A DNA stretch of 64,000 nt, taken from the NCBI GenBank assembly GCA_000091205.1, contig AP006500.2; one strand, written 5' to 3'. The notes below the pieces were generated by a model. The model had not been told where the DNA came from and did not search any database. It saw nothing but the letters and a program-made list of their open reading frames with translations. Positions 1 through 64,000 of the stretch are shown here, in pieces (the first letter of the stretch is position 1; the number at the start of each line of letters is the position of its first letter). Source of the DNA: Cyanidioschyzon merolae (taxonomy: Eukaryota). The position numbers were made by a program, and so were the translations under genes.

Positions 1-266
1 CATCGAGCGCGCAAGTCGGAGCAGCGGAAGCACGCCCTCTGAGGCAGCATCTACGGACACTAGGCGCGTATCCGGGAGCCTCTGGCTCCATTCATCGACC
101 AGTGACCAGAAAAGAAACCCCCTTGCGATCTTTGGAACACCAAGAGTTCCACGCCTGACGCCCGAAACCGTTGGTGCGTTGCTTAAAGAGAATTTCTTCT
201 GCTTTTGGCGAGCTGTCCAAACGCCAAAACGCAGCCATTCGAACATAGGAAACACTAGAGCATCCG

Positions 267-2015
267 TCAATTCCAGCCGCGAAGCCACCGGCGTTTCTGC
301 TGTTCCTCGATGGTCAGGTAGAGGCCGTAGATCCATGGTGAGAAGTAGATAAACGCCGCAGCGGCAAGCAACACACCAATCGTTACAAGTTGATAGTGCC
401 CCGTTCTCGCAAGGGGTGCGCGATCCACAAGCAAAGCAGTAAGCAGTATACCGTACAGGAGACCTGGCAAATAATGGTACAGGAATGCAGCTCTTTTGAC
501 ACCGATGTAGGGAAGAAGATTCAGGAGCCATCCGGTAAACAAATATGTGCCTAGAGCGTACAGCTTCTGCTGTGAGCGGCGTTGCTTCTTCGGGAGCTCC
601 GCAGTCTGCAGTCGCCGCGGCGCTCGATCCCCGAAGCCACCGAGTCCAGCGATGAAATTTTGGGCGAGAAGAAATCCGAAAAAGAGCAACGAGCAGAGGA
701 CACTCCAGGCAATTACAGGATTCAGAATTAGGTAAACCCGAGCCTCGATAACGGGGTATTGGCTCCGAGGGGTAACCCCAGTCCCGTGCTGATTTGCTTC
801 GGCAGGTGCGCTTCGAGTCGTCTTCGGATTCTCCGCCCATGGCGCTCGTTTGGTCTGAATCCAGTACAGAATTCCTCGTAGGTTCAGTGGCCAGGACCAC
901 CACTTGCTTTCCCAGTGGTGCCGTCCAGGCACTTGTGCGTTCGCGCGCAACATCTCCTTATTCAGATAAACGAATTTGCGAAAGAATGGAACCGGCGCGG
1001 CTGCAGCATTGTACTCGGGTGAGCCGATGAGTTTCGCTCGAAAATCAGGTAGCATGAAGGCATCCCCGGAGCCACTCCGCGGAAGCAATCGGAAGTGTAT
1101 CCAAAAAAATGATGTGTATAACGCTAGCGCAAGCAGTCCGACGAAAACACATTGCCACAGGGGAATCCGTTTCTGCGACCGCAGCAGGGCTCGGCTCCCA
1201 AAGACGGACACCACACCGGCTAGCGCAGGCGTCGCTAGCGCCGTCCACTTGATGGACAAGGCCAGGCCAGCGGAGATGCCACTCCAGTAGAGCCATCTCC
1301 ATCGGGCTCGAGTGCCATCGCGAGTCCGCCACAGGCGAAGCACACAGTAGAAATGTAAAAGCAAGAAGAATAGTAACTGTGAGTCTGTTAATATGTGACG
1401 CGACTCGATTGTCGTTGCAACTTCCAAGAGTACCCAGGCAGCGGCAAGCACACTAGCCGCTACGTGCAACGAGAGCTCCCGAGCAACCAGGTACATCAGC
1501 GGTACCAAAAGCGTGCCGAAGACTGCCGCTACAGTGCGCGCACCCACGTATGACTTATCGGGATATTCTGCTCCAATTTGATCGTAGCTGAAACTCGCAT
1601 TGTATCCATGAAGATACGCACCTAGGGCGAGTAGGAGCTTCCCGAGTGGCGGGTGGATATCGAAGAAGTACTCGCCCGTGAAGTATGCTTCCACAAACTT
1701 GCCAAAGTGAAACTCATCGAATACAACTGCCTTTGGCTCCGACAATCGCCAAAAGCGTGTCAACGCTGCAAAGATGGTTAGCAACACCAGTACGACCCCA
1801 TCGAGAAGAGCGGCGTACGGCTCGGCGTTCGAGCGCAGTGAGCTGTCGCCTTCCACTAGGGAGGCGCCTCTGCTTCCTGACGCCGTCTCTGTCGTTCGAT
1901 TCAAAGGCGGTCTCATGGCTATGTGTTTTCCTCGAGCTTTCGAGAGGTCCGGAGTTCCCTGTGCTCCGGAGCGACTGTTTTTCGGGAGTTGCTGGGCGCT
2001 CTCGTGGCGGTGCAT
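267..2015 (-). CDS. GT39-family dolichyl-phosphate-mannose protein O-mannosyltransferase-like multi-pass membrane protein. Start is uncertain: in-frame ATGs end at 2015 and 1916, and the track start at 2138 is GTG.
   Basis: The PMT N-terminal signature 'FDEFHFGKFVEAYFTGEYFFDIHPPLGKLLLALG' is present. The post-TM7 motif 'FWIHFRLLPRSGSGDAFM' matches the PMT consensus 'FQVHFAILxxSGPGDAFMSS'. The loop-5/TM8 region 'HHWESKWWSWPLNL' and 'FLYHYLPGLLYGILL' also fit PMT. The protein is multi-hydrophobic. No MIR domain is visible in loop 5. Confidence 0.55.
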   Translation of the reverse strand: MHRHESAQQLPKNSRSGAQGTPDLSKARGKHIAMRPPLNRTTETASGSRGASLVEGDSSLRSNAEPYAALLDGVVLVLLTIFAALTRFWRLSEPKAVVFDEFHFGKFVEAYFTGEYFFDIHPPLGKLLLALGAYLHGYNASFSYDQIGAEYPDKSYVGARTVAAVFGTLLVPLMYLVARELSLHVAASVLAAAWVLLEVATTIESRHILTDSQLLFFLLLHFYCVLRLWRTRDGTRARWRWLYWSGISAGLALSIKWTALATPALAGVVSVFGSRALLRSQKRIPLWQCVFVGLLALALYTSFFWIHFRLLPRSGSGDAFMLPDFRAKLIGSPEYNAAAAPVPFFRKFVYLNKEMLRANAQVPGRHHWESKWWSWPLNLRGILYWIQTKRAPWAENPKTTRSAPAEANQHGTGVTPRSQYPVIEARVYLILNPVIAWSVLCSLLFFGFLLAQNFIAGLGGFGDRAPRRLQTAELPKKQRRSQQKLYALGTYLFTGWLLNLLPYIGVKRAAFLYHYLPGLLYGILLTALLVDRAPLARTGHYQLVTIGVLLAAAAFIYFSPWIYGLYLTIEEQQKRRWLRGWN

Positions 2016-2368
2016 CTGCAGTACTTGCCCAGAGGTCAGCACACGCCGAGTCTGTGAACACGCTGTGGATCGTGCAGCACGCGTGAAAGAGTGATCAAAT
2101 CCGGCCCAAAGCAGCAGTGGTGAGCGCTGCGAAGCCACGCGACACCCACAAGGGAGCGGCGCTATAGAAAGTTGCGTTTACGGACGTTCGCGCCTTTACA
2201 AATTCGCGGGCAGTACGCAGGCACGAGTCGTGGCGGGAGCGTTTTGCGGCCTGCCTCGAAGGGCGTTTCCCTAACGACTGCATGCTTGCCGTCGACGACG
2301 CTACCGTGGATGCCATAGCGGGCAACGCTGAGCTCTTCATGCATCCACAGTGTACTGGACGACATAGA

Positions 2369-2396
2369 CACACACACACACACACAGAGAGAGAGA
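2369..2396. repeat. Compound (CA)9(GA)6 microsatellite
   Basis: Read directly. Confidence 0.95.
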
Positions 2397-3051
2397 AGCA
2401 CACAGACGCACCGCCAAGGCGCTACGGCCTCATGCATATTCGCGGCTTCCATAGAGGCACGAATGTTCGTGCATCGGGGGCTTCACGTACCGTGAACGCC
2501 CCACAGGCGACAGATGCAAACAGAGGCACACAGTGCAGCGTTCCTGCAGACAGGATCGCTCGAGCCAGCTTAGGTGCTGTAAACGTCCGCCTCTACGAGG
2601 CGACGCACACGACATCCCATGTCGTTGTGGGCGTATGCTGACGCAGGGGTGCAGTTTAGCGCGTCCGGCATGGGCGGCTTTTCGAAATGATTCTTCAGCG
2701 CACGAACACCAACACATACGCGTGTAAACGTGATGGAGTCCGTCTGACTGGCTTTCACGGGCGTCGACCGCAGCGATATGGGCATACCTGCTAGCAGATT
2801 TTCCCCTGCATCGTTCGATGATGAATGTACCACATGTTCACAATTCTCGGTGTGGCCAGCGTACGCCCTAACTGGATCATGGAACTTTTCCTGTTCGACT
2901 GGTGCTCCGCAATTACCTGCATATTTCTCTATGGACATCAATCCGGCTGTGTTGTAGGCACCTTACATGGCGAAGCGCCTTTCTCGCCCCAGTCGCCGCC
3001 CAAGATGGGAAAAGCGATGTCGGTAGTCGCCGACAGCGATACGAACTTTCA

Positions 3052-3053
<2 letters not shown>

Positions 3054-3083
<30 letters not shown>
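3054..3083. repeat. (GCT)10 microsatellite
   Basis: Read directly. Confidence 0.95.
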
Positions 3084-3233
3084 ACACCCGCGCACTGGGA
3101 ACGCGAGTCACAGCGTACCCGACAACGCAGTCACTCTGTTCGTATCCGGGGCCATTCAAACTAACGCTTCGTAGGTTTTTGCGGAGTTGGCGAAACACTG
3201 CAAAGACTTTCTCCAACTGCAGTACCCGCGTGA

Positions 3234-4043
3234 ATGACGAACGCGTTCTCGGAGGAGTTGGCACTGGAAGCTGCTGGCCTAGACGCAATCTTCGGAAAAG
3301 ACTTCAAGGCTGAGGAGACCACGACAGGACACGTTCGTTGGAGTGTACCCCTCTCACACAACGGCGTGGAACTGGAGCTGGCGTTTCTTTTAGACAGTGC
3401 ATATCCACTTGACAGCGAACCTCAAGTGCGCGTGACTTGTAAGGAAGGCCTTTCACTGCGTGCAGTACGGGAGCTCGAAGGGCACCTTCAAAAGGTAGCC
3501 GCGGAGAATCGTGGTTCTCCCAGCGCTTATCTGCTGTACACAGCTGCGCAAGACTGGATCGATACGCACGATCGACGAGAGGCTGCCGAAGCTATCAGCG
3601 CTACGATTGCGTCCACGAGGCTTTCTGCTCGCGAGCCGGACTCGGCGGGCACCGGAACTACTTTCGAGACCAAAGCCGAGAGCTTTACCCAACTCGTCGA
3701 GCACGAGACGCTCGAACATGCCACCATAGACCGAACGCTGGGCACGCCGGTCACACCGGAGACTTTTGCCGCTTGGAAACAGGAATTCGACAAGTATCTA
3801 CTGGAAAACGGTATCCTCGATATCGCAAATAACGCAGATATCGAATTAGACGCCTCCCAAGGCGGCTGGAAAGGCAATTCGCGGCGGAAACCTACTGGTC
3901 GTGAGCTCTTCACCATGCACAGGGAAATGTTCGTCGATGATTTCGAGGAAAGTGATCAATGCGAAAGCACGGCGTCTGGAGCATGCGACACTCAAGGCAG
4001 TGAACTAGCAGAGCATGTGGACGCCTCACTGTTTCTCTCGTGA
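3234..4043 (+). CDS. RWDD1: RWD domain-containing protein 1 (DFRP2/Gir2-like DRG-binding protein)
   Basis: The ATG at 3234 was verified in the sequence. There is an N-terminal RWD-like fold. The C-terminal 'LGTPVTPETFAAWKQEFDKYLLE' and 'PTGRELF' align with human RWDD1 'HGTPVTIENFLNWKAKFDAELLE' and 'LSGKQLFE'. The tail is acidic. Confidence 0.75.
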   Translation: MTNAFSEELALEAAGLDAIFGKDFKAEETTTGHVRWSVPLSHNGVELELAFLLDSAYPLDSEPQVRVTCKEGLSLRAVRELEGHLQKVAAENRGSPSAYLLYTAAQDWIDTHDRREAAEAISATIASTRLSAREPDSAGTGTTFETKAESFTQLVEHETLEHATIDRTLGTPVTPETFAAWKQEFDKYLLENGILDIANNADIELDASQGGWKGNSRRKPTGRELFTMHREMFVDDFEESDQCESTASGACDTQGSELAEHVDASLFLS

Positions 4044-6473
4044 TCTGTTCCAGTCTCTGGAGAGCGTGAACACGGCACCAGAAGCCACAGATACATCGCA
4101 ATCCCAAGCTGTGTCTGTCTGTGTACGCAGAACATGACCCTTGGGTTCCCGACTCCGCGGGCGCACACGATGCCAGCCAGCAACCTCAAGTGCGGCTCGC
4201 AGCGTGACCGAGATCAGCACGCTCAGGATGACGTATGGTAAACTCATCTGGCGTGAAGATTACTGCCTACTGGGCCCCGAATCATTTGGAACAGGCAACT
4301 GATCTTGTGTTTCTAGTCGTGAAGGCGAGACGCTTCGTCGAATGCTCACGAGCGCTGATGTGGCGGCTCATTGGACGTGTGACGCAGTCTACGCAGCGGC
4401 TTGTCTTTATGGTCCATGAAAACATGCCGTTGTGGTCATGCGAATGGATGCAAAGCAATGCATGACGGCCGCACGGGTTCCGACACAAGTCCCGCATCGA
4501 AGAAAACCGGTTCTCAAGCGATGATCGCGGGCGCGGCACTATGAACCATGTCTGCGAATAGCGCGTTAGGGGGCTCCCCATGTATGGAATGGTGTGAGCG
4601 TGGCCTTCATGCGCCATGCAGAGCATGACGTCGTGAGAGGCGCAGCGGAAACAAGGTAAGCACGCGCGTTTGAAGACCCAAGGTCTCCTGCATTTGTAGA
4701 AATGGCTTGTAAATAAGGCGCTTTCTCGAAAGGTGATGTGCGAATGATTGTCCTGTGGAGTGTGATGGACCGGTGCGCTTGCGCTCTTTCAGGGCGCAAC
4801 CTGCCACCGTGGTGCTCGGCGATATCGGATGCGGTGCCCGGATATCTGTCCTGCTGTTTAGGGCGTCGTCGGAGCCGAGAGCACGGTAACGAGAAGTCAC
4901 GCCCACATGGAGTCTCGATCCAGGGGTATGCGTTTGCGTATAGTGACATTCGTGGCAAACTGAAACGGAGCGGATCGCACCCAGCGATTTTGGGCGTAAA
5001 CGCTTCACCCTGGGTCTTTTGCTACGTATATCAATACAGCCCTTTGCGAGATTTTTCTCTAACTGCATGGTTTCCTTCTCTCCTATCTCCGGTTGGAAGC
5101 TCGGCAGTCTATCGTTTCCCCTTGAGCGCTGTTTTCAATAGTCGAAATATGAAGCGTTCGGGCGCAGGTTTCACCGCTTCTGGCCGTCGTCGACGCCTTT
5201 GATGCGAAGATGGAAGTTGGGATCTACGCGCTGCTTACAATGTTCGTCTTCTTTGTATCCAGCTTGGTTGCGCAATTTCCAGCGGTGAAGCTTGAATATG
5301 GTTAGGTGTCACCGAATACCCATTACACCTCCGCTTCCGTGCGATGTTCTTTGGTGCATGGACGCATGTTTCAGTGCTCGTTGCATGTCTCCGACGCATG
5401 CAGAAAGCTGCTTTCGATGTCGTCCTCCGTTTCCGTGCTCGATGCCATAACCTACAATTACGGGCTTCTTCTGGGCGATCCCCTCGGCAAGTACGCTGCA
5501 CACTGCATGCGCAAGTGGAAGCAGTTCTATTCGAATGAGGGTTTCTCGTATGTGATGTAACCCATGGTGATAAAATTACCGGACGAAACATTCGCGCTAA
5601 GGAATAACTCGAGAAATTTCGATCCTTCTACACTTCATTCGCGCAAAGCGGTGACGGACGCTCCAATGGAAGCGATGGCTGCAATGACACATATCCGACT
5701 CCAGCGCCCTTTCCCGAGCGAGCAGAACAGACAGAGGTTTCCGGGCGCATATCGCATGAGAGATATCAAGCCATTGCCGAATGCCGTCTTGTCGAAGGCC
5801 ATGAACAGACGGCGATTCGCCTTTCCTAAGGACTCGATTACTTTTGGTGAGCAGTTCTGCGAACCGGCGGTATGAGCGTGTGAACAAGTCGTCAACGCAG
5901 GTCTTCGAAGTTTTCCTCTTCAATCTGAGTATGCGAATTCCTTTGGCCGCGAGTTGCCTTGAAACAGCGAGATCAAAAACCTGAAGCATGCGCGACTTGA
6001 GCATGCTGCATTTGAAGGAAGGATGACGCGGAATTCTGAACATAAGCATTCGATACTGATATCGCTTCGTTCATGAAATCTAGACAGAGAGCGTCGCGCA
6101 TATGATCTTGATCCCAGTCATGTGACGGATTCCAAGAGCAACGCGTGGAAGAGACTATTCCGAAAAGGCGACCGAGAAATTTGAACCTACGTACGAACTG
6201 AACAGCCTTATCGCTACGCGTCGGTAGCCGGTGCTCTAAATCAAAACGCGGTCGGGAAACTAGTCGAAACGTAGGCACCGGGCGACCGGTTCACTGTTCC
6301 GTTTTTATCTGACACGGGAATAGGAGAGGAAAGCGGCAAAATCGAGTCTTTCCTAGATATACGCAGCTCAATCGTACGCAGTTGGCTCTGTTGGCAACGC
6401 ACTAGCGTCCAAAGCGATTGCAGTCGACTGCATCGCCTCGATAAGGCGAAATACGCACTACCAAATGTCATCT

Positions 6474-7040
6474 TTAGACAACAGGCAGTCTTTTAGTTTT
6501 TATGATCTCAATATGGATGGCGCTCTGAAGGCGCGTCTGCTGAATCCATGGCAAGTTCTGACGCCGGGGCTCGTACTCGTCCAGGAGAGGGACCGAGCTC
6601 GTCTGGACGCTATAAGTGAGCCAAGTGCCGTAGCGTTCTACGAGCACCAAGCAAGCCCGAATAGCTCGTTCCATCGCCCTTCCCGTCGCGTGGAGCGTGA
6701 AGGTATTATACTGTTTATCAAAAAGTACCCGTCTTGCTCGTTCGAGCACGCCCACGAAGCGACAAGAGCCACTGAGAAAAATTTCGTTCTGCTGGCTTCT
6801 CCGACGCCCAACCGGAGGCGAGCGGAAGCGGTACAGCTCAGGGTCTCGTAGTTGACTCTTGGATACGTCGCAGCGGACGTCGTTGGGATCCTTGTGCTCA
6901 GCGCGAGAGCGTGCGTTGCTGAACGCGAGCACCAGTGGCCGTACCTCGTCGGTGCAGCTCACGCTGGACTGTCGCAGGTGTTTCGCTGATTTTCCGCTGC
7001 CCTCAGCGCCCTGCGACTTGCGTTTTTTGCCCGGGGACAT
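6474..7040 (-). CDS. POP7: RNase P/MRP protein subunit POP7/Rpp20-like (Alba fold)
   Basis: The first ATG is at 7040 (track start 7070 is GTG). 'NEIFLSGSCRFVGVLERARRVL...TFTLHATGRAMERAIRACLVLVERYG...SVPLLDEYEP...QSAIHIEIIK' is collinear with human POP7 'NDIYVNMKTDFKAQLARCQKLL...EIYIHGLGLAINRAINIALQLQ...STVELVDELEP...NNSAIHIRVFR'. Confidence 0.6.
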   Translation of the reverse strand: MSPGKKRKSQGAEGSGKSAKHLRQSSVSCTDEVRPLVLAFSNARSRAEHKDPNDVRCDVSKSQLRDPELYRFRSPPVGRRRSQQNEIFLSGSCRFVGVLERARRVLFDKQYNTFTLHATGRAMERAIRACLVLVERYGTWLTYSVQTSSVPLLDEYEPRRQNLPWIQQTRLQSAIHIEIIKTKRLPVV

Positions 7041-8436
7041 ACCGCATGGAGCTGCAGTCGAAGAACGCACGCGATCCCCTGCTTGGCCTTACGATGGTTG
7101 GTCGAAAGCACACGCGAGCGCTCTGCGTTGCACGTCGGCTCTCGACTCGCACCTGATATCGATACGGCGTACTTGCTCATTGCGGAACTGCGTCTGTAGA
7201 GCCGAGGTACGGACAGTGTCTCTTGTTCAGTGATGTATGATATGTACTATATGGTTTGATTCTGTACAATTAGATTATATATTGAGACAGCACCTGTGTC
7301 GGCGGCGCAGTATGTCCAAGAAGCTCAATGTTTCTTCGATCCACCTGGCACCAGTGCATGTTCTGATGCGGGCAGCTAGTCGGGGGCGGCAAATTATCAC
7401 GAGCGTTTGCCTCCAGATAGAGGCCAGCTCGCCTTCGAATCCGCTTTGGTGCAAACAACTAATTCGGGATATGGTGAAAGCGTAACCATCTGGAATATAC
7501 AAGTACTTGAATGGCAACGCTTGGATCTTGCACCTCCTGTGTAATTCCTGGAACGAAGCGAACGCACTATAGCTCTTGCGACTGGAATGAAGACGGCGTT
7601 TGCTTTTCCGCAAGCAGCATATTGGAAACGGAAACACTCCCGATTCCAAGTTTCCCTCAATGGCAAGAGATATGTTCACTATCTCTCCTCGGGAGCTGTA
7701 GGCACGCATGAATGAACCGAGCGCACTGTTGGAATGCGACAAGCGGGAACGGCACATGTTTTTTGTAAATTCCAAAACAGATCTTATCTCACGAGGACGA
7801 ATTTCAGGAAATATCCTCATACATCTGAATTTGTGCACGCAACCTGACGCGGATATACTGTTTGCGCACATAGATACCCTCCTTGTCTGGATCAATGCCG
7901 GCATACTTGAACGAAAGTACTGCGTGCACGCAAGGACATTCTCCGTGCCACATACGGTCAGTGACACAAAAACTGTCCGACGACCATGAAGAGTAAATAT
8001 GTCGACTTACGCACAGACGCCTCCCAGCCTTGTCTGGCCGGCCCCTGGCATCGGTTTCAGTTCCTCTCTGCACACTTCGAGCCCGAGGGCATGCTGTACA
8101 AAGTTTGCATCGCTCAGCCTTTAGAGTGCCCTTTGCAGCACAGCACATTTCCTGATACGGGTACCGGCGTTGAAGTCTCTGTTCAGACACCCCTTGCGTT
8201 TGTTACCACTCGTCAGAATCCCCAATGCAGGGATTCCTCGAACTTGTGCCCGCAGTTCCATGACAGCATCGTGGTCGTCTCATCGGACAAGCACGCTTTC
8301 TTCTTCCTTTTCGTCACTTGCGCTTCTTCACTCGATAGTCTGCGAGCAGCGTATTTGTCTCGTTTCTGCCCAACAAGGCAATGAGTGCCAGCCAGAATCC
8401 CCGACTCGCCTGTCCATACCTTTCCCTTAGATATTT

Positions 8437-9320
8437 TACTCCTTCCAACGAACGTACTTTGCGCATATATGGTATCCAACGCGAAAGAAGCATAGGATAA
8501 CACATATCCATAGCCGGTACACAATTGAAGTGATATGCTGGAAAACGCGAAAAAGCATAGGATAACACATATCCATAGCCGGTACACAATTGAAGTGATA
8601 TGCTGGAAAACGCGAAAAAGCATAGGATAATACATATCCATAGCCGGAACACAATTGAAGTGATACACTGGAAAACGCGAAAAAGCATAGGATAACACAG
8701 ACTCGTAGCCGGAACACAATTGAAGTGATACACTGGAAAACGCGAAAAAGCATAGGATAACGCATATCCATAGCCGGAACACAATTGAAGTGATATGCTG
8801 GAAAACGCGAAAAAGCAGATGATAACACACACTCATAGCCGGTACACAATTGAAGTGATATGCTGGAAAACGCGAAAAGCATAGGATAACACACACTCAT
8901 AGCCGGTACACAATTGAAGTGATATGCTGGAAAACGCGAAAAAGCATAGGATAACACACACTCATAGCCGGTACACAATTGAAGTGATATGCTGGAAAAC
9001 GCGAAAAAGCAGATGATAACACACACTCATAGCCGGTACACAATTGAAGTGATATGCTGGAAAACGCGAAAAAGCATAGGATAACACACACTCATAGCCG
9101 GTACACAATTGAAGTGATATGCTGGAAAACGCGAAAAAGCATAGGATAATACATATCCATAGCCGGAACACAATTGAAGTGATACACTGGAAAACGCGAA
9201 AAAGCATAGGATAACACACACTCATAGCCGGTACACAATTGAAGTGATACACTGGAAAACGCGAAAAAGCATAGGATAATACATATCCATAGCCGGAACA
9301 CAATTGAAGTGATACACTGG
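8437..9320. repeat. 65-bp minisatellite of about 13-14 tandem units. The consensus is 'cataggataacacatatccatagccggtacacaattgaagtgatatgctggaaaacgcgaaaaag', with unit variants such as acacacactcatagcc, atacatatccatagccggaacac and gcagatgataacacac.
   Basis: The periodicity was read directly, for example 8506/8571/8636. It produces the stack of overlapping minus-strand ORFs in the ORF track (8213..9456). Confidence 0.9.
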
Positions 9321-9324
9321 AAAA

Positions 9325-9519
9325 CGCGCGCCACCGCCGTCGACGCCGGCGCGCTTCCGCTGGAGCACTGCGCGTCCGCCGGCTCCTGCACCCGGTGCCG
9401 TGCCCGGGTGTGGACTTGTCGTTTGGGGAGTTGTTGCACGGCGGGTGGGTCGCCACTCCAGCTACGGTTGCGTTTGAACTGTGCTACTTTCTATCTTCAG
9501 ACTGGGCACGTTCATCGCG
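9325..9519 (+). promoter_or_regulatory. Very GC-rich (CpG-island-like) block between the minisatellite and the RPB1 ATG. It is a putative RPB1 core promoter/5' leader.
   Basis: The run 'gcgcgccaccgccgtcgacgccggcgcgcttccgctgg...' is GC-rich (well above flank) and lies immediately 5' of the ATG at 9520. Confidence 0.3.
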
Positions 9520-12500
9520 ATGGACTATGACCTGCAGACTTTCTCCTCAGCAGAGCTGAAGGCCGTAGGTGCTGTTCAGTTCGGGCTCCTGTCCCCGGAC
9601 GAACTGCGGCGCCTCTCGGTGGTGCGGGTTGAGTACGACGTAGCGTTCGAGCGTGGCGTGCCCAAGGCCGGGGGGGTGCTGGATCCTCGGCTGGGGGCAA
9701 TCGACCGGAACTTTCCATGTGCAACTTGCGAGGGGTCGTCGATCGACTGTCCGGGGCACTTTGGTCACATCGAGCTGGTCAAACCGGTGTTCAACGTGTT
9801 GATGCTGTCCACCGTGCTGAAAACGCTTCGTTGCGTGTGTTACTATTGTTCCCGTTTGCTTGTTGATGGTTCAGACTCGCGCATGCTGCGGGCAGCGAGG
9901 ATTAAGGATCCCGTCAAGCGTTTTCAGGCGGTTTTTCAACTCTGTAACGGAACAAGGGTTTGTGGCGGAGGCGCCGACAGCTCGGAGGAACAGCTGATGC
10001 TGCCTGCCGCCGTTCTCGAGGCTAGGGAGCGTATTGGCAAGCCTCGGGAAGGGTGCGGGAACCTTCAACCACATGTAACACGTGACGGCCTGCGAATTCT
10101 CGCGGAGTTTCCTGACGCGGAGGCCTTTGCAGCCGAGCGCAAGCAGGAGCTTGCCGCAGAGCGCGTCCAACAGATATTCCGACACATTCGTGACGAAGAC
10201 CTAGAGCTCCTCGGCTTTCATCCGCGGTTTTCCCGACCAGAATGGATGGTTCTGAGCGTGCTACCGGTGCCGCCACCACACGTGCGACCCTCGATCCAGA
10301 TGGATGCAGTGTCACGAGGGGAGGACGATCTGACGTTCAAACTGGGCGACATCATCAAGGCGAACAATGCCCTGCAGCGACTGGAGGCGGAAGGAGCGCC
10401 CGCCCATGTTATTCGGGAGCAGTACGTGCTTCTGCAATTCCACGTTGCCACATTTATGAACAACGATTTGCCGGGCATGCCTCGAGCGACACTGAGAAGT
10501 GGACGTCCGCTCAAGTCCATCGCCCAACGACTCAAAGGCAAAGAGGGTCGTGTCCGCAACAATCTCATGGGCAAAAGGGTGAACTTTTCGGCACGAACGG
10601 TGATCACTGCAGATCCGCAGCTGGCGCTTGATGAAGTCGGTGTCCCGCGCTCCGTGGCTATGACCCTCACCTACCCCGAAGTAGTAACGCCGTATAATAT
10701 CGACCGCTTATGGGAAGCGGTGCGAAACGGACCCAACGCCTATCCGGGTGCATTGTTTGTGATTCGAAACGATGGCAAGCGGATTGCGTTGCAGTTTGTG
10801 CGCCGATCGGCGGATATCGTGCTCGAACCGGGCTGCGTCGTGGAACGACACCTTCTGAACGGAGACCTAGTGCTCTTCAATCGTCAACCGTCTTTGCATC
10901 GCATGTCGATCATGGGACACCGGGTGCGCATCCTACCGTACTCAACGTTCCGCATGAACCTCAGCGCAACCAGTCCCTACAATGCGGATTTTGACGGTGA
11001 CGAAATGAACCTTCATGTCCCGCAGTCGGAGGAGGTTCGAGCGGAAATCAAGGAACTCATGGCAGTCCCCAAGAATATTGTATCTCCGCAGGCAAATCGC
11101 CCAGTGATGGGCATCGTGCAGGATTCACTGCTGGGCTGCATGCTCTTTACATTGCGAGATACGTTTTTGGAGGAAGACACGGTCTTTAATCTTCTGTTGC
11201 ACTTGCCGCACTTTGACGGACGCATTCCGGCACCAGCAATTCTGAAGCCGCGGCCACTCTGGACGGGAAAGCAGATCTTTTCGCTGCTTTTACCAGACGG
11301 CGTGAATCTAGAGCGCCTCTCCAACGGACATCCCGATCATGAGCGTACAATCATGACGCCCAGTGATACTCGCGTGCTCATCCAGAACGGAGAGCTCATC
11401 ACCGGCATCGTAGACAAACGCACGGTAGGATCCAGCGCGGGGTCGCTGATTCACGTCACCTGGAAGGAGTCAGGTCCAGAGAGAACGAGTCAACTGATCT
11501 CCGATATTCAACTCTTAATCAATTATTGGCTTATGCAGAACGGTATGAGCATTGGCATTGGAGACTGTATTGCTGATGCACACACCATGGCCGCTATTAA
11601 CCGAACGATTCAAGAAGCGAAGGACGAGGTGCGGCAGCTTATCCGTCTGGCACAAGAGGGTCGCCTCGAGCGTCAGCCCGGCAAAACGATGCTGGAGTCG
11701 TTCGAGGCCTGCGTGAATCGCGTACTGAACAGTGCCCGCGACAAGGCCGGTGGCTTTGCACAGGAGAGTCTCCTTCCAAGCAACAACATCAAGCGGATGG
11801 TGTCCGCCGGCAGCAAAGGCTCCTTCATTAATGTTTCCCAGATTGTGGCATGTGTTGGCCAGCAGAACGTCGAGGGCAAGCGCATCCCGTACGGCTTTCG
11901 TCGCCGAACACTTCCCCATTTCGTGGTGGACGATTTGTCACCCGAGGCCCGAGGATTCGTGGAGAACTCGTACCTCCGGGGACTGACTCCCGAGGAGGTC
12001 TTCTTTCATGCCATGGGCGGTCGAGAGGGTCTCATCGACACCGCAGTGAAGACTGCTGAAACCGGCTACATCCAGAGACGCCTCATGAAGGCCATGGAAG
12101 ACATTCGGATTGAATATGACGGTACTGTACGCAACTCGCTGGGCGATGTGATGCAGTTCCTCTACGGAGATGATGCCGCAGACGGGGCCATGCTGGAGGT
12201 GCAGGAGCTGCGCCTTGTGCGCGCAAGTAACCAGGAAATGGAAGCGCTCTTTCGTTTAGACGTATACGACCGAGATTTCGGCCTCGGCTACATAGAACCT
12301 GACCTAATCGACGCGGTGCGAACGGATCCTGAAGTGGCGCTCGAGCTCGAAGAAGAGTACCAACAGCTCTTGGCGGATCGCGAGCAACTCTGCGCGGTCT
12401 TTCCCACGGGTGAGGCCAAGTGGCCGCTTATGGTGAATGTTCAGCGGTTGATCCAGAACTGTCGCTCTATTTTCGGTATTCAACACGATACACTGAGCGA

Positions 12501-14979
12501 CTTGCATCCCCGGCAAATCATTCAAGGCGTGCGCGTACTGCTCCAGCGCTGCGTCGTTGTTCCTGGCGACGATGAGCTCTCCCGCGAGGCCCAGCGGAAC
12601 GCAGTACTGCTCTTTGCGGCCCACGTGCGGGCAGAGCTCGCCACGAAGCGTGTCCTGCAGATTCACCGGCTGAACAGCAAAGCTTTTGCCTGGCTTCTCG
12701 GCGAGATTGAGACGCGCTTTGTGCGAGCACGAGCAACACCTGGTGAAATGGTTGGCGCGGTTGCTGCCCAGTCGCTGGGTGAGCCTGCCACCCAGATGAC
12801 CCTGAACACATTTCATTTTGCGGGTGTGTCGGCAAAGAACGTCACCCTGGGAGTCCCGCGTCTCAAAGAGCTGATCAACGTAGCTCGTCAAGCGAAAACT
12901 CCATCTGTTACGGTGTATCTGAAGAGCGGCAAAGATAAGGAGCTGGCGAATATTGTGCAGAGTGAGCTAGAGCAGTGCCGACTCCGCGACGTGGTCGAAA
13001 GCAGCGCCATCTACTTTGATCCGGATCCCGCGAACACCGTTGTGGAAGCGGATCGGGAATGGGTCCGCGACTACTTCGACTTGCCCGATGAGATGGACCG
13101 GCCCGAGCGCTTATCGCCTTGGCTTTTGCGCATCGTCCTGAGCACCGAGATGATGATTGACAAACGCCTGCGATTGAGCGATGTTGCTCGTCGTCTGCGG
13201 GCGGAGTTTGGTGGCGACCTCTCCGTTGTCTATTCGGATGACAATGCCGAGCAACTGGTGATGCACATTCGCATGGCCGGAGACGAGTACGAGAAAGGCG
13301 CGCTGGGCGTTCCGATTCTCGGCGAGTCGGAGCGCCTTGACGATACACTGAACCTACTGGGGCCTGGCGACATGACCGCGGGCGGGAACCAGTCGCTAGA
13401 GGCACTGGACTCGGGCACCGTTGAGGAGCAAGATGATGTTTTTCTGAAGCGTATTGAACTAGCGCTCCTAGAGGATATGCAGCTGAAAGGGATTCCAGGT
13501 ATTCGAAAGGTGTTCCTGCGTCAGACGCAACGTGTTCTCTTTGATCCCGAGGCAGGATCTTTTCGCAGTGCGCCTGAGTGGGTGCTAGATACCGAAGGGA
13601 CGGCGCTATTGGCGGTGCTTTCCCATCCGGATGTGGATGCGAGGCGCACGATTTCCAACGAGATTACCGAAGTGCTACAAGTGCTCGGGATTGAGGCTGC
13701 TCGGCAAGCGCTTTACAATGAGATGTACGCGGTGCTGAGTTTTGATGGATCCAGTGTTGGATACCGGCACTTGGCGTTGCTGGTCGAGGTGATGACCTGT
13801 CGCGGAATGCTCATACCTGTATCTCGATTCGGAATTAATCGACTCGAGACGGGACCATTGATGCGCTGCACTTTTGAAGAGACCGTCGAGATTCTCGCAA
13901 CCGCGGCGACCTTTGGCGTTCGTGATGCTTGTGAGGGTGTCTCGCAAGCGGTGATTCTGGGGCAACGAGCAAAAGTAGGCACCGGGGCCTTTTCACTAAC
14001 GCTCGACGAGTCTGTACTGAATCAGGCAGAAACGGAAACGAGCGTTGCTGCAGTGCGGGACGCCCACGTCGGCGGTGTCTTTGCGAAAGCCTATGCTGCA
14101 GCCGACGTGGATGCAGATCACTGGACACCAGCGTACACGCCAGGAGCAACGCCTGGGATGGCCAGCGACGGCTTCGCAGCGCCCTGGACTCCGAGTTTGA
14201 ACCTCGCGAGTCCGTACGGTTCATTTTCCCCAGCCGTTGGCTTTAGCCCAGCAACGAGCACATATGTCGGTGGTGATGCGATGAAGGATGCCGGTCGGTA
14301 TGGGCTCGGTGGAACCTCACCCTTTGCGAGCTTCTCCGCTAGTGCGACGACTCCGAATTGGGCTCCGAGTCCCGCGGGGGGCGGGACCGGTACGTTGGGC
14401 GCATTTTCGCCATCGAGTCCCGCCTATTCGCCAACGAGTCCTCGTTTGGTGTCGCCGACGAGCCCTGCATACTCACCAACAAGTCCTGCGTATTCGCCGA
14501 CGAGCCCTGCATACTCACCAACAAGTCCTGCGTATTCGCCGACGAGCCCTGCATACTCACCAACAAGTCCTGCGTATTCGCCGACGAGCCCTGCGTATTC
14601 GCCTTCATCACCGAATGTTGCATATTCGCCTTCATCACCGAATGTTGCCTATTCACCTTCTTCACCGAATGTTGCCTATTCACCTTCTTCACCGAATGTT
14701 GCATATTCACCTTCTTCACCGAATGTTGCATATTCGCCCTCATCACCGAATGTTGCATATTCGCCCTCATCACCGAACGTTGCGTACTCGCCTTCTTCAC
14801 CGAATGTTGCATACTCGCCCTCATCACCGAATGTAGCGTATTCACCTTCTTCACCGGTTGCATATTCACCCTCTTCACCGAACGTTGCCTACTCACCCTC
14901 ATCACCGAATGTGGCATACTCGCCTTCGTCACCGGCGTTTTCACCATCGTCACCTGTATATTCTCCAAAAAACAAATAG
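9520..14979 (+). CDS. RPB1: DNA-directed RNA polymerase II largest subunit (RPB1), with its C-terminal repeat domain
   Basis: The ATG at 9520 gives 'MDYDLQTFSSAELKAVGAVQFGLLSPDELRRLSVV'; the track start at 9481 is GTG. The zinc motif 'CATCEGSSIDCPGHFGHIEL', 'NADFDGDEMNLHVPQS' and the trigger-loop and bridge regions are present. The C-terminus has YSPTSPA heptads followed by YSPSSPNVA nonamers. It is a single 5.4 kb exon. Confidence 0.97.
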   Translation: MDYDLQTFSSAELKAVGAVQFGLLSPDELRRLSVVRVEYDVAFERGVPKAGGVLDPRLGAIDRNFPCATCEGSSIDCPGHFGHIELVKPVFNVLMLSTVLKTLRCVCYYCSRLLVDGSDSRMLRAARIKDPVKRFQAVFQLCNGTRVCGGGADSSEEQLMLPAAVLEARERIGKPREGCGNLQPHVTRDGLRILAEFPDAEAFAAERKQELAAERVQQIFRHIRDEDLELLGFHPRFSRPEWMVLSVLPVPPPHVRPSIQMDAVSRGEDDLTFKLGDIIKANNALQRLEAEGAPAHVIREQYVLLQFHVATFMNNDLPGMPRATLRSGRPLKSIAQRLKGKEGRVRNNLMGKRVNFSARTVITADPQLALDEVGVPRSVAMTLTYPEVVTPYNIDRLWEAVRNGPNAYPGALFVIRNDGKRIALQFVRRSADIVLEPGCVVERHLLNGDLVLFNRQPSLHRMSIMGHRVRILPYSTFRMNLSATSPYNADFDGDEMNLHVPQSEEVRAEIKELMAVPKNIVSPQANRPVMGIVQDSLLGCMLFTLRDTFLEEDTVFNLLLHLPHFDGRIPAPAILKPRPLWTGKQIFSLLLPDGVNLERLSNGHPDHERTIMTPSDTRVLIQNGELITGIVDKRTVGSSAGSLIHVTWKESGPERTSQLISDIQLLINYWLMQNGMSIGIGDCIADAHTMAAINRTIQEAKDEVRQLIRLAQEGRLERQPGKTMLESFEACVNRVLNSARDKAGGFAQESLLPSNNIKRMVSAGSKGSFINVSQIVACVGQQNVEGKRIPYGFRRRTLPHFVVDDLSPEARGFVENSYLRGLTPEEVFFHAMGGREGLIDTAVKTAETGYIQRRLMKAMEDIRIEYDGTVRNSLGDVMQFLYGDDAADGAMLEVQELRLVRASNQEMEALFRLDVYDRDFGLGYIEPDLIDAVRTDPEVALELEEEYQQLLADREQLCAVFPTGEAKWPLMVNVQRLIQNCRSIFGIQHDTLSDLHPRQIIQGVRVLLQRCVVVPGDDELSREAQRNAVLLFAAHVRAELATKRVLQIHRLNSKAFAWLLGEIETRFVRARATPGEMVGAVAAQSLGEPATQMTLNTFHFAGVSAKNVTLGVPRLKELINVARQAKTPSVTVYLKSGKDKELANIVQSELEQCRLRDVVESSAIYFDPDPANTVVEADREWVRDYFDLPDEMDRPERLSPWLLRIVLSTEMMIDKRLRLSDVARRLRAEFGGDLSVVYSDDNAEQLVMHIRMAGDEYEKGALGVPILGESERLDDTLNLLGPGDMTAGGNQSLEALDSGTVEEQDDVFLKRIELALLEDMQLKGIPGIRKVFLRQTQRVLFDPEAGSFRSAPEWVLDTEGTALLAVLSHPDVDARRTISNEITEVLQVLGIEAARQALYNEMYAVLSFDGSSVGYRHLALLVEVMTCRGMLIPVSRFGINRLETGPLMRCTFEETVEILATAATFGVRDACEGVSQAVILGQRAKVGTGAFSLTLDESVLNQAETETSVAAVRDAHVGGVFAKAYAAADVDADHWTPAYTPGATPGMASDGFAAPWTPSLNLASPYGSFSPAVGFSPATSTYVGGDAMKDAGRYGLGGTSPFASFSASATTPNWAPSPAGGGTGTLGAFSPSSPAYSPTSPRLVSPTSPAYSPTSPAYSPTSPAYSPTSPAYSPTSPAYSPTSPAYSPTSPAYSPSSPNVAYSPSSPNVAYSPSSPNVAYSPSSPNVAYSPSSPNVAYSPSSPNVAYSPSSPNVAYSPSSPNVAYSPSSPNVAYSPSSPVAYSPSSPNVAYSPSSPNVAYSPSSPAFSPSSPVYSPKNK
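14440..14940 (+). repeat. Coding tandem repeats of the RPB1 CTD. A 42-bp unit (two YSPTSPA heptads) is repeated about 3.5 times, then a 27-bp unit (YSPSSPNVA) about 11 times.
   Basis: The nucleotide units are near-identical, for example 'tattcgccttcatcaccgaatgttgca' repeated. Confidence 0.9.
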
Positions 14980-15622
14980 AGCTTGTTGTTTTTGTTTAAT
15001 CTTGGACAAGGTCCAGTACAAAAACCAAACTGCTCGATGGACTGCATCGAGTGGAACGATCTGCGATTCTTTAAAGCAATCGCTGAGGTATCCGGATAGG
15101 ACACCTTTAGGCGCTTCTGCGACACGGATTCCCTTTGCGATGCATGAACCTGAACTGCAGGGCATTTCAACTCCCAGACGGGCGACTGGGTCATGCACCA
15201 GAGACTAGAGACCTCACGGAAACACACACACACACAGAGTGTCGCGGTTCTCCAATCCTGAGCAAGCACCCGCTACGCACACGTCCTGATGCAGTCGGCA
15301 CTGGCTGGGGAGGATTTCGTGCCTTGTCGCCGCTGCATTGCAATCAACCGTTGTGAACGAAAGAAGCAACCGCTGCTGCTGCTGCTGCTGCTATGGTACA
15401 GCAGTGCCCGCCTTGCATTCTACATCGCCAATGCGGCATACCCGGTACCCTTTCGCGATCCACAAGCTCGTACAGATACGAAAACCCACAACGCAGGCGC
15501 ATTCATGTCTATCACAGCGCATCGGTGCGTTGTGGCTTGCCTCGAGTCGCCGCTGTCAGTGTTTTGTCGACACACCCTCTGGCCACGGAGGCATAGAGCG
15601 ATTCTGCGGATCAGCGAAATCC

Positions 15623-16972
15623 TCACACAAGAGCCTCCAGACGATTCCCCAGTTTCGCCAGGTGCACGTAGGCATCCGTTCCAAAGCCCTCCATGGAAGC
15701 AATGCTCAATTCGCCTCCAAAATAACGCGCATAGAGCCGAGATAGCGGCAGACCGTAGCCGAAGCCGGCTAGCGGGTCCATGGAAGCTCCTCGCGCACCG
15801 TGTACATGACTCCCAGGTCCATATTCGGGTTGGATCAGCGCCTCTGGGGGTACTGTTGCCGTTGTGAACATGTAAGTCCAAATTTTGGGTAAACTGGAAC
15901 GCGAAATGCCGCCTCCCTCGTCGGCGATCTTCAGCGTCACATCCTCATATCCATCCGCAATAATCACCTTGATCGGCGGAAAGCTTTCCCGTCCCATATG
16001 ATGCTCCATGGTTGCTCGGATGGAGTTTTTGAGCAACTCGAACAGCACATGATAGAGATGCCCCTCAATGTATGGGAACTCCAGGTCGGTTTTCCCCAGG
16101 ATAACCACCTCGGGCGGCTCTTCACCGTAGTGTCGATAGGCTAGTGCTCGCGCTGCATCCGCCGCATCCGCTGCAACGTGCGCTGGTCGACAACGTATGT
16201 GAATAATGCCCACGTATCCCTGGCGCGATCGCTCCAGAGACATACTGACTTGTTGAGAAATGAGCACGCGAATGCCTATCCTTGAAGTGTAGAAGCGATC
16301 AAGGAACGAGCTGATGTGAATGTCATCCGCGCCCATCCCACAGGATTGCTTCAGTTCGAGTACCCCGCACGCAATCTGTCGCACAACGTCAGAGTGCCGG
16401 TCTCGGATGCGACGCAGGAGCTCCGTAAAACGACGCTCCTCTTCACCTTCCCGTTCAGGCCGGGGATGCATGAGGATGTCGGCGAAGGAGTTCTCGTATA
16501 GTTCGCAAACGCGTTTCACGCTGCGCATCTCCGACAGACCGTATGGAAGCGACTGTAGTTCCACTACGCGGTGCGCCAGTCGAATGGCGAGCTCACGATG
16601 CATCAGTTGCGCCGCAAGCAGCAGCTTCTTCGGTGTCGGATGTCGACCAAACTCGAGCAGCTGTCGCAGCGACACTGGAGTCGCGCTGCGACGAGCGTAG
16701 CGCGGGATGAGTTCCAACGCCTCCTCCCTGCTCGAAGGCAGACGCAGAAGCAGCGGTTTCGCTTCCAGTGGCGTATACGCGACGTCTGGTTGACTCGGCG
16801 GGCATCCAGACGCGAGCCAACTGGGAATCGAGGGATCCTCCGCACTAGTTCTCAGGGAGGCGGCAGGTGCGAGCCGCTGTGCAGAGGTCCAGCCCCGCGT
16901 TGCTGACGGCCACAGCCCTGAGCCGAGTCTTAAAACGGCCCATGCCAGACCCTGCTTTCTCCAGATAGCCAT
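15623..16972 (-). CDS. Mitochondrial pyruvate dehydrogenase kinase / branched-chain ketoacid dehydrogenase kinase (PDK/BCKDK family, GHKL ATPase)
   Basis: The first ATG is at 16972 (MAIWRKQGLAWAVLRLGS, presequence-like; track start 16987 is TTG). 'HLYHVLFELLKNSIRATMEHH' matches PDK 'HLYHMLFELFKNAMRATVE'. 'ADEGGGISRSSLPKIWTYMFTTA' and 'GFGYGLPLSRLYARYFGGELSIASMEGFGTDAYVHL' are the G1/G2 boxes. Confidence 0.85.
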   Translation of the reverse strand: MAIWRKQGLAWAVLRLGSGLWPSATRGWTSAQRLAPAASLRTSAEDPSIPSWLASGCPPSQPDVAYTPLEAKPLLLRLPSSREEALELIPRYARRSATPVSLRQLLEFGRHPTPKKLLLAAQLMHRELAIRLAHRVVELQSLPYGLSEMRSVKRVCELYENSFADILMHPRPEREGEEERRFTELLRRIRDRHSDVVRQIACGVLELKQSCGMGADDIHISSFLDRFYTSRIGIRVLISQQVSMSLERSRQGYVGIIHIRCRPAHVAADAADAARALAYRHYGEEPPEVVILGKTDLEFPYIEGHLYHVLFELLKNSIRATMEHHMGRESFPPIKVIIADGYEDVTLKIADEGGGISRSSLPKIWTYMFTTATVPPEALIQPEYGPGSHVHGARGASMDPLAGFGYGLPLSRLYARYFGGELSIASMEGFGTDAYVHLAKLGNRLEALV

Positions 16973-19900
16973 AGAGAGATGAATCAAGTCAAGTTAGTTG
17001 GATCGGATTGGCGCTGGAACTCCCACGCCCATACACACACACACACAGTGCCCAAGCTCGCATAGAACAGGTGACGCAGTTTGAGATCGGTTTCGCGAAC
17101 GAGCGGCAGGGCGTTGGTACCGCGGCGCCACGCGCTCGGGCAGGCCCTGATATTGGACGGCACGGAAATCATGCCTATTTTTGGTATAAATTGGATACAA
17201 ATGACATGCATGAACCCCACATTGCTGAACAGAATAGGACATACAGGATCGAAGCACTGCCAGATGCTTGGCAATCCCATGTCGCATTTTGGCGAGCGGG
17301 GCCACAACACTCGCGTCTGAGGATGTTAATTTCGGACGCTAGGTGTTCTTTTGCAGGCGACTGGTAACCGCACGAGCGTTCTATCCTGCGTGCTGTGTCA
17401 GCTCCAGCGTAAGCGTTCCTGCTCGTCTTGGGGTCTTTCCAAGGAAACGCTACCTCTGGAGAAAGCTCGGCTCGAGTTTTGCGTGCGCATGTCGGAACAC
17501 GGAGCAGAGCACGGGAGCCAGGGCGCCGCAGCCCCAGAAACACAACGCAGCATTTCTGGGCGTTTGCTGGGCCTTCGCTTTATGCAACGAGCGCTGGAAC
17601 GAACACAGCCTGAGCACCGGGATCATCTGCGCACTACGGGAACGCTACCTCATCAAACTTCGGGCAAAGCACGGCACTCAGTTGAAAAGAAAGCACAACA
17701 GCCAGCGAACGAGGAGCGAAGGCTCCTTGTTGTGTGTGATTACGAGTACAGTGTAGCTGCTGAGGACCTGAAGCTGAGTCAATATGCCACAGCTCGACAG
17801 CGTTACGGCTTCGAGACAACAGCGGTTTTTTTTGAAGAAGAAGCGACGACCGGTCTGGTGCTAGCTCGCACCGAGTCTTCGCCCAACAACGTCGATGAAA
17901 CCTTGCGGCAGGCACCGGGGTCGACACCTCGGCACCCCGATACGCGTCACGGAGACGAGCGCTTCCGCGAACTAGCCCATGATGGCCGCGCTCGACGGCG
18001 GCTAGATGGTTCGCGTGTGGCAAAGCGTTCCGCACCGTCTTCGCTCGCCGAAGCGTCGTTCTGCAGCGTCCGTGGACACCAGCGGAAACCGTGTCGTTTC
18101 TCAAAGTTGACCAGGTCGTCGCAACAAGGAGCAACTACGCGAAGACGCTAGCGAAATGGCTGACTCCCGACCTGAAATGGAGGATACACCAATGACCCGG
18201 GATTGATGGAGCACACTCGACGATGCCGCTTACCTGCGCCTAGATTTGAACACTTGTGCAGCCATCGACTGTGTCACTTGACTTCAGCAAGGTGATTCGG
18301 GATCAAATTCCAGTGATTCGGATTCATTGTTGCCACTTATCTGCGTCCCGCGTTCCGTACTCCTGCGGATACGGACAGCGTTCCGTACTCCTGCGGATAC
18401 GGACAGCGTTCCTCGGCGCTCCTCCAAAGTATACGTGGAGAATCGAGCTGCCAGCGATCCAGCTGCCTTACAACCAGCACCGTCCAGAGAGACACGAGGA
18501 CTGCAAGATGCCTTGGTGCGGTGCGTCATCGACTTGGCCGATGGAGACGTTTGCCGTGCCGCTTGTCTCGTAACGAGTATTATCGGATAATGGATCATCA
18601 TTGCCGTCTACCAACTGTGCTGCAAAATCATTTTATCCGCCTATCCGCGGCACGTCAGCCTCTCCGTATTGCTGAACCGCACCATAGCTGTGGCCTGCTC
18701 CGGGCGAGAATCCAGTTGCCTCTCTCGTAGACACTGATTTTTTCATTGAAAGTATTCAGCGTTACAGCACAGTGCCCAGACTGAGTAGTGCATAATAGCT
18801 TCAAAAAAGCGCATGACACAAAGCCGCTGGACACACTCTCGGAGCACGTGATGACCTATACGGATGCTCATCGAGGCGTTCAATACTCGGTGCAGAGGGT
18901 GCTTGCATGCATTTTTGCCGGCGGCGTTACACCATCGCAAGCCTCTCACGTTCGACTGCTGCGCCAGTTGACGTTGAGTTCGCATAACGTACTCCATCTG
19001 GTACATATGTCTGTGTCCAATGCTCTTCTTTTCATCCTGTTTGAGCGTGCAACCGCGCTTGTGATGCGTTTACGTCGTCGTGAAGGCATCCACGAGAATC
19101 ACGCTGAATCGAATCCTCCGCACGTTCAACGCCCACGTCGACGGAGCGTGCGTGCAACTTTTACGTGTTACAGCGTATCCAACTCCATCGGCTACCGCCA
19201 CTAAACGACACGAGTTGTCTGTTACTTAGTTTTCCAACTCATTGAACAAATTGTCAAATGCAAGCTTTTTGTGCGCGTTAGACCGGAACAGCTGGTGATC
19301 CTGGCACGGTCTCATGCACTCCTGCCAAGATCGCTGACTTGAGCCACATTGATGCCCGCGTACCGTCTGAATGAGGCGTGCGGAGCTTTCTGCTCCGCTC
19401 GATGCAGAACTCAGAGCGTCGAGACGGATCCCCGTGATGTTCGTCCACTTGTTGGCATGCCTTCTGGCGTCCATGATGCCGCGTACTCAACCATTCGGAG
19501 CCCTGGGAAAATTGAGCGGTTTGATGGGCTTTCCGTTCAGGCCTTTAACGCGGTGCTTTTGATTGGTAGAGGTACGGCGACGGCCTTGACGGGTTTCAAC
19601 CCCGGATCCAGGCCCGTGATGACGGCTTCTACTTCGTCTGGATTGAACGTTTCAATACGGGCGTCGCTGCTCGACACACCTTTCGGTATCATCATGTGCA
19701 TGCTGCGTGAGATTCCGTTGGTCTGCATTGTCCCTGCAAAATGCTTTCAATGTCCACTTTATATATGAGAGATCTTGAATGAGATGCCCCAACGCTCTCT
19801 GCGAAGCTCATCGCGTCATGCAAAGCTCCTCGCAGAGACCAGCCGTTGCTTATTGCATAGCGAATATTCCACAAAGGTGTCTACAGTTATATCACGGGTC

Positions 19901-21097
19901 ATGTGCTGAAATACTGGAACCACATCTTATTGGATATTGAGGATGCTAGGGCGCTCGGCTTCGACGTGCGCGTCTGCTTTGTTCTGAGCCGGCAGGCTCT
20001 GTTCTGAAAAACGTGTCGCAAATTGCGAACAAGTCAGCGATCACATTCCAGGCGTTTTTGCTAGACGAGCTTCACTGGCCGCAGACCGAAACCGCGGCTA
20101 TAAGCTTGGACGTTCCGGGGTGACACTCGTTCTCGTTGCGACTTCGCTTCGGAAGTCGCAGTCAACTCGAGCGCTTTGATCACCACGAGCTCGTCCCTGG
20201 CCTCCTTCGACACTGCGAAAGATCCAATTCACCAGTCGCAGCTTTTATTTGGTCTTGTGAGGTTATAACGGCCACAAATTGCGCGATGTGCGCCCCATGA
20301 AGCGCTCGACATTGACTCGCATCTGATTTCTGAGGTTCCTTTGATACGTTTTTGACAATCGTACAGCACAGCAGAGCTTTTCCGATCGCCGATATCGTGT
20401 GGCGCCCCCGGAAAGCATCCTGGGAATCGTGTATAGGAATTTGTGATGCAATGCTCAGAACTTGTTGCATCATGTCTCCGGAGCATCAGTTTTGTTGTTG
20501 CACGAATGTTGGATCACAATATTCTTGAGCAACTTGGACATCTGGTGGCCCTGCTCTCGGAACGCCAAAGAATAGCAGCATGACGATTGCGTCAAGCCGA
20601 GTGATGCTGGGCGAGAGACAATCGCGTAGGAGGCTTCGCGACACCACATGCCGTCCTGCATCTCACATTTCGGAAGATGCTCCCTACTGATATCTATTCG
20701 TTGAGAAGCAGTGATTATGGTTTCAGAATGATGTATCCTGGATGACACATTTCCATTCCAGACCCGTCTCATTCTCCTTTTGAGAGAATCTTTCTTCTTT
20801 TTGTCAAGTTTTATTTTCTCCGTCTTCACTTTCACCTTACCATGGTGTTCTGGTATGAAAGTAGTCACTATACTTTATATCCGTCTTGTGTCCTCGGGAC
20901 TCAGACGTACTGGGCGGACGTTGACACCGAAGCCTACCTTTTCTGTCCGTGTATAGATCTACTTTTGCTCAGGAAGTTTTACGTCACCTTTTGCGTCGCG
21001 AGCATGCCCAAAAACCGATGCACGGCTTGCCGGTCCGTCCTCCGTGCGACCAGAGGAGCTACACATCATTCCAGGGCTGATGAAGGTAGCGACCGAC

Positions 21098-21253
21098 TTG
21101 TCGAAGAACGGTGCCCCGGATGCGAACGACTCCACTACTGATCCGTCTATGGAAAAAACGCGTTTCCCGTGGAAAAGCGACCGACTTGTCGAAGAACGGT
21201 GCCCCGGATGCGAACGACTCCGCTGTTGATCCGTCTATGGAAAAAGGCGTTTC
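21098..21253. repeat. Tandem duplication of a ~78-bp unit ('gaccgacttgtcgaagaacggtgccccggatgcgaacgactcc...'). There are two copies.
   Basis: Read directly. The copies differ at a few positions. Confidence 0.85.
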
Positions 21254-22524
21254 ACATGGAAACGAAAGCCTTCAACTGGATTGAACCATAGCGACCAGGC
21301 TGGCACGAAGCACCACTGCTCGCCCGATCTCGGCTGCGTACTCCATGACCGCGTTGGAGTCACGGAGAACGAAGATGTGGAAGAGCTGGGTAGAAGAATG
21401 TGGGTACCAGAACCCACGATGATTACCTCAACGAAGCCTGGGCTGTTGAACGATCCTGTCCGATTCGCAGTTTTTCGGCACCTGCAAGAAACAATTGTCG
21501 CTAAGGCGGATGCTGCCAGAATGCGCACTCGTCTCGTCTTTACGAACAGCAGCTTATCTCTCTTTGAATCACCATGTACAGGTCTACCACTTCACACGAT
21601 TAAAGTCGCATCACGGAAGACGAACACCCGTTTCTCCTGTAACAAGCGTTCGCGCTTCCGTGTCCAATCGACAGTATGGTGGTCACCGAGCAACGGTCTC
21701 CCATACAAGCGCGCTTTTTATTTTTTTTATCCGTCTCTCTTCATCGCTGTCGGTATCAACGGTACGGAAGCTTCGCATCCTATTGCTTCTTCAGAAATAT
21801 TTGGTAGAGAACGTATGGAATGGATTTAATTGACGAGGAAACACTTGTGCAGAAATTGTTCGACGAATTCTGGTTTACAGACACGATATGCAGCTTACGG
21901 AGAACGATGACAATGGTTCATCCACCTGCTGACCGTAGAAGGAAGGTATTGTGGACATCAACAGGTTTCTAGCAAGTTACCACCAAAAGCACCGATTATC
22001 TCCGCGTCCTCTATCTGCATGCTACATCATACATTCCTTTTGTTGACTACCTGCAATACATCGAAGTGAAACCAAATTCACACACTGATGCACGAGTTCC
22101 AGAGTGCGCTGCTCTGAGCATGACGCCCACCATGCCGTGGCAAACATAATTCTAGGACAAGACACACCGCAGGCATCCTCGAAGCTCGCGAGGCTCAACC
22201 GGGTTCCCCGCTCGCAGGCAAAAACGAACCGCAGATGCGCCCCCTGCGCTCAGGAGGTGTGGCGCCCGCTCATCGTTCCTTGTTGCACGCTACCGTATCT
22301 GGCTCGTCAGCGCAAACTTGTCGGTAAAATATCCTGAACTTTCGCCAGAATGCTGCAGAGATGCTTCAGGCAATGAACAGGTCGGAGGATCCACCAGACA
22401 CGACGTCATCGTGACGACGGGCAGCGTGCCTGTGTGGGTTCTGCAGCGCAGGCGCACCAGCGACCAACATTGTTTTCAATTCTGCAAGTGTGTTTACAAG
22501 CGAGGAATCAAAGCATTTGGATGG

Positions 22525-24741
22525 TCAAAGAGAACGCGACCTACGACCTCGTCGCTGTCTCAGAGAAGCGCTGCTAAAAACCCGAATTCCCGCCACTGCA
22601 CTGGAGAACTCATCGAGTTCCAGGCTCGGTGGTAACATTGCCTGAAGGGTCGACGAGTGCGTCGATGCTCGCTCCATCCGCTCCAGACGCCCGTTCGGTA
22701 TGTGCAGCAACCTAGAACGTTGAGATGCAACGCCGGTGCCTTCCGACTCATGCGAGAAACGGCGCCACAGCCATTCATCGGTTTCTAGATATTTTTCACG
22801 CGCACTGTCGACGTTCTTGTCTGACACTGTGCGCAATCGCCTGCGTGTTTCATGTCCGTCGTGGCTTGTGCGGGTGACGTTATCTGGGGCGCCGAGCGGC
22901 GAGGTCTGCTCCAGCGGCCGTACGCCGTTGGGCGAGTGAGCCGGCGCATCCACGTGCAATGCCTCCAGGACGGTCCGCAAGTCGCTTTCCTGGAGCACAG
23001 TTAGCCATCCCGATACGAGGCTCTGTCCCCATGTATCTGTGGGCATGAGTGCACCCAGGAGCACGTTTAGCGCTGCACAGGGAACACGATTTTCGGTAGT
23101 CTCATCCGGGTCGCTCCAGAGCCCGGGGTGCGTCCCGAGCAACAGCTCGTCTGCGCCCTGCGAACCGTGCTCTTGCTCTACAGAACATGAATCCTGCTCA
23201 GTTGCCCGTAACTCAAGCGGTATCTCGGTACTACCATGATCTGTGTTTTGGAGTAGATCACTGAGGAAAATCAGCAAAGCTGCACAGAAATAGCGTGGGT
23301 GCATCGCGGCGTAGGGGCGCTCTCGAGCATCCCTCCGGGCGGCGTTGGTTCCGACGAGCTCACGAATATCGACACGATGCGCAGCGGTTACCTTGCCAGA
23401 GGCTAACCAGGTAGCGGGCGACCCGTGCATGTCGGGGAGCCTGCCTTCCAGTTCCATTTGAGCTGCTTCTGCTTCTGCTGCTGCTGCTGCTGCCGATGGA
23501 CTCATTGCCCGTTCTGTCGACAAATAAATACGGAGAATGACAGGCCGACAGGCTTCCAACAGAAATAGGCACGTCTCCAGCAGCGACGATTCATCTTCAG
23601 ACCAGACCGGCGCCAAGCAGCGGCAGCTGTGATGCAAAACATGAAAACGATGCTCATCTAGAACACGTCGTATCCATTCGCAGATTCTAAAAATGTATGC
23701 ATCTAACCCCACATATTTTCTAGGCCACTGAAATCTTTCCAGTAAAAACGCCTCAGCCGATTCCAGTTGCGAGCGCTCGATCGAGAAAACTTCTCCTAGC
23801 GCGTCGCCAAGTGCTTTGGTTTTCATGAGAGACCGAGCCGCAGCGAGACGCGTTGCTGCTGCTCCAACGAGATGAAGGACATCGAGCAGACGGCGCCTGC
23901 GCGCAAGCTGGGTACTTTCTGACTCGTCTTTCAGATCACGTTCGCCAGTGGCATCAGCGTTGATTAACGTACATAAACCCGTCGTATCAATCATAAAGAC
24001 CTTCTGGATCATAAAAAAAGCAAACTCGCCGACACCTGGTTCCATTCCGAGAGTAACGCACAAGTCCATAAGCCAAGAGACGAGCTCAGTGCGCCAGCCC
24101 CATTTGCTTTGCAGTCCAGTCTCTGAAGTGAAGTTTCCAACAGCAGCAGAGAGCGACCAGTTCTCGGGGCGAGCTCGATCCAGTTGGCGCAGGAGTTCCT
24201 CCGCAGTGCGATCCATGATGCGTAAGTGCTGCACAAACCGACGCAGGCTCGGTGCTGCTCGCCGCAGCGACTCCGCTCTCGGCAACGGCTCGAAGCACTC
24301 GTCCTCGGCGCGTGTGGTCCGCCTATGCTGTACAGCCTTCGGGATCGAGCCGTCATGTCCCAGGGTCTTCGCATCAGAAACCTCTCCAGCGCCTGCGTGA
24401 CTAGTTCCCAGGCAGCTGCTGCCGCAGAGACTCGCCGCGCCAACCGTAGCTGGAAGGGTTCCTCTCCAGACGTGAGGCCGTGGTTCTCCTTCCTGACCCT
24501 GTGTCGAGAGAGTCTCTATGGACGTTCGCGACAAACATCTCTCAAGAGCTGGCGTTTTAATTTCAGCCTGCTGACGAACACGTGCTGCAACAAAAGACTG
24601 CGGTGCGCAGCGCTCTGGATTCACGGACGCTACGCTTCCCAGAGTGAGTCCCCTTTTCGTTGAGTCCATGGTGGTACCCCTCACGCACCACGTGCGTTCC
24701 CCTGTCGCAGGTATCCTGTTATCTTGTCCCTGAGCACCCAT
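22525..24741 (-). CDS. Hypothetical long protein with a possible cyclin-box-like segment. Start is uncertain: ATGs end at 24741 and 24669, and the track start at 24783 is GTG.
   Basis: 'WGWRTELVSWLMDLCVTLGMEPGVGEFAFFMIQKVFMID' resembles the cyclin N-domain pattern (R..LVDWL.EV....L..ETL.LA...D+). The rest is low-complexity with poly-Ala. It is a 752-aa continuous ORF. Confidence 0.3.
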   Translation of the reverse strand: MGAQGQDNRIPATGERTWCVRGTTMDSTKRGLTLGSVASVNPERCAPQSFVAARVRQQAEIKTPALERCLSRTSIETLSTQGQEGEPRPHVWRGTLPATVGAASLCGSSCLGTSHAGAGEVSDAKTLGHDGSIPKAVQHRRTTRAEDECFEPLPRAESLRRAAPSLRRFVQHLRIMDRTAEELLRQLDRARPENWSLSAAVGNFTSETGLQSKWGWRTELVSWLMDLCVTLGMEPGVGEFAFFMIQKVFMIDTTGLCTLINADATGERDLKDESESTQLARRRRLLDVLHLVGAAATRLAAARSLMKTKALGDALGEVFSIERSQLESAEAFLLERFQWPRKYVGLDAYIFRICEWIRRVLDEHRFHVLHHSCRCLAPVWSEDESSLLETCLFLLEACRPVILRIYLSTERAMSPSAAAAAAEAEAAQMELEGRLPDMHGSPATWLASGKVTAAHRVDIRELVGTNAARRDARERPYAAMHPRYFCAALLIFLSDLLQNTDHGSTEIPLELRATEQDSCSVEQEHGSQGADELLLGTHPGLWSDPDETTENRVPCAALNVLLGALMPTDTWGQSLVSGWLTVLQESDLRTVLEALHVDAPAHSPNGVRPLEQTSPLGAPDNVTRTSHDGHETRRRLRTVSDKNVDSAREKYLETDEWLWRRFSHESEGTGVASQRSRLLHIPNGRLERMERASTHSSTLQAMLPPSLELDEFSSAVAGIRVFSSASLRQRRGRRSRSL

Positions 24742-25105
24742 CCATACGTCGGCGGATAACCCAACGACCAGCAATGGGCGCACGTCCCAGGGTATCCCCC
24801 GCGTCTATGGTCTCAGGCTAGTCTTGAAGCTTCCGCCCCGATGCGATGTCACGTAAAGCAGGGGCCTCGTCCCGTGCGCGAGATCCCGCGGATGCACCAG
24901 ACTGATCACAGGCGCGCCACATCGAAAAACGCTCAGCGATGCAGCGCAACGACGTTGGTTGGCGCGTCCGTTGGCACGCGTCGATGCGACGCACGTGCAG
25001 ATATTTCTGGCGGTGACGTTCGTACAGGGCGCCAGCGGCGCGCGCACACGCATGGGCGCGATGCTGTCCGTGCACGTGCAGCGTCGAATCCGTGCGGAAT
25101 GCCGT

Positions 25106-25106
<1 letters not shown>

Positions 25107-25136
<30 letters not shown>

Positions 25137-25137
25137 G
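25107..25137. repeat. (GGC)10 microsatellite
   Basis: Read directly. Confidence 0.95.
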
Positions 25138-25418
25138 CGCCGTACCCGTCCCCAGACGAGCCATTCACCTCGGTGTATGGTTCATACCATGGTGATCTGT
25201 TGATTTGCTCGCGGAACCCGCATGCACCCGTTACCGACACCAGACCAGATGATCCATACAAGCAACCGATGTCCGAAAGGGTACCACAATGCGGTCCTAT
25301 TCCCGCATAGATTCTAGGGGTTACGTCACCTACAACGTCGGGGCAAGTGCGTATAGCAGACTCCACATCCGCAGCGTCTCTGGATCGCGGGAGAATTTTC
25401 CCGTAGACAAACACTGCA

Positions 25419-27057
25419 TCAGGGACGGTGGAACACGAATACATACTCGGACGAGATGAGGTCTGCACTGAGGTGTGTGGTGGCGTCTGTGTACCCGGGA
25501 GCATCTGTTACAATCCATGAATCCGCATCGTGCGCAAAGCATGCAGGCGCACCGCAGCCCGCGCTTGACGCGAGATCATCGACGCGATTGAGCGCATTAC
25601 GACGATAGCGTGGATGTCTATCCATCGACGTGCTGATGGCTCCCAGTCTTTTTCGAGCGGCCGCTGGTATCGGTTTCAGCTTCTTCTTGTACACTTTGTT
25701 CCCTAGAGGCTGCTCTACAAAGTTCATTCTCGTCAGCTCCGGGCGCCTCCGCTCCCGCACCGCCTATCTCCTGGTACTTATGGGAGCGTTAAAGTCCCGG
25801 TTCGCAAACTCTATCGCCTTTGATCGTACCCGTAAATAGCTGTTCTTGCTCGTTTTGCGACGTTCGATATCGAAGGTATGCTTCCAGTGACTGTCCTGGT
25901 TTTCGCTGGTGAACTCTATCTTCCTTACATCGAACTCCGTATGGATCTCCCTGATCATCCCGTACAGGGCCCTGGAGTTGATAGCCACAAAGTGCGACTT
26001 GTGGTTGCATATCGTAACGAAATTCAAGCGCATCCCCAGATGCGCAGCCGCCCGTTTGTACGACCCTGCATGCTTCCGCACACCCAGCTCCATCTCCGCC
26101 TTGCGTTCGAGTTCTCGGTTCAGGAGTACGAAATACCGCAGGATGGGGGAATAACATCTTTTCACATCTTTTTTCATCTCTGGTATCTTTTCTGATGGAT
26201 TCGCCAGCGCCAGAACCGCACGGTGCTCTTGAATAGCCGTACGGATTATAGAGGCTTCATTCGCGCTCCTGGGTGACGTCTTCTTGTCGACGAATTCGAC
26301 GTCATCTTTATGCTGGTGAATGTTGGTGATTCCATTGGTAACCGCTCATATTTCCTTGCGAGAGAAGCCCGGGTAGAATGCAAAGATAGAGCGTATCATG
26401 GAACGTTCAAGGTTCATGGTAATCTAGTTCTTCAGATTCGCGAGGTACTTCATTGCCCCGTATTCGGAAATACCCCAGTCACTTCTGTACCGAGTACCCT
26501 TGTACCGGAATTCCGCGTTATTTTCTTGGAGGGTATGCACTCGCTCATTTTCGTCGACGTTTCCCCTGTGTCAAGCACCAGGTGCGGAATGAAGGTCATG
26601 TTGAAAAATTCTTCCGGAACCTCGACAGTTTTGATGTCCGCCACGTTGTCATAGGTGTCCTTCACAAAATGCATCAGTCCTGACGACGCCTTTATAATAC
26701 TCATGGACTGTGTCTCGACACAATTTCCGAAGTACTCTCGCAACTTTTGCTCGTACGGATCCTTGAAATATCCAAGAACAGAGGCTTTCACGACAATCTC
26801 GTCGTACTGTCGTCTTTCTTGCAGGCATTGACGTCGGCCTCCTGCCTCGGCTTCTTCGTCTTTTCCTGTTCGTCTTTGCTCGGGACTGCTTTTCGTTTCT
26901 TTCCGTCAGCCGGCGACACTGCGCCTCGGGGACCTTCCACTTCCTTGTCCATAGATTTCCTTTTCTTACTTTGGTTTGAAAATGAACCGGCTTTGTACGC
27001 TTCTGCTATAAAACAATTAAAAATCATTTGAATAGACTCACTTGAGGGTTGAAACAC
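25419..27057 (-). pseudogene. Fragmented minus-strand ORF series inside an AT-richer island. The four collinear ORFs are 27057-26788, 26791-26450, 26177-25764 and 25760-25419. It is a possible degraded gene or mobile-element ORF, or a gene with small introns or frameshifts.
   Basis: The four ORFs are consecutive and same-strand, with frame changes at the junctions. There are K/R-rich stretches (KKRKSMDKEVE..KKRKAVPSKDEQEKTKKPRQ). Local GC is visibly lower than the flanks. I recognised no homology. Confidence 0.2.
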
Positions 27058-27825
27058 GATTCAGCTGAAAGACTATAACTTGCAACGACTTTAACGCAAA
27101 TACAACTTGTAATTCAGGTGAACAAGTTAACGAATTGTCAGGATCGTGTTTCCCTTCAACGTCGACGTGCGTGTCATCTCTGATGCCTGCCAGATATGGA
27201 GATATGCGTATCGAGCGCATGATCTAGAACAAAGAACAGATACTGACCACTAACTAGCAACGATATAACGATTTCTCTCCCCGTCTACGATAAACGTTAG
27301 AAGAGGGAAAAGCTTTCCGCATTGCCGGAAGTTTATCTCCTGGGCGGAAGGTCCTGCGAGCCGGACGAGTCTGCCGGGCTTGCGCTCCGTGCGCCTCTGC
27401 AGCGACCGATGCTGTAGTGGGATCTGAGCAGATGGTTGGCAACGCAATTTAATCTGGGACAAGGAGCAGGCATGCTACGTCTGGGCGTCGCCCATATTGC
27501 AGTTGTCTCCTAACATATCGGTTCGCGCTGCCGCACACAGTTGGTCTGTCTGCGCAGCTTGCAGGCTCCCCGAGTGTTTATATTCTGCGACTCCGTGTCA
27601 GATGAATGACTCCTCGATCCGACGCCTTTAGTGGTATGACAAAGCTGTTCTGTCTCCGTCATGCATTTGCCCGAGCGGTATGTGCGCTACGGCGGCTGCA
27701 GGAAACCAGACGCTCCGCGCACGATAGAACGCACAAAATGACCATTACATTCGAGAACAGGTGATGAAACTCGGGAGTATGACGCAGCATGATGGACGCT
27801 TTCCCGAAAGCCAGTATCCATCCAT

Positions 27826-27888
27826 CCATCCATCCATCCATCCATCCATCCATCCATCCATCCATCCATCCATCCATCGACAAAGTAA
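27826..27888. repeat. (ATCC)n / (GGAT)n tetranucleotide microsatellite of about 15 units
   Basis: 'tccatccatccatcc...' was read directly. Confidence 0.95.
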
Positions 27889-27936
27889 ACGTTCTGCCAT
27901 CGGAAAAAATCCTCGCCGCAGCCGTCGGCGAGGCAG

Positions 27937-29604
27937 ATGCCCCGTGGCGAGCGGTCAGTCCACCCGTCCTGCTGTCAACGGGGTCCATCACGGACACTGA
28001 CACAAAGTGGACGCGGAACTGCCAGCGGACACGTCATAGCTCGCCAGGGCTGCACCGTTCCTGCTGCCAGATGCGGACACGAGGTCTTCGTGTCCACACA
28101 CTGCACCAGGGTTGTTTCCAAGCGCTGGCTTGTTTACAACAAACGCGGAATGTGGGAGTGCATAGCACCAACAGCCTACGCGGTGGACTGGAACACCGCG
28201 CTTGGTGACGTTCTGCAGACTCCTGAAGAAGTAGAGTTTCTGAGCACACTGGCGTGCTCGCGGGAGCGCTTGCAAGTCGCGCTGCGGCACTGGAAACAGC
28301 TCTCTCTACGGGAGCGTAGTCTATGTGGAACCCGCCAGAAGCACGCGAATAGCGAGGCTCACTTGCCAGCCGCGGAAGAGAAACCTGTCGACGAATCTGC
28401 TAATAAAGCACTCCTTAAAAACTTGAAAGAGACCCTGTTTGCGACCGCTGGGCCGGTCGAGGTGCGGAGCGCCCTCTATCAACTTGAGGCCTATATTCCG
28501 TGCTTGCAGCGCCTGACGAGCTTGTTTCAAGAACAACGTACTGTGGAACATTTTGCGCATAATCGGCACGCGAGCGAAAGCTGCCGTTTCGCGTGGAAGT
28601 CGGGAATGGCGGAACGCCGCACCGTCCAACGGGAATCATTATTGCGTTTCGAGATCCTGTTCACCCTTTTTTATTGGAGCATGGCAAAGATCAGAACCGG
28701 GCATGAAATACTTGATGAGTTTTCATCGAATGCCGAAGGTCAAACTCGCGAGGCCGTCGAGAACGAGGCAGTCCGACTCTTCCGCGAGGCCAGCGGTGTT
28801 CTCAAGTATCTCTCGGAGAAGCTTTCTCCGGGATTGCTGGTGGACATGGATAGCTCCGAATTCGTTTGTGAAGTGCATCCATGTGTAGCATCCGCACTGT
28901 CAAGAATAGCCATGGGCGAAGCTTATTTGCTGGCACTAACGCGTGCCGAGTCCCGACAGCTATCACCGGAAACACTGCTGCGTCTCTCCGTGGGTGTTAC
29001 GGAGACTTTCGCGCTCGCACGCGCTCAACTCCAAGGGCTCTGTGATGGCACTAACAAGGCTGCCGCTGGTCACAAACGACTCGCGTACTCCCCAGAGCCT
29101 GGTTACCGCGCAGTTGCGGAGCTTGGCGAGGCACTCGGACGCACACGTTGCTTCTATTATCAAGCGCTCATCTTTGAAGCGGGTACGAGTCCGCGAGAAA
29201 TTTCAGGCAAGCGCGGGGCAGTTATACGCTTGCTCGAGCACGCATCGCTCGAAATTGAGAAGCGCCGTGTGGGGCGCCTCCTGCGAGACGGCGCGTTTCG
29301 CTTCCTCGTCCCGCCGATGCGTGCGCCCACCGTCCAGCATTGGCAGAACTTAATTAGCATCAAGCTAGAAAAGAGCCGCCGCGACAATGACCTGGTATAC
29401 ATGGAACCTGTTCCGGACTCGATACCAAACATCACAGCAACTGAGGCCCTGTATCCGTTCTATGCTGTTGAGTATTCCTTCACGGACTTGAACCAAACCC
29501 AGCTCGATGCCAGTTCATCTCTAGACGCGTCACTGAATGGTAGCCCCCGCGCCGGTGCCCAGCAGAACGGAACGAACGAGTCGATTGGAGGGACTTTCCG
29601 CTGA
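27937..29604 (+). CDS. BRO1-domain-like protein (BROX/ALIX N-terminal-like). Tentative.
   Basis: The ATG at 27937 was verified. '[16 protein letters not shown]' and '[12 protein letters not shown]' resemble the BRO1 consensus 'FEKACVLFNIGALHSQIA' and 'AAGVFQYLKE'. The protein is alpha-helical and about 550 aa. Confidence 0.4.
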
Positions 29605-31008
29605 AACCAAACGCCAAATAAACACTGTGTTCTGATTCACAACGACAAATGGACGACAAGAACCGCCTCAGCGAAATCCACGCAACCGAGTCAGCATTCA
29701 CGGCACGCTAGAAAAAGTTCGTATCCCGACCTGCATCCCTTGGGTCTGAACGACAACCAATAAAACACGCCATGTATCGCAAGCATGAAACTAGAGCAAT
29801 GCTCCAGCGGGCGCTGCGTATCGCCGCGCACAACGCCTGCGCGTATCCTCGAGCCGACGCACTTTGTGTGGTACGGCAACGCCGTTCTGTCTCCGTGCAG
29901 CGACCTCAGCGGCGCTATAGGCGCTATTGCTGTCGCTTTCGGCAGGCAGTAGGCACACACGATAGGACGTACGAAACCACCAGAATATCCGAGATGAAGT
30001 ATAGGTAATGTAACATGGAGGTAGGTGTAGATCGTTGGATCCTCCACCTCGCACTGGAAAAAACATAAACTAAGAAAAGCAAAATGCGCATAATCGGAGA
30101 ACGCTGGCCTAAGTGAACGTTCTGTCAATGGAAAAAAAGGGAAAAAATGCCTGCGCGTGTTAAACCCGCAGGCACGCATCGCTCACATGATTCATGTTTA
30201 GAATCGATGAGCAGAATGAGGGATTCCACACGCGTGCGATTCTTAGCAACAGGTAGAAAAGCGTCTACTTTCCCGTTTTAGACCGCCTCAAGTTCCACAA
30301 ATTCCAGACGAGACTTGATTACGGGAATTATGGTCCGTTCAAGCGTTCCTCCGGGCATCGAGCATATTGTTAGAAGCGGCTCCGGCGCGAAACGCCCTGA
30401 TGCAGTCGACATACAGAGAGAGACCGGCTCTGGGGTATCTTTGCCGGCGTCAGTGTCAGGCGTTATTCACTGGATTCGGAGCCGAAGACCATTGTTCTTC
30501 TGGGAACCAAAAGGCCGTGTAGACAGACCTGCTTCCAGCAGCGCAAAACGACACGCTATGACAACATAGCGACCAGAGCGACGCCTAGACACAGACCGTC
30601 CATCTCCATCCCGGAAAACCGCGTTGCAGAAGACCTGTCTGGGTCTCGTCACAGCATCCGCCACCGGGGGCACGCGGAGCCATAGCGCTGCAGGCTCGTC
30701 CGGTTCGCGAAACTTTCCATCTACAGGATGAACTTTCGAATATCTGGAAACCGTCCAACCGTACATCGTCTGCGACACGGATGGAAGATAGTATTCGTCA
30801 GTTGCTGGTTACTTCCTCGTTTTTGTTCTATGGGCGCCCGTGCCGCCCATGCAATCCGCGAAACCTATACCTGCGTCAGATTGTAATGGAGCGTTGCACT
30901 GCTCGCTCTGCACCTGGGTTTCGATTTTTTCGGAACTAGATTAGTTGCGTACCCTCGAAATTCGAAGTGCAGTCATGAGAGCATGTGGAGGCTTTTTGGT
31001 TCTTCAAG

Positions 31009-32248
31009 GATTTGCGGTTGTCCTTTCGGAATGAACACCACAACGCTTCCCAGACGGAAGCGGGTCCGTCACCGGAATCAACATGATTCGCGATGCTATC
31101 GAATAAGGCTTCGCAGAGTAGTACACTTCAATTTCCCTGTCATTCGGATGAGCATCCACGCTTCTCCCTTCCCAGCGTCTAGCGGATGCCTCAATCGCGC
31201 ATTCTTCGCGTTCTCGAGCACTCTGTTTCGTAGCAGAGTCGGCGCTCAGCAACGGGCAACATCGTCTACACAGACAAGGCTAACACGATGACGTCGCTTG
31301 ACGGCTTGCTCACGGGCTCGGGTCAGAAAATCACTGACCTCTGGTCATCATACAATCGATTCCGTTCGAAAGCCAAATCAGCCTCTATTTGGAACCGCCA
31401 AAGACATGGCATTCGACGCGAGCACGAGACCCTTCAGGGCATGTATTCCCGAAAGCTCCAGTCTTTTCCGGTTGCACGGAAAAATGTCCTGACCTCGGCC
31501 AGAGGTCATCGCAGCGACCGTCTCCGGTGGAGCGCGTACCAGCGCTTTACACGGCGTCAGCGTTCACCGATGGACATCGCTCAGCTCGCTCGGCGCCCTG
31601 GATGGAGCTCCCGGTGCTCTTCTCATCGTGGACAATATCGCGTTCCACAAATCCTCCATGGAGTGCGACACAGTGCGCCTGCGTGTGCAGCAGACAGCGC
31701 TCCCGCCTAGGGAGTCGCCCAGGCGAAGCAGGTGATCGCGAGGCATAGCGCCAGGTGCGGAAACGTACGAGAGCACCCACTGGCGCCTTCTGTACCCGTC
31801 AAGGCCAGGCACCGAGCGGTGAAGCAAGCGTCCACCCGCCACAGGTTAACGCTGCGAGGTGTAGTGGGTTTCTCGGAACACCTGACCACTGTCAAGGGTC
31901 AACGCGCGGAACGGCGTCCAGCGCCCGCGTCCAAACTAGACAGAGAGAACACCTGAAGCGTGGATCGCAACTTCTGCCCATGAACGAACAGCGTCTGCAA
32001 CGGCCAGACGTGTCGACATCGGGACGCTAACGCTGCCATCAACGTCCGTCGCCCGTTGACAACGGAACTGGGTAGGCAGGATTGACCGGCGTCATTTTAA
32101 AGCCTGAGATGAGAGAGCGGAAAAGGAAGCAGTCCCAGAAAAAGCGCACAGTGGCAGGCAGTTGCATCAGTTCAAAAAGAGGCTCAGACGTTAGTAGGCG
32201 CGCCCGAGTACGCAATGTGTACACGATGCACTCTTTTCTGACGTGGGT
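31009..32248 (+). repeat. Dispersed repeat copy A (about 1.24 kb). It is inverted relative to copies B and C, and truncated at the end that corresponds to B positions ~38560..38695.
   Basis: It is near-identical to 37321..38559 (reverse complement). The shared 140-aa and 119-aa ORF translations are identical or nearly so. Confidence 0.9.
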
Positions 32249-32526
32249 CTAACGCATAAGCAATGCCGGAAACCGTTGATGAAAAAATTGGTATGGGTCC
32301 GATTCTCTGGAACTCGATATGCTGTAAAGGCTTTGTCTCTTCAGGCGAAGGAAGTCAACGGAGGCCGCTTCTCGGCAAATAAGAAAGTACACGTCGTGCA
32401 ATAACGAACGCGCTCTACAATCGGACTAAGGGGCTTCCGTGCTGGCGTTGTCGCGCTTGGTGCTGGTCCGGAACGGTACTGATCGCGGTGGTTCTTCTTG
32501 CTGGACGGAACAGTGCAGGTTCCCGA

Positions 32527-33720
32527 ATGGCAAGTTATGACCCATTTGCTTTGAAAGCAAGCGGTTGTGAGCAGAAAAAACCACCCGCCTGGTTTGAACT
32601 AGGCAAAAGTCTGCTAACGCTCACGTTTGCCGCGGGCGCCGATCAAGAACCCTATAGCCCGGACTCATTTTGGATAAACGCCGGATCCGAAACCTCCAGC
32701 ACACGGGTCAAGCGAAGCAGGCCCGTTGAAGCCGTTTCCACGACTAGCGCTGGCACCTCTGATGACGTTCGGGCGGCTGGACGGAGCGAAACGGATAGGC
32801 AGGTCCCTGTTCAAGAGCCCCGAAACGAGCCGAAAGGTCCCGGCTGCTTCTTCCCGCCGCCAATAGACGACCGAGTTTTGTGTGTTTGCGCTTTTATTGC
32901 TCGGAACTTCACAGGTCCTGATATTGAAATCGAGGCCAAGCTGGGAACAGTTATTGATCTGTCCACCAGAGAACGGGCTGTCCTACCTGGCTGCGCCACT
33001 GCGGCCTGCCTCCAAGCCGAGGTGAACAACGTGCTGCGCTTTGAGTCGAAGGTTTCTTTCGATGCATTCAAGCGACTAAACGAAGTCTTAAACAGGACAG
33101 TGGCATCAGCAGTCCGCCATCGCGGACCATTGGTGCGACATTCGCGTTCACGTCAGACGGATCTGCGCTTCTCGTCAGGCTACAGGGAGACGCGTCCGTG
33201 GAGCCGCAGCGAAGGCGAAGCAGAATCCGGAACGAATGCGACCCAAGGCAACGATAAGACGCCTGCCTCGTTCATGTTCAAGACTCGGTTAGAAACGCTG
33301 CATATTCTCTTCCCAAGTCATCCATATGATGTACGCGTGAACGCTGCCCGCGAACAGCAACTGACTCCTGCCGAAGCGGTGCGACTCGGAGACGCTCGAG
33401 GTGTACTCGAAAGTGAACGACTCAAGGATCGTTTATCCTATCGCTGTGGTGAGCTTTCCATCGATATCACCGTGGTGCACCTTCCCAGAGAGTCGCTCAT
33501 GACGTACGAGGTTGAGGTCGAGCTCATCTTCGACAACCGAGCCGACCAGTGCGCAGAACTTGTACAAGTTTGCACGGACTACCGTCAGCGTCTTGAATCC
33601 GCAGCCCCATTGGCGCCCCCAATGGGTCCTTCACCGCCAGCGTTACTCGTCACCATTGCAGAGACTCTATTCAACACGCTAGTGGCTCTGAATAACGTGC
33701 TGGCAAGCATTACCAACTAG
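32527..33720 (+). CDS. mRNA capping enzyme RNA 5'-triphosphatase, Cet1/TTM (triphosphate tunnel metalloenzyme) type
   Basis: The first ATG is at 32527 (track start 32488 is GTG). The metal-binding glutamate motifs 'PDIEIEAKLG' (motif A, ExExK) and 'TYEVEVELI' (motif C, EVELE) are present at the spacing expected for fungal/protozoal/Chlorella-virus triphosphatases. Confidence 0.6.
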   Translation: MASYDPFALKASGCEQKKPPAWFELGKSLLTLTFAAGADQEPYSPDSFWINAGSETSSTRVKRSRPVEAVSTTSAGTSDDVRAAGRSETDRQVPVQEPRNEPKGPGCFFPPPIDDRVLCVCAFIARNFTGPDIEIEAKLGTVIDLSTRERAVLPGCATAACLQAEVNNVLRFESKVSFDAFKRLNEVLNRTVASAVRHRGPLVRHSRSRQTDLRFSSGYRETRPWSRSEGEAESGTNATQGNDKTPASFMFKTRLETLHILFPSHPYDVRVNAAREQQLTPAEAVRLGDARGVLESERLKDRLSYRCGELSIDITVVHLPRESLMTYEVEVELIFDNRADQCAELVQVCTDYRQRLESAAPLAPPMGPSPPALLVTIAETLFNTLVALNNVLASITN

Positions 33721-33795
33721 TCTCCGTGGACGCTCCTGTAACCAAACCCGAACCCTGTGTCAGACGCGTCGGCACAGCGTCCTCTGGGCCGTCGC

Positions 33796-34431
33796 TCAGA
33801 CGACAAGACGGTATGTAACGTAGCGCCCTGCAGTCTCAGAGTTGCGGGTAATCTTAAGCACTTGCCCTCGTGTCACACCAAAGTAACGCGCGACGGGATC
33901 GCTCTGTAGGATGCGCGGCAGCTGCGTGTCCTTGAGCTGGTACCGTTTAAGGAGGGTCTTCTTCTGCTCCGCCGTCAGAACTTCGTGCTTAGGAACCAGC
34001 TGGTGTCGAGTGATATTCACTAAAAGCTCAGCTTCTTGGAAAAGCTCCAGATGAAAGCGCGGTTGGAGCTCTGCCACCGCCTGTTTCGCAATAGGAGTCA
34101 AGCCCGTCTGCACGACGATGATCGCACGAAGTACGTTCTCTGTCTCCAAGCGAAGGCAGTACTCTCGGATGGGCTTCACACCCACCTTCTCCTCTTTGGG
34201 GAAAAAGACGTATATTTGGTTAGAGCGATCGTTGCGATGCTGCCGCAACATGGTAAGAGACTCTCGCGCACGCCCCGCTGCGTCGAACTTGTGTGCGAAC
34301 TCTTCCAACGGCAGTTCCAAGTCAGTTTTCGTCGGTAAAACGAGGTAACCACGGTCTCGTAGCATTTCTAGAATCGTCCGACGAATCCTATGTAAACGAC
34401 GCGTCTCGTCGGCCTGGATGTCGGTGGCCAT
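33796..34431 (-). CDS. RPB5: DNA-directed RNA polymerases I/II/III subunit RPABC1 (RPB5)
   Basis: The ATG at 34429-34431 was verified. '[23 protein letters not shown]' matches the RPB5 N-terminus. The C-terminal '[69 protein letters not shown]' is the conserved RPB5 assembly domain. Confidence 0.9.
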   Translation of the reverse strand: [211 protein letters not shown]

Positions 34432-35815
34432 TGCGACGAACGCACCGCTGCCAAAACAAGTGCAACGATTACGGCGACAACAGTGTTCACGGTGGTCTCG
34501 CGTAGGCCTTTGCGTCGGCTTTAGCTCGGAGCGATATGTTCGGCAGCGAAAACCACAACACCGTCAACGTTAGCGTCTGTGTAGCGAACGCTTCGCAGTA
34601 GCGCTCCCTCGGAACGCGAACACAGTACAATGCTCATCCAGGCTGATATGCGGTCGCGAACGCCCCCGCGATAGCGCTGCCCAGGAGCAAGGAGCCTTTG
34701 ACGGAACGCCTGCTTGACAAACTGCAGAGCTTCGACTGGTGTCACTTACTAAACGCAACCAGTACAAGCCTGATGAAGGTATGCACGCACCCTGCAGTGG
34801 CTGCAGCTTAAGAGAGTCTTGCTCGTGTTTGCGGACGCTCCGGGCAAAGTAGGCCAGGAAGCAGTGCAGCTATCTGGTGACTACGCTGCAGGCCGATGGA
34901 AACGACCTTTTGGAACACGTAGGTGTTGAAGTCCCTGTCTGGCGCTGTTTCATAACCTGAAAGAGGCAGCCAAGCAGCTCAGGGCCATGTTTGACGTTTT
35001 TCGTGGTTTGGACGCTATTTTGGACAAGTTCTTGAGGGCAGTGCGCGGAGCTGCGACACGCTGGTGTTTCCCAAAGTCGCTCGCATACGGGGACAGACAA
35101 TTTGATGCGTCGGTACACTCGTCATGAAGATGCTCGTCGCCTGGACGGGAGTATTTCGGGAAGGATGCGGATAAATCGAGGCCACGTGCCCCGTTTCGCT
35201 TCGGGAGTACCCGCGAGCCACTGGGCAGCAGCAAAGTACCCGACGCTTACGTAGCGTCGATCGCACGTCCCGCGAGTCGCACTGCTGCAGTAGTGCCGAT
35301 GCGGCAACCAGCAACCTGCAACACTGTGTACTACGGATAGCCGCTCGCTGACGGTGCCTCAGCGATGGACCTGGAAACAGCGGAACGCCGGTCGTGTGCT
35401 GTGGTCTGCCTACTTCACTCGAATGCATTGGGGAGCTGTCGGAGAGCAGGGAAATCGCGGTGTCCGCGAGCAGTGTGCCGCGTTCCATGTAACGATTTCA
35501 CTCGTATGTACACTCGTGAGCGCGTCGACGTTGGGCAATATGCTTCGAATCTGGGCCACGGAAAACAAGAAGCTGGAAAGGTTTCGAAGCAGATCACTTC
35601 GCAACCACGAACTGTCTCTTGTCTGAAACTTGGATGCTTTACGTATTTACGGATCCGCCGAAGCGTTTCCGCAGCTCTTCTGAGTTGCACAGATACGAAA
35701 ACCGTTCCATCAAATCCGCCTAGACAAAGCGCACACTATCTAGTCGCCATATAAAAGTGATACCGAATCCGAAGGATGCTTGTGCAATCACCGTCTCTCA
35801 TTCGTCCGGACCAGC

Positions 35816-37117
35816 TCAATGCCGAGATTTGTATTCCTGGTTGAGATCGTCGACTCCAAACTCAAAAGCAACCTCTGCCTCGGCTTCCGCCAAATCCGCT
35901 GGTGTCATCATCTCGTCTATCATGACGTCAGCCTTTTTCTCCCAACGCAGCGCCCAGCAACGTATTAGCTGCACAAGGAGCCAAGCCAGCAGAACAGATG
36001 CTGTCAACGTAGCGATCACAAACAGTACGATCCCGTAGAGAGGCCACCCGTTGGATTCTCCGAGATCGCATCCATCGTTCGTGCACAACAGCATCTGAAG
36101 CGTCCGGTTCCCGAGCGAATGTATCGCAATACCGGGAGCCAGTGTTGGATAAAGGAGCGCGTCCGCAGGATCCGCTGTTTCCACGAAGAATGCACTGTCG
36201 TTCGCCGCGCAAACAGGCGAACAGGTACGCTTCAGAGAGTAATGATCCGAAACGGATGGCCTCAGAAAATAAATAGACTGTTCCGGCGTGTATTTGCTGG
36301 GGGCATAGAGACTCGGTAACTCGCTCAAAACTGATGTCGATGCAAAGTATAGCTCATCGGAGGTGACGAAACGCGGGACCAAGTCCTGGTGGTGCACAAA
36401 CGCACCCAATGATACCAGCGGCAGGAAGCCGTCATGGCCACGCTCAGGAGATCCGTACAAGAAAATATCAAAGAAGGTCGATGCTTCGTCGTTATTGTCG
36501 TCGACGAGAAAAGCAGGCTGGTTGACGGCGTTCGCACGAATGAGACCTGTGAAGCCCAGCACTATCGCCGCCGCTCGTAGAACAACCGTCGGAAGATCGT
36601 ATTCATCTGGCGGTGGTTTGCCGTCTGTTCCCAGATAGAACCGATTCGCAGAGCGCAGGTACACCCAGCACTGAAGCGAGTCCGAGTTCACTGGCTTGAA
36701 CAGGTACTCCTGCACCGCTTGGGTTGAGGCAAGCTGGTAAGAGCCGCTCGCATAGAACGGTCGAACACCTGCTTGCGTCGATACGAACGACTGGGTCACA
36801 TAAAATAGCTCGGTCTCGCGCGTTGCTTGATCCTTCAGAAATTGAGTTGACTCGTTGATGAAGGAGAAGTTACATGTTACCGTCTGTGCTCGCAGACCTG
36901 GATATTGCTGTGGCCAAATTTGCAGCGAATAGTTTATCGCGTCGTACCGTTGCTTTAGCACCGTCTGATTGGTGACGCCATCTTCGGAGTACACTGAAAA
37001 CTCCCAGAAAGGTCGACTAAGTCCAAGTGCAGTCCACCGCTGGAAGACCAGCAGCGAAACGAGGCCGAGCCGCAGTAGCCAGCGCCAGGAAGCTGCTGAG
37101 CCTGTGGTTGCTGCCAT
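35816..37117 (-). CDS. Hypothetical type I membrane glycoprotein. It has a signal peptide, a large lumenal domain with many NxS/T sequons, a single C-terminal TM helix and an acidic cytosolic tail.
   Basis: The ATG at 37117 gives 'MAATTGSAASWRWLLRLGLVSLLVF' (signal-like). The upstream in-frame part of the track ORF crosses a (CA)n microsatellite ('VRVCVCRC') and the repeat-B boundary, so I excluded it. The C-terminal 'LYGIVLFVIATLTASVLLAWLLV' is a TM helix. Confidence 0.45.
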   Translation of the reverse strand: MAATTGSAASWRWLLRLGLVSLLVFQRWTALGLSRPFWEFSVYSEDGVTNQTVLKQRYDAINYSLQIWPQQYPGLRAQTVTCNFSFINESTQFLKDQATRETELFYVTQSFVSTQAGVRPFYASGSYQLASTQAVQEYLFKPVNSDSLQCWVYLRSANRFYLGTDGKPPPDEYDLPTVVLRAAAIVLGFTGLIRANAVNQPAFLVDDNNDEASTFFDIFLYGSPERGHDGFLPLVSLGAFVHHQDLVPRFVTSDELYFASTSVLSELPSLYAPSKYTPEQSIYFLRPSVSDHYSLKRTCSPVCAANDSAFFVETADPADALLYPTLAPGIAIHSLGNRTLQMLLCTNDGCDLGESNGWPLYGIVLFVIATLTASVLLAWLLVQLIRCWALRWEKKADVMIDEMMTPADLAEAEAEVAFEFGVDDLNQEYKSRH

Positions 37118-37320
37118 GATGGAGCCAGCAGACTGCGGCCTCGTACAAGCTTGTTCTGACGAGTGATCTTCGTCGACAGCGAGTGTGGGTTGTTCTTGTA
37201 CACGAGGACGTAGCAAAGGAGTGCCTGAAATAGCCGGCAAACACCTACACACACACACACGAACGCAGGTAGCACGGTCCAACACAACAGCTCGCCGACG
37301 AGATTTTCGCGATGCCAGTA

Positions 37321-38695
37321 CACCCACGTCAGAAAAGAGTGCATCGTGTACACATTGCGTACTCGGGCGCGCCTACTAACGTCTGAGCCTCTTTTTGAAC
37401 TGATGCAACTGCCTGCCACTGTGCGCTTTTTCTGGGACTGCTTCCTTTTCCGCTCTCTCATCTCAGGCTTTAAAATGACGCCGGTCAATCCTGCCTACCC
37501 AGTTCCGTTGTCAACGGGCGACGGACGTTGATGGCAGCGTTAGCGTCCCGATGTCGACACGTCTGGCCGTTGCAGACGCTGTTCGTTCATGGGCAGAAGT
37601 TGCGATCCACGCTTCAGGTGTTCTCTCTGTCTAGTTTGGACGCGGGCGCTGGACGCCGTTCCGCGCGTTGACCCTTGACAGTGGTCAGGTGTTCCGAGAC
37701 ACCCACTACACCTCGCAGCGTTAACCTGTGGCGGGTGGACGCTTGCTTCACCGCTCGGTGCCTGGCCTTGACGGGTACAGAAGGCGCCAGTGGGTGCTCT
37801 CGTACGTTTCCACACCTGGCGCTATGCCTCGCGATCACCTGCTTCGCCTGGGCGACTCCCTAGGCGGGAGCGCTGTCTGCTGCACACGCAGGCGCACTGT
37901 GTCGCACTCCATGGAGGATTTGTGGAACGCGATATTGTCCACGATGAGAAGAGCACCGGGAGCTCCATCCAGGGCGCCGAGCGAGCTGAGCGATGTCCAT
38001 CGGTGAACGCTGACGCCGTGTAAAGCGCTGGTACGCGCTCCACCGGAGACGGTCGCTGCGATGACCTCTGGCCGAGGTCAGGACATTTTTCCGTGCAACC
38101 GGAAAAGACTGGAGCTTTCGGGAATACATGCCCTGAAGGGTCTCGTGCTCGCGTCGAATGCCATGTCTTTGGCGGTTCCAAATAGAGGCTGATTTGGCTT
38201 TCGAACGGAATCGATTGTATGATGACCAGAGGTCAGTGATTTTCTGACCCGAGCCCGTGAGCGAGCCGTCAAGCGACGTCATCGTGTTAGCCTTGTCTGT
38301 GTAGACGATGTTGCCCGTTGCTGAGCGCCGACTCTGCTACGAAACAGAGTGCTCGAGAACGCGAAGAATGCGCGATTGAGGCATCCGCTAGACGCTGGGA
38401 AGGGAGAAGCGTGGATGCTCATCCGAATGACAGGGAAATTGAAGTGTAATACTCTGCGAAGCCTTATTCGATAGCAACGCGAATCATGTTGATTCCGGTG
38501 ACGGACCCGCTTCCGTCTGGGAAGCGTTGTGGTGTTCATTCCGAAAGGACAACCGCAAATCGTAAAACTGTTTACGAATCCATACATCCTTATTGCTGGA
38601 CTCTGATTATCCAGGCTGCACATCAGAAAAACAGCCTCGGAAGACCCCAATGGCAGAAACTGGGCGAGCAACTCCCTTTTCCTTTCTAGTCTGAC
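37321..38695 (-). repeat. Dispersed repeat copy B, the longest at about 1.38 kb. It is in the same orientation as copy C.
   Basis: Its termini are 'acccacgtcagaaaagagtg...' and '...cccttttcctttctagtctgac'. Compared with copies A and C, the internal ORF translations differ by 0-2 residues. Confidence 0.9.
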
Positions 38696-39931
38696 ACAGG
38701 TGTAGCAGCATGGACAAATTCTCCGATCCAGGAAAGCGCGTTTTCGCCAAGGCACAACCCGCTTTGACACGGCAGGTCTTTCAGGAGCGGGAACGTTCGA
38801 ATGGTAACCGTCTCTCCTCTCTCGCGCTCTGTGGAGAGTGGGGTCTGGATGTGTTCCGCTCAACCGAAAAGGCTCCACTACAATCTCTGTTCGCATTTGC
38901 GCCTCGACAGAATTTACCGGGATTTCATCTCCCAAATTCTTTATCATGGCTTAAGATCGATGTATCTGACATGTATCGCTTGGATGCGCGACTACCGCCA
39001 GTGCCCAATGGAAGAGAATTGCGTTGTTCCACACCAGCAGCGGTTCACGCGTCGCTCCCCGCGGGAAACGAGTGGCGAGCGCAATGACCAGAGCCTGAGG
39101 AGACAGGAGGCTGGAGCTCGCCGCACAGGCAGGTATCGGATATTTCGCTGCGTCGAACGATCCTCGATGAATCGTTTTCCGTGTGCAAAGCGCAAGGGTT
39201 TCTCGGGCGAGTCGGCGCACTGGTGCCGTCCTCAACTCGGCCAGAAAGCGCGCCACTGCCCTGGCATGCACAGCGGAACCAGCAAGCTCCACATTCGACA
39301 AGGTCCATTCGGCAAGTCCCTGCAGATTATTTCAGATGGACCAATACAGTCCGTAACCAGGAAGTTAACCATCATTCCATTACATATTCTTCGACGTTAT
39401 ATCAGATCACGACTTGTCTTTCCCTCCATCATAGATACTTCATGAATCTATCGCCCGTTCGGGTGCCCAGCCTGTGCCAGTCACTTGCTGTGTCGCTGGA
39501 TGCGCCGTCGCCGGGTGCGACGCATGCAGACAGGACACCAACGCGACGCTTTCCTAGCAGTTGGTTCGGAGAGGTCCGACTCTGTGCCGCCGTGCGAAGC
39601 ATTCGCTTCGGGTCTGCAACCCCAAACTTGAACACGACTCTGGGTCCAGCGGGTGTTTCAGAGGACGCTGTCGGTTTATGCCTCGCGCTTCCCTGGTTGC
39701 CGATGGGCATCGCGCAGCCGGGCGAATGCCGCTTCGATGCACTTCCGGGTACACCGCCCCGTACATGCAGTAATCGAAATCGCGCGCGCACAGATGCATG
39801 CGTTTCCCGCCAGAAAGACGCTGCCGTAGGCGGCAATCGCACGGCAGCACGCGCGATCCCCATCCGCTTGTATCCCGAGCGCTTTGAGCGTTCTCTTGGA
39901 CTGTGTTCCTCACTGCGAACGTGTCTCCGGA

Positions 39932-42424
39932 ATGGCCACTGAACTAGCATACCGACTGCCATTTGATAGTCTGAACTTGGGTAGTAACCCTCAGCAAAGC
40001 TTGCGGGCGCTCGGTGGCTCACAACCTTCAGACTCTCGCGGTGGGGCGGGCCGGAGTCGTAGCAGTCCTGCGAACACGTACTCGACGGACGTGGAAGTCC
40101 TCGTCCACTTCTTTCAGACTTTTGTGGATGATCGTGAGGCAAACCCGAGCTTGGGCAGCGACAGTCTGGACAGGGATGCCGACGGGACTCGCCACACGGC
40201 CGCTGGCTCCGAAGCGGCTGAGGAGCCCGCTGCGCTAGGCGAGCGGCAGAACTTGCGAGGCGTCGCGCCAAAGTACCTGCGCCATCTGCAAAAAATTGTC
40301 GACCGCGACTCCAAAATACTTGCTGTTGAGCTGGATGACTTGTTCACGGCTCATGAGGAAACGCTCGCTATGCGCATCCAGCTGAACACCAAGCGGTACA
40401 TTGAAATCTTGTCTCAGGCTGCGGACGCCATTATCGCCACGTTGCGACCGAGTAGGCTGCTGGCTTTGGACACTCTAGACCTATTGATGCAGCAGCGGGA
40501 GCAAAACGAACAGGAGAACCGTCTCGAAGACCAGGAGCTTTTCGGTAATGCCGGTGCTGGTGCTGGTGCAGCAGACGAAGATCCCTACAAGCGCATTCCC
40601 CCGCTTTTGGCGCGGCGCTATCAGGTGCAGCTGGTCCCTGCATCAGAGGACAAACCGTTCCGGATCCGTGATGTGCGAGCTGAGCATGTTGGCCGGCTTG
40701 TGCAAGTCAGTGGCATCGTAACGCGCGTGCTCGATGTGCGCCCACTCGTTCAGGTTGCCATTTATGTCTGCGATGCCTGCGGTACGGAGTATTACCAACC
40801 GATACCGGGACGACAATATATGCCCCTTTTCTTTTGCTCAAAGCAAGAATGCATGCGTTCCGCCACCGGAGGCGGGCGTCTCATTCCCCAGTATCGTGCT
40901 TTCAAATATAGCAAGTTCCAAGAGATTCGCATTCAAGAGCCCGCGCACGATGTTCCCGTTGGTAGCATTCCACGAACGTTAACTGTTCTGTTGCAAGGCG
41001 AACTCTCGAATGCTTGCGCAGCTGGCGACCACATTACGGTGGCCGGTATTTTTTTGCCAACGCTCGTGTCTGGCTTTCGCGCGTTCAAGCAGGGACTCCT
41101 GTCGGACACCTACCTCGAAGCCACTTTCATTCGGCAACAAAAACGGGACTACAAGGATTATCAGCGGGAAATAGCCCGCAATCAGCTCATTCAGGCTCGG
41201 ATTGCTGAACTCGCCAGTACCGCTGGAGTTTATGATCGGCTCGCGCGCTCCATTGCTCCAGAAATCTACGGGCACGAGGATGTCAAAAAAGCGCTCCTTC
41301 TGCAACTGGTAGGCGCACCGACCCGTGAACTTGCTGATGGGATGCGCCTGCGCGGTGATATACACGTATGCCTCATGGGCGATCCCGGTGTCGCCAAGTC
41401 GCAGCTGCTTCGCTACATCTGCAATGTAGCACCGCGAGGCGTCTACACTACGGGCAAGGGCTCGAGTGGTGTGGGCCTCACCGCAGCCGTTCTCCGTGAC
41501 TCCAATACCGGTGATGTGACGTTAGAAGGCGGCGCCCTCGTCATGGCTGACTGCGGCATCGCATGCATCGATGAATTCGACAAAATGGATGAGATTGATC
41601 GCACCTATATCCATGAGGTCATGGAGCAACAGACAGTCTCGATCGCCAAAGCTGGTATTACGACTTCGCTGAATGCACGGGCGGCCGTTCTCGCAGCAGC
41701 GAATCCAGTTCAGGGCCGTTATAATCGACGACGCTCAGCCGCCGAAAATATCAACATGCCAGCAGCACTGCTGTCGCGCTTTGATCTGTTGTTCCTCATG
41801 CTCGATGCACCCGATCAGGACAAGGACCTGGCTCTTGCCCGACATGTGACGTACGTGCACCGGACGGGCGAGGCCCCAGAACTCGGATTCGAACCAGCGT
41901 CACCCGACTTGCTGCGAGCCTACGTTGCGCAGGCTCGACAGTGTGTGCCCGTAGTACCGTCCGAGTTGACGGCCTATGTCGTAGAACACTACGTAGCGCT
42001 ACGCGCTGATGATAAGCAGCGCCGCTGGTTGCCTCGCGGCCACACGACTGCTCGCACGTTGCTGAGCATCCTACGACTTGCACAGGCACTCGCTCGGCTG
42101 CGCTTTTCCAACCTTGTTTCGCGCGAAGATATTGATGAAGCTGTGCGACTGCTCAACTGCTCCAAGGCCTCTCTGGACGATCCGAGCGAGGCAGGTGGCC
42201 ATCGGAACTTGCACGAGCTGGACGCGACAACGCGGATCTATCTACTCATCCGCGACCATGCTGCTGACCGGGGCGAGCGCTCGGTGCCCATTGCGGACAT
42301 CCTCGAGCAGGCCCTGCAGCAAGGTTTCACTAGCCAACAGTTCTACACCGCGCTGAGTGAATACGAAGACATCAATATCTGGTCGGTGGACTCGAACCGT
42401 ACCCGCATTACATTCACGGTGTGA
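39932..42424 (+). CDS. MCM7: DNA replication licensing factor MCM7 (AAA+ MCM helicase subunit)
   Basis: The ATG at 39932 gives 'MATELAYR'; the track start at 39884 is TTG. 'IHVCLMGDPGVAKSQLLRYICNVAPRGVYTTGKGSSGVGLTAAVLRDSNTGDVTLEGGALVMADCGIACIDEFDKMDEIDRTYIHEVMEQQTVSIAKAGITTSLNARAAVLAAANPVQGRYN' is nearly collinear with human MCM7 Walker A, Walker B and arginine-finger regions. 'LPAALLSRFDLLFLMLD' is also present. Confidence 0.92.
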   Translation: MATELAYRLPFDSLNLGSNPQQSLRALGGSQPSDSRGGAGRSRSSPANTYSTDVEVLVHFFQTFVDDREANPSLGSDSLDRDADGTRHTAAGSEAAEEPAALGERQNLRGVAPKYLRHLQKIVDRDSKILAVELDDLFTAHEETLAMRIQLNTKRYIEILSQAADAIIATLRPSRLLALDTLDLLMQQREQNEQENRLEDQELFGNAGAGAGAADEDPYKRIPPLLARRYQVQLVPASEDKPFRIRDVRAEHVGRLVQVSGIVTRVLDVRPLVQVAIYVCDACGTEYYQPIPGRQYMPLFFCSKQECMRSATGGGRLIPQYRAFKYSKFQEIRIQEPAHDVPVGSIPRTLTVLLQGELSNACAAGDHITVAGIFLPTLVSGFRAFKQGLLSDTYLEATFIRQQKRDYKDYQREIARNQLIQARIAELASTAGVYDRLARSIAPEIYGHEDVKKALLLQLVGAPTRELADGMRLRGDIHVCLMGDPGVAKSQLLRYICNVAPRGVYTTGKGSSGVGLTAAVLRDSNTGDVTLEGGALVMADCGIACIDEFDKMDEIDRTYIHEVMEQQTVSIAKAGITTSLNARAAVLAAANPVQGRYNRRRSAAENINMPAALLSRFDLLFLMLDAPDQDKDLALARHVTYVHRTGEAPELGFEPASPDLLRAYVAQARQCVPVVPSELTAYVVEHYVALRADDKQRRWLPRGHTTARTLLSILRLAQALARLRFSNLVSREDIDEAVRLLNCSKASLDDPSEAGGHRNLHELDATTRIYLLIRDHAADRGERSVPIADILEQALQQGFTSQQFYTALSEYEDINIWSVDSNRTRITFTV

Positions 42425-42544
42425 ACGTTCGCCTGCCTAGTCAAGACCAATGCCAGAATAATATGGAACGCGTCCCCCATCTCGGGCGTTCACATGAACG
42501 ACTGGATCTGTTTCTAATGTCGTCAGCACCAGGCTTTGCGGCCA

Positions 42545-43793
42545 TTTCCGCTCTCTCATCTCAGGCTTTAAAATGACGCCGGTCAATCCTGCCTACCCAG
42601 TTCCGTTGTCAACGGGCGACGGACGTTGATGGCAGCGTTAGCGTCCCGATGTCGACACGTCTGGCCGTTGCAGACGCTGTTCGTTCATGGGCAGAAGTTG
42701 CGATCCACGCTTCAGGTGTTCTCTCTGTCTAGTTTGGACGCGGGCGCTGGACGCCGTTCCGCGCGTTGACCCTTGACAGTGGTCAGGTGTTCCGAGACAC
42801 CCACTACACCTCGCAGCGTTAACCTGTGGCGGGTGGACGCTTGCTTCACCGCTCGGTGCCTGGCCTTGACGGGTACAGAAGGCGCCAGTGGGTGCTCTCG
42901 TACGTTTCCGCACCTGGCGCTATGCCTCGCGATCACCTGCTTCGCCTGGGCGACTCCCTAGGCGGGAGCGCTGTCTGCTGCACACGCAGGCGCACTGTGG
43001 CGCACTCCATGGAGGATTTGTGGAACGCGATATTGTCCACGATGAGAAGAGCACCGGGAGCTCCATCCAGGGCGCCGAGCGAGCTGAGCGATGTCCATCG
43101 GTGAACGCTGACGCCGTGTAAAGCGCTGGTACGCGCTCCACCGGAGACGGTCGCTGCGATGACCTCTGGCCGAGGTCAGGACATTTTTCCGTGCAACCGG
43201 AAAAGACTGGAGCTTTCGGGAATACATGCCCTGAAGGGTCTCGTGCTCGCGTCGAATGCCATGTCTTTGGCGGTTCCAAATAGAGGCTGATTTGGCTTTC
43301 GAACGGAATCGATTGTATGATGACCAGAGGTCAGTGATTTTCTGACCCGAGCCCGTGAGCGAGCCGTCAAGCGACGTCATCGTGTTAGCCTTGTCTGTGT
43401 AGACGATGTTGCCCGTTGCTGAGCGCCGACTCTGCTACGAAACAGAGTGCTCGAGAACGCGAAGAATGCGCGATTGAGGCATCCGCTAGACGCTGGGAAG
43501 GGAGAAGCGTGGATGCTCATCCGAATGACAGGGAAATTGAAGTGTAATACTCTGCGAAGCCTTATTCGATAGCAACGCGAATCATGTTGATTCCGGTGAC
43601 GGACCCGCTTCCGTCTGGGAAGCGTTGTGGTGTTCATTCCGTAAGGACAACCGCAAATCGTAAAACTGTTTACGAATCCATACATCCTTATTGCTGGACT
43701 CTGATTATCCAGGCTGCACATCAGAAAAACAGCCTCGGAAGACCCCAATGGCAGAAACTGGGCGAGCAACTCCCTTTTCCTTTCTAGTCTGAC
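42545..43793 (-). repeat. Dispersed repeat copy C (about 1.25 kb). It lacks the first ~125 bp present in B.
   Basis: It is near-identical to 37447..38695. A single coding-frame difference was seen (SATQCAC in A and B versus SAPQCAC here). Confidence 0.9.
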
Positions 43794-43886
43794 GTAGCTT
43801 TCACAAAATCGCATCTCGTTTGACTTTGACGATCCGGATCCGGCTTGGGGCTCCTCGCAGCACCCGTCTGTTCTCCGCTCGAGCGT

Positions 43887-44750
43887 ATGAAAGCACCACA
43901 GTACACCTTATGCGCATGTGTCGATCAAGAGGAGCTCCAGAAGCGCATGAGTCTCGAACCGGAGCGACACGTCGAAGTGTGGGTGATCCAGGCGATCCCG
44001 CGTCACGCGGAACAACTGCTGCGGTACCTGTCGAGTTCGGTGCCGCTTGGTCGAGAGCTCGCCCATTTGAAGCGTGGACACCGGGATAGCACCGGTGCCG
44101 TCAACGTACTGCTTGCACTCGTCTCCGCGGACGATCCGGAAGTTCCCAACCGAAACGCGCACGCCGTACTAGAGCGACTCGGTGTGGCACGCGAGTGGGT
44201 ACATACCGCCACGCTTCGCCGGTGTGTTGTGCCCGCAGTGGCGCCTCGAACTGGACTACAGAGTCAGCACTGGTCGCGAACGCTCTGGCCTGTTATATAC
44301 AGGCCAGAGGCTCCGGAACCACCGATACTCGCTGAGACCGAGGTCGGCACGGCGCTGGAGCTCCTCGAACGTCTCGAGCACGAGACGCAGGGCACCGACG
44401 TTAACGCCGCTCTTGTTGTGCGTTGGCCGCTACCCAGCGCACCTGCACAGGTGATCTGCAGTGTCCAGGGTCCGCATGCGCCACTCAGGTGCATCGACGA
44501 AGCGTCCCGCATTTTCCGCGACCGAGACAACGGCGAGGAGCATCCGCATTATATGCTCACTGGTTTGGACCTCTTCACAGTTCGGGAGCCGTGTGTTTGC
44601 TGTGCAATGGCGGCGACGCATTCTCGCATTCGTCGCCTGTTCTTTATTCACCCGGACGCGAGCTTCGGTGGGATCCTTCGGGTCGGCGTGCATCGACTCA
44701 AGGCCCTTAATCATCGGTACGAGGCGTATCAGCGCCAGCTCGCCTCTTAG
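43887..44750 (+). CDS. ADAT3: tRNA-specific adenosine-34 deaminase subunit ADAT3/Tad3-like (catalytically inactive deaminase partner)
   Basis: The first ATG is at 43887 (track start is TTG). The C-terminus 'HYMLTGLDLFTVREPCVCCAMAATHSRIRRLFFIHPDASFGGILRVGVHRLKALNHRY' aligns with human ADAT3 '[57 protein letters not shown]', the PCxxC zinc motif. Confidence 0.75.
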   Translation: MKAPQYTLCACVDQEELQKRMSLEPERHVEVWVIQAIPRHAEQLLRYLSSSVPLGRELAHLKRGHRDSTGAVNVLLALVSADDPEVPNRNAHAVLERLGVAREWVHTATLRRCVVPAVAPRTGLQSQHWSRTLWPVIYRPEAPEPPILAETEVGTALELLERLEHETQGTDVNAALVVRWPLPSAPAQVICSVQGPHAPLRCIDEASRIFRDRDNGEEHPHYMLTGLDLFTVREPCVCCAMAATHSRIRRLFFIHPDASFGGILRVGVHRLKALNHRYEAYQRQLAS

Positions 44751-46068
44751 CGAACAAGTGGCGTGCGTGTGTGTTTCGCGCGCTTCCCCCGTACAGGAGC
44801 GGACGCTGAACGCATGTATCCGATTCAGCAATACGGGGGCTAAGAGAGATTCATGGGAGTATGGAGCACGTCAACGGAAGCTTTCGTCGGGTCCGCATTG
44901 GCGACATCAGCACAGTTTCGGAGTCGTGGTTCAGGCATCAGCCCTGCGCCTGCGAACTGGGACCTAGGTACCCGCACGATAATGCCGTAGCGCTGGGGGT
45001 GCATCGACTGGCACGAAACCGCGTGATCCGGATGCGGTGTGGTCGGGCGCTACGTTCGCAAACGCATGCTCGTCGGTGACATCCTGTGGGCGGCATGACG
45101 CTATGCTGGGGCAGTCTCGCTTTTTTTTGTCTCGGATTTCGGAAGCATCCGACGAGACCGTCAGTGTATTCAGATTCGGCGTGTCAAATTGAAAGCGCTG
45201 GGGATGTGACGTACAAGGCGCTAGAGGTTTTGGAGCGCCACTATGTAACCGGACTCGACATACGAACTGACTGAGCGACACACCTGTAGAGCACGACGCT
45301 ATAGGGCCCTCGCTGCCCGGAGGGCACGAAAATACAGAGAGGATGCTGCTCGGTGGAGCGCGTGGATAGCGCACGCAGAGGTCTTGACGGGCGCGCGCTG
45401 CTCGAGGGCCATCACGCCGGACACGTGTCCATCCCAAGATGCTTGCGTGCACGCACACGCGATGCATCGCAATTTTCGCGATCATTCACAGGCGAGGAAT
45501 GCTCCTGACAGGCCGCTTGTCGAGTTACACCCGGAAACTACCAAAAGAATGAAAGCGTGCTCTGGGTTGCGGATTTGCATGCGCACTGCTGCCGGAAGCG
45601 AGCAATTCACTCAATGTCCGCAGTCACTCTGCGTGGTGCTAGCGATTCTTTAGGTCAATTAGAATTGAAAGAGGTTTCCGAGCAGCTTCCAGAGAAGGAC
45701 GCTGCGAAAGCATCCCCTATCGAAGAGATTTCATGCAAGCGCAGGTTGCTGCTGCTGAAAATTGGATAACGCAGCTGGTGTCGATGTCTCACCATGATGC
45801 TGGCGAGTCAACGAATGCGCTGCATCCGTCAGCTCGGAAGTGCCATCGCGACACACCGCTACCGCGGTATCACCCCGTGAGCAGCGCATGTTGCTTGCGC
45901 ACCGGATATGGAGCGCTGAATGCCTCCTACGTGCACGCTATTCAGTGCGTGCGGATACACATGATACTCAGGATCGGCTGCTTCCGTGATCTCGATCTGC
46001 CATCTCCAAGTTGGCCATTTTGCTTCGCGCACAAATCGCTTATCATGATCATTCGTCAGTTTGCTCCG

Positions 46069-47184
46069 CTACTTCTCCCACTCGAGGACGACCTTGCCGG
46101 CAGTTCCGCTGCCTGCGACTTTGAACGCTTCCTCGTACTCGTGCGCCGGAAAGCGATGCGTCAGCACCGGTTGGATGCGTTCCATGAGGCCGCCCACCAG
46201 CATGTTGATCATCCGGTACCAGGTCTCAAACATCTCGCGCCCGTAAATTCCCTTAATGGAGAGCCCCTTGAAAACAACGTCATCCCAATTAATGGGAAAA
46301 GACTCACTCGGTATCCCGAGGAGTGCAATACGACCTCCGTGATTCATCGTCGCCAGCATGCTCCGGAAAGCAGACGGCACCCCGCTCATCTCGAGACCTA
46401 CATCGAAACCTTCGGTCATACCTAGCTGTTTCATCGCATCGCGAAGCAGATGCTCCGTATGCTTGGAGTCATCTTCCATGCCTAGACCAGTAGCCGGCTT
46501 GCCCTGGCTCGTATTGATCGCCAGCGTCGCACCGCATTTTTGCGCTAGTGAGAGGCGCTCATCACGTACGTCTGTTACGACGATGTGCCGTGCCCCGACG
46601 TGGCGGCAGATTCCGGCTGCCATCATCCCTATGGGTCCAGCGCCCGTAATCAAAACATCCTCTCCAACCAGGTCATTCGCCAGTGCCGTATGTACAGCGT
46701 TTCCCAACGGGTCCATGACAGCACCCCAGATATCCGGGATACGGTCAGGTAGTCGGACAACATTCCGCGCTGGCACTGCAACATAATCTGCAAATGCGCC
46801 GTCACGATTCACGCCTACGCCGAGCGTATTTCGGCAGAGGTGTTGGCGACCCGCTCGGCAGTTTCGGCAGAAGCCACAGGTCACGTGACCTTCTCCAGTG
46901 ACCCGGTCGCCAACGCGCAGCGGTACTTTTTGTGCCACTTGATCACCGAGCGCAGCGACACGCCCGACGTACTCGTGACCCACAACGAGAGGAATTGGAA
47001 TCGTTCGCTGTGCCCAAGCGTCATACTTGTAGATGTGAAGGTCCGTCCCGCAGATTGAGGCGTGCGTCACGCGAATGAGCACGTCATTGGGACCAACAGG
47101 CGGGACTGGTTGATTCTCAACCCACTCAAGACCGGCCTTTGGAGCCTTTTTCACCAGCGCTCGCATAAACCTTCCGACAGACAT
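46069..47184 (-). CDS. TDH: L-threonine 3-dehydrogenase (zinc-dependent MDR family)
   Basis: The ATG at 47182-47184 was verified. It is collinear with E. coli Tdh over almost the full length, for example '[31 protein letters not shown]', '[41 protein letters not shown]', '[17 protein letters not shown]', '[14 protein letters not shown]' and '[10 protein letters not shown]'. Confidence 0.92.
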
Positions 47185-47350
47185 GAATGAAAGCTCTTTT
47201 TGGACGCTGCAAACAACCTAAAACTAGTCGATAGACGACGCGTACGAGGTCTGTATCGCACACGCGCGATGATCGCTCCAGCAACTGCGCTCGACACGGG
47301 TGCTTTGCCGATCGCCGGCGTCGGCGTCGAACACGCACCTCTTATGAAAA

Positions 47351-47399
47351 GCGGCGGCATCGGCGGCATCGGCGGCATCGGCGGCATCGGCGGCATCGA
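47351..47399. repeat. 9-bp microsatellite (GGCGGCATC) of about 5 units
   Basis: 'gcggcggcatcggcggcatcggcggcatc...' was read directly. It lies in the intergenic region upstream of TDH. Confidence 0.9.
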
Positions 47400-48380
47400 T
47401 GATCGATTGCAAGCCGCTTGAGCACATGTGCGTTTCGCCCAGAATCAGATACGCCGCTGCGCGTTCCTGCATGGACGTTGCAATTGCACGCACTTTCCCG
47501 TGACCTCCATGTCGTATTCGTGCTGCACGACGTCTGCGGTGAGCCCAGCACTAGGATGTTGCTGGATGTGGCATCTATTCAACAAGACGGCTTCGTTGTG
47601 GGATCGGTGATTCTGTGAGGCACTCGCGAGATGCAGCGGATGTCTACTTCCACGGCTACCGACAGCGTATGCGCGCATACGGTGGTTGCTGGTTGGATGC
47701 ATCGATCATGCAGTGCAAAGGTGCGTGCCGCTTCGGGGTGACGTGCTTGCGAGCACCTAGTCGTCTCTCTCTGGACCATATCTCACTAGAGAGAACAGGA
47801 AAGAGGCATAGACAATGATTCTGCAAGGCACCAGGCGAACGCCGTGCAGTACTCGAGCACAGAACGCCATGAATCGAAAGCCTGTTGCCGCGATGCAGAA
47901 GCGTGCGTCGCATTCGCGATCGCCCGCTGTCGCTGATGCGTCACAAGCTATCCGATGTCGTGTGCGACAACAAGGCACGTGCGGTGCGAGTAGCGCCGAG
48001 GATCCTGTAGCCGGCCGCGTCAGCACCGTATGGCAGAGAGGCGGCAGCGCTTTCAGCGCCATAGCCTCTGCCCATGGCAACCGCAGCAGCGGAAGATCGT
48101 CAGAGATAATAGACATCCCATTTTCCAATATGAAGACCAACCTGGTGCCTCTGGGCCAACAAAGGGCCCGGAGCGTAATCGTCATCGCTTCTCGAGTTGC
48201 TGATATTCATCTCGCGTACCAGGCATGGTGGTACGCATGATCGCTCAAACGCCGCAGGAAACGATGCCCTGGTAGCGATCATGCGACGCGCACGCGTCCT
48301 CGAGCAGAGCACATCCTCCGCTTTATCGAGTTGGTGCATACTGCTCGTGTCCAGTACGTCTTCTTTTTTCGCAAAAAACC

Positions 48381-49490
48381 ATGTTTGTGCACGGGAAAGC
48401 ACTGAATGCAGTGAGTGTGCGACAAAACGGGCGAGTTGTATGTCTAGCTGAGCGGCCGCGAGGTTCCGGCGGAACGGCTCGCATCAAGCCCGCTTGGGCT
48501 GGCACCGACGAGTTGCTGTCGAAGCTCACGAACTTGCTCATTCAGACACCGTGGGTGTATCGCATTCTGAAGAAGCAAGCAAAAGCGGTTATGGTACGGA
48601 CAGCAGCGTCGCGTGGCATTGACTGGAGCGGTTGTGCTGCTGCTTTAGAAGAAGCGGGTGTTTCAAAGTACTTTGCACCGCGCACAGACCTGGTGTACCC
48701 CGCATACTACACCAAGCCGTTTCATGCGTACGATGAGGGAAACTTGTGCTGGCTGGCCGCGTATGAGGTAGAGCCGGCAACCTACGCCATGGCGCTTCGC
48801 GTATGGCCCCAGGAGCGGGAGCTTTCCTGGCGAGACGCCCAGCGACGTCTGCGTCACTGCTTTCTTGACCAGGTCACGCGCTTCATGGCGGACCCCGGAG
48901 ACTTGCGAATCGACCGTGTGCGTTTCACGCTGGATGTTGGCTGTGGCGCTGGAATCAGCACACGCTTCCTCGCAGAGTACCTGGCGCGCAACATACCCCG
49001 AGACGACGCTTTGCGCGTGCTCGGTATCGACCCGTCACCGTATTTCCTGGCCGTGGCCAACTTGCGGAACGAAAAGGCGAACGCGCTAGATGTGCAGAGA
49101 CTTCCGCCAAACGTTCGCATTGAATACCAGCAAGCATTGGGCGAATCGCTGCCGCTTGCTGACAGTGTCGTGGACCTGGTTACACTACAGTTCGTCCTGC
49201 ACGAGTTGCCGCGAGATGCAGCCGAGTCTGTCTTTCGTGAGCTTGTGCGAGTCACTCGAGACCGTGGCTGCATCGCAATGGTGGACAACAACCCGCGCTC
49301 GCCCGTCATCCAAAACTTGCCGCCGGCGCTCTTCACGCTTATGAAATCAACGGAGCCGCATTCCGACGATTACTACACTTTTGACGTGGAAGCATGTTTG
49401 CGCCAGATTCCCGGGATCGAACGGGTTCAGGTGACGGCATGCGATCCTCGCCATCGTGCCATCCTTTGCCGTGTTCGTAAATCTACGTAG
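48381..49490 (+). CDS. Class I SAM-dependent methyltransferase (Methyltransf_11/25-like)
   Basis: Motif I 'LDVGCGAGISTRFLAE', the post-I acidic 'VLGIDPSPYFL' and motif II/III-like 'VDLVTLQFVLHELP' are present. The N-terminal region 'YYTKPFHAYDEGNLCWLAAYEVEPAT' is conserved. My own indexing of this start was inconsistent by about 1 nt, so I kept the track coordinates. Confidence 0.6.
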   Translation: MFVHGKALNAVSVRQNGRVVCLAERPRGSGGTARIKPAWAGTDELLSKLTNLLIQTPWVYRILKKQAKAVMVRTAASRGIDWSGCAAALEEAGVSKYFAPRTDLVYPAYYTKPFHAYDEGNLCWLAAYEVEPATYAMALRVWPQERELSWRDAQRRLRHCFLDQVTRFMADPGDLRIDRVRFTLDVGCGAGISTRFLAEYLARNIPRDDALRVLGIDPSPYFLAVANLRNEKANALDVQRLPPNVRIEYQQALGESLPLADSVVDLVTLQFVLHELPRDAAESVFRELVRVTRDRGCIAMVDNNPRSPVIQNLPPALFTLMKSTEPHSDDYYTFDVEACLRQIPGIERVQVTACDPRHRAILCRVRKST

Positions 49491-50539
49491 CGAGTTTCTC
49501 ACTGGTTCAGGTGACTTGATCGTACACGAGACTTGCACCAAGACTAGCCCAGCGCCCGCTGGGCGAAGCCTAGATATACCAAGGGAGCTAGAGACGACGC
49601 ACCCAAGTCGCACACGCCCCCAGAGCCTGCACGCGCCTGAGATACGGGCGAAAGAGCGTCCGTCCGCGAGCGCGAGTGTCCCAGTGAATGCCAACTCGTT
49701 TTCCGAGCAGACCCCCGAGACGCCACGACGCCCGGCGATATTGCCGTCGTTTGGAATACGAGCGGAGCAAGAACCCTGAGCAGTATCTCATGGCAAAGCG
49801 GAAACATCCAGCGCTGTGGCGCGGGAGGCCCTTGTCGAAGCGTATGCAACGGCTCGCCCGTCAGCTTGTAAACGGTCGGATCATGATGGATGCGCCCATC
49901 AACGTTGCTCAGGAGGCGGCGTTTCCCTCGTTAAATAGCGCTTTTGACGATCAGCGCGTTGTGTTACAGTCTTGGGCAAAGCACCGTTTATCGAATAGAA
50001 AACCGATCCTCACTAGAACTCGCACTGATCCCATGTGCCTGCTGCGAACATTTCTCGTCAACACACCCAAACTCATGGCGCGACTCGTAGACGACTGCGC
50101 GGATACCCAAGCGAAGCGGGCGCATGGGCATCCCAGAACTAACCGAGGGTAAACCCTCCGGCGTTGGCAACAACCGGTTTCGGCTCCTGCAGAGGTGTCG
50201 TATCTGCGCTCTAGGCCCTCGCTGCGCAAGCGCTAGCCGCTACCGACGACAAACCGAGTTATATCGCGGAGCACAGGTCGCCCAGCCTCTAAGAAGGGCT
50301 CTGTGCTCGGACCTCGATAGATCGGTGCTCGCCGCACATTTGCGGCTGCCTCCGAAGCAGTACTGTTCTGGGCGGATGGTCTATTCGATCCTGTTCCTGT
50401 CAAAGATCCAGACCGCTGCATAGCGTGCTTCACTACCCTAGCTGCAACCGAGTGTTGCAAGGCAAACGCGAAAGCGCTTTGATAGCACCGGGGTGTGGTG
50501 CAGCGGTGTCCCCAGCTGAGGTTGAAGGGAAAGCGCGCG

Positions 50540-50890
50540 CTCTCGTCCATGTGCCGCTGGGCTTACGGATTACAGACGCCGCGATCGACCTCGACAGACT
50601 GTGCATGTGCCGCTGGGCTTACGGATTTCGCGCGTAGCGATCGTCCACTGGAGGCACTGCTGCGATTACGGATTTCGCGCGTAGCGATCGTCCACTGGAG
50701 GCACTGCTGCGATTACGGATTTCGCGCGTAGCGATCGTCCACTGGAGGCACTGCTGCGATTACGGATTTCGCACGTAGCGATCGTCCACTGGAGGCACCG
50801 CTGCGATTACGGATTTCGAGCGTAGCGATCGCCAGCTGGAGGCACCGCTGCGATTACGGATTTCGCGCGTAGCGATCGCCAGCTGGAGGC
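50540..50890. repeat. 47-bp minisatellite of about 7 units ('attacggatttcgcgcgtagcgatcgtccactggaggcactgctgcg'), with a degenerate leading copy
   Basis: The periodicity was verified at 50641, 50688 and 50735. Confidence 0.9.
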
Positions 50891-51028
50891 GCTCAGGTAC
50901 CGCCGCGCCGCCGCCGCCGCTTCCACAGAACCTGACAAGCGCTGCTTCTAAACTGGAGCCGTTCTCTGCGCTCTGGGGCGGTACACGCCCGCGCCAGCGC
51001 TCTTCTATCTTCTGTACAGCACCAGATC

Positions 51029-52702
51029 ATGTACATCACACTGGGTACTTTTATAACCCCGAACGCGCTGTTCGTTCCGAAAGCCTCATTCGAGGCACAG
51101 GCGTTTGCGCGGGGGCGACTTGACGGGCGCTGGCACCCGGCGGTCACTCGGATTGCGCTGCGGGGGAACAGAGCATTGCGCCAGCAACAAGTTGCAAGAC
51201 GAAGCGCAAGCCGCTGGTTCATGGGCTTCCACGACGAGTGCGGGGTTGTCGGTGTTATGACACCGCTGCACAAACCGGCGTCGGACGTGCCCGCACGCTT
51301 GGCCTACTTTGCGTTGCACGCTCTGCAGCACCGCGGACAGGAAGGTGCCGGGATTGTACTATGGGAACCCGATTCCTCGGACGCTCAAGTCAGTACCAAA
51401 GGTCAGTTGCGTGAGATCAAAGGCCTCGGGCTGGTCTCCGAGGTATTCACGGACGCGATTTTGGGGGCGAGTCGGGCGGTTGCAGCGCTTGGACACGTCC
51501 GCTACTCCACGGCCGGCGAGAAAAACATTCGAAATGTGCAACCGTTCACTGTGAAGATGCGGCACGGTCAGATAGCGATCGCTCACAACGGCAACTTAAC
51601 AAACGCTGAAGCGCTGAAGCGAGAACTCGAGGCGCGGGGCACCATTTTCAATACATCGTCGGACACGGAAGTTATTCTGCATTTGATGGCACAGTCGGTT
51701 CAAGGAGGATCCGCTGATGCGCGTACACGCCTAACCGACGCGCTCGGTCGTGTTGACGGTGCTTACTCGCTGTGCGTCCTCACGGCAGGACAACTTATTG
51801 CTGTGCGGGATCCGCGGGGATTCCGTCCCTTGATGCTTGGTCGAATATCGGAAACTTCGCCAGCCACTACGACTGGATCACCCCCGGACGCCTCGATGAC
51901 GACGTGGATCATCTGCAGCGAGTCGTGTGCCTTGGACATGGTTGGTGCAGAGACCGTCCGTGAGATTGAACCGGGCGAGCTGGTGGTTATCGATCGCGCC
52001 AGCGGAAACCTCCAGTCGTTCTTCCCGTTTCCACGGCAGCAACGTCGCGCTTGCATTTTCGAGCACATCTATTTCAGTAAGGTCACATCGAATGTGTTCG
52101 GCCGATCGGTGTACCTCTCGCGGTTTCGATTTGGAGAGTTGTTAGCACAAGCAGCACCAGTCGAAAAGGGGGCCGACTACGTCGTTCCAGTGCCGGACAG
52201 CGGCATTGCTGCCGCCCTCGGATTTAGCGCTGCGAGCGGGATTCCCTTCCAGATGGGCATTTCGAGGAGCCATTATGTTGGTCGAACCTTTATCCAACCT
52301 ACCCAGGAGATTCGCAATGCAGGTGTCATGTTGAAGCTAACGGCTGTCCGTAGCCTGATTGAGGGCAAGCGCGTCGTTGTTGTGGACGACTCGATCGTGC
52401 GCGGCACCACGAGTCGCAAGATTGTACACATGTTGCGCGAGGCTGGCGCTAGCGAGATCCATTTGCGCATCGCTTGCCCGCCAATTATAGGCAGCTGCTA
52501 CTACGGGGTCGATACACCGAATCGCGAGGAACTGCTCTCGTGGCGCATTCCAGACTCACATAAGGCTTGCGAGTGGATTGGAGCGGACTCTTTGGGATTT
52601 TTGTCCCTCGAGTCGCTTAGATCCTTCCTGGCTGATGAGAGCGGGGACTATTGTTACGGCTGTTTCAATGGCCAGTATCCAGTTCTTCCGGTCGATGCCT
52701 GA
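51029..52702 (+). CDS. purF: Amidophosphoribosyltransferase (glutamine PRPP amidotransferase, PurF/Ade4) with a 64-aa N-terminal extension before the catalytic Cys
   Basis: The ATG at 51029 was verified, and there is a second in-frame ATG at 51221 (MGFHDE-C). 'CGVVGV' is the Ntn-hydrolase cysteine. 'GHVRYSTAG', 'IAHNGNL', the PRPP-binding 'VVVDDSIVRGTT' and the C-terminal Cys cluster 'CYGCFNGQYPV' (4Fe-4S type) are present. Confidence 0.9.
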   Translation: MYITLGTFITPNALFVPKASFEAQAFARGRLDGRWHPAVTRIALRGNRALRQQQVARRSASRWFMGFHDECGVVGVMTPLHKPASDVPARLAYFALHALQHRGQEGAGIVLWEPDSSDAQVSTKGQLREIKGLGLVSEVFTDAILGASRAVAALGHVRYSTAGEKNIRNVQPFTVKMRHGQIAIAHNGNLTNAEALKRELEARGTIFNTSSDTEVILHLMAQSVQGGSADARTRLTDALGRVDGAYSLCVLTAGQLIAVRDPRGFRPLMLGRISETSPATTTGSPPDASMTTWIICSESCALDMVGAETVREIEPGELVVIDRASGNLQSFFPFPRQQRRACIFEHIYFSKVTSNVFGRSVYLSRFRFGELLAQAAPVEKGADYVVPVPDSGIAAALGFSAASGIPFQMGISRSHYVGRTFIQPTQEIRNAGVMLKLTAVRSLIEGKRVVVVDDSIVRGTTSRKIVHMLREAGASEIHLRIACPPIIGSCYYGVDTPNREELLSWRIPDSHKACEWIGADSLGFLSLESLRSFLADESGDYCYGCFNGQYPVLPVDA

Positions 52703-53889
52703 GATGAAGGAAGCCTTTCGAGGCGAACGTGTAGCATGGACGCAATCGCTTGTGTGTCCGTTGTGTCGCGATACCTTGGTATGACCAGATTCGAAACTGG
52801 CGAGTGCTTGTTTCCAGCTGTGTCGAAGTGACGCACGTAGATGCATTCGCCCGGAAGCGTGCGTCTTGCCAGGAGCCAGCGGACAGCTCGCCGTTCCGAC
52901 GTCGTCTTTTCGTCTCTGGACTGGCACGGCTACGGACCTCGGCGTGTCCATGGGCGTGGCATCGTGCGCATGTATACATCGCCGTTGCGCCTTCGGCTCA
53001 GCGCTGTCTCCAGTTATACACCATGCGCGCTGCCAAAGGCATCAGGATTGTTTTCGAGCGATTTCGCGGGGAAACAACCCAGAGAGCCCATGCGTCGCGA
53101 CTTTGGGGAGCGGTTTAGATTGGCTCAGGAATGTAAAGGGTACGCTAAACCGCACCAAAAAGCCAGGTTGTTCGCGAGGCATGCGAGCAGGCGGTGTACC
53201 CCCGAGAAAGCCGACGATTGGACGGTTTATGTATGTGCGAGCACGCTACGCTGCACCCGCAACACCGCGATTCGAGACGCCTCCGCCATTGTGCAGCAAG
53301 CAGACAGTGCCTTGTGGCAGTTCGGAGCAGCTGCAGGTGCCGGGGCACAGCATTGCGCGGCAGACTCTGGGCATAGATGACGGTGGACGCACAGAGGCTG
53401 CAACCGTGGCCTGCTGCGCAATACCTGCAGCAATGATGGGGTGCTGGACGCTACGTTGGCATCGCGAGTTCTGGTGTCTACCACGACACACAGGAGGATG
53501 CCTCTCTGGAACGCAGCTGTTTAGAGTAGGTTGTCCAGTGCGTTCGTTGCTCCGAGAAACGCGGTTACAAGTAAATGAAATTCCCGTATGGTACCGGAAC
53601 TGGCCTTGGAGCTGTCGGAGCAGAGACTGCAACCGACACTCGCCTCTGTGAGCGGTCTGCGAGCCAGCGCCCAAGCACACCTGGAAGGAGTTGCGTCGTC
53701 TTGCCTCCGGGTTCCTGGACAGAAACGTTCACGAGCACGAGTGTACCCTGTCGCGGTGGGCACGGCAGTGCGCCGGCGCACCTGTCCAGCGAACAGTTGC
53801 GCGTGAGCCTGTCGAGCGTGCGCCCGCACCAGTGCCTGTCCGACTGGGAGCACGGCTCGCTGAACGGCGTGCCTACGCTTCACGTGTGC

Positions 53890-53906
53890 CCTCAAAAACA
53901 AAAGCT
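53890..53906 (-). terminator. Oligo-T RNA polymerase III terminator immediately 3' of the tRNA-Gly
   Basis: The minus strand reads 'aagcttttgtttttgaggg' directly after the discriminator base. Confidence 0.7.
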
Positions 53907-53977
53907 TACGCCGCGCGGGAATCGAACCCGCGTCTAGACGATGGCAACGTCTTAGGATACCACTACCCCAGCGGCGT
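53907..53977 (-). tRNA. tRNA-Gly (anticodon GCC), with no encoded CCA
   Basis: The minus strand reads 'ACGCCGC TG GGGTAGTGGTATCC TA AGACG TTGCCAT CGTCT AGAC GCGGG TTCGATT CCCGC GCGGCGT A'. The 7-bp acceptor stem, the 5-bp anticodon stem (U33, GCC, A37) and the T-arm 'GCGGG TTCGATT CCCGC' are all perfect. Confidence 0.8.
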
Positions 53978-54896
53978 TACAAGGCACTGCGATGACTTGA
54001 AAATTCAGCATCCGAAACTAGATATAAAGGCATATGACGCCATCGGACTGCATGGCGTGGACGGGCGCGATGCTGCGCACTTGCGCGCACGCTGCTTGGG
54101 TGTTCCGTTGCACAGCATTTTGCCGAAGCGAGTCCGGAGACGCAGGCTCTTGATGGTGGCCTGTTTTGCGAACGAGGCTTTTCCTGGTATCAGGAGGCTC
54201 GGTCACTAGTCATTGCGCGGTTTGTATGGTCAGTGGCTGCCCAGTTGAGTGGAAACGGACGCGGTCGGGTGGACACGCCCACAGACACCTCGAGGCCAGC
54301 GTGCACCTGAAGCACGCAGCACTGTGCATGCGTGCACCTGGACAGGTTCGTTGGGCTCTGAACAAAAATATCACCTAGGTTGTCTCGCTGGTGCGAATGC
54401 GGGAATGATGCGGGGCACCGAACCTCGCTATAAGCTCTCCGCGCGAGGCTTGTATCCGCACAGCTGATGTGGCAAACAACGACGGAGGCGACGCCTACTC
54501 ACTGTGTGCTGGTGTTCATATTGCGAACAAGCACGTGTGCCATGAAATGGAGTAGACCCATGACCTTCCCATGTGCTGGCCCATTTTCCTACTCGTTGCG
54601 ACCTGCGAACGAACTTTTTAGGTAGTTCAGAACAAGTTTAGCGTTTCTTCTATGCTGAATGTCATGTGAGCGCAGCCGCCCGTTCACTGCACCACCGCCA
54701 TGATCCACCGGGCGGACGCGGATGTGCTTCAGCCTTGCATGCCTGGTAGCAGCCCGTTCGCGGTCATCGGCAGGAAACTCGCCCCGGAATATCCGTTGCA
54801 GACTGTGTATGTTCTGCAAATCGCGCGAGCGCGAAACCTACTTGTATGCACGGAATGAAGCATTCCGCAGTCGAGCGTGACCCCGGCGCGAGGCCC

Positions 54897-55949
54897 TCAA
54901 AGTTTGGACATAAACTCGCCGATACGCACGGCGCGGCGCTCCTTCATGCTCTTTCTCGCTGCGTAAGCGAGCACCACCGGCATACGCCCATCCTCCCCGG
55001 TCACCGGCACCGCCTTTCCTTCCATAATGCAACGCACAAAAGTCTCCATTTCTAAAGCGTAGGCATCGCGATAGCGGTCCATGAAAAAGTTCAGTGGCAG
55101 GTCGCGACGTACACTCGCACCATCCTGCAACGTCGCATTGTTCGGAAAGTTATTCGCAGTGGACACATTTCCCTTCGATCCGTGAATTTCAATACGCTGG
55201 TCGTAACCATAAGCGGCTTTTCGACAGCATTCGATCGTACCGATGGCGCCGTTCGCGAACCGCAGGGTCACAATCGCGGTGTCGATATCGCCCGCTTGCT
55301 CACCGATCTGGGGATCCACCAGGTTGGCTCCAGCAGCAGCAACGACTTCCACGATTTCTGAGCCCATCGTAAACCGGGCCATGTCGAAATCATGCGTCAT
55401 CATGTCAAAGAATAGGCCCCCAGACTGCTTCAAGTAGGCAAGCGGAGGTGGCGCAGGGTCACGTGAGATGATGTGCAGTGAGTAGGGCTCGCCGATTTCC
55501 CCGCTGGCGACAGCTTCCCTTACCCGGCGGAAGTTCGCATCAAAACGCCGCTGAAACCCTATTTGCATCTGGACACCGGCGCGCTTCACTTCCGAAAGCG
55601 CGTTATCGATGCGCTCGAGGTCGTAGTCGATCGGTTTCTCGCAAAAAATCTGTTTGCCTGCCCGCGCTGCTGCCACGATGATTTCGTAGTGCGTGTCTGA
55701 GGGCGAACAAATGATAACAGCGTCCACCTCAGGTGACTGGACAACCTCCTGCCAGTCTTTGACTGCACGCGGGATGCGAAACTCTTTCGCCGCCGCCTGG
55801 GCAGCCTGCTCGATAAAGTCCGCAATAACCACGACCTGCGCGAGGTTGCTCATGCGAGCCAAAGCCGCGCAGTGAACACGACCAATTCTCCCGGCACCAA
55901 TGATACCAATTCTAACTGGTCCCCCCCTGAATTGAGCGACCGCTTCCAT
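54897..55949 (-). CDS. Gfo/Idh/MocA-family NAD-dependent oxidoreductase, myo-inositol 2-dehydrogenase (IolG)-like
   Basis: The ATG at 55949 gives 'MEAVAQFRGGPVRIGIIGAGRIGRVH', a Rossmann GxGxxG at the N-terminus. Further upstream in-frame ATGs exist. 'GKQIFCEKP' is the EKP motif. 'GFQRRFDANFRRVREAVASGEIGEP' is typical of IolG. Confidence 0.8.
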   Translation of the reverse strand: MEAVAQFRGGPVRIGIIGAGRIGRVHCAALARMSNLAQVVVIADFIEQAAQAAAKEFRIPRAVKDWQEVVQSPEVDAVIICSPSDTHYEIIVAAARAGKQIFCEKPIDYDLERIDNALSEVKRAGVQMQIGFQRRFDANFRRVREAVASGEIGEPYSLHIISRDPAPPPLAYLKQSGGLFFDMMTHDFDMARFTMGSEIVEVVAAAGANLVDPQIGEQAGDIDTAIVTLRFANGAIGTIECCRKAAYGYDQRIEIHGSKGNVSTANNFPNNATLQDGASVRRDLPLNFFMDRYRDAYALEMETFVRCIMEGKAVPVTGEDGRMPVVLAYAARKSMKERRAVRIGEFMSKL

Positions 55950-57190
55950 ACCTGTTTGACTTCGTGTGTAGCGCAGCATGCTCCTGTGCGCGAGCCGTAA
56001 CCACAGCGCCAAGCGTAGCGCATTCGCCGTCTCAGCGCCGGGGTCCAGGGACGCTCGTCGATTGCTCACGGTATTTAGGCGATGCATCGAACTTGAACGT
56101 CCGTGTGCGCGATGCTAAAGGCAACAAAGCGCATGAACGCTTTTTTCGCCGAGACTTGAGCGCCTCGATGAATATCCGGAAAAGCCTCGTGATTCTGGAG
56201 CGTGCATCAGGTTTACAAAGAGCGAACTTTCGACGGAATCGTTTCGCTTTCAGCGTGCACATAGTGCTGAATGCGCAAGACTTACGGTGGAAACAATGCC
56301 GCGCACGCGGGGGCGAGAGACACAGAGAAAGCCCGAATTCTGGCAAGCTGCAAGACACTGGTGTGGAGCGGTTCAGGAATCCAGAAAAACCTGGAACGCT
56401 GCATGTATAGAATGCGAATGGTTTTCCGGCGCTGTCGACGAACGACCATGAGACCATGATTTTCCACGAGCCGCATGTATGGATTTTCTCGCAGAGAGCA
56501 CTATCCCAGGGCCAGAGCGACAATAGAAGAGGTCCTCGGAAACGGGTGCACATTCCAAAGATTCCGTCCCTGCACGCTGTCATCAACGAAACCAGCCTCT
56601 GTGGGCTATTTCTGCGACTGGTTCCTTTTTTTCCCGCTCGTATCCCCAGCTTGAGCCAGCTAGGTAACTTGTGCTTCTCCAGCTCGACTGTCAGCAGTCA
56701 CAGTATGTGGACTGAAGCACCAGAATTCCAATTTCGCTGGTTGCTTGTGTCTTCTGCGCGTTTCACGCACAGGCCGTACTTTCGAGCCGCACCTCGCTGC
56801 CAATGTTCATCTTCTTTTCATATAACATCGGAGCGTCTTGTGCAGCGATAACACTTTCATGCGGTCGGGATGTTTCCCTATGTCCACCAGAACGAAGCGT
56901 TCTCCGAGCGCCACCCCGAAGCGCTCGAAAGCTTGCTTTATCGCTCGCGACCTGCCCGGGACCGATAGCGGTGGCCCGTGTCGATGCCCGCGCCGCCTCG
57001 GAGTCCCGCGCACGGCACCCAGAGGAACATTGCATCCCTCGGATGTCCCTTTTGTACATGATCAAACGATCGCCAGCAGCGCTCGCGATATGCTGTCCAT
57101 TTATTCCGCTCATATCCAGATATGTACTTTGGAGATCGAGTGCCACATCGCTTCACACTGCGGCAGTATGAGCGCGTCGGCGTCGTCGCC

Positions 57191-57227
57191 GAGCAGCAGC
57201 AGCAGCAGCGCCAGCAGCGCCAGCAGC
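57191..57227. repeat. Imperfect (CAG)n / (CAGCGC) trinucleotide run
   Basis: Read directly. Confidence 0.9.
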
Positions 57228-57521
57228 CACAGAGCGTACGCCTGCAGTCGACGCGGCGCTCGAGGGCATTTTCGTGGCGAGCGCGCGACGCAGGATCGGA
57301 AGCCCTAATCCAGGCTGCCAGGACGTTTAACGTTGCCTTCTTCGTGCTATTTGACGGACGTGTGGCACTTTGCTTCGAACATTCAGCATATTGAAGTCTG
57401 CTTTGAACAAGTAGTCCACTGACTGAATAGTAGCACGCGTTACGCGAGCCGTTTCACGCTACAAGCGCGGGGAAACCTTCTCCCGTGAACGGAGGCTACG
57501 CGGCAAGCCGGAGCCTACACC

Positions 57522-59969
57522 ATGCGACGGCTGCGCGCTGACGACGACGTCGACAAGCCGCCGGGGCAGCACAAGGCGACTGCAGACGACGTCACTACCC
57601 AAATGTGGAACGAGACAGAGCGAATTACTCGCAGCCCGCGGACGACAGGTGCTGTATCTAGTCGTGCCGAGAGCAGAGACTCCGGTTCGAGAGTGCGACG
57701 GACGGCGCTGAAAGGCGCAAACGCCGGCGCCTCGTATGGACCCGGCACCGGACAACAGACGCGTTATTACACGAGGGCCCGCTCGCGAGAAGCGAACTCT
57801 TTAGCTGCAGAGGCCACGTTTACCGGCTCCTCGTTGACGGTGTACAGCAGTGGTGAAGGCAGCGTTAACCAGCTGACTGCGACAGCGTCTGGCTCAGGGG
57901 TTGGGTCCGGCTCTGGACAGGGCTCTGGTGCGAACTCGGGACAAGGTTCGGGCGCGGACTCAGGGTCGGGCTCCGGTGCTGGCGGTACGGGCTCCTCGTC
58001 TATCAGCAATGACGCAACAGGCTGCAGTCGTTCGGGTTCTGGGGGATCGGCCGGTTCGCAAGGCCGGGGTGACCACGGAACCGAAGATACCCCTGTCTCT
58101 ATGCAGCGAGCACACTCCACAGAGGGGTATCTGCATCGTGTTCCCAGTAACGGCCGACCGCGAAACCTTGCCGAGCAAATGGAGCTCGTGGAACGCCCCG
58201 ACACGAGCGCGTTGCAGCTGCGAGGACCGCGAACGCACGCGCTCCCCATAGGGTCACCAGCACAACTGCAACTGCAAGCGAATCTGCGGGAACAGGCCAA
58301 CCCGAACGCGACCGCCGTTGAGCCTGCGCCTCTCGACACTATGCAGCGGCGAGCAGCTGCCTTTGCTCAACCAGAACGCACGAACACGTCGAGACAAGCA
58401 CAGCAGCAGGGCTTCGCACGAAGCCGTCGCGGCGTTTTCTCAGATGCCTCCTCAGGCCGGATGCAGTTTCCAAGTGATGTGTCCGCAGGTGCACAACATG
58501 CCTCCGGTATGCATGGTCACCATGGGATCGCGTCACAGGCGCTTGCCCAGGCAGCGCCCGCGGTCGCAGTGACCGAAGCACAACGCTTGCGAGCCTTGAG
58601 CTCAATGGACGCACACGAGTCGTTGCCCTCGTGGAGAGCCGCTACACCGCGTGCCCCAGATGCCCAGACGGTGCTGAGCGCAGAGACGCGAACGGCAGCT
58701 GATGAGTGTGTATCGGTGTCAACGAGTTCCTTCGAGCGGCAACGGGAGTCTGCGCTGGAGAATCCACCACCATCACCGCTCATGATGATCGCTGCGCAGG
58801 TTGTCGCACCGCGACTGCCACCAGATCTGGGACTTGCGCTCCAGCCCGATGATCCAAACGGTCATGTACAGTATAGTGTCGGGGAAGGCCTCGGACCAAC
58901 CGCTGACTTTCCGAACGGCCGCTACCAAATTCTAGCGCCGCTCGGAAGCGGCACATTCGGCAAGGTCGTATCGTGCTGGGATCGAGTTACAGAGCAACTC
59001 GTTGCTGTGAAAGTGATTCGAGCTGTGCGCAAGTACGCAGAGGCGGCAAGGATGGAAATCGATATCCTCCTTGAACTGGGGCGGAAGGATCCCACAAGTC
59101 GCTTCCACTGCGTTCGCATGCTATCCTATTTCACGCACGTAAGCCAACAGGGGAATGCGCACGTCTGCCTCGTATTCGAGCATTTGGGACCGTCCCTCTT
59201 TGACGTCCTGATGCGCAATCACTTTCGTCCGTTACCGGTACCCATTTTACGTGCGGTAGCTCGGCAACTCTTGGAGGCCATCACCTTCTTGCACGAGCAC
59301 AACCAAATCGTGCATACGGATATCAAACCAGAGAACGTGCTCATCGTTCCGAGCAGTTACTATCCGAACCGGCAAATAACCGAACATGTGCAGGTGCGTC
59401 TGATAGATTTTGGTTCCGCTAGCAGACTCGATAAGGTCAGCGTTCGGCACGCTATTGTTTCGACGCGGCACTATCGAGCGCCGGAGATCATTCTGGGCAC
59501 CGGCTGGTCATTCGCCTGCGATATCTGGTCGTTTGGTGCGTTGCTGGTAGAGTGCTACACTGGCCAAACGCTGTTTCAGAGCCACGACGATCTGGAGCAT
59601 CTCCAACTCATGCAGAAACTTCTCCAGCACGAGAATGGCGAGGTGATTGTGCCACCACCGCGACCGAGCCCCAGCAGCACCTCTATGGGCAGTCAACGGC
59701 GCCGAGAAGCACTGAAACTCTTCCGGGATGGCCGCCTAAACTGGCCAGAGGGCATCGACGAGCAGAGCGCAAACAGCCTTGCACGGCAGAAGAGCATTCG
59801 TCGTGTCGCCCGCATGCCGGAGCTGCACTCCATCTTCAGACCAGAGCATGCTTGCTTGCTTCATCTGATTCGATGTTGTCTAACAATAGATCCGTTGAAG
59901 CGATGGCGCCCCAGCGAGCTCCTGCGTCACCCTTTTTTTATGAGTTACTCGACGGAAGCTACGCCCTAG
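57522..59969 (+). CDS. CLK/LAMMER-family dual-specificity protein kinase (CMGC group) with a long Ser/Gly/Arg-rich N-terminal region
   Basis: The ATG at 57522 was verified. The kinase domain 'YQILAPLGSGTFGKVVSCWDR...VAVKVIRAVRKYAEAARMEIDILLEL...CVRMLSYF...HVCLVFEHLGPSLFD...HTDIKPENVL...VRLIDFGSA...VSTRHYRAPEIILGTGWSFACDIWSFGALLVE' is collinear with human CLK1. The LAMMER position reads 'EHLQLMQKLL'. Confidence 0.85.
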   Translation: MRRLRADDDVDKPPGQHKATADDVTTQMWNETERITRSPRTTGAVSSRAESRDSGSRVRRTALKGANAGASYGPGTGQQTRYYTRARSREANSLAAEATFTGSSLTVYSSGEGSVNQLTATASGSGVGSGSGQGSGANSGQGSGADSGSGSGAGGTGSSSISNDATGCSRSGSGGSAGSQGRGDHGTEDTPVSMQRAHSTEGYLHRVPSNGRPRNLAEQMELVERPDTSALQLRGPRTHALPIGSPAQLQLQANLREQANPNATAVEPAPLDTMQRRAAAFAQPERTNTSRQAQQQGFARSRRGVFSDASSGRMQFPSDVSAGAQHASGMHGHHGIASQALAQAAPAVAVTEAQRLRALSSMDAHESLPSWRAATPRAPDAQTVLSAETRTAADECVSVSTSSFERQRESALENPPPSPLMMIAAQVVAPRLPPDLGLALQPDDPNGHVQYSVGEGLGPTADFPNGRYQILAPLGSGTFGKVVSCWDRVTEQLVAVKVIRAVRKYAEAARMEIDILLELGRKDPTSRFHCVRMLSYFTHVSQQGNAHVCLVFEHLGPSLFDVLMRNHFRPLPVPILRAVARQLLEAITFLHEHNQIVHTDIKPENVLIVPSSYYPNRQITEHVQVRLIDFGSASRLDKVSVRHAIVSTRHYRAPEIILGTGWSFACDIWSFGALLVECYTGQTLFQSHDDLEHLQLMQKLLQHENGEVIVPPPRPSPSSTSMGSQRRREALKLFRDGRLNWPEGIDEQSANSLARQKSIRRVARMPELHSIFRPEHACLLHLIRCCLTIDPLKRWRPSELLRHPFFMSYSTEATP

Positions 59970-60943
59970 GCGAACGCGAGACGTGCATATCGAGTTTATG
60001 CACTGGCGCTGAGCGCACCTGTTCCCTGCGTCGCGTTGCAAAGACAACGGGATACGCAAACATACGGTATTCATCGGGTCTGCGCACAGCAGCGAATAAC
60101 ACTCGTGTCCGATGTATAGTACAGGCGTCTGCGAGCGTGCGTGGTGAAACGTTCGTTGGCAGGCAGCTGGTTTTGATGGGTGGCCTTCATCAAGCGCCAT
60201 GCTGGAGCGAACACCGGATAGGCGCTGGAGCGCCTGCGCAACTTGCGTGGCTCGCATGCGGACGCTGTCATAAGTGAAAGCCACCTCGCAGGTCACCGGT
60301 GCAAGCTTTCTGGGTTGCAAGCGGTTGTCTCTGGCGAGAGGAACCCGGCCATCAGCGGTGGAGTTTTCCGTGGTACGCGTGCAGCAGCAGCAGCAGCAGC
60401 GCTTGCGAAGGAGCCTCTGGCGCCAGGAGCATCTGCGAACAAGTCAGTGCGTACATGACCTCGTCGTTGCGTCTGACAGCGACCGGCTCCATAGGTCGAG
60501 AAACGCCTCTGGAGCTCGCATTCGGGAACCAACAAAAAGCGGCAACCTTGCCGATGTGAAACGTACCCGCGGATGCTATGGAATCAGGAGAGCAACTCCT
60601 TTTACTGCAAAGCGTGACAAGAGCACAGCAGGCTGCGCCCCAGGCCGACGCATCGGTATCGTGGACGCTTCAAAGCAATTCCACTGACTGCAAAGCGCAA
60701 CACGAGCACCAGAGAGGATGTCACCTGTGAAGGGCCCTGGCTCTTCCTTGGCCAGCAAACACGTGAACGCAACGCACAGAACGCTGCACCTGTTCGTACG
60801 ATAGCCCTGCTTTACCACAGTTACCGCAGCGTAGGGCTCTCGTGCAAACCTCCGGTGCCATGGATAGCGCGCTGCACCACAGGGCATCGCCAGGAGCACC
60901 AGCTCAGGCCGGCCAATGGATGACCCCGCACTCGCAGCCGCGC

Positions 60944-62563
60944 CTATTGACCCGAAGGGCGAAAACTGGCCATCAGTGGACTCGAAAGCAATAGTGTGGT
61001 CAGGGTTCCGACCAGGCCCAAGGCAATGACCGCGGCAGACGCGGCTGTGCTATCACCGGAGGAGGTCAGAGCCGCGGTTCCCAGGCCGTGCGAGACGCTC
61101 CCCAGTGCAACACCGCGAGCGAGCGCGGGCATCTCGGGTCCAGGCCTCAGGATCATGGAGCCCAGACTAGCACCGAGGATGCCGGAAATGAGTACGCTCG
61201 CTACGGTAATGCTCGTATCCGCCTGCAAGCGCTTGGACGATGCGATCGCTAGTGGCATCGTAATCGAACGTGGAAAGAGGGCAGCTCGCAGCGCTGGTGT
61301 CCTTAAGCCCAGGATCCGACTCGCAACTGCCGTCCAGACGAGTGAGAAGATGGCTGAAAACGCGGACCCGCCGACGAGCGGTAACCATTGGCGACTGAGG
61401 AGCGCACGTGCGCGATACAGACGGAATGAGAGGGCGATGAGCGAGGGACCTAATAGCTGCATAAACCAATTCCCCGCAATGAACGGATAGCGTTCTAGTC
61501 GCTTGTACCAGCTGGCGTCCGCATTAACAGACTCGGAGAGCTCGAGTCCACTGGCGACCACAGCAGTGAGACCTGCACAAGTAAGCACCGGGTGCAGAAC
61601 TCGTTGCCACGGCTTGGGCACGGCGCGAGTACCCAGTCGATAGCTTAACGCGGTGACGACGGCAAGGAGCAGCCGATCTCGCCAGTACTGCGCTGGGGCG
61701 ATACAGAGGATCGCCAACAACGAACTCAGTCCGAAAAGCACGGGGTCTGCGAAGGCACCAGCACGCTCCCGGGAAGAGCAGCTCGTCTCTGGTGCGAGAT
61801 CCGAAGCACGGTTCTCGGCAAGCGGTGTAGATGCCCGCTCTCTGGACTGCCATCGCATCAGCGAACGCGTGACCGCGGCAGTCGTCCACAAGCCCGCAAG
61901 GAAACCCGAAACGATGACACCTGCTAGGGCTAGGAGCTCTCGCTTGGAAGCGCCTCCCGTATACAGACGAGCGGGCAACGCGACTAACGGAGGTGCAAAG
62001 AACAGCGGCATCCATTCAGCCAGAAAGGCCAGCGCTGGCTTCACGAAGCGCTCGAGCCCAACGAGTGCTCGTGCCGACCACGCGTGTTCCACCACACCAA
62101 GCAGCCCAACAAGCAGTACGAGGCCAGTGAGTGAACCCGGGAGCAGGTATATGTCTTGATCAAGGCGCCTTTCCAGGTACTTGAGGATGAGAACGGTGAG
62201 GCACCCGCGCCCCAGTGCCTCGCAGCGCTGCCCGAGCGTGCGGGTGGACGTGATGCACCCCGCTGACGCAGGTCGGTTTCGGTCTCGCAGGATACGCCAC
62301 TTTTCCATCGCAAACGCATAGAGCTGATCAGTGAAGCGCTTGATTAGCTGAGTCCCTGACGCGTCTGGGGCCTCCGCTGAAGAGCCAGTGCCCAGCTGCT
62401 GCGCTACCGGCACCAAGGCTTGTTTATCCAGAGCTGGCACCCAATTCACCTGTTGCAGGGCGATGAGTGCACTTGCAACTGCGAGAGCAGAGCGTACAGA
62501 AGGCCATCGAGTCGTTGTAAGCCTTGTATCGAAAAGAACTGGAACCTGTACTTGTGGTCGCAT
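60944..62563 (-). CDS. LrgA/LrgB-fusion membrane transporter (PLGG1-like / CidAB-LrgAB family)
   Basis: The ATG at 62563 gives 'MRPQVQV'. The upstream in-frame part of the track ORF is low-complexity translation of a (GCAAAAGC)-like repeat, so I excluded it. There are more than 10 hydrophobic helices. The LrgB signature 'ARGVALGSVSHGLGTAAL' matches 'RGAAIGxSSHAxGTA'. Confidence 0.55.
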   Translation of the reverse strand: MRPQVQVPVLFDTRLTTTRWPSVRSALAVASALIALQQVNWVPALDKQALVPVAQQLGTGSSAEAPDASGTQLIKRFTDQLYAFAMEKWRILRDRNRPASAGCITSTRTLGQRCEALGRGCLTVLILKYLERRLDQDIYLLPGSLTGLVLLVGLLGVVEHAWSARALVGLERFVKPALAFLAEWMPLFFAPPLVALPARLYTGGASKRELLALAGVIVSGFLAGLWTTAAVTRSLMRWQSRERASTPLAENRASDLAPETSCSSRERAGAFADPVLFGLSSLLAILCIAPAQYWRDRLLLAVVTALSYRLGTRAVPKPWQRVLHPVLTCAGLTAVVASGLELSESVNADASWYKRLERYPFIAGNWFMQLLGPSLIALSFRLYRARALLSRQWLPLVGGSAFSAIFSLVWTAVASRILGLRTPALRAALFPRSITMPLAIASSKRLQADTSITVASVLISGILGASLGSMILRPGPEMPALARGVALGSVSHGLGTAALTSSGDSTAASAAVIALGLVGTLTTLLLSSPLMASFRPSGQ

Positions 62564-63609
62564 GGCGTGCGAGCGTTGCTGCCAGCGTGCGGCTTGCGAG
62601 TACGCAAAGGCACAAGCACAGCAGTAGCCAGGACACAGGTACCGGCACGCGCAAAAACACAGTCTCAAGTGCAGCAGACAGCACAAGCAAAAGCGCAAGC
62701 AAAGGCACGAGCGAAAAACACGAGCTCGAGTGCCCACAAGAGCACAGCATCAATTTTTTTCGAAAACATTTGCGAGCTTCGCTCCAACGAGACGTTCCGT
62801 TATACGCACGATACCTGGAGCAACGCCAAGCACTAAAGCCGAGAAGCCAGCTTGAGCGTCATATTACGTTAGATTTCATTAAAGCAATCGCTGCTAAAGC
62901 TGTATGCAAGGGCGTCGTGCTGAACGTTGGCGGAGCTTCGGGTTACGTCCACGCTGAGCAGCGTACCAGGGCGCCAGCGGTTTCTCACTGGCGGTTGAGG
63001 CGAAGCTTCCACACGAGACGCGCCTGCTTATGCAAACGCTAACGATTGGCGAGGTGGTGGAAACCTCGTCACTTTCGCGAATACGTTTGCATTCCAGTAC
63101 AGCAGTTCCGTTGTTTCCTCCCAGAGACTCGAGGCTTCATCCAGTCATTGGCGTAGCGGGCACCTAGTCTTCAGCGGACAGCGCAAGCCATCGTACAAGT
63201 TGTGCGACAGAGACGAATGCAAGCTCCTTCGACTTTCGGCTGACTAGAATGACGTGCACCTCGTTCGGAGGCGTCCTCCGTGCAGCGCTGCATGACAGGA
63301 AGCTGTTTACGGAAATGCGCACCCATGGGGAACTCGCCGATGCAGTATGCGTTCCACAACGGAGCTGAGTGGCGTGACGGGTGCTCGTCAGACGAGGCCC
63401 CAGTGACCGCGACTCCTGATGCAGCACTCTGGGCGCTGTGCGTAAGTGCTGCTTGTTCACGTCGAGCATGCCGATCAGCGTGCTGTCCAGCAGGCATTCT
63501 AGAAACTGCTCCATAGGCGGCGTGAAGTGTGCATATGCCGCGCGCGTCCGCAGCGAAACCCGCTGCGACACTCCCAGACAGCTATGAGAGCTCGTCACCC
63601 TGGTTGAAT

Positions 63610-63800
63610 GCAGCTCGTTTGAAACGCGAGTTTCAAAAGCGACTGCTTATCCATCCCTGAACAACGCTATTCACCCTTGATTTAGCCAAGGATCAACAGG
63701 ATGTGCGCATTCTTTTGAAACGCGAGTTCCAAAAGCGACTGCTTATCCATCCCTGAACAACGCTATTCACCCTTGATTTAGCCAAGGACAAACAAGACTC
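63610..63800. repeat. Tandem duplication of a ~100-bp unit ('ttgaaacgcgagtttcaaaagcgactgcttatccatccctgaacaacgctattcacccttgatttagccaagga...')
   Basis: Read directly. Confidence 0.85.
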
Positions 63801-64000
63801 AAAGCAAGCTGTGCTGCGACCGCCCAACTGCATACCGCTCGCGAGTCGATCAGGATACCCCGTGTCCTGTGAAGCAGCTGCACTGTGGCACATCCGGGGT
63901 TCCAGAACCTCGTCCGTACGCCTGCGCATGGCTCGGGTGTATCCAGAGAGCGCCCTAGTCACAGACACGAAACCGAGGCATCTCATCAATTCCGTAGCTT

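Follow-up and report, generated by a model that had tools for sequence, protein, structure and literature searches.

Minisatellites of the Jeffreys type, which are MVR-mappable, consist of units of 10–100 bp at a single locus with fixed junctions, and their alleles differ both in the number of units and in the interspersion of a few unit variants. Their edges are more stable than their interior, and the arrays turn over much more rapidly than point substitutions accumulate in the flanks. Tandem repeats are also found in promoters. Those of yeast (for the concept, see PMC3566118) lie between an upstream gene and a start codon, vary in copy number between strains and recur as an element at more than one promoter of the same genome segment; most of them are short and AT-rich, with a proven effect on nucleosome occupancy and expression. 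The human INS VNTR and MAOA-uVNTR are polymorphic minisatellites located a few hundred bp upstream of a single-copy gene, and allele-specific expression is known for them. In the 60/81-bp spacer repeats of Xenopus rDNA, finally, units of tens of bp are arrayed directly upstream of the promoter; these are Pol I elements of proven enhancer activity, with sequence in common with the promoter.

Here we analyse a 65-bp tandem array in front of RPB1 in a 64,000-nucleotide stretch of the Cyanidioschyzon merolae genome (the whole of this stretch is hereafter called the window), and document its tandem structure, its restriction to one locus, its polymorphism, its absence from the sister genus and the conservation of the block between it and the gene. 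The array resembles the Jeffreys-type minisatellites in all the respects listed above, but its unit is AT-rich and not of the GC-rich type, its host is a unicellular, haploid-dominant red alga whose 16.5-Mb genome is very poor in repeats, and its alleles are known from metagenome contigs, not from pedigrees. Its position between two genes, its strain-variable copy number and the recurrence of such an element at a second promoter are features shared with the yeast repeats, which are mostly shorter and functionally proven, whereas the RPB1 array is at most a candidate for such a function and belongs to an essential housekeeping gene. As with the two human VNTRs, the array is a polymorphic minisatellite a short distance upstream of a single-copy gene, although it is missing in the nearest sequenced relative. 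The Xenopus repeats are comparable in unit size and placement; in contrast to them, the unit at RPB1 has only the 6-bp AACGCG in common with the promoter block, and the gene is transcribed by Pol II. We conclude that the array is probably a lineage-specific, single-locus hypervariable VNTR which arose in situ at the edge of the RPB1 core promoter and is tolerated there, and that it is most likely an ordinary fast-evolving repeat rather than a required promoter element.

The coordinates of the locus are given in Table 1. The product of the window's RPB1 is identical, residue for residue, to BAM82457.1 / XP_005538493.1 of C. merolae 10D, and all seven Rpb1 Pfam domains are found in its homologues. 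Judged by RPB1, the nearest other genome is that of Cyanidiococcus yangmingshanensis (86% protein identity). The Rpp20-like neighbour of RPB1 is also present in Cyanidiococcus and in the metagenome contig L009. The gap between the two genes is about 2.45 kb, and several other gaps between long ORFs in the window are of similar size. Nearly all C. merolae genes are without introns, and ORFs were therefore read as genes. In the CTD of RPB1 (14406–14934), two families of repeats succeed one another, first canonical YSPTSPA heptads with periods of 21 and 42 bp and then nonamer-like YSPSSPNVA repeats, about 12 in number, with a period of 27 bp. Since the members of the RPB1 cluster range from 1791 to 1832 aa, the length of the CTD probably varies between strains.

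Table 1. Features of the RPB1 upstream region and of the second promoter-proximal array (positions in the window).
Feature	Position	Strand	Remarks
Rpp20-like RNase P/MRP subunit, divergent upstream neighbour	6474–7070	-	Pfam PF12328, E=8.5e-7
Unique non-coding spacer, Rpp20-like gene to array	7071–8477	.	50% GC; 0.6% strain divergence
65-bp minisatellite	8478–9328	.	13 full units plus 6-bp partial unit; only array copy in the window
Edge unit, 66 bp	8478–8543	.	AAAGAAG replaces AAAAAG; first unit in 10D, L005, L007 and L009
AACGCG at 3' junction	9323–9328	.	First 6 bp of a 14th unit; also belongs to the ACGCGCGCC motif
GC-rich block, array to ATG	9329–9519	+	66% GC; 80% in the first 84 bp (9329–9412)
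Most conserved 76 bp before ATG	9444–9519	+	Local alignment with Cyanidiococcus L002 9925–10000
Pyrimidine-rich TTCTATCTTC	9489–9498	+	31 bp upstream of RPB1 ATG; candidate initiator-region motif
RPB1, RNA polymerase II largest subunit	9520–14979	+	Intron-less ORF, 1819 aa, CTD heptads
Second promoter-proximal VNTR, 47 bp x 5.9	50612–50890		Ends 138 bp upstream of purF-like ATG (51029)

Tandem Repeats Finder reported the array with a period of 65, 13.1 copies, 93% matches and a score of 1385. Splitting on AACGCG gave 13 full head-to-tail units from 8478 to 9322 (eleven of 65 bp, one of 66 bp and one of 64 bp), a unit length within the range of minisatellites and VNTRs (~10–100 bp). An earlier note on this DNA had described about 13–14 copies of a 65-bp unit, which agrees with these counts, and the unit string that it quoted, ccatagccggtacacaattgaag, was found in units 1–2. 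The array is real, but the start proposed there (8437) lies 41 bp too early, as 8437–8477 is unique flank. The 5' boundary is sharp, because the 65 bp 5' of the array (8413–8477) aligned with the unit no better than shuffled sequence did. At the other end, the distance from the array to the RPB1 ATG, given in the note as roughly 200 bp, was measured as 191 bp, and the very GC-rich block of about 190 bp said to follow the array is present at the expected place. The note had further suggested an ordered higher-order structure, with an alternating pattern as an example. The unit map of strain 10D, LDEMHIJAIAEFE (one letter for each unit, according to type), does contain local duplications of two- or three-unit blocks (I-J-A / I-A and E-F-E), but a regular T/A alternation is absent from it.

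With regard to base composition, the array has 41% GC compared to a window mean of 55.8%, with 42% A and 17% T on the plus strand, and the kilobase in which it falls (8001–9000) has, at 46.8%, the lowest GC content in the window. The region upstream of the array had been described as gene-free and AT-richer; it is indeed gene-free, but its GC content is only slightly below that of the window. Each unit contains ATG triplets on the plus strand (in ATATGC and AGATGA).

Six alleles were compared, that of 10D and those of five metagenome samples, and each of the six has a different unit map. Full maps were obtained for 10D (13 units, see above), for L007 (SDACTAUAAACV, 12 units), whose contig spans the array, and for L009/L004 (KAGACJCQ, 8 units), the L009 allele being spanned within a 28-kb contig. 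The maps of L003 (DNFOHBBAGPB...), L005 (KAGR...) and L008 (...WAXYFBZ) are partial. The length polymorphism that the earlier note had wanted checked is thus seen among natural strains, with 8, 12 and 13 units (in the metagenome contigs, units may have been collapsed during assembly from short reads). That other strains have unit types missing in 10D (such as K, G and C) is a robust result. Altogether, the 55 units of the six alleles represent 26 types, which are mosaics of 12 variable positions, while 53 of the 65 unit positions are invariant, including GGAAAACGCGAAAAAGC and ACAATTGAAGTGATA.

The junctions of the array were the same throughout. The 5' junction (...ATATGGTATCC/AACGCG, with the slash marking the junction) is common to all alleles, with one C/T difference in L003, and the 3' junction (CTGGAA/AACGCGCGCCACCGCC) is identical in all of them. 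Moreover, the 66-bp AAAGAAG form usually stands first in the array and a unit of the ATACATATCC type invariably stands last, indicating that the edges are anchored and the interior shuffled, as expected under unequal exchange. Divergence across the array amounts to 5–6% in a forced alignment, as compared with 0–1.5% in the coding and non-coding flanks, and the interior of the array has been reshuffled about ten times faster than the flanks diverge. The array thus combines the features of a minisatellite or VNTR, i.e. a single locus, variation in unit number at this locus and variants interspersed in differing order, and its unit maps show the pattern that marks hypervariable minisatellites which evolve through slippage, unequal exchange and conversion. 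One of the contigs has an unusual structure: L005 6507–11774 matches the window from 8787 down to 2280 in reverse, continues with about 2.7 kb of unmatched sequence and then matches window 1–2582 in forward orientation. Window 2280–2582 therefore appears twice, inverted, and this inverted duplication represents either a structural variant or a chimeric assembly.

No second copy of the 65-mer was found in the window, even by blastn with a word size of 7. The 22-nt core CCGGWACACAATTGAAGTGATA was present in three JGI metagenome contigs, all of them collinear with window 2280–9489 at 97–99% identity, and the 196-aa minus-strand ORF of the array, when used as a protein query, retrieved only four predicted proteins, whose contigs all carry this locus. 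All copies in public metagenomes that were obtained by the DNA pattern and the protein-level searches, from five samples, belong to the same orthologous locus. The 22-nt core was absent from 185,579 bacterial and archaeal genomes as well as from the IMG/VR viral contigs. As far as these searches of the window and of the metagenome, prokaryote and viral collections reach, the repeat is specific to the RPB1 promoter region. The earlier note had asked whether the 65-mer occurs elsewhere as a dispersed satellite, and the results from the 64-kb window and the metagenomes speak for a promoter-specific repeat. Satellites and centromeric repeats are recognised by long arrays or many loci; the 65-mer occupies 0.85 kb at a single locus.

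The same Rpp20 (-)/RPB1 (+) arrangement is found in Cyanidiococcus, with an intergenic region of 680 bp. This region (in L002) contains no tandem repeat, and it has no similarity to the 65-mer unit or to the spacer 7071–8477. An ancestral unit was sought both in the Cyanidiococcus intergenic region and in the 5' flank of the array, neither of which scored above shuffled sequence. Conservation with Cyanidiococcus is confined to the last ~76–190 bp before the ATG: positions -76 to -1 are strongly conserved, with blastn homology beginning at window 9444, and the GC-rich character is kept also upstream of -76. The ACGCGCGCC motif at the 3' junction of the array is common to Cyanidiococcus, and a ACGCGCGCCA...CCGCCGTCG match with L002 begins exactly at this junction (overall alignment z ~2.7), so that the terminal AACGCG looks like native promoter-edge sequence. 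A conserved cis-element is expected at the RPB1 promoter of related species, and the array is not found at that of Cyanidiococcus L002. Since the sister genus has RPB1 without the array, the array appears not to be required for RPB1 expression. An essential role is also made less likely by the restriction of conservation to the stretch between array and ATG, and by the fast reshuffling of the interior of the array.

Over the bases covered in five strain contigs (191 bp in L008 and L009, 108 bp in L001 and 88 bp in L006), the GC-rich block 3' of the array showed no differences, and it is probably the core promoter and 5' UTR of RPB1. If the 5' UTR extended through the array, it would contain many upstream ATGs, and we therefore infer that the TSS is located in the conserved 76–190 bp 3' of the array (within 9329–9519). 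Exact copies of TTCTATCTTC occur at only two places in the window, in this block and at 51003–51012, 26 bp upstream of the ATG of the purF-like gene described below, and the sequence may be a pyrimidine-rich motif of the initiator region. In both promoters TTCTATCTTC comes after the GC-rich block, and its counterpart at the Cyanidiococcus RPB1 is CTCTATCC. The predicted fold of the GC-rich block was unremarkable compared to shuffled sequences (z=-1.5). The 5' ends of the RPB1 contigs L001 (1–108) and L006 (1–88) fall within the 80%-GC stretch, 88–108 bp ahead of the ATG, rather than at the border of the array, and many other contigs of the RPB1 cluster have a similar length (~7.6 kb). The breaks in the 80%-GC stretch suggest GC-related loss of coverage.

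The window contains a second array of comparable placement, located in front of a gene for amidophosphoribosyltransferase (purF-like). Each of its 47-bp units carries TTTCGCGC, and a GC-rich CCGCCG block is found 3' of the array. Six copies of the unit are present in 10D, L010, L011 and L013 and two in L012, and several metagenome contigs break inside this array. The two arrays have a common layout (array, GC-rich block, TTCTATCTTC and ATG in this order), which hints at a non-random association with promoters. In addition, a perfect (ATCC)15.8 microsatellite at 27816–27878 ends 59 bp upstream of an ATG at 27937, the start of a 555-aa ORF with a BRO1-domain homologue in Cyanidiococcus. Promoter-proximal tandem repeats thus recur in the C. 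merolae genome, a situation also known from the promoters of yeast and human (PMC3566118). It should be noted that most intergenic DNA in a compact genome is promoter-proximal anyway, and the recurrence can therefore not be called an enrichment.

Some other repeats were observed in the window, and a possible rearrangement in one of the contigs. A dispersed repeat of about 1.2 kb is present in three copies within 12.7 kb (31009–32251, 37319–38561 and 42537–43659), the first two of which are inverted and 100% identical over 1243 nt, while the third is 99% identical; the ORFs inside it are not coding-like, and it may be one of the dispersed repeat families of the genome. Short intergenic tandem duplications were seen at 21088–21262 (88 bp x 2), 63615–63797 (96 bp x 2) and 18350–18412 (28 bp x 2.2). 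Contig L014 (1–435, compared to window 50560–50994) carries an identical purF-like gene, but upstream of a point 35 bp ahead of the ATG, exactly at CGCTCTTCTATCTTC, its sequence is wholly unrelated; this is due either to a rearrangement or to an assembly chimera.

With regard to its origin, the RPB1 array most likely postdates the split from Cyanidiococcus. The AACGCG microhomology would have seeded a duplication at the upstream edge of the GC-rich RPB1 core promoter, in which a 65-bp segment between two AACGCG hexamers was presumably duplicated by slippage and then amplified. Later expansion, contraction and reshuffling may be ascribed to replication slippage, unequal sister-chromatid exchange and gene conversion, and the same turnover processes would maintain a similarity of about 93% among the units and at the same time scramble their order. 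Transcription of RPB1 would start in the conserved 76–190 bp, and the array would be tolerated and dispensable upstream DNA, presumably neutral. The 53 invariant positions of the unit could reflect constraint instead of concerted evolution.

Such constraint would be compatible with the array being a copy-number-dependent cis-regulatory module, in which the number of units would tune the transcription of RPB1 or Rpp20, either through a site in every unit (e.g. the invariant GGAAAACGCGAAAAAG CGCG-type box, GATAA or the E-box-like palindrome CAATTG) or by disfavouring nucleosomes. We consider this rather unlikely, although several observations are in its favour. The array lies in the promoter region of RPB1 and varies in length among strains, as promoter tandem repeats do; it ends close to the ATG and adjoins the conserved promoter block, it has at least 8 units in all spanning alleles with most unit positions invariant, and a second polymorphic array, with perfect TTTCGCGC sites and the same layout, is located upstream of the purF-like gene. 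Promoter tandem repeats were reportedly found to affect expression in yeast by Vinces and co-workers in 2009. An influence of tandem repeats in promoters on expression is known (Sawaya et al. 2013, PMC3566118). On the other hand, the sister genus lacks the array in front of the same gene pair, and invariance of the units is expected from concerted evolution alone. The unit also gave little sign of a known site. The strict E2F consensus TTTSSCGC has 21 matches in the window, none of which is within 8478–9328, and the nearest unit sequence, ACGCGAAA, agrees with it at 7 of 8 positions. AACGCGAAA was observed twice outside the array compared to 0.8 expected, i.e. with no excess in the window, and the candidate GTAC core is at a variable unit position. 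A cluster of E2F/MCB-type sites was rejected on the lack of a strict E2F match together with the lack of AACGCGAAA enrichment. Quite improbable, in our opinion, is a wider form of the idea, according to which promoter-proximal VNTRs recur as devices of evolvability in the C. merolae genome, which is compact and poor in transcription factors; the RPB1 array would then set the dosage of the largest Pol II subunit and the 47-mer array the capacity for purine synthesis in hot-spring populations, and the invariant GGAAAACGCGAAAAAG and ACAATTGAAGTGATA would be multimerised putative factor sites.

The remaining explanations are less plausible still. An insertion of mobile or viral DNA carrying an internal tandem repeat could explain why the intergenic region exceeds that of Cyanidiococcus by 1.8 kb and why neither the spacer 7071–8477 nor the unit has detectable homology to the intergenic region of that genus, but such a remnant is very unlikely, given that no other copies were found in the window, the metagenomes, IMG/VR or the prokaryote genomes, that no transposase or reverse-transcriptase ORF and no terminal repeats flanking the region were found, and that the microhomology of the 3' junction with native promoter sequence fits a duplication in situ. 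Derivation from a transposable element was rejected on the lack of dispersed copies, terminal repeats, Pfam matches and coding signal (7071–9026), and a foreign origin on the empty scans of bacterial/archaeal genomes and IMG/VR with the 22-nt core. Very few transposons are known from C. merolae (PMC1955436). The location of the array in the lowest-GC kilobase and in a gene-free spacer would suit a role in chromosome maintenance, be it as a replication origin, as a fragile site or as DNA associated with the centromere. This is nevertheless extremely unlikely for an array of only 0.85 kb at a single locus, with a GC content that is not extreme, that is missing at the syntenic site in Cyanidiococcus and has no potential for forming structures. 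Two units folded as single-stranded DNA gave z=0.14 compared to shuffles, and instability driven by hairpins was rejected on this ground. Each C. merolae chromosome has one CENH3-enriched region (PMC3744952), and about half of the annotated repeats carry H3K27me3 (PMC5405695); these two studies and that on transposons (PMC1955436) give no coordinates tying their data to the array, and no published statement on the locus was found in the C. merolae repeat, centromere and H3K27me3 literature. A minus-strand repeat protein or a structured RNA, lastly, is effectively refuted and has a negligible probability. Minus-strand ORFs of 115–227 aa do run through the array, and metagenome pipelines call 'hypothetical proteins' across it (P0135–P0138), but 65 is not divisible by 3 and the ORFs are broken differently in each allele. 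The minus strand is free of stops because of its low A content (see the T content of the plus strand above). The codon log-likelihood was negative or about zero for the ORFs in 7071–9026, whereas it was positive for 15 of 15 real genes (+0.03 to +0.17). No Pfam family scored above threshold for these ORFs, Rfam covariance models had no match at E<=1 in 6800–9700, and the sole tRNA detected in the window is at 53907, with none in the spacer or array.

If the array is neutral, as our preferred explanation of a tolerated in situ VNTR implies, it would be a hypervariable marker for typing strains and populations of Cyanidioschyzon, because the difference in its flanks is below 1% and yet the unit map differs in every allele sampled. 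For the cloning of promoters it is worth keeping in mind that the conserved ~190 bp 3' of the array probably constitute the functional RPB1 promoter, and for the annotation of metagenomes that the ORFs of the array are mis-called as proteins. Promoter replacement by homologous recombination is feasible in C. merolae, so that an influence of the array on RPB1 dosage is directly testable. If the array does tune this dosage, the idea of evolvability through promoter repeats would reach beyond yeast, from which it comes, to a core housekeeping gene of an early-branching red alga.

Follow-up and report, generated by a model that had tools for sequence, protein, structure and literature searches.

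The AT-richer island analysed here is almost certainly the remains of a dead, non-autonomous copy of CMe-1A, an interspersed repeat of ∼ 3.2 kb in Cyanidioschyzon merolae that carries Fanzor1. The window (the whole 64,000-nucleotide stretch under analysis) belongs to chromosome 18 of C. merolae 10D, and the recognisable copy occupies 25619-27902 on its minus strand; the copy is intact at its 5′ terminus, has lost an internal segment and is no longer recognisable at its 3′ terminus. CMe-1A was published in 2013 (Bao & Jurka, Mobile DNA 4:12, Repbase; PMC3627910) as a family of ∼ 150 copies that lack terminal inverted repeats (TIRs) and are each ∼ 80% identical to a ∼ 3-kb consensus; some individual elements still encode an intact Fanzor1. 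Its first 635 bp are 95% identical to a separate C. merolae repeat, TE-N2_CMe, which is 635 bp long and present in ∼ 70 copies (PMC3627910).

Genomic setting and identity of the island

Six ORFs of the window match C. merolae 10D proteins exactly (BAM82456 and BAM82467-71), which together with the neighbouring genes CMR227C and CMR229C places the sequence in the C. merolae nuclear genome. A trypanosomatid or apicomplexan origin and a DIRE-type relic were dropped as explanations, the genome being that of C. merolae. CMR227C (minus strand, ATG at 24741) lies to the left of the island and CMR229C (plus strand, ATG at 28150) to its right. The two genes are divergent, and the CMe-1A copy fills 2.3 kb of the 3.4-kb intergenic region between them, its 5′ end lying 248 bp from the CMR229C start codon. 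The open reading frame at 27937-29604 (555 aa) extends further upstream than annotated CMR229C, which starts at 28150. The reference annotation lists no protein between BAM82460 and BAM82461, and its locus tags skip CMR228.

Additional files 2 and 3 of PMC3627910 supplied the CMe-1A consensus, as DNA and as protein. The published consensus is 3,169 bp long and has a non-coding 5′ region of ∼ 900 bp and a single intronless ORF for a 734-aa Fanzor1. The island is colinear with it: consensus 1-2052 corresponds to window 27902-25809 on the minus strand with 81% identity, so that position 27902 is consensus position 1, and consensus 2907-3098 follows directly at 25808-25619. By blastn, consensus 43-2053 matched window 27823-25808 (81.2% over 2,025 columns, E = 0) and consensus 2901-3089 matched 25814-25627 (70%), while tblastn with the CMe-1 protein gave E = 1e-124. 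This similarity is far beyond chance. The order of parts is also that of the family, with the ∼ 635-bp 5′ module (27902-27232) followed by the Fanzor1 ORF, whose ATG at consensus 906 falls at 26952. Random intergenic sequence with chance ORFs can accordingly be dismissed: none of the four ORFs of the island has a significant Pfam match, as that reading would have it, but the 81% identity to a published consensus is joined by 9 and 254 protein relatives from two database searches and by 217 related metagenome stretches. Two sub-threshold Pfam hits were set aside, V_cholerae_RfbT (E = 0.02) and SelR (E = 0.024, with 15 bits where 24.9 are required); the ORF behind the SelR hit matches CMe-1 aa 204-372 with 64% identity. 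The label 'MsrB', attached automatically by JGI to the 137-aa ORF in metagenomes, is likewise spurious, the ORF being a CMe-1 remnant.

Paralogous material is found within the window itself, where solo fragments of the 5′ module (TE-N2_CMe) lie at 29846-30030 and 30413-30752; these were identified through the CMe-1A 5′ region alone. Two paralogous copies with different neighbours (L001 and L002) keep the segment that is deleted from the window copy. The absence of paralogues and homology, which the sequence-only reading named as grounds for regarding the island as random, is thus contradicted both in the window and by hundreds of metagenome relatives. The terminal repeats that it proposed to look for around the island did not materialise: a search of 24800-28300 for TIRs or a target-site duplication (TSD) returned only pairs of 14-16 nt, as expected by chance, and the 3′ terminus of the copy is missing. 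The last ∼ 70 nt of the consensus were not found downstream of 25619 (local score 18, shuffle mean 18.8).

The window copy therefore agrees with published CMe-1A in its genome, its 5′ module, its ORF, its identity to the consensus (81% against a reported ∼ 80%) and its lack of TIRs or flanking direct repeats. It also has in common with TE-N2_CMe the module at 27232-27902, a similarity known here by way of the CMe-1A 5′ region. It differs from the published element in lacking consensus 2053-2906 and the last ∼ 70 nt, in five frameshifts and three stops, and in having a (GGAT)16 expansion within the 5′ module. Most copies of this old family are reported to be degenerate, and the window copy, which is not a complete 3,169-bp element with an intact 734-codon ORF, belongs with the dead CMe-1A copies rather than with those that retain an intact Fanzor1.

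Extent, composition and open reading frames

The low GC content that first marked the island was confirmed: 25400-27250 has a GC fraction of 0.495 against a window mean of 0.558 (sd 0.027 over equally long stretches, only 2.8% of which have so low a value). Those boundaries do not coincide with the feature, which at 25619-27902 reaches further on one side and stops short on the other; the part beyond 27250 is 5′ non-coding module of normal GC content. All four minus-strand ORFs described from the sequence were found, namely ORF1 (89 aa, 27057-26788), ORF2 (113 aa, 26791-26450), ORF3 (137 aa, 26177-25764) and ORF4 (113 aa, 25760-25419). They had been said to abut with changes of frame, which holds for ORF1 and ORF2 only, since a gap of 272 nt separates ORF2 from ORF3, and ORF3 and ORF4 share one frame. 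Homology in ORF4 is confined to about its first 41 codons (phmmer matches aa 683-723), and no similarity to the CMe-1A consensus or the CMe-1 protein was found beyond 25619. The rest of ORF4 (25419-25618, minus strand) is flanking or unrecognisable sequence outside the recognisable element that is open by chance.

Anatomy and lesions of the copy

All features of the copy lie on the minus strand. The 5′ non-coding module, consensus 1-635, aligns to 27232-27902, and over the entire 5′ part (consensus 1-905) identity to the consensus is 76.8% with gap columns counted. Within the module, Tandem Repeats Finder, a repeat search and the alignment all located a (GGAT)15.8 microsatellite expansion at 27816-27878, where the consensus has only GGATGGAT. 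The original Fanzor1 ATG is preserved at 26950-26952 (consensus 906-908), and translation from it, MDKEVEGPRGAVSPADGKKRK, matches CMe-1 MEKEVEDPGGPVSPAAGKKRK. The lysine- and arginine-rich, NLS-like stretch noted from the sequence is indeed present, as GKKRKAVPSKDEQEKTKKPRQE at 26904-26839, and equals CMe-1 aa 17-38. N-terminal NLSs have been reported for Fanzors (PMC10530073).

The remnant of the N-terminal part (CMe-1 aa 1-382) was traced by tblastn and alignment through three frames at 25809-26952. Its nucleotide identity to the consensus is 81.5% (937/1,149), and its protein identity to CMe-1 is 58% over aa 2-135 and 64% over aa 136-371. Compared with the consensus ORF, the copy has five 1-nt deletions, three substitution stops and one deletion of 854 bp. 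The first 1-nt deletion, after consensus 1020 (26837-26838), produces the frame change between ORF1 and ORF2. The true second frame change lies inside ORF2, at a 1-nt deletion after 26551 (consensus 1308; 26550-26551; tblastn switches frame at 26549), and not at the gap between ORF2 and ORF3. The frame that continues from there is masked by two in-frame stops, at codon 177 (CAT, His, to TAG; 26426-26424) and codon 203 (TGG, Trp, to TGA; 26348-26346), both read from the alignment to the consensus. The third frame change falls inside ORF3, at a 1-nt deletion after consensus 2015 (25844-25845), past which the homologues run on as KQKVFTG.IETDGV in another frame.

The 854-bp deletion removes consensus 2053-2906, or CMe-1 aa 383-667. 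Its junction at 25808-25814 lies at an ATGGAG/ATGGAG microhomology, which the window reads as ATAGAG. The C-terminal tail of the ORF (CMe-1 aa ∼ 668-730, consensus 2907-3098) follows at 25619-25808 with 67-70% identity and has lost one more nucleotide at each of two places, after 25668 and after 25627. Three codons past the junction, in the frame of ORF3, NRDFNAPI (25779-25802) corresponds to the RuvC-III motif NRDFNAAI of CMe-1 (D672). It is the only remnant of a catalytic motif to survive, so the earlier statement that the ORFs contain no catalytic motifs was nearly right, the catalytic core being deleted, but overlooked this one. The third stop, at codon 682 (TGT, Cys, to TAG; 25764-25766), splits ORF3 from ORF4. 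The relic retains the 5′ module, itself independently mobile, together with some of the 3′ tail.

Lost with the 854-bp deletion are the RuvC-I Asp (D431), the Fanzor-type RuvC-II Glu (E603) and all that lay between these residues and RuvC-III. With its catalytic core deleted and its frame broken, the window copy cannot encode a nuclease and, judged from its sequence, presumably has no function today. Differences from the consensus number 79, 51 and 77 at first, second and third codon positions (∼ 382 of each); third positions show no excess, which is what mostly neutral decay would produce. Second positions have somewhat fewer differences than the other two, and some of the divergence from the consensus was probably acquired under selection, before the copy inserted.

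It is extremely improbable that the island is a functional gene in which short introns, programmed frameshifting or read-through of stops join the frames. Four same-strand ORFs do stand in series, and the 5′ leader contains a 36-nt GTGAGT...TTTATAG motif at 27041-27006. This intron-like motif, however, sits in front of the ATG, where there are no frames for it to join, and no GT-AG introns that would restore one frame were found at the ORF junctions. The short introns suggested in the sequence-only reading do not stand: the alignment to the intronless consensus ORF is unbroken across every frame change, where the sole differences are 1-nt gaps. Three nonsense substitutions, the loss of two of the three catalytic residues with the 854-bp deletion, the lack of a third-position substitution excess and the lack of an annotated protein all argue further against a functional gene.

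Nor is the copy at all likely to be an intact Fanzor1 gene that merely seems broken through sequencing or assembly errors. Three of the frame changes are losses of a single base within short runs of purines, which are error-prone sites, but homopolymer errors can yield neither the substitution stops nor the 854-bp deletion. Moreover, eight metagenome contigs, assembled independently from different JGI samples and 99.35-99.7% identical to window 27878-20770, carry ORF pieces of 79, 113, 137 and 113 aa in the same pattern as the window, so the lesions are not sequencing errors. All eight contigs of this locus end at the GGAT microsatellite, and the exact 137-aa ORF3 is present on 14 contigs.

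These observations bear out the leading interpretation of the sequence-only reading, a decayed mobile-element ORF, which can now be named as a degenerate, internally deleted copy of CMe-1A matching its consensus at 81%. The alternative of a recently pseudogenised gene does not fit a divergence of ∼ 19% from the family consensus, and a horizontally acquired segment would be correct only in the trivial sense of a transposon insertion. We propose that CMe-1A inserted in minus orientation into the divergent intergenic region between CMR227C and CMR229C. Decay after insertion would have brought ∼ 19% divergence, single-base deletions and nonsense substitutions; a microhomology-flanked deletion of 854 bp would have removed aa 383-667, and the 3′ terminus would also have been lost or become unrecognisable. 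The four ORFs are pieces of the wrecked reading frame left open by chance.

Affiliation of the CMe-1 family with Fanzor1

Affiliation was examined for the CMe-1 family, not for the window copy, using green-algal Fanzor1 proteins taken from PMC3627910. An hhalign comparison of the CMe-1 profile (24 members) with CRe-1, CRe-2, CRe-4, CVu-1 and VCa-1 gave a probability of 98.7% (E = 3.6e-16, 289 columns), with the motifs GxDPG, VVxxG, DE[FY]xTS and RDxxAAxN in register. Membership of CMe-1 among the Fanzors is thus indicated by profile-profile comparison, by motifs and by the 2013 classification rather than by structure; an AlphaFold2 model of one family member (P0061; 43-sequence alignment) was unusable (mean pLDDT 39.3, pTM 0.27). 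Sequence searches contributed little. The CMe-1 consensus had no match above threshold to TnpB or Cas12f models, its only Pfam match was to PF07282, at the RuvC-III motif (E = 0.52), and PDB returned nothing; Pfam and PDB sequence searches with the family profile and with long family members gave nothing significant. Precomputed PF26935/DUF8286 flags on family members were not reproduced; they occur mostly, not exclusively, in members with acidic KEAxPATQEV repeats.

Characterized Fanzor1 proteins are RNA-guided RuvC DNA endonucleases and eukaryotic homologues of TnpB (PMC10432273). With characterized Fanzor1 nucleases such as SpuFz1 and GtFz1 (Saito et al., 2023; PMC10432273) and with the green-algal Fanzor1 proteins CRe-1/2/4, CVu-1 and VCa-1 (Jiang et al., 2023; PMC10530073) the CMe-1 family shares the RuvC-I GxDPG and the RuvC-III RDxxAAxN motifs, the rearranged RuvC-II and a basic N-terminus. 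The RuvC-I motif of the family is GADPGNT (D431), which falls inside aa 383-667 and is absent from the window copy. In a rearranged RuvC-II the canonical Glu position is occupied by Gly or Pro and an alternative Glu lies downstream (PMC10530073); the family has VVAYGAG (G570) and VDEFRTS (E603), both deleted here. The RuvC-III Asp (RDxNAAxN) is retained in the window copy as NRDFNAPI. In contrast to characterized Fanzor1, CMe-1 has no CxxC...CxxC ribbon; the RuvC-II to RuvC-III interval of its consensus, deleted in the window copy, has only H610, H611, C615 and C625 as candidate zinc ligands. CMe-1A also differs in having no known associated transposase, TIR or TSD, and the window copy in lacking a catalytic core. 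By analogy with other Fanzors, intact CMe-1 may be an RNA-guided nuclease. The ancestral family of Fanzor is prokaryotic TnpB (IS200/IS605, IS607; OMEGA), whose guide RNA comes from the 3′ end of the element (PMC10432273). CMe-1A resembles TnpB elements in its RuvC architecture and in being a mobile element that carries a nuclease, but is eukaryotic and nuclear, lacks a TnpA partner and has a long N-terminal extension.

The 3′ region and possible co-option

The 3′ end of a Fanzor1 element would be expected to encode a structured guide RNA (omegaRNA or fRNA). The 3′ 271 nt of the consensus fold with z = −2.56, whereas the tail of the window copy (z = −1.25) folds no better than shuffled sequences. 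RNAalifold found no consensus structure in 57 distinct family tails, and compensatory changes in these tails (39 cells) were fewer than in slid controls (53-78). A search of Rfam over 24500-31000 gave no match at E ≤ 1. The published CMe-1A consensus may stop slightly short of the true 3′ terminus. At the other end of the element, a T-rich tract was seen at every 5′ junction of CMe-1 family copies.

These results bear on possible co-option of the relic, for instance within a shared CMR227C/CMR229C promoter or as a source of non-coding RNA; this would be compatible with a dead transposon, but we consider it very unlikely. There is likewise only a slim chance that the relic acts as regulatory DNA, or that the few intact CMe-1 Fanzor1 proteins encoded elsewhere in the genome use a guide-like RNA from it in trans, and no result obtained here supports this. 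The relic does occupy most of a divergent intergenic region (2.3 of 3.4 kb) and ends close to the CMR229C start, and every near-identical strain sampled carries the insertion. Strains that are 99.5% identical are, however, uninformative about selection when they share an insertion, and the lack of an Rfam match, the weak fold of the tail and the lack of covariation in the family tails speak against an RNA.

Implications

The 2013 publication already described the family together with its copy number, consensus and Fanzor1 ORF, and the window copy is ordinary genomic debris rather than a new gene. As one decayed copy of a known family it carries little biological weight. Researchers interested in Fanzor guide RNAs and target motifs might care about the T-rich tract at every 5′ junction, the missing Cys4 ribbon, the lack of a detectable conserved 3′ RNA fold and the possibly short 3′ end of the published consensus, which are observations on the CMe-1 family and not properties of the window copy. 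For C. merolae itself, the CMe-1A relic accounts for the unannotated 2.3-kb stretch between CMR227C and CMR229C, and, in a genome as compact and nearly intron-free as this one, strings of frame-broken ORFs should be compared with CMe-1A and TE-N2_CMe before anything else.

Identification of the island as a decayed CMe-1A copy

All four minus-strand ORFs claimed by the sequence-only reading are present with exactly the lengths it reported: ORF1 (27057-26788, 89 aa), ORF2 (26791-26450, 113 aa), ORF3 (26177-25764, 137 aa) and ORF4 (25760-25419, 113 aa). The lower GC content is also real (0.495 for 25400-27250 versus a window mean of 0.558), and only 2.8% of equal-length windows are as low. Three-frame translation bears out part of the description as consecutive, abutting ORFs with frame changes: ORF1 and ORF2 overlap and differ in frame, but ORF2 and ORF3 lie 272 nt apart and ORF3 and ORF4 share a frame, separated by one TAG. 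When the concatenated ORF pieces were used as query, nine metagenome proteins were recovered (40-54% identity, up to 73% query coverage); tblastn with these covers 27037-25809 and changes frame near 26850 and at 26550. At two of the metagenome loci, L001 and L002, the longer reading frames run on into the motifs VVGADPGNTN, IPVDEF.TS and VNR.FNAAI, the TnpB/Fanzor nuclease signature for RuvC-I, RuvC-II and RuvC-III. The two loci sit among different genes: one has ATP synthase beta as a neighbour, the other a Brix-domain gene together with an FAD-binding monooxygenase.

The corresponding C. merolae repeat, CMe-1A, is present in about 150 copies that each match a ~3-kb consensus at about 80% identity; it has a single Fanzor1 ORF and no TIRs, and its TSDs could not be determined (PMC3627910). 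The Additional files of that study, by Bao & Jurka, supply the consensus (3,169 bp) and the CMe-1 protein (734 aa); the authors name a single Fanzor family for C. merolae (PMC3627910). Consensus 1-2052 aligns to 27902-25809 on the minus strand (blastn, consensus 43-2053: 81.2% identity, 2,025 columns), and the Fanzor1 ORF start is kept (consensus 906, window 26952). Consensus 2053-2906 (854 bp) is missing, with ATGGAG microhomology at the junction, and consensus 2907-3098 resumes at 25808-25619 (minus strand, 67-70% identity). The final ~70 nt of the consensus were looked for in the window copy and not found. The 5' module contains a perfect (GGAT)15.8 microsatellite (27816-27878, minus strand), grown from GGATGGAT. 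Upstream of the ATG, the 5' leader holds a 36-nt intron-like motif (27006-27041, minus strand; consensus ~829-864), GT[A/G]AGT...TTTATAG|CAG, which is conserved between consensus and window copy and is probably too short for a real intron.

Lesions in the Fanzor1 ORF

Compared with the consensus, the minus-strand ORF carries 1-nt deletions after 26838, 26551, 25845, 25668 and 25627. Nonsense substitutions have turned a His codon (26426-26424) and a Cys codon (25766-25764) into TAG and a Trp codon (26348-26346) into TGA. An intron-split gene is excluded, because the alignment to the intronless ORF is continuous apart from one missing base at each frame change. ORF3 runs straight over the deletion junction since the single base lost at 25845, together with the 854 nt, makes 855 nt, which is divisible by three. 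The large deletion removed CMe-1 aa 383-667, including D431 (GADPG), G570 (VVAYGAG) and E603 (VDEF); the sole remaining motif, NRDFNAPI (25802-25779), is a RuvC-III remnant (D672). Differences from the consensus number 79, 51 and 77 at codon positions 1, 2 and 3, with no third-position excess.

A sequence artefact is ruled out: window 27878-20770 recurs at 99.35-99.7% identity on eight contigs, which come from different JGI samples and share one 79/113/137/113-aa set of gene calls, and the exact ORF3 sequence was found on 14 JGI/IMG contigs. All eight terminate within the (GGAT)15.8 microsatellite. The name 'peptide methionine sulfoxide reductase MsrB', attached to ORF3 (25764-26177) in one JGI/IMG source, goes back to a SelR match below threshold (15 bits versus a cut-off of 24.9) and is wrong; ORF3 is a Fanzor1 fragment.

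Relationship of CMe-1 to Fanzor1

Single-sequence Pfam and PDB searches with the CMe-1 family gave no significant match, and the AlphaFold model was unusable (pLDDT 39). Using hhalign, a 24-member family profile matched five published green-algal Fanzor1 proteins (probability 98.7%, E = 3.6e-16, 289 columns), with the three RuvC motifs in register together with the Gly-for-Glu 'rearranged' RuvC-II, a Fanzor feature described by Jiang et al. (2023; PMC10530073). The green-algal proteins have a CxxC...CxxC zinc ribbon, whereas the CMe-1 family lacks it between RuvC-II and RuvC-III (consensus aa 604-669, gone from the window copy) and has only His610, His611, Cys615 and Cys625 in this interval. 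The NLS-like basic N-terminal stretch pointed out earlier corresponds to CMe-1 aa 17-38; as a candidate NLS it fits the N-terminal NLSs reported for Fanzors (PMC10530073).

Other copies and genomic setting

A search for paralogues had been proposed, and further CMe-1A-related copies occur in the window itself. Two 5'-module fragments stand head-to-head downstream of CMR229C, one on the minus strand (29846-30030, consensus 79-257, 79% identity) and one on the plus strand (30413-30752, consensus 209-556, 68% identity). The first 635 bp of CMe-1A are 95% identical to TE-N2_CMe, a separate repeat with ~70 copies (PMC3627910), and both fragments are presumably TE-N2_CMe copies. A solo 3' tail (8261-8005, minus strand; consensus 2832-3092; CMe-1 aa 643-723, 43% identity) lies within the window's lowest-GC stretch (0.458; surrounding region 7451-9300). 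The ORFs beside it (7275-7967 and 8213-8896) have no Pfam match, and no entry of the protein collection corresponds to their first-ATG forms. By the accession numbering, no protein is annotated in this stretch. Solo pieces were also seen at L001 (inverted 5' module, 5800-6381, beside a short tail-like segment, 5704-5774, downstream of the ATP synthase beta gene) and L002 (a solo tail, 1344-1539, within a called 342-aa gene), and thus CMe-1A heads and tails often survive alone.

A second, much older Fanzor1-like relic occupies about 20403-18860 (minus strand) in the unannotated gap from CMR226C to CMR227C. Three tblastn pieces place it colinearly along CMe-1 aa 153-680, at 31% identity for aa 454-680. 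In-frame stops and frame changes interrupt it; RuvC-I GLDPG is retained, RuvC-II is VDAF and RuvC-III is HRVLNASMSIR. Two intergenic tandem repeats were also noted, an 88-bp duplication (21088-21262, 2.0 copies, 92% matches) and a 28-bp repeat (18350-18412, 2.2 copies, 100% matches).

Six long window ORFs exactly match C. merolae 10D proteins BAM82456 (CMR222C) and BAM82467-BAM82471. In the reference annotation the island is flanked by CMR227C (BAM82460; 22525-24741, minus strand) and the BRO1-domain protein CMR229C (BAM82461; 28150-29604, plus strand); these accessions are consecutive, so no annotated protein lies between them. The skipped locus tag CMR228 (window 24742-28149) may stand for the relic as a non-protein entry in the database of the genome project itself.

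Element ends

A T-rich tract, absent from the 2013 description of CMe-1A, adjoins the 5' end in nearly every copy (window 27903-27912 and 17 distinct metagenome copies among loci L001-L082), e.g. ...GATTTTGTTTC|CGATGAC; the window junction reads GGATTTTTTC|CGATGG. Positions -10 to -1 are 63% T, versus 18% at -40 to -21. The tract could be a target-site/TAM-like preference, a homopolymer in decay, or sequence that really belongs to the element as its outermost part. At the other end, similarity extends about 12-25 nt past consensus 3169 in copies with different flanks (L002, L009, L033, L040 and others; e.g. TTTGTTTCCAGGGGT, TTTSYTGTTGCTGGTG), so the published 3' terminus may be slightly short.

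Guide RNA and implications

Characterized Fanzor1 relatives bind a guide RNA from the element's 3' end and cut matching DNA beside a short target-adjacent motif (PMC10432273, PMC10530073); by analogy, intact CMe-1 would carry out the same RNA-guided cutting. A search for conserved 3' RNA structure used 57 distinct tails taken from 80 metagenome loci. RNAalifold gave no consensus fold for these tails, and compensatory changes were fewer than in slid controls. The CMe-1A consensus 3' end on its own has a folding z of -2.56, and the tail of the window copy folds like shuffled sequence. With two of three catalytic residues, the reading frame and the 3' terminus gone, the window copy can yield no nuclease and, probably, no complete guide; it is a fossil. 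The decayed mobile-element ORF favoured by the sequence-only reading was the right interpretation, and its observation is essentially right once frames and boundaries are corrected. The island is one degenerate member of a repeat family published in 2013.

Follow-up and report, generated by a model that had tools for sequence, protein, structure and literature searches.

Arrangement of genes and repeats

The window, a 64,000-nucleotide stretch of Cyanidioschyzon merolae 10D (contig AP006500.2), includes three near-identical repeat copies, A, B and C, which occupy three adjacent intergenic spacers and delimit two gene blocks. The names of three genes are confirmed by Pfam matches (mRNA_triPase, RPB5 and MCM7) to the called genes. 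The features are as follows.

Copy D, 4948-6333, minus strand: fourth full-length family member, highly diverged
Copy A, 30866-32250, plus strand: full-length; tract >99% identical to B at 31009-32251, own diverged 5′ end at 30866-31008
Block X, 32252-37318: interval between A and B, reversed with respect to Cyanidiococcus yangmingshanensis and one other relative
Cet1-type RNA triphosphatase gene, 32527-33720, plus strand: Block X
RPB5, 33796-34431, minus strand: Block X; BAM82463.1
503-aa gene, 35816-37327, minus strand: Block X
Copy B, 37319-38707, minus strand: full-length; ruined ORF in frame f2, with the motif CNGQTCRHRDANAAINV near its end
Block Y, 38708-42445, plus strand: interval flanked by B and C as direct repeats, made up of MCM7 and a 1.2-kb upstream region
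MCM7, 39932-42424, plus strand: Block Y; protein identical to that of strain 10D
Copy C, 42446-43803, minus strand: full-length, between the MCM7 stop codon and a 287-aa gene; tract >99% identical to B at 42542-43793, own diverged 3′ end at 42446-42541
Copy F, 56528-56992, minus strand: partial, corresponding to the 3′ third of the family model (approximately 901-1363)

Self-BLAST and a repeat finder gave gapless alignments for each pair of near-identical copies. A (31009-32251, plus strand) and B (38561-37319) are 99.5% identical over 1243 nt, B (37444-38695) and C (42542-43793) are 99.7% identical over 1252 nt, and A and C are 99.4% identical over 1118 nt. A and B lie in inverted orientation with 5067 nt between them, and B and C are direct repeats approximately 3.85 kb apart that enclose MCM7. 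No further match at this level of identity was found in the window by either program. Four independent metagenome contigs (L001, L004, L017 and L040) carry the same copies with the same flanks as the reference, so the copies are no assembly artefact of this record. The number, near-identity and orientation of the copies given in the initial annotation are therefore borne out by both programs and by the contigs.

Family membership, termini and coding capacity

The length of the three copies was judged with a family profile (nhmmer) built without A, B or C. It matches A at 30865-32245 (E=3e-176), B at 37323-38707 (E=6e-182) and C at 42450-43803 (E=3e-177). A and C had been regarded as truncated at opposite ends, but the profile spans both at full length, and the ends thought to be missing are present in diverged form: taken alone, the 5′ end matches this profile at E=9e-14 in A, and the 3′ end at E=5e-8 in C. 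Copy D (E=8e-167) and copy F (E=4e-38 and 2e-38) were also recovered. D is only 47-58% identical to B throughout a global alignment, and three sequences from related genomes (L041, L044 and L046) align along the whole element. The family unit is approximately 1.38 kb, with members of 1352-1393 nt, and likeness among the diverged members is only about 50-65%. A, B and C each represent a complete member of a dispersed family that is old and highly diverged. The initial proposal of a dispersed repeat, as opposed to three copies alone that lack terminal inverted repeats (TIRs), agrees with the further diverged members that both the window and related genomes contain and with the imperfect TIRs described below.

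At the protein level, the 140-aa ORF of the element matches 17 protein clusters, all ORFs called on DNA homologues, and a 222-aa ORF matches only its own cluster. Of the ORF clusters that were checked, none derives from the annotated C. merolae proteome. Neither an exact 20-mer scan of viral contigs nor a protein-alignment search for relatives in them gave a match, and a distant BLAST search of plasmids with the element found nothing. Some family copies are adjoined by other repeat modules.

Copy B is bounded by TA|CACCTGTGTCAGA...TCTGACGTGGGTG|TA. The imperfect TIR suspected earlier is present and is longer than first given: in B, TACACCTGTGTCAGA pairs with TACACCCACGTCAGA, the reverse complement of the 3′ end, at 12 of 15 positions. 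The corresponding match in A is 11/15, and D has a gapped match of approximately 23 nt. TA is found on both sides of A, B and D, though it could belong to the element itself, and no pairing of flanks revealed a target-site duplication longer than TA. No empty-site allele was found; the spacers of the outgroups are too diverged for alignment.

The element contains one ruined ORF of approximately 410 codons in frame f2. A consensus of five diverged members has 6 stops in this frame versus 16-18 in the other frames, and this depletion indicates that a protein was once encoded. In B, 7 premature stops interrupt f2, SNPs in the element are synonymous in the proportion expected under neutrality, and A, B and C have lost their coding capacity. 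The statement in the initial annotation that no copy has a protein-like ORF thus holds for the present-day copies, but the accompanying claim that there is no transposase-like signature is not supported, as the f2 consensus ends in a TnpB/Fanzor-like zinc ribbon and RD-NAA-NI motif. Three-periodicity of substitutions is absent among diverged members, which is compatible with a former gene because copies decay neutrally once inserted.

Entries of the TnpB/Cas12f type head the match lists for the C-terminus in three libraries, every one of them below the family threshold. PF07282 is the top Pfam match in three sequences (E=0.0018, 0.0059 and 0.031; scores of 14.9-18.8 bits, cut-off 26.3), and the sub-threshold matches in the other two libraries are Cas12f2 in NCBIfam (NF049972, E=0.01) and PHROG 506 'transposase' (E=0.035-0.047). 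Pfam searches with the element ORFs and three-frame translations gave nothing or noise only. The Fanzor motif, a C-terminal [TS][TS]-x-x-C4 zinc finger-x(5,50)-RD (Bao & Jurka 2013), is complete in a better preserved relative, P0118 (TTKKCYKC...CESCHSC...NRDFNAAINI), and is found in decayed form in B (HLTTVKG...CNGQTCRHRDANAAINV), L046 (CMKC...NRDLNATINI) and L041 (CMEC...HRDMNAATNS). A candidate for the RuvC-I aspartate, which the motif places 125-275 residues ahead of [TS][TS], lies approximately 165 residues upstream in RDGIRHQ of the f2 consensus. The 'GIR' is kept in the 17 ORF clusters, and B has RHGIR, in which the candidate aspartate is replaced. Sequence searches of the PDB, run with the L046 fragment, a five-member C-terminal profile, the consensus and P0118, returned no relevant match. 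An hhalign comparison with ISDra2 TnpB gave a probability of 0.1% and aligned only TKKCYKCH with SQLCHDCG, and an AlphaFold model of P0118 from a four-sequence alignment is unreliable (mean pLDDT 55). The 3′ terminal 130 nt, where a guide (omega) RNA would be expected, gave no conserved structure across 7 members, a small alignment of dead copies. Judged by its motifs, the ruined ORF is most likely of the TnpB/Fanzor type. An old Fanzor1 family is already known from C. merolae (PMC3627910).

TIRs with TA flanks are also typical of the Tc1/mariner/IS630 superfamily, and the element might instead be a relic of a DDE transposon of that type, which would leave the account of conversion and inversion given below unaltered. 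The consensus in frame f0 matches PF13358 (DDE_3) at profile positions 7-102 (E=1.4e-4), and DN..HKS and LPP.SP motifs have, by eye, a Tc1-like spacing. However, this match is also sub-threshold (22.2 versus 28.6 bits), and f0 has 16 consensus stops versus 6 in f2. Each diverged member has 1-4 stops in f0 of the central region versus 0-2 in f2, and a stop codon stands at the expected catalytic glutamate in B, D and L046. The frame of the best-preserved relatives (P0118 and P0119) is f2, and SPu-1 (PMC3627910) is a known case of TIRs and TA duplications in a Fanzor1-only element. We therefore consider a DDE origin unlikely.

The initial annotation had also raised the possibility of a multicopy ncRNA gene; in favour of a structured RNA are the lack of an intact ORF and the length maintained among members that are only about 55% identical. 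Rfam gave no match in the element, either at the gathering threshold or at E<=5, and RNAalifold of the 3′ terminal ~130 nt of 7 diverged members yielded only -1.1 kcal/mol and two 3-bp helices. Moreover, SNP density in the element is at least that of other spacers, and one consensus frame is strongly depleted of stops. An RNA gene is accordingly the reading to which we give almost no credence.

Identity tracts and gene order

Near-identity among A, B and C is confined to a tract of 1.1-1.25 kb, within which they differ by 0.6% or less. A is 52% identical to B over positions 1-134 and 99.2-100% identical thereafter, and C is 99.3-100% identical to B up to position 1252, with only 45% identity in the last ~125 nt. 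The drop in identity is sharp, and the diverged ends of A and C stay in register with the family. Given these ends, the near-identity is best read as a gene-conversion tract. Only B has its 5′ end in common with C and its 3′ end in common with A, so B is the probable donor. The two internal tract boundaries fall in family blocks of above-average conservation (93rd and 89th percentile), and sites that differ among the copies of strain 10D vary between copies in metagenome contigs as well. Very recent spread and ongoing gene conversion had both been offered to explain the near-identity; the in-register ends, diverged by about 50%, speak against the former, and the latter is the better reading.

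Two points count against conversion. Each tract reaches the extreme end of the element on one side, where classical gene conversion would have no homology left as an anchor, a feature for which this reading does not account. It is also mechanistically difficult for conversion to occur between partners that are just ~50% identical elsewhere. Conserved TIR anchors at the tract ends were considered, but conservation within the family is poor at the 3′ terminus and gives them no support there.

A recent burst of an active non-autonomous element, with three fresh insertions of one master and truncation of A and C on insertion, would account for identity above 99%, for the TIR-like ends and TA flanks and for outgroup loci without elements. 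Against this, A and C are full length and their ends, 45-52% identical to B, are in register with the family model. Furthermore, all 7 flank-bearing contigs recovered with element-internal queries map to this single locus, so that these queries brought up no near-identical copies at other loci, and neither an intact ORF nor a transposase source was identified. Such a burst is very unlikely.

The gene order was compared with that of two outgroup genomes (L010 and L011), which is BRO1, 448-aa gene, RPB5, triphosphatase (minus strand), MCM7, 290-aa gene and ADH. Alignment to both is forward for BRO1, MCM7, the 287-aa gene and ADH, whereas 32864-37012 aligns in reverse. The A-B block is inverted relative to the two outgroup genomes, and the inverted repeats that flank the segment reversed against the ancestral order exceed 1 kb and are 99.5% identical. 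The breakpoints are bracketed to 29421-32864 and 37012-40561, intervals of approximately 3.4 kb that contain A and B, so a causal role for the repeats is suggested but not proven. The A×B inversion predicted from the repeat layout thus corresponds to an observed reversal, with the repeats as its likely agents. A profile search of four 20-kb outgroup loci (L010-L013) gave no family match, and the spacers there are too short for an element; that between MCM7 and the next gene is ~95 nt in L011 versus 1462 nt here. Literature searches on structural variation or inversions in C. merolae found nothing relevant.

Staggered breaks are known to yield inverted duplications at inversion breakpoints, and each identity boundary is present in one copy pair only, as might be expected if the inversion itself, by staggered breaks or template switching, had made a plain segmental duplication with no transposon involved. 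The sequence just beyond each boundary is, however, still an in-register family homologue, and on this ground a staggered-break origin of the A/B duplication was rejected. The window and other genomes contain further, independent family members, and the third, direct copy C would be left unexplained. We regard this origin as highly improbable.

The account that we favour, and consider probable as a whole, is that A, B and C are relics of long-dead transposons that were homogenised by ectopic recombination and then served as inversion substrates. DNA transposons of ~1.38 kb with TIRs, TA flanks and one ORF would have inserted into three adjacent spacers and died. Ectopic recombination between the neighbouring relics would then have overwritten the tract of 1.1-1.25 kb, with B as the simplest donor; the opening ~134 nt of A and the closing ~125 nt of C would have been left out of this exchange and are still diverged. 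Long identical repeats formed in this way would be substrates for non-allelic homologous recombination, by which the A/B block may have been flipped, and further flips (A×B, A×C) may still occur in natural populations.

Present-day polymorphism of gene order may be reflected in junctions of metagenome contigs, which come from short-read assemblies. L001, L004, L017 and L040 have reference junctions. Non-reference junctions, of the A×B and A×C kinds in four contigs, are a5-b3 in L003, a3-c5 in L002, c3-a5 in L014 and L037, and a full 5′ end joined to a3 in L016. Most contigs break at the repeats, and those that cross a near-identical repeat of 1.1-1.4 kb in such assemblies can be chimeras. It is conceivable, though rather doubtful, that 31-44 kb is a live recombinational switch, with ongoing conversion and with wild populations that carry the reference, A×B and A×C orders around MCM7, RPB5 and the capping triphosphatase; the double-strand breaks that set this off might even be made by a Fanzor nuclease that is still active and encoded at another genomic locus.

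Relation to known elements and rearrangements

The nearest published parallel in structure is SPu-1 of Spizellomyces punctatus, the prototype Fanzor1-only DNA transposon, which has TIRs and TA duplications (Bao & Jurka 2013, PMC3627910). The two have in common a single ORF that fills the element, TIRs, TA on both flanks and the C-terminal [TS][TS]-x-x-C4 zinc finger-x(5,50)-RD motif, preceded by a conserved G and a conserved E. However, this family is shorter (1.38 kb and ~410 codons versus ~2.1 kb and 633 aa), its TIRs of ~15-25 nt are imperfect and those of SPu-1 are 33 bp, every copy seen here is dead, and no database model matches at threshold.

An interspersed element of 253 copies with a WSV486-like ORF was described in C. 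merolae as novel (Nozaki 2007, PMC1955436) and is probably the same as CMe-1A / TE-N2_CMe. White spot syndrome virus is itself listed with one Fanzor1 (PMC3627910). CMe-1A is ~3 kb long and has no TIRs; its copies are ~80% identical to their own consensus, and some of its ORFs are intact (PMC3627910). This family is likewise old, highly diverged, interspersed between genes of the same genome and equipped with a probably Fanzor-type ORF, but its 1.38-kb length, its TIR-like ends and members only ~50-65% alike differ from the published description. It is a short, TIR-bounded, probably Fanzor-derived repeat family of C. merolae, too diverged for anything but profile searches.

TnpB-only insertion sequences of prokaryotes (IS1341 group, IS200/IS605) lack TIRs and target duplications and are ~1.2-1.5 kb long, nearly all of it taken up by a ~400-codon tnpB gene with a zinc ribbon and RuvC-III RD-NAA-NI at its end. 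They resemble this family in size, in the ~400-codon ORF and in that C-terminal arrangement, but this family is eukaryotic and has TIRs, and the hhalign comparison with ISDra2 TnpB was not significant.

C. merolae, whose genome counts as '100% complete', serves as a minimal model eukaryote and is valued for its efficient homologous recombination. Even here, old and very diverged transposon relics can, on the favoured account, be re-homogenised over more than 1 kb and can then drive rearrangement of blocks of essential genes. With three repeats and four possible gene orders, the locus is a compact natural test case for rates of ectopic conversion and inversion in a red alga. It adds no new principle. 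Non-allelic homologous recombination underlies recurrent human inversions between inverted segmental duplications and Ty-mediated rearrangements in yeast. As in those cases, inverted repeats of >1 kb and >99% identity bracket an inverted segment, and a direct pair brackets its neighbour; because that pair encloses the essential MCM7, products of B×C deletion should be lethal. The difference is that the repeats here are old, diverged transposon relics that would first have needed homogenising.

The near-identical copies and the dispersed family

The three near-identical copies described in the initial annotation were recovered both by a repeat finder and by self-BLAST of the window. Copy A (31009-32251, +) is 99.5% identical to copy B (38561-37319) over 1243 nt, B (37444-38695) is 99.7% identical to copy C (42542-43793) over 1252 nt, and A and C share 99.4% identity over 1118 nt, with no gaps in any of the three alignments. 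A and B form an inverted pair separated by 5067 nt, and B and C a direct pair, one on each side of MCM7. Self-BLAST gave no further match at the >99% level within the window, the remaining self-hits being tandem arrays. Tandem arrays are found at 8478-9328 (unit of ∼65 nt, ∼13 repeats), at 14407-14934 (27/45-nt units within an 1832-aa ORF, 9481-14979) and at 50545-50890 (unit of ∼47-56 nt). All 7 flank-bearing contigs retrieved with element-internal queries (the exact 140-aa ORF, its variant and a central 20-mer) map to the A/B/C locus, a result with P < 1% if the genome had at least three further near-identical copies. The >99% form of the element is therefore confined to this locus, and it is the diverged family that is dispersed.

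The predicted MCM7 protein is identical to BAM82465.1, and RPB5 is BAM82463.1 (C. merolae 10D). Gene calls and Pfam marks on matching metagenome contigs confirmed the neighbours as BRO1, mRNA triphosphatase, RPB5, a 503-aa protein with no family, MCM7, a 287-aa protein and alcohol dehydrogenase (ADH). The locus is present in many hot-spring metagenomes at ∼99.6% identity, and contig ends fall mostly inside repeats, consistent with short-read assembly. A (GT)n run at ∼37245-37262 lies ∼60 nt beyond the 3′-end of B, within the beginning of the listed 503-aa ORF. Metagenome contigs L001 and L014 carry a longer version of a 4-nt microsatellite at 27816-27878, whose length is thus polymorphic among strains.

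In an exhaustive protein search, the 140-aa ORF matched 17 weak "protein" clusters; these consist of ORFs predicted on the element's DNA homologues. Every cluster comes from metagenomes, and those looked up included no annotated genome or proteome source. Homologues at three loci (L041, L044 and L046) align along the entire element with local DNA identity of ∼65-78%, and scores in these alignments are similar across the six frames. A DNA profile has five matches in the window, namely A, B, C and two diverged members, D and F.

Family members and RNA gene in the window (A and C as matched by a profile from which A, B and C were excluded)
4948-6333, minus strand: copy D, full-length fourth member (profile E = 8e-167), beyond BLASTN reach and found by profile only
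30865-32245, plus strand: copy A
42450-43803, minus strand: copy C
53907-53977, minus strand: tRNA-Gly(GCC), the sole Rfam or ARAGORN match in the window
56528-56992, minus strand: copy F, partial fifth member (3′ fragment), beyond BLASTN reach and found by profile only

Because the profile built without A, B and C still covers both A and C, diverged ends included (E = 9e-14 for the 5′-end of A alone and 5e-8 for the 3′-end of C alone), these copies are full length and not truncated as first described. The proposal of a mobile-element family is upheld by the diverged members in the window and the related metagenome loci. In a related genome, a full-length member has an E2F/DP-like gene on one side and a SAP-domain gene on the other, at one locus seen in ten contigs (L046-L055) from ten samples. 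Querying with flanking sequence from the related locus L044 detected two more repeat modules in the window, 26817-27579 (+) with 30495-30830 (-), and 7950-8535 (+) with 25610-25812 (+) (E = 2e-86, 5e-20, 9e-35 and 2e-14). One of them adjoins the 5′-end of A, and in L044 both come directly after the element homologue, occupying ∼2.5 kb altogether. These modules may be parts of CMe-1A/TE-N2_CMe.

The element is neither a known RNA nor coding today. Rfam found nothing in it, even at E ≤ 5, and its ORFs match no Pfam family. Across 42 variable sites pooled from all copies, the synonymous fraction equals the neutral expectation in each candidate frame (e.g. 5/16 versus 0.24). SNP density in the element is 0.7-0.9% per nt, equal to or above that of other spacers; coding SNP densities in the same comparison are underestimates, since exact protein matching was used to retrieve the loci.

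Termini and the probable protein type

Family members measure 1352-1393 nt, and the C. merolae copies have the termini TA|CACCTGTGTCAGA ... TCTGACGTGGGTG|TA, with TA at both flanks in A, B and D. The imperfect terminal inverted repeats (TIRs) suggested initially are present, matching at 12/15 positions in B and 11/15 in A, and as a gapped ∼23-nt match in D. When five diverged members are combined into a majority consensus, frame f2 has 6 stops and the other two frames 16-18, which points to an ancestral ORF of ∼410 codons; in copy B, this frame carries 7 premature stops. The C-terminal part of f2 reads KPVIVGYGTGRGNGGGH ... VKGMYRALKQAF.RHR ... VVD..EHLTT.KC ... C..C ... NRD.NAAINI, and this region is shared by two better preserved proteins of normal composition from other metagenomes, P0118 and P0119. 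It fits the motif [TS][TS]-x-x-C4-x(5,50)-RD that defines TnpB/Fanzor proteins (Bao & Jurka, PMC3627910), including a G 36 residues ahead of the conserved E, as counted on the better preserved relative sequence. In three libraries independently, the best hit, though sub-threshold, was the TnpB/Cas12f C-terminal region, at the correct model position each time: PF07282 (E = 0.0018, 0.0059 and 0.031), NCBIfam Cas12f2 (E = 0.01) and PHROG 506 "transposase" (E = 0.035-0.047). PDB searches, hhalign and structure prediction added no support for this type. From motif and profile matches, the element protein was probably of the TnpB/Fanzor type, and the absence of any transposon-protein signature claimed in the initial annotation does not hold. 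P0119, a C-terminal fragment at L056 4001-4561 (ENA ERZ27265933, GC 45%), belongs to another organism or mobile element, and its neighbouring gene bears weak Prim-Pol and Gad2 marks.

A DDE-type protein in frame f0 is a minority alternative, suggested by a sub-threshold Pfam DDE_3 match in the consensus (E = 1.4e-4, element positions ∼540-816) and by Tc1-like DN..HKS and LPP.SP motifs. However, stops are more frequent in f0 than in f2, both among the diverged members and in the consensus overall, and the expected catalytic E of f0 is a stop codon in B, D and L046.

Gene order in outgroups and metagenome contigs

The corresponding loci of Cyanidiococcus yangmingshanensis (L010) and a second related genome (L011-L013) both have the order BRO1(+), 448-aa gene(+), RPB5(+), triphosphatase(-), MCM7(+), 290-aa gene(+), ADH(-). 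Window positions 32864-37012 align in reverse to both outgroups and all else aligns forward; the A-B block is therefore inverted in C. merolae, as had been predicted. BLASTN, TBLASTX and profile searches found no relative of the element in the outgroup loci, where spacers are too short to hold it (e.g. ∼95 nt between MCM7 and the next gene, versus 1462 nt in the window).

Junctions were scored on contigs that span a repeat and reach unique sequence at either end.

Junctions between unique 5′ and 3′ flanks of copies A (a5, a3), B (b5, b3) and C (c5, c3)
a5-a3, reference: L001, L004, L040
b5-b3, reference: L001, L017
a5-b3, non-reference, A×B flip, ancestral order: L003
a3-c5, non-reference, A×C flip: L002
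c3-a5, non-reference, reciprocal A×C junction: L014, L037 (two unrelated projects)

The c3-c5 junction was in no contig crossing a repeat, and in L016 the a3 flank is fused to a complete 5′-end. The observed junctions all fit homologous exchange between copies; short-read assembler error can also generate the non-reference ones, and we consider it possible, if somewhat doubtful, that at least one alternative gene order is real. Deletion between B and C should be lethal through loss of MCM7.

Probable gene conversion and comparison with known elements

Identity of A to B is 52% at positions 1-134 and 99.2-100% beyond, and that of C to B is 99.3-100% to position 1252 and then 45%, whereas D is 47-58% identical to B along its entire length. 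The switches are abrupt and in register, the pattern expected of ectopic gene conversion in which a diverged paralogue is partly overwritten by its neighbour; they lie in somewhat better conserved blocks of the family (93rd and 89th percentile). Gene conversion, one of two explanations first offered for the near-identity, thus gains support, and recent origin does not, as the ends of A and C are so unlike B. Copy B is the simplest donor, because only B has a 5′-end in common with C and a 3′-end in common with A. Private differences within the tract in 10D number 4 in A, 1 in B and 2 in C. Several of these sites also vary among copies in metagenome contigs, consistent with continuing exchange, though collapsed assembly repeats could mimic this. 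Divergence among copies (0.3-0.6%) is about equal to that between natural strains at neutral sites.

A weak point is that each tract runs out to the element's terminus on one side, a feature poorly explained by classical conversion. Conversion may instead have preceded an A×C crossover, starting from the gene order of L002, L014 and L037, in which two copies are full and identical and the third is old. This third copy would be converted internally only (positions 135-1252), and the crossover would then give the 10D order. This path escapes the problem of tracts running to the element end but requires more rearrangements relative to the outgroups.

The locus presents ordinary repeat biology within a very tidy genome, and is useful to C. 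merolae annotators and recombination researchers. Overall, the initial observation stands together with the mobile family, its TIRs, inversion and conversion; recency, truncation and the lack of a protein signature do not. C. merolae is reported to carry an old Fanzor1 family, CMe-1A, with ∼150 copies of ∼3 kb, no TIRs and some intact ORFs, and WSSV is listed as carrier of one Fanzor1 (PMC3627910). The present family resembles CMe-1A in genome, age and probable protein type, but is 1.38 kb long, has TIR-like ends and is more diverged than CMe-1A as described; the clusters looked up gave it no counterpart in the annotated proteome. Its layout comes nearest to that of Fanzor1-only elements that have TIRs and TA duplications, SPu-1 being an example.

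Follow-up and report, generated by a model that had tools for sequence, protein, structure and literature searches.

A stand-alone gene for a Cet1/Pct1-type RNA 5′-triphosphatase in Cyanidioschyzon merolae, flanked by inverted repeats

Introduction

The closest described relatives of the protein studied here are two fungal enzymes, S. pombe Pct1 (PDB 4pn0/4pn1) and S. cerevisiae Cet1 (PDB 1d8h, 3kyh); the fungal subgroup is homodimeric. The tunnel chemistry and the two glutamate motifs of this group are found also in T. cruzi Cet1 (6l7v–6l7x), the mimivirus triphosphatase (2qy2/3bgy) and the N-terminal domain of vaccinia D1, all of which have them in common with the red-algal protein. The generic CYTH/TTM (triphosphate-tunnel metalloenzyme) proteins, i.e., YgiF, AtTTM3, thiamine triphosphatase and class IV adenylate cyclase, share its superfamily fold. 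The capping enzyme of metazoans and plants carries out the same pathway reaction, whereas its fold and mechanism are unrelated (a cysteine phosphatase fused to the guanylyltransferase). In PMC11157219, C. merolae is named as one of the organisms whose RNA triphosphatase is metal-dependent and of the TTM type, with credit to Hausmann et al. 2005.

We examined a stretch of 64,000 nucleotides of C. merolae DNA (contig AP006500.2), referred to as the window, which contains the gene for such a protein. Compared with Pct1, the identity of the red-algal protein is about 21–25%. The WAQKW guanylyltransferase-docking peptide of S. cerevisiae Cet1 is not recognisable in it, and the N-terminal regions of the two proteins cannot be aligned.

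Results

The gene and the deposited protein

32527..33720, + strand: CDS of the Cet1/Pct1-type RNA 5′-triphosphatase, intron-less and complete, 397 aa plus stop, identical to BAM82462.1

On the + strand, a reading frame for 397 aa opens with the ATG at 32527 and closes with a stop codon whose last nucleotide is 33720. Mechanically, the ORF can be extended upstream to a GTG at 32488. The ATG at 32527 was taken as the true start, since the homologues open with the same M-x-x-Y-D-P-F and the deposited protein consists of exactly these 397 residues. All 397 of the 397 residues were identical to C. merolae 10D BAM82462.1 / XP_005538498.1 (UniRef100_M1VGW6), for which the databases use the names ‘hypothetical protein, conserved’, ‘polynucleotide 5′-triphosphatase’ and ‘mRNA 5′-phosphatase’, the last being that of UniRef. 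It is clear that this ORF is a genuine gene. The closest other protein was that of Cyanidiococcus yangmingshanensis (56% identity), followed by a protein of another cyanidialean genome (54%). A metagenome relative was 39% identical, and its 90%-identity cluster holds a Cyanidium caldarium protein. The window therefore belongs to the nuclear genome of a red alga of the Cyanidiophyceae, and its GC content (50–60%) and intron-less genes are both in keeping with this. A trypanosomatid source, which an intron-less and GC-rich sequence might also suggest, was rejected in view of the weak match to T. cruzi Cet1 and of the identity to the C. merolae protein.

Family and fold

A sequence-only reading of this DNA had assigned the product to the metal-dependent triphosphate-tunnel RNA triphosphatases from two glutamate-rich motifs, and had proposed a search with the mRNA_triPase and CYTH Pfam models, along with structure prediction, as checks. 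The mRNA_triPase profile (PF02940) matched aa 132–333 at E = 9.7e-25; its score of 88 bits, where the gathering cutoff is 24, is far beyond chance. CYTH (PF01928) gave no match at E ≤ 1, leaving mRNA_triPase as the sole Pfam domain reported. Membership of the CYTH branch was rejected, as no CYTH profile matched at this threshold and structures of the CYTH type appeared as distant matches only.

When the single sequence was searched against PDB sequences, S. pombe Pct1 was found at E = 3e-12 and T. cruzi Cet1, weakly, at 1e-3. With a profile made from the protein and eight homologues, the corresponding values were 3.8e-54 for Pct1, 1.7e-26 for yeast Cet1 and 9.6e-12 for T. cruzi Cet1. The profile search of 1.84 billion representative proteins gave 2255 matches at E ≤ 1e-3, including 353 at E ≤ 1e-30.

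The AlphaFold2 model of the monomer, built from an alignment of only nine sequences, was confident from about aa 110 to 397, with pLDDT about 90 (blocks mostly 88–97). Values below 50 were confined to aa 1–107 and to a loop at aa 229–243, which is additional in comparison with Pct1. Eight long strands (133–144, 204–215, 219–224, 248–261, 268–279, 294–307, 310–319 and 324–333), which have helices beside them, make up an eight-stranded antiparallel β-barrel tunnel in the predicted structure. In a Foldseek search of the PDB, all the Pct1 chains came out on top (E about 5e-18, the best 4.8e-18; TM about 0.8, target-normalised, with 0.81 for the best). Below them were yeast Cet1 (1.6e-14), T. cruzi Cet1 and the mimivirus triphosphatase, and far lower the generic TTM/CYTH proteins. 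These weaker structural matches were Sulfolobus TTM, AtTTM3, E. coli YgiF and thiamine triphosphatase.

Active-site residues

The residues were mapped through a HMMER alignment to chain 1d8h_A, with an offset of +238 to Cet1 numbering. This offset agreed with the Cet1 residue numbers given below at every position checked.

32923..32940, + strand: motif A, IEIEAK, aa 133–138, on the first tunnel strand (133–144); E134/E136/K138 correspond to Cet1 E305/E307/K309
33418..33432, + strand: basic motif B, R298-L-K300-D-R302, on strand 294–307; corresponds to Cet1 R454/K456/R458
33508..33525, + strand: motif C, EVEVEL, aa 328–333, on the last tunnel strand (324–333); E328/E330/E332 correspond to Cet1 E492/E494/E496
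D212: corresponds to Cet1 D377 (HMMER alignment)
K252: corresponds to Cet1 K409 (HMMER alignment)
E276: corresponds to Cet1 E433 (HMMER alignment)
D313 and T315: correspond to Cet1 D471 and T473 (HMMER alignment)

Both motifs quoted in the sequence-only reading, IEIEAK and EVEVEL, are thus present, and in the model both lie on strands of a tunnel fold whose nearest structures are Pct1 and Cet1. With the significant mRNA_triPase match, neither of the two outcomes named beforehand as speaking against that reading has come about. Owing to their alternating spacing along a β-strand, the glutamates of each motif would be expected on one face of it.

In the mutagenesis work of the Shuman laboratory, the key residues of Cet1 are E305/E307, D377, R393, K409, E433, R454/K456/R458, D471 and E492/E494/E496; in Cet1, R454/K456/R458 bind the triphosphate and the glutamates of motifs A and C bind the metal. 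The residues matching Cet1 E305, E307, K309, D377, K409, E433, R454, K456, R458, D471, T473, E492, E494 and E496 were invariant in nine aligned homologues, down to 25% identity. Eleven of the 12 tunnel residues that are essential in Cet1 aligned with invariant positions, and the remaining one, R393, was placed tentatively. Its counterpart is probably R220, as judged from the strand position, the HMMER alignment of that loop being imprecise. R220 is invariant among the nine homologues and lies on strand 219–224.

The mRNA_triPase match, the predicted fold and the conserved tunnel residues together bear out the identity of the protein as a metal-dependent triphosphate-tunnel RNA triphosphatase. 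An inactive pseudo-enzyme or a decaying gene would have to be reconciled with an intact frame, catalytic residues that are all invariant, a predicted fold of high confidence and a protein kept across Rhodophyta, and we regard the chance of it as negligible.

Probable function in capping

Enzymes of the Cet1 family have an NTPase activity that depends on Mn or Co, and in vitro they hydrolyse tripolyphosphate too, so that sequence alone is no proof that RNA ends are the physiological substrate. This established activity, and the generic TTM/CYTH enzymes among the weaker structural matches, would fit a TTM-fold phosphohydrolase that acts outside capping (an inorganic tri/polyphosphatase, an NTPase, or a non-essential Cth1-like paralogue), with another enzyme serving in capping. 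We consider such a role very unlikely. In all likelihood, the triphosphate-tunnel metalloenzyme encoded here, which is of the fungal Cet1/Pct1 type, serves C. merolae as its cellular mRNA-capping RNA 5′-triphosphatase.

The protein contains neither the P-loop HCx5R of the cysteine phosphatases nor the KxDG motif of the guanylyltransferases. Unlike the metazoan and plant type, it therefore has no cysteine-phosphatase P-loop and no fused guanylyltransferase; it is a stand-alone, single-domain subunit. The pattern (V/I/L)HCx5R(S/T) did not occur in any frame of the 64-kb window, and neither a guanylyltransferase nor a cap methyltransferase was found among the window ORFs scanned against Pfam. The methyltransferase encoded at 48381–49490 was considered as a cap methyltransferase and rejected, being of the UbiE/Methyltransf_11 type.

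The supplement of PMC2904801 gives CMA035C as the C. merolae guanylyltransferase, under ‘GTase (functional with TPaseMDP)’, and the paper places the red-algal guanylyltransferase in the split-type group. According to this literature, CMA035C is a separate gene that is unlinked to the triphosphatase gene. As CMA035C is separate and the triphosphatase has a single domain, the capping apparatus is split, in agreement with what had been implied from the sequence.

By homology, the reaction would proceed as follows. The eight-stranded antiparallel barrel would form the tunnel, in which a divalent metal would be held by glutamates, E134 and E136 from the first strand together with E328, E330 and E332 from the last. 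The RNA 5′-triphosphate of nascent Pol II transcripts would be gripped by K138, K252, R298, K300, R302 and probably R220, and its γ-phosphate would be hydrolysed to leave a diphosphate end. This end would then be capped by the separately encoded guanylyltransferase CMA035C, and a separate methyltransferase would methylate the cap.

Gene neighbourhood

The genes identified by Pfam around the triphosphatase gene were as follows.

267–2138, − strand: protein O-mannosyltransferase (PMT)
3234–4043, + strand: RWD-domain protein
9481–14979, + strand: RPB1, 17.5 kb upstream of the triphosphatase gene
15623–16987, − strand: BCKDK/PDK-type kinase
27937–29604, + strand: BRO1-domain protein
33796..34431, − strand: RPB5, 211 aa, convergent with the triphosphatase gene, 75-nt gap from its stop
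39884–42424, + strand: MCM7
46069–47184, − strand: zinc alcohol dehydrogenase (ADH)
48381–49490, + strand: UbiE/Methyltransf_11-type methyltransferase
51029–52702, + strand: amidophosphoribosyltransferase (PurF)
54897–56087, − strand: GFO/IDH/MocA oxidoreductase
57522–59969, + strand: protein kinase
60944–62737, − strand: LrgA/LrgB fusion protein

The sequence-only reading had placed the gene in a block with RPB5 and within 20 kb of RPB1 and POP7, and had seen in this a high local density of genes for nuclear RNA metabolism. RPB5 and RPB1 were indeed found at these distances. POP7 was not: no Rpp20/Alba-type Pfam match appeared in the 33 ORFs within 20 kb of the triphosphatase gene, nor in the ORFs scanned elsewhere in the window (E up to 0.001–1). 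The other neighbours are functionally unrelated, and the density does not amount to a functional cluster.

The tail-to-tail adjacency of the triphosphatase gene and RPB5 is kept in Cyanidiococcus, in Cyanidium and in a fourth cyanidialean genome. A co-regulated cluster of Pol II transcription genes comprising these two and RPB1 might be proposed from the persistence of the convergent pair in four cyanidialean genomes (down to 39% identity of the triphosphatase), from its having stayed together through an inversion, and from RPB1 being only 17.5 kb off. However, a promoter common to both is impossible for a tail-to-tail pair, the genes between and around them are of unrelated function, POP7 did not turn up in the scanned ORFs, and the whole order over about 40 kb (BCKDK kinase, BRO1, MCM7, ADH, methyltransferase, PurF, GFO) is equally kept. 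Such a cluster is therefore very unlikely. As the order of unrelated flanking genes is equally conserved, the proximity of the triphosphatase gene and RPB5 is read as general synteny in compact genomes, and not as a cluster of transcription genes.

Inverted repeats around the triphosphatase gene and RPB5

Three copies of a repeat of about 1.2 kb were found in this part of the window.

31009..32251, no strand assigned: copy A, one arm of the inverted repeat, with its end 276 nt before the triphosphatase ATG
37319..38695, no strand assigned: copy B, the most complete (1377 nt), immediately upstream of a conserved 503-aa ORF
42537..43793, no strand assigned: copy C, just 3′ of MCM7, direct with B and inverted relative to A

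Copy A (31009–32251) and the corresponding part of B (37319–38561) are reverse complements with six mismatches in 1243 nt (99.5% identical). Copies C and B are 99.7% identical over 1252 nt and bracket MCM7. The 5067 nt between A and B hold the triphosphatase gene, RPB5, a 157-aa ORF and the conserved 503-aa gene, for which there was no Pfam match. The genes at the two ends of the segment, the triphosphatase gene next to A and the 503-aa gene next to B, both read inwards and hence have the same sequence in front of them.

Relative to three other genomes of the Cyanidiales, the block of the triphosphatase gene, RPB5 and the 503-aa gene is inverted in the window, and the inverted part is precisely that between A and B. 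More than one arrangement was seen in metagenome contigs of about 99% identity to the window, although repeats of 1.2 kb can be mis-joined or collapsed by assemblers. Window-type junctions were present in contigs L006 and L012. In L007 the ADH-side flank of C was joined via a repeat to the triphosphatase gene, and in L008, which comes from another sample, the 3′ side of MCM7 was joined via a repeat to the BRO1 flank; the two junctions are reciprocal, as an inversion between A and C would be expected to leave them. A non-window flank lay upstream of the triphosphatase gene in L011, and L001 breaks about 141 nt into each arm. Both repeat arms of L006 carry the same four strain-specific variants, which suggests concerted evolution.

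We also asked what kind of element the repeat is. There was no Rfam family in 29500–44500, no tRNA in the 1.2-kb repeat, and no Pfam match for its 140-aa ORF. No homology to the repeat or to its ORFs was seen in the syntenic loci of three related species, and the metagenome matches included no copies outside this locus. Nothing at the repeat boundaries identified the kind of element. A gene, a known RNA and a transposon were accordingly rejected, given the lack of Rfam, tRNA and Pfam matches and the uninformative boundaries. Nothing relevant was returned when the literature was searched for inversions or inverted repeats in the nuclear genome of C. merolae.

The N-terminal region

32527..32847, + strand: N-terminal region, aa 1–107, predicted to be disordered (pLDDT < 50), rich in Ser/Ala/Pro/Gly/Thr
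32536..32547, + strand: Y-D-P-F peptide, aa 4–7, conserved at the very start of homologues of the red-algal type

In comparison with Pct1, the N-terminus is longer, unrelated and disordered, and bears the Y-D-P-F peptide. A start of the form M-x(0-2)-Y-[DN]-P-[FL] was conserved among the cyanidialean proteins, and likewise in nine homologues at a greater distance, the rest of the N-terminus being unalignable. As one of these nine belongs to a Pyropia cluster, the Y-[DN]-P-F motif seems to extend across the red algae. About 20–60 residues after the motif there is a basic patch, K/R-R-x-R. In the C. merolae protein, KRSR at aa 62–65 is a possible nuclear localisation signal.

We infer that the 107 disordered residues probably carry a nuclear import signal and partner-docking motifs. 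A role of Y-[DN]-P-F in docking the guanylyltransferase or the CTD of Pol II is a speculation.

It may be noted that the RPB1 encoded in the window has at its C-terminal end about eight copies of the heptad YSPTSPA and, after them, about twelve of the nonamer YSPSSPNVA. The factor that brings in the capping enzymes of C. merolae must read this unusual heptad-plus-nonamer CTD.

Discussion

The triphosphatase gene was already annotated and its type already cited; it is a known member of a known, large family, and re-identifying it adds little by itself. Only two points, both of them modest, were new to us: the putatively invertible cassette between the repeats and the N-terminal motif of the red-algal proteins. 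The suggestion of a drug-target class does not apply here, as it concerns pathogens and C. merolae is a free-living hot-spring alga. The constraint on lineage drawn from the enzyme type held only in a narrow sense: animals, land plants and green algae are excluded, but the source, a red alga, itself belongs to the Archaeplastida.

A joint reading of the two new points can be put forward tentatively, although we think it rather less likely to be right than wrong by some distance. First, the cassette of the triphosphatase gene, RPB5 and the 503-aa gene might lie in a recombination-active, invertible segment between the near-identical inverted repeats of 1.24 kb, the third copy lying past MCM7; the repeats would put the same upstream sequence before the triphosphatase gene and the 503-aa gene, and would give rise to alternative inversion arrangements in natural C. 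merolae populations. Second, the rhodophyte-wide Y-[DN]-P-F might be a lineage-specific docking site for the guanylyltransferase or for the heptad-plus-nonamer CTD of Pol II, in place of the WAQKW of yeast.

C. merolae serves as a genetic model, and homologous recombination is efficient in it. The putatively invertible cassette, the N-terminal motif and the heptad-plus-nonamer CTD may be of use to those who work with it. In the capping literature, the type of the C. merolae enzyme has been used as evidence that red algae keep the split apparatus of fungi and protozoa, unlike green algae and land plants. This split within the Archaeplastida bears on the question of which early eukaryotes had which of the two types of capping triphosphatase.

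A three-copy repeat and an inversion around Cet1

The gene for Cet1, the mRNA-capping RNA 5'-triphosphatase (32527–33720, +), lies among the three copies of a repeat of about 1.1–1.4 kb:

31009–32251, repeat copy A
37319–38695, repeat copy B
42537–43793, repeat copy C

Copies A and B are in inverted orientation, with 6 mismatches over 1243 nt, and the segment they bound carries Cet1 and RPB5 together with a conserved 503-aa gene. Copies B and C are in direct orientation (99.7% identity) and enclose MCM7. The orientation of the A–B segment was found to be opposite to that in three other cyanidialean genomes. Among metagenome contigs about 99% identical to the window, L006 and L012 carry the window arrangement, and the pair of reciprocal junctions that an inversion between A and C would leave is present in L007 and L008. 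The repeat gave no match in Rfam, Pfam or tRNA searches, and no homologue of it was found at the related species' loci.

Conserved genes and other features of the window

Two genes were conserved across Cyanidiales when compared with the syntenic loci by tblastn, and neither had an above-threshold Pfam family:

35816–37327, −, 503-aa gene, 37–61% identity to syntenic loci
43845–44750, +, 301-aa gene, 42–73% identity to syntenic loci

The 301-aa protein showed no more than a weak resemblance to cytidine deaminases (E 0.0076). Elsewhere the window holds:

53907–53977, −, tRNA-Gly (GCC), its sole tRNA gene
60944–62737, −, gene for a 597-aa protein with both LrgA and LrgB domains

A tandem array of about eight 47-nt units (50565–50940) precedes the amidophosphoribosyltransferase gene (51029–52702, +) by a short distance. 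Short direct repeats, each of two copies, were observed at 21088–21245 (70 nt, 96% identity, 88-nt spacing) and 63615–63797 (87 nt, 94% identity, 96-nt spacing).

The Cet1 N-terminal peptide and the RPB1 CTD

The N-terminus of Cet1 carries a conserved peptide, M-x-Y-[DN]-P-F (32536–32547, aa 4–7), common to cyanidialean, Pyropia-cluster and other related homologues, in which a basic KR-rich patch lies C-terminal to it. The remaining N-terminus is disordered and could not be aligned. The peptide may be a docking site.

Immediately upstream of the start of RPB1 (9481–14979, +) is a tandem array of about 17 units with a 65-nt period (8358–9436). It overlaps a 227-aa ORF (8213–8896, −) that had no Pfam match. 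The 3' end of RPB1 (14410–14979) encodes the C-terminal repeat domain (CTD), in which about 8 heptads, YSPTSPA, come first and about 12 nonamers, YSPSSPNVA, come after them; the nonamers give a 27-nt period in the DNA. Such a heptad-plus-nonamer Pol II CTD is unusual, and the alga's capping enzymes must be able to recognize it.
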